Virus record (IMG/VR): IMGVR_UViG_3300037504_000207 | Location: 1 to 26,059 of that record | Source of the DNA: a virus | Taxonomy: Duplodnaviria; Caudoviricetes | DNA length: 26,059 nt | Reading direction: 5' to 3' (one strand) | Part shown: positions 1 through 26,059 of the stretch, in pieces | Position numbering within the stretch: position 1 is the stretch's first letter | How the letters are laid out: each line of letters starts with the position of its first letter | Program-made: the position numbers and the translations under genes | Notes under the pieces: generated by a model | The model's input: only the letters and a program-made list of their open reading frames with translations | Databases searched by the model: none | Told to the model about the DNA's origin: nothing

Positions 1-620
1 CCGGTCACGCCCGCGCTCGTTGGTGTTCGTGTCGGGCCCGTCGGCTCTTCTTGTGGTTCTTCTTCTTGCTGACCACCCAATCGCGCTTGCTTGGCCTCGA
101 TAGCTTTACTCATCGACATGATGAAATTCCCCTCCGAAGACATGTCCAGCGTCTTCGCTTCGGGGTCGCTATCTTTGATCCACACGCCAGCATCTTTCAT
201 CATCTGCCATGCTGCTTGCGTTGTCGGGTCTGGGGCATCCTTGGGGTCTGGCACACCGCCGCCTGCCTGGGCGGGCTGCGTCGGCGTGGGTCCCGTCTCG
301 GAAGCTGCTTCTTTGCGTGCGGCTTCTTCTTCCTTCTGCCGCATCCGTGCCTTCACGTCATCCGGTACCTCGCTGCCCATTTCTGCCTGGGCATCAAAGT
401 AGTTGTCCAACGCGTCAAGGCGCTCCCGAACTCGCTGGTTGCCCTTGTCATACAGGCTTTGCGACCGGCGGAAAGCTCGTTCTTCTGCTTCTCGGGCCAA
501 TCGCTCCGCTTCGTCTCGAGTAAGGTACTCGGGTTGGCTTGTCTCCTGCCCCTCTTCCGAAGGGGTCTCCTGGGGCTGCCCAGCCTCAGGTTGAGCAAGG
601 ACCTTTTCCTGGTCACTCAT
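1..620 (-). CDS. Probable capsid scaffolding protein (partial, runs off the left edge; not in ORF track)
   Basis: GGAGG RBS then ATG at 620; open frame MSDQEKVLAQPEAGQPQETPSEEGQETSQPEYLTRDEAERLAREAEERAFRRSQ... to the window edge; acidic, helical/disordered; first gene after a late-type promoter. Function inferred from composition and position. Confidence 0.55.
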   Translation of the reverse strand, partial: MSDQEKVLAQPEAGQPQETPSEEGQETSQPEYLTRDEAERLAREAEERAFRRSQSLYDKGNQRVRERLDALDNYFDAQAEMGSEVPDDVKARMRQKEEEAARKEAASETGPTPTQPAQAGGGVPDPKDAPDPTTQAAWQMMKDAGVWIKDSDPEAKTLDMSSEGNFIMSMSKAIEAKQARLGGQQEEEPQEEPTGPTRTPTSAGVT

Positions 621-652
621 CAATACCTCCTAATATAGGTGGTTGGTTAAAC

Positions 653-696
653 AAAAAAGACCGGAGCATCCGCCTATTACAGGCGTAGCCCCGGTC
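653..696 (-). terminator. Leader hairpin with U-tract (intrinsic terminator/attenuator), copy 1
   Basis: Minus strand GACCGGGGCTACGCCTGTAATAGGCGGATGCTCCGGTC-TTTTTT; homologous to 16566-16604. Confidence 0.75.
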
Positions 697-734
697 AGTT
701 TTTCCTAAACCGTATTTATTTGATTGTTGTCATT

Positions 735-763
735 ATTATAGTATAAAACTAGCTATTGTGCAA
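735..763 (-). promoter_or_regulatory. Sigma70-type promoter, copy 1
   Basis: TTGCAC (763-758), 17-bp spacer, TATAAT (740-735). Confidence 0.8.
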
Positions 764-934
764 GTACCTCAAGTTCTCCAGCGCAACCCACAACCCATAC
801 CTGCGCCAGTCATCAACGAAGGACTGAAACGGTGTCAACTCAAGCACAATCCAACCAAAGGCAGTGGTTATATTCGTGATCGGCTTCACCACTATTCGCT
901 TCTGTGTAAAGAAATCAATCAACTTACCCATCAT
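749..934 (-). CDS. Small hypothetical protein (61 aa)
   Basis: Start overlaps the stop of the giant gene (ATGA-type coupling). Confidence 0.6.
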   Translation of the reverse strand: MMGKLIDFFTQKRIVVKPITNITTAFGWIVLELTPFQSFVDDWRRYGLWVALENLRYLHNS

Positions 935-3900
935 CGAAACTCGCTCCGAAGCGTCTCCTCAACAAACTCACTGAACTTGCCGCCCGGTCTCCCTTGCGCT
1001 TCCCACTCCTGGCGCAACGCCCGCCGCGCACCCGCACCCAACGACTGCCCATTGACGTAGTAGCCCATCAATTGGCGCATCAAGGCTGGGGCCAATCCGT
1101 CCAGGTCGAAGCTCGGTTCAGGCGGCTTGCGGCTTCTCGTGCCGCTGCCAAACGTGCCTTCAAAGCGCTCCAACATCTCCCGGGATCCCACGCTGTCAGG
1201 CCCAACATAGGCCCAAAGCTCAGGGTCCCACCGGAAGCCGTGCTCTCGCAAGGATAACCACTCGCTCCGTGATGTGCTCCGTCCCAGCTTGACAACGGCC
1301 TGGCCGGGGCGCAGGTGGCGATGAATACCTGTCCCAATCCCCCAAAGGCCGCCACCGCCGTCTCCATCCTGACCGATCAACTCTTCCATGCTGTCACGGC
1401 TGGTCAGGTAAGGTTCCATCTCAGGGTATTCTTCCAACACCGCCCGGCGCCAGTCCCAATACTGCCTCAGTTCGGGGTGCTGTCCCAAGAACGCCCGCCG
1501 CTGCGGTTTCGGCAGCTCAAAATACTGCGACTGTGTAGCGTAGATGTTCGGGAAGTGCTGCACCCGTGCCGCCTGGTATTCGTAATAGAGCTCCTGAATG
1601 TTGTCCGGGGCATCCTTGATCTTGGATGTCCCCAGCTCGTCGATCAGCTCGGGGTGTTCGTTCAGGTACACGTTCTTCCAGTCCCAATACTGGCGCAACT
1701 GGGGGAACCGTTTCAGGAACTCAACCCGCTTATTCTCTGGCGTGTCGAAGTAAAGCGCCTGCAACTGCTCTATGTTGCCCGGGTTCGCTTCGCCCATCGC
1801 CTGGGTATACTGTTTGTAGGCTTGTGCCAGCTCCGCATCCACCAACGGGTCAAGCTGGTCAACCGGCCCGGCCATGTCCAGGTCGTCGCCGCCCAGCATC
1901 CGGGACCATATCGCCAGGGTTTCGGTGTCGATGGCGTCATAGCTGCGTGTCTCTTTGTCCAGGAACGCGTTCTGGAACGTCTCCCCAAACCGCTCCTTGG
2001 CTCTGTCCCTGGTCAGGTCGTCGGCTTCCATCCACTGGTCCCACACTTGCCCCACCAGGAACGAACGCATCATCGCCTGGGGGTCTTCCCAATCTCTCAT
2101 CTGCAAGCGGGCTTCGAACTCCGGGTACTCCTCGAAGAAGTTGGTCAGAGCATCCGGCTCGTCGCTCTCCAGGGCATCCACAAACACATCATGCAGCGCT
2201 CGTTGTCGCTCTTCCCCCGCAGGGAAGAAGTCCGTCCACAACGCCGAGCCCCAATACCGTGTCGCCTGGTACTTGCCCACCCGGTCGAGCGCCCGCGTCC
2301 ACGCTTCGCCCTGCTTGTCCACCATCGCACGCTGGGCCACTTCCAGGGGCATATCGCCTGTTGCTACCATGTTCGCCAGCTCTCGGATCACAAAGTAGTC
2401 CCCAAACTTACCCCGCTCAGGCCATCCCAGCGCCCGGCGCATCGGGCCTTCCAGGTTGATACCACCTGGTGTCGAGTACGCTGTCGCTGCTTCTACCATC
2501 CTGGTCACGGGCAAGCGGCTGATGTCTTCCGGCCTGCCATCCAATATCTTCGCCATCATGTCCAGCGGCAGGCTGTAGCCCGATAGAATCTGAATGAAGT
2601 CGAACGGGTTGGCGTTCTCACCTTCCACCCGTATGCGCCCCTCGGTCATCGCTTTCTCCCACAGGGGACCTTCTCGCATCTGCATCGCTTCGGCAGCCTG
2701 CGCCTCAGAGATCTCCCCATCCGCCATCCAGTCCTGGATCACATACGCCGCCTGTCGCTCGGTCATGTCCAGGTTCTCTTGGCGTTCATCCCAAGGACGT
2801 GCCAACTGCTCAAAGGGGAAGAGCTGGTGCCACGGGTCAATGTACAACCCGTCCCCCAGCCAGTCCGGCAGCCAGGGCATCGGTATCCGTATCTTGCCCC
2901 GCAAGCGGCTTGGCATCTCTTCGTGTCCTGGGTAGCGCTGCATCTTCTTCAGGCGGGCGTAGTTCGCCATCCAGGAGGGTTTGTCCAGCGCTCGCTTGGC
3001 CCACTGCACCGCGCTCCGCCCGTACCAAAACTGGTAGGGCAGCAGGGCCGTCACCACGTTGTCGATCCCCCGCCGTTTGTTGTAATTCAGCAGAGCCGCA
3101 TCCCGGCGCATCTCGCCGTGCCGCACCGCCGCCAGCTTGGTGTCGCTCAGGTTGCCATAAACTTGGTGGGTGTACTGCCGCAGCATCTTGGCAACGTTGG
3201 GGTCAAGCTCCGTGTTCGCCAAACTGGTCGGGATCGTGTCGTCGGCCAGCATCATCCCTTCCAACGTTTGCATCATCGGCCAGATCTGTTCGTTCCATCC
3301 TTCTTCACTAATGCGGTCGAACGGCGCTTCCGCTTCCAATTCGTCCAGCAGCCCAAATGGGCCGTTCACAAACCGGGGCGTCTCCCCTTCGAGCGGGGCT
3401 GTCTCCACCGTGCCGTCGGCGTTCTGGTACAAGATCCGTGGGTCGTTGGGGTCCCAGGTGCCGCGGTTGTTGACGCTCTTGATCTGCTCTGGCTCGAAGA
3501 CAACAATTTCCTCAATAAACCCATCCGGGCTCCTGACAATGATCCCATCGTGACCTTTCGATCTTACAAAATCAGCCAAGTAGGGGTCAGTCATGCTTGT
3601 CCCCGTGTGGTTATAGGGGTTCTCTATTTTGAGATATGCTTCCACAACCACAGGGGGTTGCTTTTCTATTCTTTCTAAATTACTTCTCCACCTAGCCTCA
3701 TACTCTCCTAGCGCTTTATACTCCGGGCTTTCGCGTCCCAAGTCTATACCAGCCATCATTGGTGTTGTCTCAAGCTCGGCTGCCGCATCTTTGTATTCTT
3801 GCCATAAACGACGAGCGGTAGGATCAAGCTCCTTCATTGCGTCTACGCCGTATTGTTTCGCCATCCATTCTGACGGGGTAAAGTAAATACCCTCTCCCCA

Positions 3901-6900
3901 ATCCCCTCTTTTCACCGTTTCGTATTTCGATATATCAAACGCCTCAAATTCTTCACCGGTACCATGAAACACCGGAAGCGGCTCGCCATCCTTATCGATA
4001 ACCTTACTATCCCCAAACCACCGCTTGAACTCGGGCGTGTCCGTCTCGTCGTACTGGCCCACTTGCAGCAGCCGCTTCGGGCCCTGCTCCGTGTCGAACC
4101 ACTCGCCTTCACCGGCGCCGCCCTTGGGCTGCTCCCATTCTGGTCTGTACGCTTCTTCAAACCCAGGCATCACGTCGGTCTTGGGCTGCTCCTTGGGGGT
4201 AAACGTCTCAGCCTGCGCACGCTGCGCCGCACCGCTGAACAGGGGCATGTCTTCGCCCTTGCCAAACATATCGAACTGGCCTTCTTTGGTAGCATTGAAC
4301 GCTTCATCATCCAGCAGCCGGTCGAACACGCCCCGGATATCTTCGTTTAGCTGCACGTCAATCGCGCTTCCCGTGATAGATCGATACACACTTAGAAGCC
4401 AGCGCTTGAACTGCTCGAACACTTTGCCCAGCTTGGCGTTAGGCGCTTTGCCTTCGGCCAAATACCGCTCGATCCCGCGGGCAAACTTCTCTTCGGCGTC
4501 AACATTCCACGTGTTCACATCGTCAGCGCCGGCCCACTCCGCCGCAATCGCCAGGTCATCGCCCTGCAAGTCCCTGCGGAAGATGTGCCCAACTTCGTGC
4601 GCCAAGGTAGACACGTCCGGGCTTTCCATCGCTCTGATGATCGCCCGCCCGTCGTCAAGGAATTGAATAGCGCCTTTGGCCCCCAGCCCAAAATTAGTAT
4701 AGCGTAGATCAGCTGTGCGCTGGTCATATTCCCCAGCCGTTACATACTCAGCAAAACGGGAAGGTATCTGGGCATCTGCAGCCTTGGCCGTTTCCATATC
4801 GGGAAACTGGCCTATAACTCTGGCCTGCCCTTGTGCGCCATCACGATAACGTGTATCTAATAAGAGAATGCTGTCTGGGTTTTTTGTGCCATATAGCTCG
4901 AGACTATCAACCGTTTGTTGAAGATCTCTTGGGTCGATTGAACCACCCTCGGCAAACCCGCCAATCCGAGAGCGCCACCACGCCGCCGCCGTGGAGTTGT
5001 TGTCCTGCGCCCATATCCTGGCGCGGGCGTCCATCAACTGCATGATCGCAGCCGCTTCTTCTTCATCCAGGTTGTAAATACGCAAGGCGCCTTCCAAGAA
5101 CATCTCCCGCGCATCGCCCGGGGCCAGCGCCTTGGGGTCGTCCACCGTCGCCTGCCAGTCGTCCATCAACCAGTCGGCCCGGCTGCGCTGCCGCACAACA
5201 TCCTGGTAGTGGTTCATCATCGCTTCGATCTCAGCCTGCTCCATCGCCGCAACGTCAGCCTGCACCGCGCCCGGCGTCGGCTCGTCCACCATCGTCTCGT
5301 CGGCAGCAGCACGCCCGTAAATATCTTCGGCAAGCTCCAGCCACCGCTGCGTAATCGTCTCCGAAGCATCCGGGGGCATCTTGGAAGCCAGGTCTTCAAT
5401 CATCTGCGCCGGGGTGTCAATATCGTCTGGGTTTATTGACAGTTGCTGTTCGATCTTGTACATCTCATCAAGCCAGTAATCTTCCGAGATGGCAATGTCC
5501 AAATACGCCCGGCCTTCAGGGTACACGTCCGGCTCGTCCATCAAGCCCAGCAAACGGCCAAACGCTTCATCCTTGATCCGCTGGGGGTACTTGCGCACCG
5601 GGTTCTCCAGGCCGTTCTTCATCTGGCCGATCAAACGCTGTGCTCTTTCCCCACCAATACCATGCAACCAATCCGCACCCTGGGGGTCATAGCCGCGTGG
5701 GTAAAAGTCTTCACCCTCCCGCAGCATCGCCATCAACATTGCTTCCACATCATCCAGGGTCGCGTGCTCGAACACGTAGCCATGCTCTTTGAGAGCCGTC
5801 AACAGGTAATCCAATTGGCGCCCGCTCTCCCGGAAGAACCCAGGGGGGACGCCCTTGATAGCGCCGCCCGTCTCCCCGGTCAGGTCAGCGCGTAACTCGG
5901 TTGATAACCCGCCGAAGTCTTCGTTGATGAACCGCTTCATGCTCTTGGGCGGGTCGGCGTGCATCTCCGCTTCCCGGGCCAGGTCATCCAGAATAAGGTC
6001 AAGCGGCTTTTTCAACACCGAATGCTTCTTGGTAAACTCCTGGTGGGTCATCGTTTCATCCGCGTCGATGCCCGTGTACGCCTTTGCCAAGGTCTGTGTC
6101 CGTGTCGGGGGCAGCGCTTCTTCGACAATATCGGGTTCGCCCAGGGCATCGGCAAAGATGTCTTCCTGCGCCGCCCGTGATTCGGCAATCTCTTCCACCC
6201 CATGCACCGCTTCTTCCAGCCGTATCTGCCGGTCTCTCGCCTGCTGCCGTCTGACAAACGCTTCCTCGACAATCTCTGGCGATAACTGGTCAAGGCTGTC
6301 CACTTCTTGCGATCCTTCTGTCCCCCACTTGCGGACGATGTTCAAAATATGTTGGTCAGCACCTGGTTTGTAGCGCCCTTCTTCCGTCGCTGTCTCGATC
6401 CCATAGCGGCTCGCCACATCCCGCACGTCGCCAGCCTTTCCGCGTACAGGCTCGCCCGCGTTGATAACGTCCCACGCTTCTTGCGGGGTCATCTGTTTCG
6501 TCTCGTCGATCGTGTAGCCCAGGTCCATCAGGTCGTTGCGCATCGCCCGCGTCATCATCACGGGTATCTCGACACTCTCCCCTTCTTGCGCCAACGCTTC
6601 CTTGGCCTTCTCGATCTCCGGCTTCTGTCCCTGCTCCCGCAAGAACGCTTCCAGGTCATCCACCCAGGTCACGCTCTCGTCCATCCTGGCCTGAATCTGC
6701 GGCCGGATGGTCTCGTTCAAGAACGTTGTCCATTCCTGGTCACGCGCCACCGGGTCGCTGAACTCTTGTTTGTCCAGCCAATCTTGGAAGATGAGCATGT
6801 CCCGCTTCATCTCTTCCCGAATATTCCTGGCCTTCTCCAGCCCCCGCCGTACGATCTCATCCGCACCCGTGGGGAACTCGTCACTGTCCCGCACCATGCG

Positions 6901-9900
6901 CACGAACATCTCGTCCATCTGCTGCATAACTTGGGTCTCGAGCGATCCGGTCTTGGCGTAAAGCTCTTGGTGCTGCTTGCGCAGGTCATCCCATGCGGCC
7001 CATCGCTGCTCGGGGGTGTCGTAATACGTCCGGTAGAAGTCTCGGATGTCTTCCCACTTCTGCGTGTAGAACCCATCCCAAAGCTCCTGTTTCTGCCCAA
7101 GCTGGTCGATCAATCCCCGGGCCACATCGCTGTCCACCCCAAAGGATTCACCAATCGCAAGGTAGGTCGCCTTGTGCCGGTTGTACATCGCCTTGTAGCG
7201 CGCCTTCTGCCGGGCGATCTGTCGCTCGATCTTGGCCTGGTACTGTCCATGAGTCAGGTCTTCACGTTGAGAGAAAATCTTCTCCCACTCGTGATAGTCC
7301 GACATCCGCATCATCGCCTCATCCATGAACACGTTCTCAGACAACTCGCGCCATGCCGCCTGCCCGCCTTCTAGTTCGATCTTATTCCTAATGTGTTGTA
7401 CCGCGTTCTCCAGGTTGTCTGCCTGCCGGTCCAACAGGCTCCCACTTACCGCTTCGTGTAGGTCGTCGAATACCTGCATCACATCATCAGCAGACTCGGC
7501 GCCTTCCAACCCGCCCCGCAGGAACTCGTACACACCAGACTGGTGCATCATCCCGCCCACGTCAGCGTCGTTCATTCCGTAGGCTTCGGCCAACCGGGGC
7601 ACATAATTGTCCACCGCTCTGCGTGTCACCCCGCCCCACAACGCATCTTCGATCTCTGCCTTGCTCATCCCACTCTCGATCGTGGCATAGATCAAGTTCT
7701 TCATGTTCGGGTCGATTGCATCCAGGGCGTTCTCCAGGGCAACGGGCATCCGGTCGAAGCCAGTCCCCCGCCGCCATGCTCTGCCCATGAACTGAGAAAA
7801 CGCAGCCGTGTAGGTCTGTTTGCTTGCCAGCGCTTCCATCTTCCCGCTTAGGTTGGAGAATAAACCGATCTTCTTTGAAGCCGACTTGGACTTGTCTTTG
7901 ATGCTTTGCAATACTCCATCTGTGCGCGTCGCTTCTCGTATCGGGTCGAGCACCTCAGCAGCATCGATCCCCCCGCCGCCTTCCGGCCCCACACCAGCGC
8001 CCAACCGCATCGGTGGTTCAATCCCTGCCCGCTTCCACACATCGTCGATCTCGCCGGCTGTACGAATACCAAAAGCGCCTTCGGCTACCGCCGTCACCGT
8101 GTTGTTGATCACATTGTTCACAAAATAGCTGGGGTTCAGCCCAAGCAGGGCCATGCTCTGCGCCGACTTGATCGTGTCAGCAAAACGGATGATCGCCGGG
8201 TCAGGCTCCACACCAAACCACTGCGCACCCCACTCCGACATATGCGTCAACATGCTCGAATATAAGTCCGCCTTGAACGCGTCTGCGTCCATGTGCATGT
8301 TGCCGGTCACCATTCCGTCGGCCCATTTCTTCATCACATCCGGGGTGAACTCGCCACCCTCGGCTGCTTCTAAGATAAACTGGGCGCTCTCATCACTCGC
8401 CTTGGCAACTTCATCCAAATACTGCCGGAACAGGGTATCAACGTGTTTCCCCTGGGCTACTTCGGCAATCACTTCCTTGGTCTCACGGCCCAGCGCATCG
8501 GCAATCCCATCAAACACCTTCCGGCCTGTCTCCCCTGCGTACCAATTGGCGATCAGCTCATCCGCCGTCTTGCCATAATCACGCAAGGCCATCGGAATAG
8601 CAGCCGCTTCCGGGGCGTTTAGGCTGTTCATCCCCAGCTCTCTCGCCATTTCGATGTCCGTTTGCCCCAGCCGCTTGACCATGCGGACCATCTCATCAGG
8701 TACATTGTCAGCGTGCTCCATCATCAAGGCCAAATTCACTTGCGCATTGTTGACCAGTTGGCTCGCCTTGGCCGCCGGGGTCAGGCCCACCATGCCCGTG
8801 ATCCCCTTGTTCCAGCCCATCGTCCCGGCCAGCGTACCAATCAGGATGCCAGCAGGAGCGCCAAAGCCAGTCAAAGCCGCAGCCAATCCCGTCGCACCAG
8901 CAGCGCCAGCAATCCCGCCAACACCGCCAAACAAGCCCATTCCCAACACGCTCCCCACACCGCCAGAAAAGGCCGCGCCAGAAGCTCTATTCAAAAAGCC
9001 AGGGTCCTTCACCGGTTGCTCCAACCAGCGCAAACCGCCTTCCTTCGTCACGCCAGAGAGCATCCGCTGTGTCCAGGTCAGGTCGTCCGCGTACTTGGCA
9101 GCATCACCGATCTCATCCGCCACCTTGAAACCCTGCCGGATGTTCTGGCCGTAATTCTGTAACATTCTTGTCGGCCTACCATCAGAAAGAGAAGCAGCCA
9201 GAGACAATGCCTTGTTGTTAGTCAGATCAGCAATACCTTTAGTCGCGCCCGTCACCGCATCAGGGATAAAGTCGATCGGGTCTAACATAAGCCCCATCAT
9301 CAACTCATTCACCTGGCCCGATGCCCCCGTCTTGATCGTCCATTCTCTCAGTACATCTTCGGGCGCATCTCCACGTTTCAGCTGCTCATAAATCCCCATA
9401 ACAGCGTCAAGGCCCACTTCATGCTCTGTCGGCCCTTCTCGCCAATCCCTGTTCGGGTCATAATACCCATCAGCATACCCCCATCGATGGGTTTTCAATA
9501 CATTCTTCTCAAAGTCGTCGACGATCTCAGCAACCGACTGCCCTTCTCGTATCCCCTGCACCGTCTCAGCATACGCGCCGCGCACCGTCATCGCAAAGCC
9601 AATCGGGTCCATCGGGCCCATTTCCCTTGCCATCTCGTGCGCTTTTTGGTTGATGCCTAACGCGGCGCCAACAGGGTCTCGTATCATGGTGCCCAGCTTT
9701 TGCAGCGGGCCGGGCGGCAGTGTCGCCAACCCTGTCTCAGCGTAGAAATGTCCCGCTTTCCAGGCAGCAGGCCAATTGTCCATGATCTCCTTGGCAGCAG
9801 AGATGGCGTTCATGTCGTCTTCTTTTGCCGTCTCTCTGTAAATGCCATACACCCCCATAGCACGCTCTAACCCCTCCCGTAGGTAATCGACCTTCATAAA

Positions 9901-10893
9901 GAGATCTGCCAGCTTCGGGTGCTTCAGGTTTCCCTCTTTGTCCGTCCGCCCGGCCAACCAGCCCAACCCCCCACCAAGGCCAGCGCCGAATGCAGCACCC
10001 GCGGGACCACCCGTTATAAGTCCCATGCCACCACCAACAACCGCGCCATGGCCAGCAGGGTTCGATGTCATACCCAGGTAGAACTTCTGCAATCCGGTCA
10101 GGTTGTCGTACTCTTCCTGTGACATCCCCCCAAGCTCAAGGTTGTCCTGTGGTTCGGGCACGTTGCCGCCTGCGAACGTCCCCTGCTGCATCATCCGCCG
10201 GTTGCGCTCGTGCGGAAACATCGTCTCCATCGGTGGCTCAGGGATGGATGCAAGGAAGTCACGGCCAGGGTCATCGTAGTCTAGCGCGTCCCACTCCCAC
10301 CAAGGTTTGTCTCCGTTGACAAACTCCATGTACTTATAAGCTACTTCGATGTTGTCTTTGTCCACACCGGGCAGGGCGTCCGTACCAGGGGGCCTATTCT
10401 GCAACGCGTGATAGAACCGGGCCACCCGCTGCGGGTCTTCCCAGTAGTTGTCCCGCTCCTGCTTGTAGTCGTAAGCTTCATAGACTTGCTTGGCTTGGTC
10501 ATCCAGGTTCTTGTACGCCGCATAATAGCGCTCTGCCCTATCCTGCGACTCCCATCTCCCCGGCGTCTCATTTGCCAGGTCGATCGCTTGCTCTCGTTGT
10601 GGTCCAGGCGCGAAGCGTCCACCCCCGCCCGTAAACGAACCGGTGCGGGGTGGCTCTAAGAACTCTCGTGACGGAATGTCGGCATCGTGACCTTCGCCTG
10701 GTCGCGGCTGCTTGGGCTGGTCCTTGGGTTCAGGGGGGGCTTTCGCTGCTCCCGGCCCCCACTTTCGGACCTTGGCATCATGCTTCTTTACTTCTCCCGT
10801 CTCCGGGTCTTTTTTCCAAACGACGACTTTCTTGTACCCATCGGCCACGTTTACCGCCTTCCAATTCGCCAGTTGACGAGCGCTTGCATCCAC
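931..10893 (-). CDS. Giant polyvalent internal virion/ejection protein (~3300 aa) with zincin metallopeptidase and ADP-ribosyltransferase domains; likely start GTG at 10848
   Basis: STLAHEVGH...AEEKFARGIERYLAEGKAP (polyvalent-protein metallopeptidase); TPEFKRWFGDSKV..VFHGT..GIYFT..EEIVVFEPEQIKS (ART-PolyVal-like); two Gly-zipper hydrophobic tracts near the N-terminus; repeated PxLRQYWDW units near the C-terminus. Confidence 0.85.
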   Translation of the reverse strand: MDASARQLANWKAVNVADGYKKVVVWKKDPETGEVKKHDAKVRKWGPGAAKAPPEPKDQPKQPRPGEGHDADIPSREFLEPPRTGSFTGGGGRFAPGPQREQAIDLANETPGRWESQDRAERYYAAYKNLDDQAKQVYEAYDYKQERDNYWEDPQRVARFYHALQNRPPGTDALPGVDKDNIEVAYKYMEFVNGDKPWWEWDALDYDDPGRDFLASIPEPPMETMFPHERNRRMMQQGTFAGGNVPEPQDNLELGGMSQEEYDNLTGLQKFYLGMTSNPAGHGAVVGGGMGLITGGPAGAAFGAGLGGGLGWLAGRTDKEGNLKHPKLADLFMKVDYLREGLERAMGVYGIYRETAKEDDMNAISAAKEIMDNWPAAWKAGHFYAETGLATLPPGPLQKLGTMIRDPVGAALGINQKAHEMAREMGPMDPIGFAMTVRGAYAETVQGIREGQSVAEIVDDFEKNVLKTHRWGYADGYYDPNRDWREGPTEHEVGLDAVMGIYEQLKRGDAPEDVLREWTIKTGASGQVNELMMGLMLDPIDFIPDAVTGATKGIADLTNNKALSLAASLSDGRPTRMLQNYGQNIRQGFKVADEIGDAAKYADDLTWTQRMLSGVTKEGGLRWLEQPVKDPGFLNRASGAAFSGGVGSVLGMGLFGGVGGIAGAAGATGLAAALTGFGAPAGILIGTLAGTMGWNKGITGMVGLTPAAKASQLVNNAQVNLALMMEHADNVPDEMVRMVKRLGQTDIEMARELGMNSLNAPEAAAIPMALRDYGKTADELIANWYAGETGRKVFDGIADALGRETKEVIAEVAQGKHVDTLFRQYLDEVAKASDESAQFILEAAEGGEFTPDVMKKWADGMVTGNMHMDADAFKADLYSSMLTHMSEWGAQWFGVEPDPAIIRFADTIKSAQSMALLGLNPSYFVNNVINNTVTAVAEGAFGIRTAGEIDDVWKRAGIEPPMRLGAGVGPEGGGGIDAAEVLDPIREATRTDGVLQSIKDKSKSASKKIGLFSNLSGKMEALASKQTYTAAFSQFMGRAWRRGTGFDRMPVALENALDAIDPNMKNLIYATIESGMSKAEIEDALWGGVTRRAVDNYVPRLAEAYGMNDADVGGMMHQSGVYEFLRGGLEGAESADDVMQVFDDLHEAVSGSLLDRQADNLENAVQHIRNKIELEGGQAAWRELSENVFMDEAMMRMSDYHEWEKIFSQREDLTHGQYQAKIERQIARQKARYKAMYNRHKATYLAIGESFGVDSDVARGLIDQLGQKQELWDGFYTQKWEDIRDFYRTYYDTPEQRWAAWDDLRKQHQELYAKTGSLETQVMQQMDEMFVRMVRDSDEFPTGADEIVRRGLEKARNIREEMKRDMLIFQDWLDKQEFSDPVARDQEWTTFLNETIRPQIQARMDESVTWVDDLEAFLREQGQKPEIEKAKEALAQEGESVEIPVMMTRAMRNDLMDLGYTIDETKQMTPQEAWDVINAGEPVRGKAGDVRDVASRYGIETATEEGRYKPGADQHILNIVRKWGTEGSQEVDSLDQLSPEIVEEAFVRRQQARDRQIRLEEAVHGVEEIAESRAAQEDIFADALGEPDIVEEALPPTRTQTLAKAYTGIDADETMTHQEFTKKHSVLKKPLDLILDDLAREAEMHADPPKSMKRFINEDFGGLSTELRADLTGETGGAIKGVPPGFFRESGRQLDYLLTALKEHGYVFEHATLDDVEAMLMAMLREGEDFYPRGYDPQGADWLHGIGGERAQRLIGQMKNGLENPVRKYPQRIKDEAFGRLLGLMDEPDVYPEGRAYLDIAISEDYWLDEMYKIEQQLSINPDDIDTPAQMIEDLASKMPPDASETITQRWLELAEDIYGRAAADETMVDEPTPGAVQADVAAMEQAEIEAMMNHYQDVVRQRSRADWLMDDWQATVDDPKALAPGDAREMFLEGALRIYNLDEEEAAAIMQLMDARARIWAQDNNSTAAAWWRSRIGGFAEGGSIDPRDLQQTVDSLELYGTKNPDSILLLDTRYRDGAQGQARVIGQFPDMETAKAADAQIPSRFAEYVTAGEYDQRTADLRYTNFGLGAKGAIQFLDDGRAIIRAMESPDVSTLAHEVGHIFRRDLQGDDLAIAAEWAGADDVNTWNVDAEEKFARGIERYLAEGKAPNAKLGKVFEQFKRWLLSVYRSITGSAIDVQLNEDIRGVFDRLLDDEAFNATKEGQFDMFGKGEDMPLFSGAAQRAQAETFTPKEQPKTDVMPGFEEAYRPEWEQPKGGAGEGEWFDTEQGPKRLLQVGQYDETDTPEFKRWFGDSKVIDKDGEPLPVFHGTGEEFEAFDISKYETVKRGDWGEGIYFTPSEWMAKQYGVDAMKELDPTARRLWQEYKDAAAELETTPMMAGIDLGRESPEYKALGEYEARWRSNLERIEKQPPVVVEAYLKIENPYNHTGTSMTDPYLADFVRSKGHDGIIVRSPDGFIEEIVVFEPEQIKSVNNRGTWDPNDPRILYQNADGTVETAPLEGETPRFVNGPFGLLDELEAEAPFDRISEEGWNEQIWPMMQTLEGMMLADDTIPTSLANTELDPNVAKMLRQYTHQVYGNLSDTKLAAVRHGEMRRDAALLNYNKRRGIDNVVTALLPYQFWYGRSAVQWAKRALDKPSWMANYARLKKMQRYPGHEEMPSRLRGKIRIPMPWLPDWLGDGLYIDPWHQLFPFEQLARPWDERQENLDMTERQAAYVIQDWMADGEISEAQAAEAMQMREGPLWEKAMTEGRIRVEGENANPFDFIQILSGYSLPLDMMAKILDGRPEDISRLPVTRMVEAATAYSTPGGINLEGPMRRALGWPERGKFGDYFVIRELANMVATGDMPLEVAQRAMVDKQGEAWTRALDRVGKYQATRYWGSALWTDFFPAGEERQRALHDVFVDALESDEPDALTNFFEEYPEFEARLQMRDWEDPQAMMRSFLVGQVWDQWMEADDLTRDRAKERFGETFQNAFLDKETRSYDAIDTETLAIWSRMLGGDDLDMAGPVDQLDPLVDAELAQAYKQYTQAMGEANPGNIEQLQALYFDTPENKRVEFLKRFPQLRQYWDWKNVYLNEHPELIDELGTSKIKDAPDNIQELYYEYQAARVQHFPNIYATQSQYFELPKPQRRAFLGQHPELRQYWDWRRAVLEEYPEMEPYLTSRDSMEELIGQDGDGGGGLWGIGTGIHRHLRPGQAVVKLGRSTSRSEWLSLREHGFRWDPELWAYVGPDSVGSREMLERFEGTFGSGTRSRKPPEPSFDLDGLAPALMRQLMGYYVNGQSLGAGARRALRQEWEAQGRPGGKFSEFVEETLRSEFR

Positions 10894-11885
10894 CGGGGCA
10901 TGTAGTTATTGCGGGGTCCATATCCCCTGCCTCCATAGCCGCCATAGCCGCCGCCACCACCCCAGCCGCCATACCGGTTATAACCACCATAGCGATAGCT
11001 TCTGCTTCCACCTGTGCCCGTGTTGTAGCCGCCAGCCTCCGAAATAGGGTTTTCGTAAATAATGTCACCACCCGAAGGCCAGATACCACGGGGAGTAGTC
11101 CCGCCGCCACCCAGGAAGGTTGTCGGTCCCACCCCACGCAGGGCAGCCATCGAATAGGCTTGACGATCAGGCCCTAAAATGTACTTACCACCGCCGCCAA
11201 TAAATGATCCGGTCGGGATATTCTCAGTCGGGACGTAGCCATAGGGCTGCTCGTAATAGTCCTCATGGGTCGGGCCTGTATATCGGTTCTGGTTCGGCGT
11301 AAATCGTGCCACCTCAGGCGCAGTCGGCCCCTGCGGGCTCGGAATACTAGCACCAACACGGGCGGCCGCATCAGCTCCCACCGATCCAGGGGCGTCCATT
11401 CCCATTGCCGGGTTGAAACCATATACGCTCTCATCCCACACAACGGGAGTCGGTTTTGGCTTTGGTCTTGGCGCTCCCACAATAGGGTCATTCCGCTGCT
11501 GTGTCGTATCGCCCTGGGCCTGGTCATAGTAGTTCTTGGCGTCACTTGCCACACTTCCAGGCACATCCATATAGGCAGCCGGGTTGAAACCAGCTTGCGG
11601 TTTGGGGGTAGGTTTCGGCTTCGGCTTGGGGACAACGGGATTGTTCGGCGTGAAGCGTGCTACTTCTTGCAGCGTAGGCAGTGTCGGCTTCGGCTTGGGC
11701 TTGGGCTTTGGCTTCGGCTTTCGCCTTGGCTTGGGGGCCCTTTGCTCACGCCGGTTTCTCTCCGCCCTCCGACGCTTTATCTTTTCCTGCACAATACTCT
11801 GTCTGCTCTTCTGCTTTTTCGGCTTCGGTTTGTACGTAACAGCCGTTCCTCTATTGTAAAAATGCTCAGGCATTGCCATAGCCAT
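10851..11885 (-). CDS. Lys/Pro-rich, Gly/Tyr-tailed low-complexity protein, probable internal virion protein
   Basis: 344 aa; KPKPKP tracts, duplicated EVARFTPN and GFNPAxxMDxPGSVxxDA units; lies between portal and giant gene. Confidence 0.6.
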   Translation of the reverse strand: MAMAMPEHFYNRGTAVTYKPKPKKQKSRQSIVQEKIKRRRAERNRREQRAPKPRRKPKPKPKPKPKPTLPTLQEVARFTPNNPVVPKPKPKPTPKPQAGFNPAAYMDVPGSVASDAKNYYDQAQGDTTQQRNDPIVGAPRPKPKPTPVVWDESVYGFNPAMGMDAPGSVGADAAARVGASIPSPQGPTAPEVARFTPNQNRYTGPTHEDYYEQPYGYVPTENIPTGSFIGGGGKYILGPDRQAYSMAALRGVGPTTFLGGGGTTPRGIWPSGGDIIYENPISEAGGYNTGTGGSRSYRYGGYNRYGGWGGGGGYGGYGGRGYGPRNNYMPRWMQALVNWRIGRR

Positions 11886-12090
11886 ACTCCTTATTCATAA
11901 TCTCAAACGCTTCCGGGCTCATCTTCTGTAACTGCGCCTTGGTTGCTTCATCCATCGAATCCCACATCACCGCCATCATCGTGTCGCGCAACGGCCCGTA
12001 GAACATCTCCTCAAACTCTCTCTGCCATTGCTCAAAATCAGTCGTTCCGCTCAGGTAGGCGTCTTCCGCATCAGCAATCGTCAGCATCAT
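11866..12090 (-). CDS. Small acidic hypothetical protein (74 aa)
   Basis: Overlaps the portal stop and the next start; coupled operon arrangement. Confidence 0.7.
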   Translation of the reverse strand: MMLTIADAEDAYLSGTTDFEQWQREFEEMFYGPLRDTMMAVMWDSMDEATKAQLQKMSPEAFEIMNKEYGYGNA

Positions 12091-13853
12091 GTCGTCATCT
12101 CCTCAGGGTTAGGTGGCTGCTCAGGTGGCAGGGTCCCTTCCGGCGGCTGCATCCCACCCTGGGCCATCTCAGGCGGTAGTCCTTGCAACCCTGGGCCCTG
12201 CTGCTGGGGTGGTCCTTGTGGCATCGCTCCAGGCGGCACCTGTCCGGGCTGCGGTTGCATGGGCGGTTCGGGCTGCATCACCTGCTCGCGCATCATCTCA
12301 AGCTGGGCCATCTGGTCGAGCATAAACTTCTCGAACATCGTATCAGCCGCCCGCTCACTCCAAATCTCCCTATTCATGACCGCAGGCTTGCCTTCGTTCA
12401 AGATGTTTTCCTGCACATATCGGCGTGACGCAATGTTTTTGTCCACCAACAGGCCAGCCACGTTCGCATTTTGCAGCGCATCCTGCGGCAACGAAACATC
12501 CAGCTTACACTCCAGCTCGAAATGTCGGGGGATGTCCTTCGGAGCCAACGATCCAAGGATGTGTTCGTACTCGGCTTTCTTCGGGGGCTCTTCCTTCAAC
12601 CAAACCAGCGCTTTCTTCACCGCCGATCCAATTCCCCATCCCGCTTTCTTCTGCGGCATCAAGAGCGGCAAGCGTCCGGCCTGATGGAGCAGGGCAACCA
12701 TGCTAAAGGCTGCGTTCTTCCCCATCGGCTCGCCCAGCGCCTGAGAGTAGATCGTGCTCTCCTGCACCTTGCTGTCGGCAATGTCGTACAGGTCCATCAA
12801 GAGCGGGTTGACAACCTTGCTCAGGTCGGCGGGCTTCAAGTCACCGCCATCCGGCACATTCCACTTCCCGCCCATCACGCTAAAATCGAGCTCGGCTTCC
12901 TCACCTTGGGCGTTCAATTGGTTCACCCATTGCGGGTTGCCGCCCATCTTTAGCAGCGACGTGTACGCCAGGGTCAGGGCCAGGTTTTGCATACTCCCCA
13001 GCCCGGTCTTGTTGGTCGTGAACCCCATCGGCTGGCGCTGGTCTTCCGGCTTCTCGAATAACATACTGCCTTCGCCAAGCTGCACAACCACAGGAATGAA
13101 CGGAAGCCCATGTTCTTCTTCCAGCAGGAACTCGTTATTGCCACGGATCCAAACGTAGCGGTACTTCCAGTCCCACAATTGGCACAGGGTCACTTCCTTG
13201 TAGCGGTCATCCGTCTTCTGGATCTGTTCACTGGCGCCTTCAAAGGTTGCAATCAAATCCCCGGTCATCACGTCCACTTCCCGGTAATAGGCTTTCAAAC
13301 CCATGTTGTCGAAATCAGGGTAGCCGTTCCGTGGATCCCACACGTCGAACGTGAACGGGGTCAGGCGTGCAATCTCTTCGGCCCGGTACAATTCTGCCTT
13401 GCTAATCTGGTCGTTCTCCTTACGCTTCTCCGCTGCTCCCACCATGTCGGCCGTCCGTGTGATCCCCATGTGCATCTCGCCCCACAAGTTCAGGGACAAA
13501 GCCACATCGTAGTGAATGGGGTTGTTCGCCACCCGACCAGCAGCACGGAAAACTTTATCAGCCGCCAACTCCAACGCATCAGCCTGGTCGTAGACCTCAT
13601 CCGTGTTCATGTCCTGTGGGATACTGAACTGTGGCATCGTGGCCGATAGCAGCCTGTTAGCGCCAAGGATACGGTTGCGCACGTCCGGGGACTTGACGAT
13701 CTTGACATCGTCCAACTTTGACTTGACGCTGTTCTCTTCGTCCCACTCCATTAGGTAGTCTTTTTCGTAGTCGTCCTGTGCGTTTACCCGCTGGGTGTGC
13801 GTCTCTTTCAGGTGCTTGGCGTACTGGCTTATGTAATCAAATGTGTCGCTCAT
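12087..13853 (-). CDS. Portal (head-tail connector) protein
   Basis: 588 aa, coupled directly downstream of terminase large subunit; FIPVVV-type motif and Gln/Pro/Met-rich C-terminal tail typical of podovirus-type portals. Confidence 0.8.
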   Translation of the reverse strand: MSDTFDYISQYAKHLKETHTQRVNAQDDYEKDYLMEWDEENSVKSKLDDVKIVKSPDVRNRILGANRLLSATMPQFSIPQDMNTDEVYDQADALELAADKVFRAAGRVANNPIHYDVALSLNLWGEMHMGITRTADMVGAAEKRKENDQISKAELYRAEEIARLTPFTFDVWDPRNGYPDFDNMGLKAYYREVDVMTGDLIATFEGASEQIQKTDDRYKEVTLCQLWDWKYRYVWIRGNNEFLLEEEHGLPFIPVVVQLGEGSMLFEKPEDQRQPMGFTTNKTGLGSMQNLALTLAYTSLLKMGGNPQWVNQLNAQGEEAELDFSVMGGKWNVPDGGDLKPADLSKVVNPLLMDLYDIADSKVQESTIYSQALGEPMGKNAAFSMVALLHQAGRLPLLMPQKKAGWGIGSAVKKALVWLKEEPPKKAEYEHILGSLAPKDIPRHFELECKLDVSLPQDALQNANVAGLLVDKNIASRRYVQENILNEGKPAVMNREIWSERAADTMFEKFMLDQMAQLEMMREQVMQPEPPMQPQPGQVPPGAMPQGPPQQQGPGLQGLPPEMAQGGMQPPEGTLPPEQPPNPEEMTT

Positions 13854-15271
13854 AGTCTTTCACTCATCCTTACTAGCTGCTCGAATTGTGATCGCTGTGG
13901 CTTCTTCTCTCGGGGCTTCTTGATCGTCTTGGTGTTGGATAATAAATACTTCAGCGCATCAAATAGGTGGTCTTCGCTGTCTGTGTCCACGTCCTCAGGT
14001 CGCAGCTCATCGGTCGGCAGGGCTGGGAACGTGCGAATGAAGTTGCCCAAGGACCGGAATACCTGTATCCCTGGCTTCCCATCCGGCAGCAGGCCCAGCA
14101 GGTTGTTGATCTTCCGTATACCCATCAGCCGGTCATTATCTGCCTTGGTCAATATCACGCCTTCGTCCCGGTACTCATCAGCCGTCGAATAAAACTGCTC
14201 CTTCTTGCTCTTCTTCGTCCACATGCTTGGGTCAGCATACGTCACCCGCATCACTTCATCGGGTGGTGTCATCAGCCGTATCAACCTAGCCTGTTGCGTG
14301 TCGCTCAATCCTGTCTCGTAGGCTTCTCGATATAAATAAATCCTGCCAATGTCCAGGTCCTTCGCTGCCCATAAGCAGGCAAACGGCGCATGTCGCCCCC
14401 AGTCCACCGCTCTCCACTTCGGCCATACCGTCGGCAAGGTGAACGGCTCAACCGTGTGGATGTCATAATTCCAGTTGGGGAACGCCATCCCCTCGAACAC
14501 ATCCCAATCACCTTCCCGCCACGCCTTGCCCAGGTTGCCCTTGATCCCCTCCAGGTACTCGATGTAGCTCTCATTTAGGAACGGGTTGTCCTTATACACG
14601 CCTGGGAAGAAGCACGTCCGGCCACCGATGAAACGATGGTCGCTGTCATCCCGGCGGTAGGGCAATACGAAATTCTCCTTGAACCACAGATGACCGACGC
14701 CGCCGGGGTTGGTGGTCAGGTATACCCGCGGCCTCCAATGCGGCTTGGATGTGCGCAAACTACCCCGCAGCTTGGTGATAATGTCTTCGGTCAGCGATGT
14801 CGCCTCCTCAACTACGATAACGTCGTACTCAACGCCAATATATTTCATGATCTGACCGGGGTGCAAGAAGCCACCAATCAATATGCGTGAGTCATTCCCA
14901 AAATCGATCCGCTCTTTCTTGATGTCGGCGTCCGTGTGTGCGAATACTCTAACGGCAAGGTCCTCCATGCTCTCGCCAGCCGTCTTCTGGATCTTCCTGA
15001 GAAACAGCACCTTCATATTAGGCTGTCTCTGGCAGTCATCCAGGCCAACCTGCGCAAAGGTGGCGTGAGACTTGCCGGGGCCACGAGCACCACCCAGCCC
15101 GATCCACACCGGGCCATCGTGCTTATCAGCCCGCCGTGCAGCAGCGTGAAACGCCATCGCCCACGGCAGGGGTATATATCCTGATTTGGTAAAGTTCTCG
15201 ATCTGATTAGCAGGCACACCAGCAGCGTGCGCCATGCCCATCATTCGCTCAAGCTCCTTCTTCGCTACCAT
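13850..15271 (-). CDS. terL: Terminase large subunit
   Basis: Walker A GGARGPGKS, Walker B VIVVEEA, coupling motif TTNPGG, nuclease motifs AVDWG, YADPS, DHLFDALKY. Confidence 0.95.
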   Translation of the reverse strand: MVAKKELERMMGMAHAAGVPANQIENFTKSGYIPLPWAMAFHAAARRADKHDGPVWIGLGGARGPGKSHATFAQVGLDDCQRQPNMKVLFLRKIQKTAGESMEDLAVRVFAHTDADIKKERIDFGNDSRILIGGFLHPGQIMKYIGVEYDVIVVEEATSLTEDIITKLRGSLRTSKPHWRPRVYLTTNPGGVGHLWFKENFVLPYRRDDSDHRFIGGRTCFFPGVYKDNPFLNESYIEYLEGIKGNLGKAWREGDWDVFEGMAFPNWNYDIHTVEPFTLPTVWPKWRAVDWGRHAPFACLWAAKDLDIGRIYLYREAYETGLSDTQQARLIRLMTPPDEVMRVTYADPSMWTKKSKKEQFYSTADEYRDEGVILTKADNDRLMGIRKINNLLGLLPDGKPGIQVFRSLGNFIRTFPALPTDELRPEDVDTDSEDHLFDALKYLLSNTKTIKKPREKKPQRSQFEQLVRMSERL

Positions 15272-15701
15272 AGACCTTCTTCAGCATCTCTTCAACGCCT
15301 GGTAGGTTCACATCGAAACCGCCTTCCGCTTCGATAACCTGTGCCGCTTTACCCAAAACACGATCTAATATTTCTGACGACGCCGACTGCCTGATCTTCT
15401 CGTCGCTGCTATCAAGACCACCCAGCTTTATCAGTGCGGCTTTAGCAACACCGTCAGCTAGCATCTTAGCGGCAGCATCAGATACGTGCGCATGGTAAAG
15501 AGTAACAGCCTTATCAACATCCTTAGGCCAGTTGTATACGGTGGTTTCATGTAGACCAATAGCAAGAGCAGCCTCCTTCTTGTTGCTAGACTCGGCCATC
15601 TGAACAACAAACCGTCTCTGGTTGTGGTTCAATCGCTTCCAAATCTCCGCAAACTCTTCTGAATCTTGCTCAGATATAGGATTGTCTACTTGATTCCTCA
15701 T
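15249..15701 (-). CDS. Probable terminase small subunit (N-terminal HTH)
   Basis: LNHNQRRFV...KKEAALAIGLHETTVYNW HTH; ILDRVLGKAAQ motif; immediately upstream of terL. Confidence 0.75.
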   Translation of the reverse strand: MRNQVDNPISEQDSEEFAEIWKRLNHNQRRFVVQMAESSNKKEAALAIGLHETTVYNWPKDVDKAVTLYHAHVSDAAAKMLADGVAKAALIKLGGLDSSDEKIRQSASSEILDRVLGKAAQVIEAEGGFDVNLPGVEEMLKKVYGSEEGA

Positions 15702-15885
15702 TATCCTTCACTGTTTCTACTGAAACCCTCAAAACCTTCTCGCGCATGGCAAGCAGACGGACAGCGCTAGCCATCTCGCTCTCGGGTATCTCCAACTGTA
15801 TGCGCATCCCGTCACCCTGGCCGTGCACCTTGATGGCCGACTGGATGCCGGGGAATGTGGCGAGAAACTCTACTGGCTTGCTCAA
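15670..15885 (-). CDS. Hypothetical protein (71 aa)
   Basis: Overlaps both neighbours in the operon. Confidence 0.65.
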   Translation of the reverse strand: MSKPVEFLATFPGIQSAIKVHGQGDGMRIQLEIPESEMASAVRLLAMREKVLRVSVETVKDNEESSRQSYI

Positions 15886-16175
15886 TTACACGAACTCCAC
15901 TGATCGAACGGAGCCACATCAATGCCATGCTCCGCCAGTTTCAGGCGCAGGTCGAAAATGTACTCACGCAATTTCAAATTCTCTTTGTGATATTGAATGT
16001 TCTCCCGGGTGAGATCGTCCACTCGCTCACGTAACTCGTTGAGCTCGGACTGTTTCGCTGTCGTCCGGGTCGCATACCACGATCCGGCCAATGCTCCCCC
16101 GGTCGTCAAGACGGTGCCAATGAGTCCGGCCAGTGCTATCTGTAGTGTGACGGGCATAAGGTCACTCCACATCAA
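15882..16175 (-). CDS. Membrane-anchored coiled-coil protein (possible lysis accessory)
   Basis: N-terminal hydrophobic helix followed by heptad-like ELNELRERVDDLTRENIQY; next to holin. Confidence 0.6.
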   Translation of the reverse strand: MMWSDLMPVTLQIALAGLIGTVLTTGGALAGSWYATRTTAKQSELNELRERVDDLTRENIQYHKENLKLREYIFDLRLKLAEHGIDVAPFDQWSSCN

Positions 16176-16542
16176 GGAGCTTTTCGGCGTTGTACAATCG
16201 CAGTACCTCAGACTCGATCAGGTCAACAATGTGACCCACGTCAATATGACCAAGACCGTGACTATACATCCAGTCCTGAACATAGGTAATCGCGTATTGC
16301 AACTTATCTTCAAGCTCGTCAATCTCACCGAGACGCTCGGCCTCTTTGACAGCCTCGGTGACACCCTTCATCAGAATACGCCACGCGTTGGGGTATTTGC
16401 TCTTGGCCCAATCAATCGGCTCTCGGCTTTTACGCAGCAGCCAACCAACAGCCGCACCGATAAGGCTAGGAAGAATCAGAGAGAGAAACACACCAAGCGC
16501 AGCAACAGCGCCGTCTTGCAACAGTTCGAGAATATCCATCAT
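16162..16542 (-). CDS. Holin, LL-H-like family
   Basis: One N-terminal TM helix, then AVKEAE...KLQYAITYV...IVDLIESEV pattern resembling LL-H holins; GAAAGGAG RBS. Confidence 0.7.
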   Translation of the reverse strand: MMDILELLQDGAVAALGVFLSLILPSLIGAAVGWLLRKSREPIDWAKSKYPNAWRILMKGVTEAVKEAERLGEIDELEDKLQYAITYVQDWMYSHGLGHIDVGHIVDLIESEVLRLYNAEKLLDVE

Positions 16543-16565
16543 AAGCTCCTTTCAAAGCTAGAATC

Positions 16566-16604
16566 AAAAAGACCGGAGCCGCCCATACGGACGTAGCCCC
16601 GGTC
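16566..16604 (-). terminator. Leader hairpin with U-tract, copy 2
   Basis: Minus strand GACCGGGGCTACGTCCGTATGGGCGGCTCCGGTC-TTTTT; homologous to 653-696. Confidence 0.75.
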
Positions 16605-16636
16605 GATGACCAAAAGTTATTCGGTTAGTTATGATA

Positions 16637-16665
16637 ATTATAGTATATATTTAGCGACAGTGCAA
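16637..16665 (-). promoter_or_regulatory. Sigma70-type promoter, copy 2 (lysis/packaging operon)
   Basis: TTGCAC (16665-16660), 17-bp spacer, TATAAT (16642-16637). Confidence 0.8.
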
Positions 16666-16705
16666 GCGGTTGCGCTCACCCCAACAGCGGCTCCGGATCG
16701 TGCCA

Positions 16706-16921
16706 TCATTCACCTCTCAATATCTCTAATACATCTCCCAGCCGACTCTCAACGTACTCATACTCATTTTCAAATATCAGTTTTTCTTCTATGTCCGATA
16801 TTGCCGCGAATATTTCTTTCTCGACAGCAACCAGCACATTTCTAAGGTATTCAGCGCAATGAGTTGTATCGGGATGATCGTCTGCACTTTCTAATAGCTT
16901 GCCACAATATTCACATTTCAT
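16706..16921 (-). CDS. Small Zn-finger-like protein, last gene of the array (cassette-like start, no attC found downstream)
   Basis: CEYC..H..C; preceded by GTTAGCC and AGGAAAGG RBS. Confidence 0.7.
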   Translation of the reverse strand: MKCEYCGKLLESADDHPDTTHCAEYLRNVLVAVEKEIFAAISDIEEKLIFENEYEYVESRLGDVLEILRGE

Positions 16922-16943
16922 CTTTCTACCTTTCCTAAAAGCA

Positions 16944-17138
16944 GGCTAACGTTTTGCATAAGCTGCGGGGAGATTTGCTAGACATGCTCCCGCTCTGTGC
17001 ATGTGCAATCCCATTGTAACGAGCCTGCACAAATACCACAGTGTTGATGTGGCTCATCGCAGTTGCAGGGCCAAGCCTCTTTGCAATTACCACAATAGTC
17101 ACCGGCGATTCCCCCGTCAGCTTTATGCTGAGTTGGGC
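16944..17138 (-). repeat. attC site 13 (195 bp, long coding loop)
   Basis: + strand GGCTAAC..GCATAAGCTGCGGGG pairs with CCCCG-T-CAGCTT-T-ATGC..GTTGGGC. Confidence 0.8.
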
Positions 17139-17259
17139 TGCGCTCATCAGAATGAGCGCGTCTTTTGGCACAATCATCACACATTTGTACCGCTGCGCCA
17201 TGATGTTCCGCAACAACCTTGTGCCCACACTTGGCGGTAAGTACCATTCTGAAGCTCAT
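16978..17259 (-). CDS. Cassette gene: Cys-rich protein (93 aa) reading into its attC
   Basis: AAGGAG RBS; multiple CxxC motifs. Confidence 0.65.
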   Translation of the reverse strand: MSFRMVLTAKCGHKVVAEHHGAAVQMCDDCAKRRAHSDERSPTQHKADGGIAGDYCGNCKEAWPCNCDEPHQHCGICAGSLQWDCTCTEREHV

Positions 17260-17288
17260 AATTTATTTATTCTCCTTTTCTAAAAGCT

Positions 17289-17410
17289 GCCCAACGGTTT
17301 GCGTAACCCGGCGGCTTTGACACGTGACTTTGCGATGTGCGCTACGCTAACTGTAACTTTGCGGTCGCGTACCACGCGGCGCAGCCGCTCGGGTTGATGC
17401 TTTGTTAGGC
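17289..17410 (-). repeat. attC site 12 (122 bp)
   Basis: GCCCAAC..GCGTAACCCGGCGGCT / AGCCGC-T-CGGGTT-G-ATGC..GTTAGGC. Confidence 0.9.
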
Positions 17411-17812
17411 GTGAGAGTTTAGATAATTTGCCAAAGAACCAAGACCAACAAAAACCATTCCGCCATTATTGGCGATCATGCGGCCAACATTTCGCAACGA
17501 TTTTAGCTGCCCTTCCGTGAACCTTGCACCGCCTTCGTCGTATTCAAGATAGCAAAATAGTGTTTTGCTGGGGCGCTTATTGCTGTCATCAACAGCTTCA
17601 GCGATAGCATAAACGCCAGTCATTTTTGGAGTAATAACATATGTGCAGAAATCGCAACTCTCGCGCTCCTCCAACTCTCGTTGATACGCTTCCTCATTCC
17701 AATCATCGACAACGGGATTGAAATAGTCAATATCCAGCGAAGGGATCAATTGCTCTCGCCATTGTGACCCGTTGCATGTACCGCCTAAGAATACCTTTTT
17801 GCTTTTACTCAT
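17405..17812 (-). CDS. Cassette gene: nucleoside 2-deoxyribosyltransferase-like protein
   Basis: KVFLGGTCNGSQWRE, YFNPVVDDW, YAIAEAVDDS motifs of the NDT-like family; TAA stop lies in the R'' box. Confidence 0.85.
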   Translation of the reverse strand: MSKSKKVFLGGTCNGSQWREQLIPSLDIDYFNPVVDDWNEEAYQRELEERESCDFCTYVITPKMTGVYAIAEAVDDSNKRPSKTLFCYLEYDEGGARFTEGQLKSLRNVGRMIANNGGMVFVGLGSLANYLNSHA

Positions 17813-17837
17813 CTTTCTAAAACTCCTTTCGGCTCAC

Positions 17838-17958
17838 GCCTAACGGTGAGCATAACCTGGCGCCGTTGCTGCCGTCATTGGCAAGGCGGGCAACGCTTAC
17901 CGTAACTTTGGATCGCGTACCCCGCGCCGACGGCGCTCAGGTTGATGCGTGGTTAGGT
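17838..17958 (-). repeat. attC site 11 (121 bp)
   Basis: GCCTAAC..GCATAACCTGGCGCCG / CGGCGC-T-CAGGTT-G-ATGC..GTTAGGT; near copy of 20994-21114. Confidence 0.9.
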
Positions 17959-18245
17959 TCACTCTCATCTCGCAATGGAATTGGAGTACGATTAGACCAC
18001 CAATTTATTTTCGGTAACTCGTCTCGATGATATTCTTGTTCTTCTAAGGAATACTCAAAATATGGTGAGTATCCCTCACGTTGAAACGCATCCATCATGC
18101 CTATAAATTCGCGATATGCGTATTTACCAAGACTTATGCGAAACAATATCTTTGCAAAAATATTTCTTTCACGCATGGCTCTAATAAAGTCTAATGACCA
18201 TGTTGCCAGCGTTCCCCATTGTGTTTGCCTGATTTCTTTTCTCAT
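17937..18245 (-). CDS. Cassette gene: hypothetical protein (102 aa)
   Basis: Fills the cassette; ATG only ~10 bp from the core site with no clear RBS; ends inside the attC arm. Confidence 0.7.
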   Translation of the reverse strand: MRKEIRQTQWGTLATWSLDFIRAMRERNIFAKILFRISLGKYAYREFIGMMDAFQREGYSPYFEYSLEEQEYHRDELPKINWWSNRTPIPLRDESEPNHAST

Positions 18246-18254
18246 AAAATGTGA

Positions 18255-18376
18255 ACCTAACGGTGAGCATAACCTGCGGGGCTTGACACATTACTTTGCC
18301 CCAGTGAACTCGCCTGACGGAGCGCCGCTTACCACCGGGGCGCTGGCGCCCCGTCAGCGTTGATGCTTTGTTAGGG
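18255..18376 (-). repeat. attC site 10 (122 bp)
   Basis: ACCTAAC..GCATAACCTGCGGGGC / GCCCCG-T-CAGCGTT-G-ATGC..GTTAGGG. Confidence 0.9.
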
Positions 18377-19324
18377 CGCTTCTTCGCCCTGAGGTACTTG
18401 ATTTTGCGTGGACTGTTCTTGACTAACAGGAATTGATACTGGCGTTTCTCCTGAACCAAGGATAAGTACATCGGGAGTCTTTTCGTTTTCCGACATAACT
18501 TTGATCCAAAGGTACTGCACGGCTGCATCACCTTCCAGGCCAAGTACATTCAGCGATTCTTTTTGCTGTTCTGCGACCATAAAAGCAGTTTCGGCTTCGT
18601 ACATTTCACGCTGGCGTGATATTTTTGCGGCTTCTAGCAAGGCTGTTTGCTCGGTGATTTTTCGCTGACTAACAATGGACTCGTCAAAGCTCTTTGCGAC
18701 TTCTTGCGAAGTAAAATCCCAGTTTTTGAATGACACATTTGTTAACAATATCCCGCGCTTTTCAAACCACGGTGAAACATTTTTGAAGATAGACTCTTCA
18801 ACCTGTGCCCTTTTATCGCTGAGTTCTTCGGGGGTATATTCCTTCACGGACTTGGAGACATCACCAACAATGCTATTGCGCCAAACATTCATAATATGAT
18901 TTGCGTCAAGCGAACCCGTGCGATTTATTTCCTTGAGCCAATCGACCGATGCTGTATCATAGTAAAAGCAAAGATCAACTGTAATGCCATAGCTTCCCTT
19001 CAGAGCCGGAGTATACGTCTCGCATCGTTCATAGTTTGTTGATGCTGGGTACAAGTGGACAGAACCCCAAAAGGGCTTTTTGGCAAGGCCGTTAGAAAGT
19101 GGCCCGCGCAACTCCTGGGACATCGCCGCCTTGCTAATGCCAATATGTTGAGTTGGAACGATACGATGTGTCTGCAACCAAATACCCAAAACTAGACAAA
19201 CGATGGCGAAGAAGCCGATAACTGCGGCCCTGCCGCTATTCATATCCGTTAGCTCATACAAAGCCCAAAGGGCAAGAGCAACGAAAACGACAAACAAAAC
19301 TACTGCTGATATTCCGAATAACAT
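18371..19324 (-). CDS. Cassette gene: SPFH/Band 7 (prohibitin-like) membrane protein
   Basis: Two N-terminal TM helices, IVPTQHIGI, YTPEELSDKRAQVEESI, GILLTNVSFKNWDF, coiled-coil tail; ATG at 19324 after GAAAGG; stop in the R'' box. Confidence 0.8.
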   Translation of the reverse strand: MLFGISAVVLFVVFVALALWALYELTDMNSGRAAVIGFFAIVCLVLGIWLQTHRIVPTQHIGISKAAMSQELRGPLSNGLAKKPFWGSVHLYPASTNYERCETYTPALKGSYGITVDLCFYYDTASVDWLKEINRTGSLDANHIMNVWRNSIVGDVSKSVKEYTPEELSDKRAQVEESIFKNVSPWFEKRGILLTNVSFKNWDFTSQEVAKSFDESIVSQRKITEQTALLEAAKISRQREMYEAETAFMVAEQQKESLNVLGLEGDAAVQYLWIKVMSENEKTPDVLILGSGETPVSIPVSQEQSTQNQVPQGEEAP

Positions 19325-19377
19325 CTTTACTACCTTTCTGCCTTTCGGCAAACTAAAATGAACTTATTGGCGTAGCG

Positions 19378-19499
19378 CACTAACGGTTTGCATAACCTGC
19401 GGGGCTTGACACGTATCTTTGCCCAGATACATTCGCCTGACGGAGCGGAGCTTACCATCGGGGCGTGCGCGCCCCGTCAGAGTTGATGCAAAGTTCGCG
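19378..19499 (-). repeat. attC site 9 (122 bp, non-canonical R'' CGCGAAC)
   Basis: CACTAAC..GCATAACCTGCGGGGC / GCCCCG-T-CAGAGTT-G-ATGC..GTTCGCG; close relative of site 10. Confidence 0.88.
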
Positions 19500-19510
19500 G
19501 TTCAAAGCGG

Positions 19511-19816
19511 CTAAAGCTGAGACCTTCGCTTTATCATGGACAAAGCGCCACGAACAGCGGAAATCTTTGCGGCGCTGCCCCTAATCTTTTCTGACAGCTC
19601 GCATTCGCCCGAGTTTCTTGGTGTTGAGGTAGTATCCTTGCTATCGACGGCATTCAAGATAGGAGAAAGCATCTCGAGTAATTCCTTTGTGGCTTCTTCC
19701 AGAGACAAAACTTCTCTTTCAAGAACTTCTAGAGCCGCAGGAATATCCTTCTGCTTTGCGGCTACTTTCAAGTTGGGGGCTTCATGGTAATTATCTGGTT
19801 GAGTATATTCAGTCAT
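19511..19816 (-). CDS. Cassette gene: coiled-coil hypothetical protein (~101 aa)
   Basis: GGAAGG RBS, ATG at 19816; helical-hairpin-like sequence. Confidence 0.7.
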   Translation of the reverse strand: MTEYTQPDNYHEAPNLKVAAKQKDIPAALEVLEREVLSLEEATKELLEMLSPILNAVDSKDTTSTPRNSGECELSEKIRGSAAKISAVRGALSMIKRRSQL

Positions 19817-20168
19817 AAACACCTTCCTTTGCTACACTAAAAAGCTTTGACCGCGAACGGACAGGTTCACCGGCGTATATTGGGCAACCCCAATCATCTG
19901 GCACTAATGTGTAACCAGGGCAAGACATGTGATTTTCGCAAGATTCGCATACGTCCGGTGCAACAGTGGTTAGGCGAAAAACCGGTTCGTAGCCTTCAGA
20001 GATTGCCGTCCTAAGCTCATCTTCTTGCTGAGTATCCAGGTCGATGCAACCGCTAAAAACCGTTCCGCTGTGGAAATCGTGCATTGATAATTCGATACCC
20101 TTCTCTGTCATATACACTGATCCGCCGTCTTTTGCGTGCCAATCTTGAAATACTAAAGTAACTTTCAT
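19809..20168 (-). CDS. Cassette gene: hypothetical protein (119 aa) reading through its whole attC
   Basis: AGGAG RBS; frame stays open across 19852-19975 and stops in the next cassette. Confidence 0.7.
   Translation of the reverse strand: MKVTLVFQDWHAKDGGSVYMTEKGIELSMHDFHSGTVFSGCIDLDTQQEDELRTAISEGYEPVFRLTTVAPDVCESCENHMSCPGYTLVPDDWGCPIYAGEPVRSRSKLFSVAKEGVYD
19852..19975 (-). repeat. attC site 8 (124 bp, divergent, entirely within an ORF)
   Basis: CGCGAAC..GTTCACCGGCGTAT / ATACG-T-CCGGTG-C-AAC..GTTAGGC; both cores match the expected cassette ends. Confidence 0.8.
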
Positions 20169-20190
20169 TGCGTACTCCTGTAGGTTTTGC

Positions 20191-20316
20191 GCCTAACGGT
20201 TTGCATAACCGGATGGTGGGGCGCAAGGTAGGACTTGCATTTGCGGAAGGCATCGGATATCCTTTTTAGATGCTTTGCGCGCATTACCCACCATTCCGGT
20301 TGATGCTTTGTTAGCC
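20191..20316 (-). repeat. attC site 7 (126 bp)
   Basis: GCCTAAC..GCATAACCGGATGGTGGG / CCCACCAT-T-CCGGTT-G-ATGC..GTTAGCC. Confidence 0.9.
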
Positions 20317-20487
20317 CGCTATATCACGCACGAACTCATACAGGCATTTAATTTTACAGAAATCATAAGTCTTAGCCATGTTTTTGTTTTCCTTTTTTGG
20401 TAGTGACAGGGAGATCCATAACGTCGCTCGCGACACATCCTTCTTATTGCCGCACCAGTCACATTCGATCAAATGTTTTTTTGCCAT
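20311..20487 (-). CDS. Cassette gene: 58-aa Zn-finger-like protein (not in ORF track)
   Basis: GAAAGGA RBS; MAKKHLIECDWCGNKKD...YDFCKIKCLYEFVRDIAG*; TAA in the R'' box. Confidence 0.8.
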   Translation of the reverse strand: MAKKHLIECDWCGNKKDVSRATLWISLSLPKKENKNMAKTYDFCKIKCLYEFVRDIAG

Positions 20488-20512
20488 TGTTATATTCCTT
20501 TCCCGCGTAGCG

Positions 20513-20640
20513 GGCTAACGAACTTGCATAAGCTGCGGGGCGGATTGCCTACGCTTGCTCATGCTCGAATAATGTTTTTTGCTCAGGCTGACCGCTTACC
20601 CGCGGGGCGGTAGCCCCGTCAGCTTGATGCGTAGTTAGGC
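20513..20640 (-). repeat. attC site 6 (128 bp)
   Basis: GGCTAAC..GCATAAGCTGCGGGGC / GCCCCG-T-CAGCTT-G-ATGC..GTTAGGC. Confidence 0.9.
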
Positions 20641-20974
20641 CCAGCATATATTCTTTTGCTTTATCGTTGGCAATTCTAATTGCGTCTTGGGGGTTTTCTG
20701 ATGTGGCAGACACAATATATACTACCTTATTGCGTTCCCACGAATGGCGGTAGCATTCGTTTGGCAATAGTTTCGCACCACAACCAAGTGTAGGGTTGGC
20801 CCCACACTTTCTACAAACATCGCATATTACACCAACCTTGAATAACCACATTTTGCGGGTCCCATAGCCATTCATTGCATCACCAGTTGTTCTTGTAAGA
20901 GAAAAGCTGGTGTAAAAATTATTTTCTATCTTACTCAGAGCTTCATGGTTATTTATGCCCATTATTGCCGTCAT
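20549..20974 (-). CDS. Cassette gene: hypothetical protein (141 aa, Cys cluster) reading into attC loop
   Basis: GAAAGGA RBS; CDVCRKC..C..C. Confidence 0.7.
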   Translation of the reverse strand: MTAIMGINNHEALSKIENNFYTSFSLTRTTGDAMNGYGTRKMWLFKVGVICDVCRKCGANPTLGCGAKLLPNECYRHSWERNKVVYIVSATSENPQDAIRIANDKAKEYMLGLTTHQADGATAPRVSGQPEQKTLFEHEQA

Positions 20975-20993
20975 ATAATATTCCTTTCGCTGG

Positions 20994-21114
20994 GCCTAAC
21001 GGTTTGCATAACCTGGCGCCGTTGCTGCCGTCATTGGCAATGCGGATGGCGCTTACCGCAACTTCGGACCGCGTATCCCGCGCCGACGGCGCTCAGGTTG
21101 ATGCTTTGTTAGAA
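20994..21114 (-). repeat. attC site 5 (121 bp)
   Basis: GCCTAAC..GCATAACCTGGCGCCG / CGGCGC-T-CAGGTT-G-ATGC..GTTAGAA. Confidence 0.9.
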
Positions 21115-21244
21115 AGCGTACTGTTTCCGATAAAACCCTATATAGTTCTCGATAAATATATGGGTTTTTATAGTTTTTACTACACTTGATAATAAATGTA
21201 GTAAATATTATAAGGATAATCGCAACCAGATAGTATATGTACAA
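21053..21244 (-). CDS. Possible second small membrane-protein gene in the HNH cassette
   Basis: Hydrophobic N-terminus in an AT-rich tract; no clear RBS; may be spurious. Confidence 0.35.
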   Translation of the reverse strand: MYIYYLVAIILIIFTTFIIKCSKNYKNPYIYRELYRVLSETVRFLTKHQPERRRRGIRGPKLR

Positions 21245-21266
21245 ACAAATCCTATACAGTTATATG

Positions 21267-21602
21267 TCATGTGTATGGGTTTTGTCTGAGTACTTCAAGC
21301 GCTGCATTTTCTCTCTCGACAAATACACTTGTCTCGCCAGCGAACACAACCCTATGGCTCTCAGCCATATTTATAGCCGCTATTTTTCGACGATACTCTT
21401 CAACTGTTCGGGCACCTTTTGATACATTGCAGCTTTGACAAGATATAACTATATTGTTTGCATCGCCACCACCACGAGATATTGGCACCATGTGCTCTAC
21501 AACGCTATCTCCGGAGCATTTTTTTCCGCAATAAAAACAGTAAGAACCAATTGTTTCTAGCGCCTTTGCTGCCTTCCGTAAATAACCTAGGTCGATTTCC
21601 AT
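21267..21602 (-). CDS. Cassette gene: HNH endonuclease
   Basis: CFYCG...VEHMVPISRGG..ANNIVISCQSCNVSKG; ATG at 21602 after AAGGA (the upstream ORF-track start lies within attC). Confidence 0.88.
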   Translation of the reverse strand: MEIDLGYLRKAAKALETIGSYCFYCGKKCSGDSVVEHMVPISRGGGDANNIVISCQSCNVSKGARTVEEYRRKIAAINMAESHRVVFAGETSVFVERENAALEVLRQNPYT

Positions 21603-21619
21603 GATATGTTCCTTACGCT

Positions 21620-21739
21620 TTCTAACGGTTTGCATAAGGCGCGGGGCTTAGGCCATTACTTTGCCTGTGGCGCTTGCCAAAAGTCGCCGCAGTTTCACGC
21701 GGGGCGCTGGCGCACCGTCGCCTTGATGCCTTGTTAGGC
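21620..21739 (-). repeat. attC site 4 (120 bp)
   Basis: TTCTAAC..GCATAAGGCGCGG / CCG-T-CGCCTT-G-ATGC..GTTAGGC. Confidence 0.9.
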
Positions 21740-21964
21740 TGCTTTATATATGCCAACCATGCCTTGATGTTCTAATTCGTCAACGGTGTAGTGGTCAGTG
21801 GCTTTCGGGGGGCCAATGATGTTTTCGTTCACCCACTGCATATGGTATTGCCACTCGCGATCACGAATATTCTGATCGTGAAAAGCGGCATAAGAATATA
21901 CCAATTTAGATTTCGCATCTTCTTTTCTTGGATCATAGATGTTTGATAGGTGTTTTCCTAGCAT
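21734..21964 (-). CDS. Cassette gene: hypothetical protein (76 aa)
   Basis: AAAGGAG RBS; stop in the R'' box. Confidence 0.8.
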   Translation of the reverse strand: MLGKHLSNIYDPRKEDAKSKLVYSYAAFHDQNIRDREWQYHMQWVNENIIGPPKATDHYTVDELEHQGMVGIYKAA

Positions 21965-21986
21965 GTAAAGCTCCTTTCTAAAAGCT

Positions 21987-22105
21987 GCCTAACGAATGAG
22001 CTAAGCTGTGGGGCTTGATTCTTCACTTTGCCCAGGGCCTTCGCCTTTGATCGCTCGCTGACTCTTGGGGCGCTGGCGCACCATCAGCTTGAGCGCTAGT
22101 TGGGC
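21987..22105 (-). repeat. attC site 3 (119 bp)
   Basis: GCCTAAC..GCTAAGCTGTGG / CCA-T-CAGCTT-G-AGC..GTTGGGC. Confidence 0.88.
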
Positions 22106-22107
22106 AG

Positions 22108-22302
22108 CTATTCAAAAATATACTGACCATTATCTGATGCCTGAAAGTGCTTACAGTACTTCTCGTCGCAAAGATCATCTGCAACGATAACAAAATAACT
22201 AACCTGACCACAGATTGGACACGCGGCATACTCGAGATATGTCTGCGGGCCGTAATTGTTTTCAAGCTCAATAAGTTTCGCTTCTTCTGTGTACGTTTTC
22301 AT
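22108..22302 (-). CDS. Cassette gene: 64-aa Zn-finger-like protein
   Basis: AAGGAG RBS, ATG at 22302; CPICG...CKH; the longer ORF-track version starts upstream of the attC. Confidence 0.75.
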   Translation of the reverse strand: MKTYTEEAKLIELENNYGPQTYLEYAACPICGQVSYFVIVADDLCDEKYCKHFQASDNGQYIFE

Positions 22303-22326
22303 AATTTTATTTCTCCTTTGAAAGCT

Positions 22327-22461
22327 GCCCAACGGGCCGCGGTTGACCTGCAACGTGGGGGATCGACTGTAAGTCAACCGCTTTGCCCATAAGTTTGTTG
22401 TTACTCTCTCCGCCGCTTTCAGCGACAATCCCCCCGTTGCCAGGTTGAATCGCTGTTGGGC
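22327..22461 (-). repeat. attC site 2 (135 bp, divergent)
   Basis: GCCCAAC..GGTTGACCTGCAACG / CGTTG-C-CAGGTT-G-AATC..GTTGGGC. Confidence 0.8.
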
Positions 22462-22491
22462 GGCGCGGGTTCGACACAAAGAAGTCATGCG

Positions 22492-22707
22492 CTATGTCGC
22501 CATCTCTTGCTGTTCGTCTTGCCCGCCCGCCTTATTGCCAGAAAATGCTCTTTCGACACGATTAGCGGCGATAAATGTATCGTTGAGCATGGCAAAATCA
22601 TTGAAAGCGATATGCTTGATGCCAGGCATAAGGCCCTCTGCAATCTCTTTTAGATCAACAATGATTTCTGCGAGTTCTTCTTTTGTATAATCATCTTTCT
22701 TTGTCAT
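22492..22707 (-). CDS. Cassette gene: hypothetical protein (~71 aa)
   Basis: AAAGGA RBS, ATG at 22707; unusually long structured leader. Confidence 0.7.
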   Translation of the reverse strand: MTKKDDYTKEELAEIIVDLKEIAEGLMPGIKHIAFNDFAMLNDTFIAANRVERAFSGNKAGGQDEQQEMAT

Positions 22708-22833
22708 AATCTTTTCCTTTTGTAGATAAAATAGGGCGGGCATTTGGTAAATCTAGTAGCCCGCAAAACAGCGTAACCGCGGCCCGTTGGGCGTCGGGAG
22801 CGTGGCTCCCCGGAGGGGACGTCACCGAGCGAC

Positions 22834-22955
22834 GCCCAACGAACTTGTTTCACTTGCAGGGCTTGGGCAATTACTTTGCCTAGCAGTACACGCCCAAATG
22901 TTGGCCGCTTGCCACCAGGGCGCCCGCGCCCTGTCAAGTGGAAACGTAGTTAGGC
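22834..22955 (-). repeat. attC site 1 (122 bp)
   Basis: GCCCAAC..GTTTCACTTGCAGGGC / GCCCTG-T-CAAGTG-G-AAAC..GTTAGGC. Confidence 0.88.
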
Positions 22956-22965
22956 ATAAAGCGGG

Positions 22966-23454
22966 TTATTCACCGATAAGTCCGATACGACTGGCGCTTT
23001 TTTCTTCACCGATGCATACTGCGCAACAACCCATCGGCAGGCCATGTTCGCACTCAGTATCTCGTTCGCTGCGAACAATACTAAACCCATTGATTTCTTC
23101 GATGATGCCGTCAATATCATCAGCGCGTGTCTTTTCGGCTAAAGTAGAGACAATACACTCATTGAATTCTTCGTCTCCGCACCCCTGTAAATTGAACAAA
23201 TACTCAAGCCGCTCCCTGTCATAACTTGGGTTTCGTGGCAAAACCGCAATGACATCTCCAAAGTCAGATTCTTCCAACGGATGATACTCTTCTTGTACCC
23301 ACGTTAGCTTGACGCCGACCTGATGCTCATAAAACCCATTCGGAATATTGTCACCGCGCTCTTGTTGATATTCTTGCTCAATATCAAAATAGCGTATTGT
23401 ATCTCCGTTGCAGACTTCGATGCCATATTTGTCGTGGACTAAAATTGTAATCAT
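22966..23454 (-). CDS. First cassette gene: acidic protein with YopX-like N-terminal motif
   Basis: DKYGIEVCNGDTI resembles the YopX DKNGxEIYEGDI motif; GAAAGG RBS. Confidence 0.6.
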   Translation of the reverse strand: MITILVHDKYGIEVCNGDTIRYFDIEQEYQQERGDNIPNGFYEHQVGVKLTWVQEEYHPLEESDFGDVIAVLPRNPSYDRERLEYLFNLQGCGDEEFNECIVSTLAEKTRADDIDGIIEEINGFSIVRSERDTECEHGLPMGCCAVCIGEEKSASRIGLIGE

Positions 23455-23477
23455 TTGCTACACCTTTCTAGCTTTAT

Positions 23478-23496
23478 GCCTAACTATTAAATAGGC
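23478..23496 (-). promoter_or_regulatory. attI-like recombination site
   Basis: Minus strand GCCTATT-TAATA-GTTAGGC: degenerate L box, 5-bp spacer, canonical R box; no attC arm upstream; heads the array. Confidence 0.7.
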
Positions 23497-23550
23497 GTCA
23501 ACTCCGCTGTATAAAATCCCAAATTCCCCAAACTCCCGCACGTTCGCCGC

Positions 23551-23760
23551 CTAAATACCTACAACGGGGGAAATTGCGGCATGCTCGCGGCGCGAATTCT
23601 TTTCGCGCGTCATAGCGTAGTGTCTCGCCTTGCTCATACACCGCGCCGCAGCGTGTACCATGCCAAGCTGTAAGAACGCATCCGCAGCCAATCGGTAATC
23701 AGCCGGATCGCAACTAGCATCGGCATTCACCCGCAACGATCTCGCTTGTTGTAACGTCAT
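23551..23760 (-). CDS. Hypothetical protein (69 aa)
   Basis: AAGGAG RBS, start overlaps the upstream stop. Confidence 0.65.
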   Translation of the reverse strand: MTLQQARSLRVNADASCDPADYRLAADAFLQLGMVHAAARCMSKARHYAMTREKNSRREHAAISPVVGI

Positions 23761-24539
23761 CTTGTCTCCTTCAACATTGGCCGCATGTCGTCATCCATGT
23801 TCTTGACAATCGGCCACTCAGCAATCCTTGATAATATCCGGCGGTGGAGGAATGAATCGGGCTTATCATCCATCGCCATCACCGTACCTTTGCTCTCGTC
23901 CATCCGGTAGCGCCTGTCAATCAGCTTACCAAGCATCGTCTGGTTGTACTTCGACCAGGAGACAGCCGACATTTCGTCAAGACAAAGCACGGGCACATCA
24001 ACCAACGCATCCAATCGCGCCTTGGTATCCATATCGGCGTCGCCAAAGCCGGTCTTGATATAATCTTCAAAATCGGCGGCAGTCAAATAGATCGAACGCA
24101 CGCCACGATCAAGACACTCGTTTGCAATTGCCATCAGCGTTGTGCTCTTGCCGTTGCCATTGCTTCCCCAAATAGTCAGGAACCCGTGGGGAGATTCCAG
24201 GAACGCGGCCGCTTCTCGTATCATCGCCTTGGACCCCGGCCCCCGCTCCAGAATAGCATCCATGCGCACATCTTCCAGGTAAGAGCCTATCCGTTGCCGC
24301 TGCAAATACGCCGAGACTTCTCCCGATCGGCAGTCACAAACAAACGACTTGCCAAAACGCTCGTCCCACATCGGCACATCAAGGCGATAATAGCCAATCC
24401 CGTGACATATCTCGCAGTCAGGATCGCCCAAGCCGCTCTTTGACGGCGGCGACAGCGGCCCGCTCTTCTTCCGAGAGTTCAGCTGGGACCTTGGCGGCCT
24501 CGATCTCTCCTTGGAGACTATCTCCTGAATTGTTTCCAT
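23757..24539 (-). CDS. DnaC/IstB-like ATPase (helicase loader)
   Basis: CEICHG...CDC Zn site, Walker A GSNGNGKS, Walker B LCLDEM, RILSRI arginine finger; likely start METIQ at 24539 after AAGGAG. Confidence 0.88.
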   Translation of the reverse strand: METIQEIVSKERSRPPRSQLNSRKKSGPLSPPSKSGLGDPDCEICHGIGYYRLDVPMWDERFGKSFVCDCRSGEVSAYLQRQRIGSYLEDVRMDAILERGPGSKAMIREAAAFLESPHGFLTIWGSNGNGKSTTLMAIANECLDRGVRSIYLTAADFEDYIKTGFGDADMDTKARLDALVDVPVLCLDEMSAVSWSKYNQTMLGKLIDRRYRMDESKGTVMAMDDKPDSFLHRRILSRIAEWPIVKNMDDDMRPMLKETR

Positions 24540-25308
24540 TGTTCTCCTTCTCCCATTTCGGTTTGGATCCGTAACCTTCTTCCTCGTACCGATCCAGAAT
24601 AGCCCTGACATAACTCCATCGACGCTTGTTGTTGTCAACAGCGATCTTGAACGCCTTGGCTATCCACCTGTAAGGGTGGCGCTCTTCGTAGTCTTTGAGT
24701 TCGTCAGCAAGCATGGGCTTTATTGGTCCGATGTTCTCTTCGTACAGGCGGAAGATGTTGATGTTTCCACCACCACTACTATCTTTCCTCTTACTACTTG
24801 CATCTTGCCTCTTACTACTTACTACTGTCTCGATAGGTATGCAGCTACCTATCTTGATACCTATCTCAGTACCTATCTCTCCGCTATGATGAGCGCAATA
24901 ACCACCCGAGCAGTCCCAGTTATTCGTGACCACGTTTTTCCCTACGTGGTATTTCTCCCGGTCTACCCATCCTGTTAGAGCGGGAAAATCCGAAGGGGAT
25001 GCCCAGCTTGGGCGTTGGTGTTTCCACCAGTTGAGCAGTTGGCAAATTCCTTTGCCGTCAGCCTCGTATCGTTCGACCTTGCCAGCTTTCGCAAATTTGT
25101 CCAGCGCTTGGTCTACCTTGTCATCGGTCAAGTTCTGGTCGTAGGGAAATATCTCCGCACGTATCAGGAGCGGGTTATCCCAAAACCGACCTTGATCGTC
25201 TGCAACCTGCGCAAACAAACCGATCCAGAGCAAGCGTTCAAAAAAGGATAAGCTGCCTACAAAATCGTCCTCGAATAAGTCTGACTTGATTACTCGTTTA
25301 CACGCCAT
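24418..25308 (-). CDS. Phage replication initiator with C-terminal DnaD domain
   Basis: N-terminal ERLLWIGL..ADDQGR winged helix; IFRLYEENIG..AFKIAV...WSYVRAILDRY DnaD motif. Confidence 0.85.
   Translation of the reverse strand: MACKRVIKSDLFEDDFVGSLSFFERLLWIGLFAQVADDQGRFWDNPLLIRAEIFPYDQNLTDDKVDQALDKFAKAGKVERYEADGKGICQLLNWWKHQRPSWASPSDFPALTGWVDREKYHVGKNVVTNNWDCSGGYCAHHSGEIGTEIGIKIGSCIPIETVVSSKRQDASSKRKDSSGGGNINIFRLYEENIGPIKPMLADELKDYEERHPYRWIAKAFKIAVDNNKRRWSYVRAILDRYEEEGYGSKPKWEKENNGNNSGDSLQGEIEAAKVPAELSEEERAAVAAVKERLGRS
24787..24878 (+). repeat. Iteron-like repeats, probable replication origin within the initiator gene
   Basis: TACCTATCT at 24846, 24858, 24870 (12-bp period), inverted GATAGGTA at 24832, CCTCTTACTACTT at 24787 and 24808. 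Confidence 0.6.
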
Positions 25309-25311
25309 TGG

Positions 25312-25914
25312 TTACTCGCTGTTGTTATTGATCTCAAACTCGACCACCCACACCCACGGGTTCGTTGCCCAGCCATAGCCGCCGCGCTTCTCGTTGATAC
25401 TATCCCACAGCTCTGCAAAACCCGCTGTTCTAGGCCACGGTTTGTCAGAACCCCAGCTTTGCAGTGCGCACCCCTCTGCCAACACATCTGCTTCGCTTAT
25501 ATCTTGAACACGTTCAACGCGTACATCCTTGACCTGCAAGTTGATCCTGCTCATCCACCGGCACATGAATATGGATGGTCTCCACTTGTAATAAGTTTCT
25601 CCATATTCCTCCGTCGCTCGATAGGCAATGTCAGATTTTGTAATTCCGCTATTGGGCAGCAAGCTTGGCTTGATGTCATCATAGTTTCCAGGTGTCGCCC
25701 ACGTCTCACGAACCCACAAGTTATCTCCTGGCTCTCCGTATGGGCAATCTCTCTCAATTAGCTGTTCGAAAAGCTTATCCATGTCCTTCCAGGTTGCGCC
25801 GCCAATATATCTGTTTTCTGGCTGCGGTTTGATCACTCGCCTAGTTTGCGTCTTGCGTCCGTCCAGAATAGCACGCACCATCTCACCGTTGAATAATACA
25901 GGTTTCTCGCTCAT
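25312..25914 (-). CDS. Phage ASCH/PUA-like protein
   Basis: PVLFNGEMVRAILDGRKTQTRR, LWVRETW, WRPSIFM, NPWVWVVEF; ATG at 25914 after GGAGG. Confidence 0.8.
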   Translation of the reverse strand: MSEKPVLFNGEMVRAILDGRKTQTRRVIKPQPENRYIGGATWKDMDKLFEQLIERDCPYGEPGDNLWVRETWATPGNYDDIKPSLLPNSGITKSDIAYRATEEYGETYYKWRPSIFMCRWMSRINLQVKDVRVERVQDISEADVLAEGCALQSWGSDKPWPRTAGFAELWDSINEKRGGYGWATNPWVWVVEFEINNNSE

Positions 25915-26059
25915 ACCTCCTCCTTCTCCACCGGCCCCAACCATAGGTAGGTGCCATCGTTGTAAACTTCTTCCGGCTCCCCGCCAACCCGCTCGGCGTA
26001 GCGCCTGCGGGCGGCCTCTTCGTCGTCATCGGCCAGGGGGAAGACCAGGTACTCGACAT
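25911..26059 (-). CDS. Partial hypothetical gene (3' end)
   Basis: Open frame ...VEYLVFPLADDDEEAARRRYAERVGGEPEEVYNDGTYLWLGPVEKEEV*, TGA overlapping the next ATG. Confidence 0.6.
   Translation of the reverse strand, partial: VEYLVFPLADDDEEAARRRYAERVGGEPEEVYNDGTYLWLGPVEKEEV

Follow-up and report, generated by a model that had tools for sequence, protein, structure and literature searches.

A probable integron-type cassette array of 13 attC-like sites within the genome of an uncultured tidal-flat phage

Introduction

Lambdoid phages have a nin-type region, rich in small genes that the phage can do without, which separates the replication genes from those for lysis and late functions; by the usual view, such regions evolve through homologous and illegitimate recombination. 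The DNA analysed here (hereinafter the window) is the whole 26,059-bp IMG/VR virus record of an uncultured tidal-flat phage, 59% complete, and in the corresponding position it carries small genes separated by long imperfect palindromes. Are these palindromes integron attC sites, and if so, how did cassettes come to stand inside a phage genome? A sequence-only reading of the window had answered the first question in the affirmative and proposed that the phage acquires and shuffles nin-like accessory genes by cassette recombination, as part of a possibly undescribed phage system. Our analysis indicates that the locus is probably a genuine integron-type cassette array, likely assembled in trans by an integron integrase acting at G|TT crossovers.

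Results

The array is internal to a tailed-phage genome

The array shares one molecule with tailed-phage hallmark genes, all on the minus strand, as are all features described below. The replication module upstream of it (23757..25308) comprises a DnaD-like initiator (24418-25308) and a DnaC-like loader (23757-24638), and the late genes downstream (12087..16542) comprise a holin-like gene (16162-16542), the small terminase (15249-15701), the large terminase (13850-15271; phrog_2, E 1.5e-35) and a gene in the portal position (12087-13853). The DnaD-like, DnaC-like, holin-like and small terminase assignments come from PHROGs; the large terminase and the portal-position gene have homologues in viral contigs, terminase homologues being found in 19 viral loci and portal homologues in 6. 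The contig is thus a phage, which the sequence-only reading had wanted confirmed, and the array lies inside it, with replication genes upstream and lysis and packaging genes downstream in the same orientation.

In a second assembly (Logan contigs of run X1, which may be the source sample of the record), single contigs cross the outer junctions at 22812-23849 and 15081-16970 without any difference, and depth is even, at 16-23x, across the flanks and the unique parts of the cassettes. Both ends of the array are thereby tied to phage genes, a second point on which confirmation had been sought. Inside the attC repeats the Logan contigs are interrupted, which leaves a single assembly as the basis for the internal order of the cassettes.

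Thirteen sites of one family are recovered by a covariance model, and 11 of them by geometry alone

Between 22955 and 16944 lie 13 attC-like sites of 119-195 nt (coordinates from the first base of R'' to the last base of R'), each on the coding strand 3' of a small co-oriented gene and no more than about 1.1 kb from its neighbour; number, orientation and lengths are those first reported from the letters. The sites form one family with sub-groups 69-87% identical. We built a covariance model from 11 of the sites themselves, with s12 (195 nt) and s13 held out. The training sites score 62.8-111 bits, and the model recovers s12 at 39.6 bits (E 7e-8) and s13 at 14.1 bits (E 0.05); all other matches in the window, on both strands, have E values of at least 0.29 and none is credible. 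A geometry finder that uses no family sequence (AAC...GTT, bulge, 6 bp, bulge, 12/12 positions paired) detects 11 of the 13, all on the minus strand, and has no further hit on either strand of the window, against a mean of 0.1 in shuffled windows (n=20). Rfam gives no match.

Following the direction of transcription, s01 (22834..22955; 122 nt, 97.6 bits), s03 (21987..22105; 119 nt, 99.8 bits), s04 (21620..21739; 120 nt, 104.3 bits) and s06 (20513..20640; 128 nt, 79.2 bits) have the full geometry, and most of s06 is read through by the open reading frame at 20549-20974. In s02 (22327..22461; 135 nt, 62.8 bits) the last bulge is G instead of A and the strict finder misses the site; s11 (17289..17410; 122 nt, 101 bits) has the geometry at 11/12 rather than 12/12 positions. 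The sites s05 (20994..21114; 121 nt, 96.5 bits) and s10 (17838..17958; 121 nt, 94.9 bits) are 87% identical, and the gene at 17937-18245 ends within L'' of the latter. Three bulged bases are present in s08 (19378..19499; 122 nt, 98.4 bits), spaced as 3 bp, bulge, 3 bp, and in s09 (18255..18376; 122 nt, 111 bits), while s07 (20191..20316; 126 nt, 76.2 bits) has a fold z-score of -5.1. The long middle of s12 (16944..17138), which has the geometry, is the 3' half of the gene at 16978-17259. The weakest site, s13 (19852..19975; 124 nt), is detected by the geometry finder and lies inside the open reading frame at 19809-20168; its R' reads GTTCGCG, the core of this R' is matched by the R'' of the next cassette, and 10/11 positions agree between its own R'' and the start of the cassette to which it belongs. 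Four genes stop at a TAA inside R'', as had been claimed: those ending at 21734 (in s04), 20311 (s07), 18371 (s09) and 17405 (s11).

The sites have attC structure in the canonical orientation

AAC and GTT are invariant in all 13 sites, and the full consensus is present in 9 of 13 R'' (RYYYAAC) and 8 of 13 R' (GTTRRRY). In every site a stem of 6 bp separates the first bulged base from the last; there are two or three bulges, the third, in two sites, standing mid-stem. On the coding strand, the unpaired bases of the gene-proximal AAC arm are C in 11/13 and A in 12/13 sites, which corresponds to G (11/13) and T (12/13) on the other strand. Since it is the AAC-bearing arm of the coding strand that holds the bulges, the coding strand is the top strand, as in bacterial integrons, and the orientation is canonical throughout, with the gene upstream of R'' (13/13). 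The plus (bottom) strand folds better than shuffles (z <= -2) in 8 of 12 sites. Among 17 consensus pairs, 92% of cells are paired and 10 pairs show compensatory changes, a result reached by 0 of 500 shuffles. The unpaired C and A, the covarying stems and the properly oriented attC architecture asserted by the sequence-only reading are all borne out.

The spacer measures 3-4 nt on the R''-L'' arm and 5-7 nt on the other. The available text of Nivina et al. 2016 gives the spacer as 'usually five to six' nt and states a 6-bp stem between the bulges to be needed for IntI1; by our reading of it, the first bulge lies at position 15 rather than 16, if its numbering starts at the R'' end. Twelve of the 13 sites (119-135 nt) fall within the quoted length range of 57-141 nt, with s12 outside it. 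Terminator-like sites are not enriched (11 found, 8.4 expected).

Cassette boundaries carry the footprint of G|TT recombination

An attC site is chimeric, in that each R' takes its TTRRRY from the cassette that follows, and R'' therefore pairs best with the 5' end of its own cassette. The sites of the array behave in this way. In the four-base variable core, R'' is complementary to the 5' start of its own cassette at 51 of 52 positions, compared with 34 of 52 for the adjacent core. When the reverse complement of R'' is extended by 7 nt, 116 of 143 variable positions match the own 5' start and 62 of 143 the adjacent R', and none of 20,000 permutations reaches 116 (mean 62, maximum 94). This own-start complementarity is the footprint of G|TT recombination.

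The same footprint marks the left junction (hereinafter designated J0; GTTAGGC core, 23478..23484), where cassette 1 begins: 14 nt at J0 exactly equal the reverse complement of cassette 1 R'' plus 7 nt. The Logan contig 22812-23849 spans this point. The first cassette starts at the GTT core (23484) and the sequence upstream of J0 is not attC-like; because the boundary falls exactly on a G|TT junction beside such sequence, site-specific recombination probably brought the cassettes into the phage. An attI site is particular to its integrase, and recognising one requires that enzyme. The region before the first cassette has no listed consensus promoter. Transcripts of the early and replication genes would read through into the array. 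At the right end, the last gene (16706..16921, 71 aa) has a cassette-like leader and cassette-like GC (0.39) and no attC after it; this end is therefore not a clean integrase product, unless the gene is native to the phage.

The cassettes carry small genes co-oriented with phage transcription

The array holds about 14 genes, all of them small and in the direction of phage transcription, and each cassette has one or two. Among them are an HNH endonuclease in cassette 5 (21267-21635; PF01844 E 5e-9, PHROG HNH families), a 326-aa SPFH/Band 7 protein in cassette 9 (18371..19351; PF01145 E 4.5e-7, phrog_200) with distant matches in 6 Bacillus phage records, and a 135-aa nucleoside 2-deoxyribosyltransferase-like protein in cassette 11 (17405..17812; PF15891 E 1.2e-10) with homologues in 21 phage records, the best at 57.6% identity. 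Cassette 5, whose genes span 21053..21635, also holds a possible 63-aa hydrophobic open reading frame (21053-21244). The 162-aa product of cassette 1 (22966..23454) has no family match. The other genes encode 83 aa in cassette 2 (22492..22743), 64 aa in cassette 3 (22108..22302, its start taken at the ATG after a ribosome-binding site), 76 aa in cassette 4 (21734..21964), 141 aa in cassette 6 (20549..20974), a Cys-rich 58 aa in cassette 7 (20311..20487), 102 aa in cassette 10 (17937..18245) and a Cys-rich 93 aa in cassette 12 (16978..17259, overlapping s12). Cassettes 8a (19809-20168, 119 aa) and 8b (19511-19822, 103 aa) are parted by s13. A 57-bp hairpin (22785-22841) ending in an R''-like core precedes the cassette 2 gene.

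Of 10 cassette proteins looked up, seven are singletons and three are absent from the collection searched. Cassette open reading frames average 0.436 GC against 0.535 for the backbone, a difference that counts in favour of, and may be a sign of, foreign origin.

The record holds no integrase, and the same site family occurs in bacterial arrays

A six-frame search of the 26,059-bp record, 59% complete, finds neither an integron integrase (TIGR02249) nor a tyrosine recombinase (PF00589). Among the relatives found, the nearest (terminase 47-55% identical) are free of sites of this kind. The search turned up no relative carrying another set of cassettes, and there are no close relatives, so movement within phages was not observed; with relatives that lack the sites and cassette proteins that are singletons or absent from the collection, cassette content is not comparable between phages.

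The same attC family is present in 13 metagenome contigs, and the model scores 12 of these at 19-58 bits (E <= 0.01). The eight longer contigs scanned have bacterial chromosomal content and carry PIN, ParD, HicB, Cass2 and TIR as typical cassette cargo; the toxin-antitoxin and defence cargo of these related arrays is absent from the phage cassettes. Part of one site reaches a summed depth of ~900-1900x in the same sample, compared with 18-28x for the phage.

Discussion

Could the hairpins have only a likeness to attC, and be terminators, REP-like repeats or sites used by another recombinase? In favour of this, no IntI is present and the spacer is 1-2 nt under the textbook value. The invariant AAC/GTT, the 6-bp spacing of two bulges that stand on the correct arm, and own-end complementarity that breaks exactly at G|TT are attC-specific, however, terminator-like sites are not enriched, a tyrosine recombinase of any kind is absent from the record, and the same family stands in bacterial arrays with classic cargo, including the Cass2 'integron-associated' domain; we regard it as very improbable that these are not integron sites. 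Still less credible is an assembly chimera, in which the phage contig was falsely joined to a bacterial integron array of the same metagenome. The record is a metagenome assembly from a sample in which attC repeats are abundant and break the Logan contigs, but phage genes in one orientation on both sides would demand two false joins, and the uninterrupted contigs across both outer junctions and the even depth speak against either.

A ready-made piece of the sedentary chromosomal integron of a host might instead have been captured en bloc, by illegitimate or homologous recombination, and be carried as passive cargo that was never rearranged. The long attC sites of one family, as in chromosomal integrons, cassette GC about 10 points under that of the backbone, the lack of an integrase in the record and of any such site in the terminase relatives, and a last cassette without its attC would all fit, and there is a precedent in a Vibrio anguillarum prophage that carries a 16-attC piece of its host integron, as described in the available text of PMC9892861. 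The left boundary, though, coincides with a G|TT cassette start beside upstream sequence unlike attC, where a random breakpoint would rarely land; the array lies between the replication and lysis modules and not at a prophage edge, every cassette is co-directional with phage transcription, and the cargo includes phage-typical genes (for the HNH endonuclease and the deoxyribosyltransferase-like protein) and none of the toxin-antitoxin genes of the related bacterial arrays. We consider such a capture unlikely.

Assembly by an integrase acting in trans, which we prefer, would draw that enzyme either from the ~41% of the phage that is not in the record or from an integron on the host chromosome, and the array would form an exchangeable accessory region in place of a nin-like one. 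The earlier interpretation stands in part: the attC architecture in canonical orientation and the phage nature of the contig, with phage genes on both sides of the array, are supported. The further proposal, that the phage itself acquires and shuffles its nin-like genes, is conjectural, given an integrase-free record and site-free relatives. More tentatively, the region might be a working integron platform without its own integrase, at which a host integrase would, during infection, swap cassettes between the host chromosomal integron, abundant in the same sediment, and a phage genome that is replicating and rich in single strands; we hold this to be less likely than not. If it were so, a single pool of cassettes would be common to bacterial integrons and phages, and cassettes would travel from host to host with the phages.

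The suggestion of an undescribed phage system is not supported, since phage integrons and integrase-less attC clusters are already reported by Qi et al. 2023 (Front Microbiol, PMC9892861). Among 10,705 phage genomes, the available part of that paper counts 3 complete integrons and 17 clusters of attC sites that lack an integrase, with 2-3 predicted attC each in the 14 additional phages of Table S1 and 3 in phage TJE1, and reports that phage attC sites recombined with attI1 under IntI1. The present locus is a real and unusually large phage-borne example of this published kind. Like the phage clusters described there, it combines co-oriented small cassettes and attC sites in a phage genome with no integrase nearby; those have 2-3 sites, whereas this one has 13, all belonging to a single family, which extend across 6.5 kb (one quarter of the record) and show a boundary footprint at every cassette. 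The V. anguillarum prophage Va_90-11-286_p16, in the same text, resembles it in being a long phage-borne array of 16 similar attC sites. That array, however, is a complete integron with intIA, is a subset of the host chromosomal integron and sits where the prophage excises between two host attC, whereas the present record is free of an integrase and its array stands well inside the phage genes, with the replication module on one side and the lysis module on the other.

In the available text of Cury et al. 2016 (PMC4889954), a CALIN is defined by at least 2 attC sites without a nearby intI, and only 6.6% of bacterial CALINs have more than 10 sites. With 13 clustered sites and no integrase in the record, the phage array is a CALIN by that definition. 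It shares with the sedentary chromosomal integrons and bacterial CALINs described there long attC sites of one family (119-135 nt), cassettes of mostly unknown function and chimeric boundaries; unlike them, it resides in a virus, and its cargo is free of the toxin-antitoxin and defence genes of the related bacterial arrays. It corresponds to the lambdoid nin-type region by position and by its many small genes and, unlike that region, has every gene in a site-specific recombination cassette.

Thirteen attC-like sites in canonical geometry

The minus (coding) strand of the window carries 13 attC-like sites (s01–s13), in each of which an RYYYAAC-like core (R'') at the end of a gene, directly after or overlapping it, is followed 119–195 nt on by a GTTRRRY-like core (R'). 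The stop codon of four genes is a TAA inside R'' (gene ends at 21734, 20311, 18371 and 17405). In the consensus fold from an alignment of 11 of the 13 sites, an internal loop separates a 5-bp R box from a 9-bp L-box stem, which is interrupted by one invariant unpaired C. In this fold, 92% of the cells are paired and 10 of the 17 pairs display two-sided, compensatory changes; none of 500 shuffles attains any of the four main covariation measures, and sliding the partners by 1–3 columns lowers pairing to 18–48%. The number and size range of the sites, the covariation of their stems between copies and the four TAA stops, all proposed by a sequence-only reading of this DNA, are thus borne out.

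A covariance model built from the 11 aligned sites was run on both strands of the window with filters off. It scores its building sites at 62.8–111 bits, the 195-nt s12 (17138–16944), which it had not seen, at 39.6 bits (E 7e-8), and the weak s13 (19975–19852), located inside an ORF at 19809–20168, at 14.1 bits (E 0.05). All remaining matches on either strand have E ≥ 0.29, the best being the same sites on the wrong strand. An attC covariance search had been suggested at the outset; with a model made from the sites themselves, such a search recovers 13 sites. To escape this circularity, we wrote a sequence-free geometry finder that asks for xxxxAAC, 2–8 nt, 3 bp, a bulge, 6 bp (or 3 + bulge + 3), a bulge and 3 bp, with an unbulged partner arm ending 3–9 nt before GTT and 12 of 12 positions paired. 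The finder returns 11 of the 13 sites, including s13, with no hit on the plus strand or elsewhere in the window, and a mean of 0.1 (maximum 1) on 20 block-shuffled windows. The two misses, s02 (22461–22327) and s11 (17410–17289), have one mismatch each; relaxation to 11 of 12 positions regains s11 and still misses s02, at the cost of three stray hits against 2.3 per shuffled window. An Rfam scan of the window gives no matches.

The account of attC features in Nivina et al. (2016; PMC5027507) describes AAC as the sole conserved triplet, spacers usually of 5–6 nt, a length of 57–141 bp and extrahelical bases near L'', which on the bottom strand are usually a G followed by a conserved T. These bases lie on the AAC arm in the top strand and on the opposite arm in the bottom strand, and IntI1 needs a 6-bp stem between the first and last of them. 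Arm-against-arm alignment, together with the geometry finder, reveals the same succession in all 13 window sites: a 7-nt R'', 3–4 unpaired nt, 3–4 bp, a bulge, 6 bp, a bulge and a further stem, faced by an opposite arm with a 5–7-nt spacer. The unpaired C and A previously assigned to the gene-proximal arm hold for most sites, the first bulge being C in 11 of 13 (G in s13, A in s12) and the last A in 12 of 13 (G in s02). The 6-bp stem of s08 (19499–19378) and s09 (18376–18255) is itself split by a third bulge halfway along, as in the three-base variant known for some sites. As the bulges of the coding strand are carried by its AAC arm, the coding strand is the top strand, and the plus strand of the window is the putative recombinogenic bottom strand, extruding G and T. 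This is the canonical attC orientation, and the earlier claim of attC architecture in the proper orientation stands on the 6-bp bulge spacing and the placement of the bulges on the AAC arm at every site.

The sites depart from the published description in a short spacer on the R''-L'' arm (3–4 nt versus usually 5–6 nt), in a first bulge displaced by one position from the quoted 16 towards the R box, if the numbering of that paper is read correctly, and in the 195-nt length of s12 and the degeneracy of s13. Folded as single strands, plus-strand sites beat shuffles at z ≤ –2 in 8 of 12 cases (range –1.2 to –5.1), the unconstrained minimum-energy fold takes the full shape (R box, loop and bulged L stem) in 6 of 12, and in 9 of 12 the plus strand is more stable than the minus strand, mostly by small margins.

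Each cassette bears a recombination footprint

Integron crossover falls between the G and the TT of R'. The TTRRRY following each attC site is therefore part of the next cassette, and R'' should complement the core at the 5' start of its own cassette. Out of 52 variable core positions, the reverse complement of R'' shares 51 with the start of its own cassette and 34 with the adjacent core in the same attC site. With seven further bases included, the agreement is 116/143 for the own start versus 62/143 for the adjacent core; the own start matches better in 12 of the 13 cassettes, and in the remaining one the two tie. Over 20,000 random reassignments, the mean is 62 and the maximum 94, short of the observed 116. 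The odd R' of s13 (GTTCGCG) is answered by an equally odd R'' (CGCGAAC) in the next cassette, and the R'' of s13 matches its own cassette start at 10 of 11 positions, by which the footprint rescues this weak hairpin as a putative site. Because the unique sequence of a cassette includes both of its ends, the footprint is independent of the assembled cassette order. These data are strong evidence that each cassette unit was once moved by site-specific recombination at G/TT. Such own-end complementarity across the array is not easily explained by terminators, REP-like repeats or simple duplication.

The array is contiguous with phage genes

The window is one entire IMG/VR virus record, linear and 59% complete by CheckV, and all its credible genes lie on the minus strand. 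Upstream of the array, PHROGs searches identify a phrog_874 protein (25312–25944), a DnaD-like replication initiator (24418–25308) and a DnaC-like helicase loader (23757–24638); downstream, they identify a holin-like gene (16162–16542), the small terminase (15249–15701) and the large terminase (13850–15271; phrog_2, E 1.5e-35), which are joined by a portal-position gene and, after the head genes, by a 3,320-aa ORF (931–10893). The terminase, holin-like, DnaC-like and DnaD-like genes confirm that the contig is a phage, with the array between replication and lysis genes. No integron integrase is present in the record (59% complete), and 15 kb of the window find no megablast match among 50,697 reference phage records. 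The 3,320-aa ORF contains an ART-PolyVal domain (the ADP-ribosyltransferase of 'polyvalent proteins') at residues 2300–2350 (E 1.1e-16) and no further Pfam match.

One public run from a tidal-flat metagenome (hereinafter run X1) contains the stretch, with 97% of sampled words present. The run may be the source sample and hence is not independent data; its Logan contigs provide a second assembly. One Logan contig (15081–16970) leads from late genes through the terminal cassette gene and takes in 27 letters of s12, and another (22812–23849) covers the end of s01 (22955–22834), cassette 1, the left junction and part of the DnaC-like gene. Both have zero differences from the window, and Logan depth is 16–23x, alike over the flanks and the unique cassette parts. 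Both array junctions are therefore spanned by single contigs of a second assembly, albeit of a run that may be the source sample, and the internal cassette order is that of the IMG assembly alone, because the Logan contigs break inside the attC repeats.

Within s06 (20640–20513), the part at 20570–20639 reaches a summed contig depth of ~900–1900x in run X1, compared with 18–28x around it, and occurs there with small indel variants and at least five different flanks, one of which contains another GTT core. We infer that many more sites of the window's family exist in the same community, as from a large chromosomal integron, and read the depth as a very abundant relative of the window site family living in the sampled sediment. 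Two Logan contigs of depth 7–8 join distant attC regions, 19407 to 22473 (skipping 3,065 nt) and 21729 to 17285 (going back 4,445 nt). We rejected these joints as cassette movement, their sides being only 25/32 letters and the joins not falling at G/TT; they could represent cassettes of other organisms or minor variants.

Cassette cargo and expression

Most cassette proteins have no family match. The exceptions are an HNH endonuclease (21267–21635), an SPFH/Band 7 membrane protein (18371–19351) with distant matches in six Bacillus phage records, and a nucleoside 2-deoxyribosyltransferase-like protein (17405–17812) with full-length homologues in 21 phage records (best 57.6% identity) from phages that infect very different hosts; several further products are small Cys-rich proteins. 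The cassette 1 protein has no match among phage records. PADLOC and NCBIfam searches with 15 cassette proteins yield HNH-domain matches only, and the cassettes, unlike related bacterial arrays, showed neither a toxin-antitoxin pair nor a known defence system. As far as this small sample goes, the cargo resembles phage accessory genes more closely than it does the usual load of chromosomal integrons. The GC content of cassette ORFs averages 0.436, compared with 0.535 for backbone genes.

A consensus scan finds neither promoters nor terminators enriched in the array (11 versus 11.6 and 11 versus 8.4 expected, respectively), and the cassettes may owe their expression to read-through transcription that starts at phage promoters further upstream. 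A TTGCAC-17 nt-TATAAT element (16637–16665, minus strand) lies in the gap that separates the last cassette gene from the holin-like gene, and is enclosed by 10-nt inverted repeats ~100 nt apart, with a T run after the second repeat. It is probably the 'late promoter' of the sequence-only reading, and is omitted by the consensus scan because its first hexamer agrees at only 3 of 6 positions.

The site family belongs to bacterial integrons

A two-part pattern derived from four window sites occurs in 13 metagenome contigs and in no viral contig of the scanned set, which possibly excludes the window's own record. The covariance model detects 27 sites on 12 of the 13 contigs (19–58 bits), the largest arrays having eight sites on one contig (L052) and six on another (L054). 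The eight longer contigs of this set, the ones scanned for content, combine bacterial housekeeping genes (leuA/B/C-type, fabF-type and a Cys/Met PLP enzyme) with PIN, ParD-like, HicB, Cass2 'integron-associated' and TIR domains and methyltransferases; no integrase is seen on these fragments. The bacterial content and classic cassette cargo place the site family in the bacterial integron world. On L052, a 5-kb contig (1–5018), the geometry finder counts about nine sites, several only ~265 nt apart, leaving next to no room for a gene in the cassettes between them.

An 18-base L'-R' word occurs at one viral locus and 25 genome loci, of which 21 lie in an apparently dispersed AT-rich repeat in one archaeal (Nitrososphaeraceae) MAG, with conserved flanks and no model hit, unrelated to attC. 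The model gives nothing on the 26 word loci with default filters and only 8–18-bit matches on four of them with filters off, and whole-genome searches of five word-matched records yield one 26.8-bit match. We regard these matches as chance-level and rejected them as a host lead; no host is identified.

The DnaC-like protein has no relatives among viral contigs. The large terminase has relatives at 19 viral loci, the closest at 47–55% identity. These loci (272,640 bases) contain no model hits with default filters, none with filters off on five of them, and no geometry-finder sites on any; in the best relative, the genes that precede the terminase follow one another too closely to leave room for such spacers. 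tblastn of 26 window proteins against all retrieved loci matches terminase and portal only. Among ten cassette proteins looked up exactly, seven are present in a 15-billion-protein collection, as singletons on the window's contig only, and three are absent. Among these relatives there was no phage with the same backbone and different cassettes, the comparison that could reveal shuffling.

Origin of the phage-borne array

Cassette 1 starts with GTTAGGC (23484–23478), and the 14 nt from 23484 are the exact reverse complement of its R'' region, whereas the 40 nt upstream of the junction bear no resemblance to an attC arm. The left edge thus coincides precisely with a cassette junction. Insertion by an integrase, at an attI-like or secondary GTT site, would be expected to leave such an edge, which a random breakpoint would not. 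At the other end, a 71-aa gene (16706–16921, minus strand) follows s12 with no attC behind it. Its leader closely resembles those of cassettes 4 and 12 and its GC content of 0.39 is cassette-typical; we read it as a 14th cassette minus its attC, although it could alternatively be a native phage gene beside the insertion point.

We propose that an integron integrase, provided by the host or by phage sequence missing from the record, made the array junctions. It would have acted on the phage genome itself, as suggested by the exactness of the left junction and by the internal location of the array, with replication genes on one side and lysis genes on the other. The main rival, in which the phage took over a block of a host integron in a single event, has a precedent in the Vibrio anguillarum prophage described by Qi et al. 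(2023; PMC9892861), but we consider it less probable here; in that prophage the array lies at the excision point and is accompanied by intIA, unlike the internal, integrase-less array of the window. Action of an integrase on the phage genome remains our preferred reading.

The system had been suggested to be undescribed, a claim that does not survive, since phage integrons and CALINs (defined in Cury et al. 2016; PMC4889954) are already published. Qi et al. report three complete integrons, one In0 and 17 CALINs in 10,705 phage genomes, with predicted attC counts of 16 plus an integrase in the Vibrio prophage, three in TJE1 and 2–3 per additional phage, and attI1 recombination under IntI1 for five of six phage attC sites tested (PMC9892861). 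In the limited literature collection searched, nothing further on phage integrons was found. Compared with the published integrase-less phage arrays of 2–3 sites, the window array has 13 sites and a footprint at every cassette, and more than 10 sites are given for only 6.6% of bacterial CALINs (PMC4889954). It is a large, clean, canonically oriented member of an already known kind.

The array, which fills the slot where phages keep dispensable early genes, demonstrates that integron cassettes can account for a quarter of a phage record. Integrons have chiefly been described as devices with which bacteria stockpile and reshuffle genes. Should cassettes pass between phage and host, phages would draw on the integron gene pool as well as transport it, and such traffic would bear on the spread of accessory, defence and counter-defence genes in sediments. 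The window offers defined sites on which a standard recombination assay could be run, among them two embedded in coding sequence.

Two minor features accompany the sites. A 57-bp hairpin (22785–22841, minus strand) lies at the start of cassette 2, directly after the R' of s01, with perfectly complementary 12-nt arms and, at its far end, an R''-like core that is the reverse complement of the cassette 2 start; the covariance model does not detect this hairpin, which may be what remains of an empty cassette or of a collapsed 14th site. ORFs read through attC at 16978–17259 (s12), 19809–20168 (s13) and 20549–20974 (s06), and the attC interior of s12 and s13 codes for a Cys-rich peptide.
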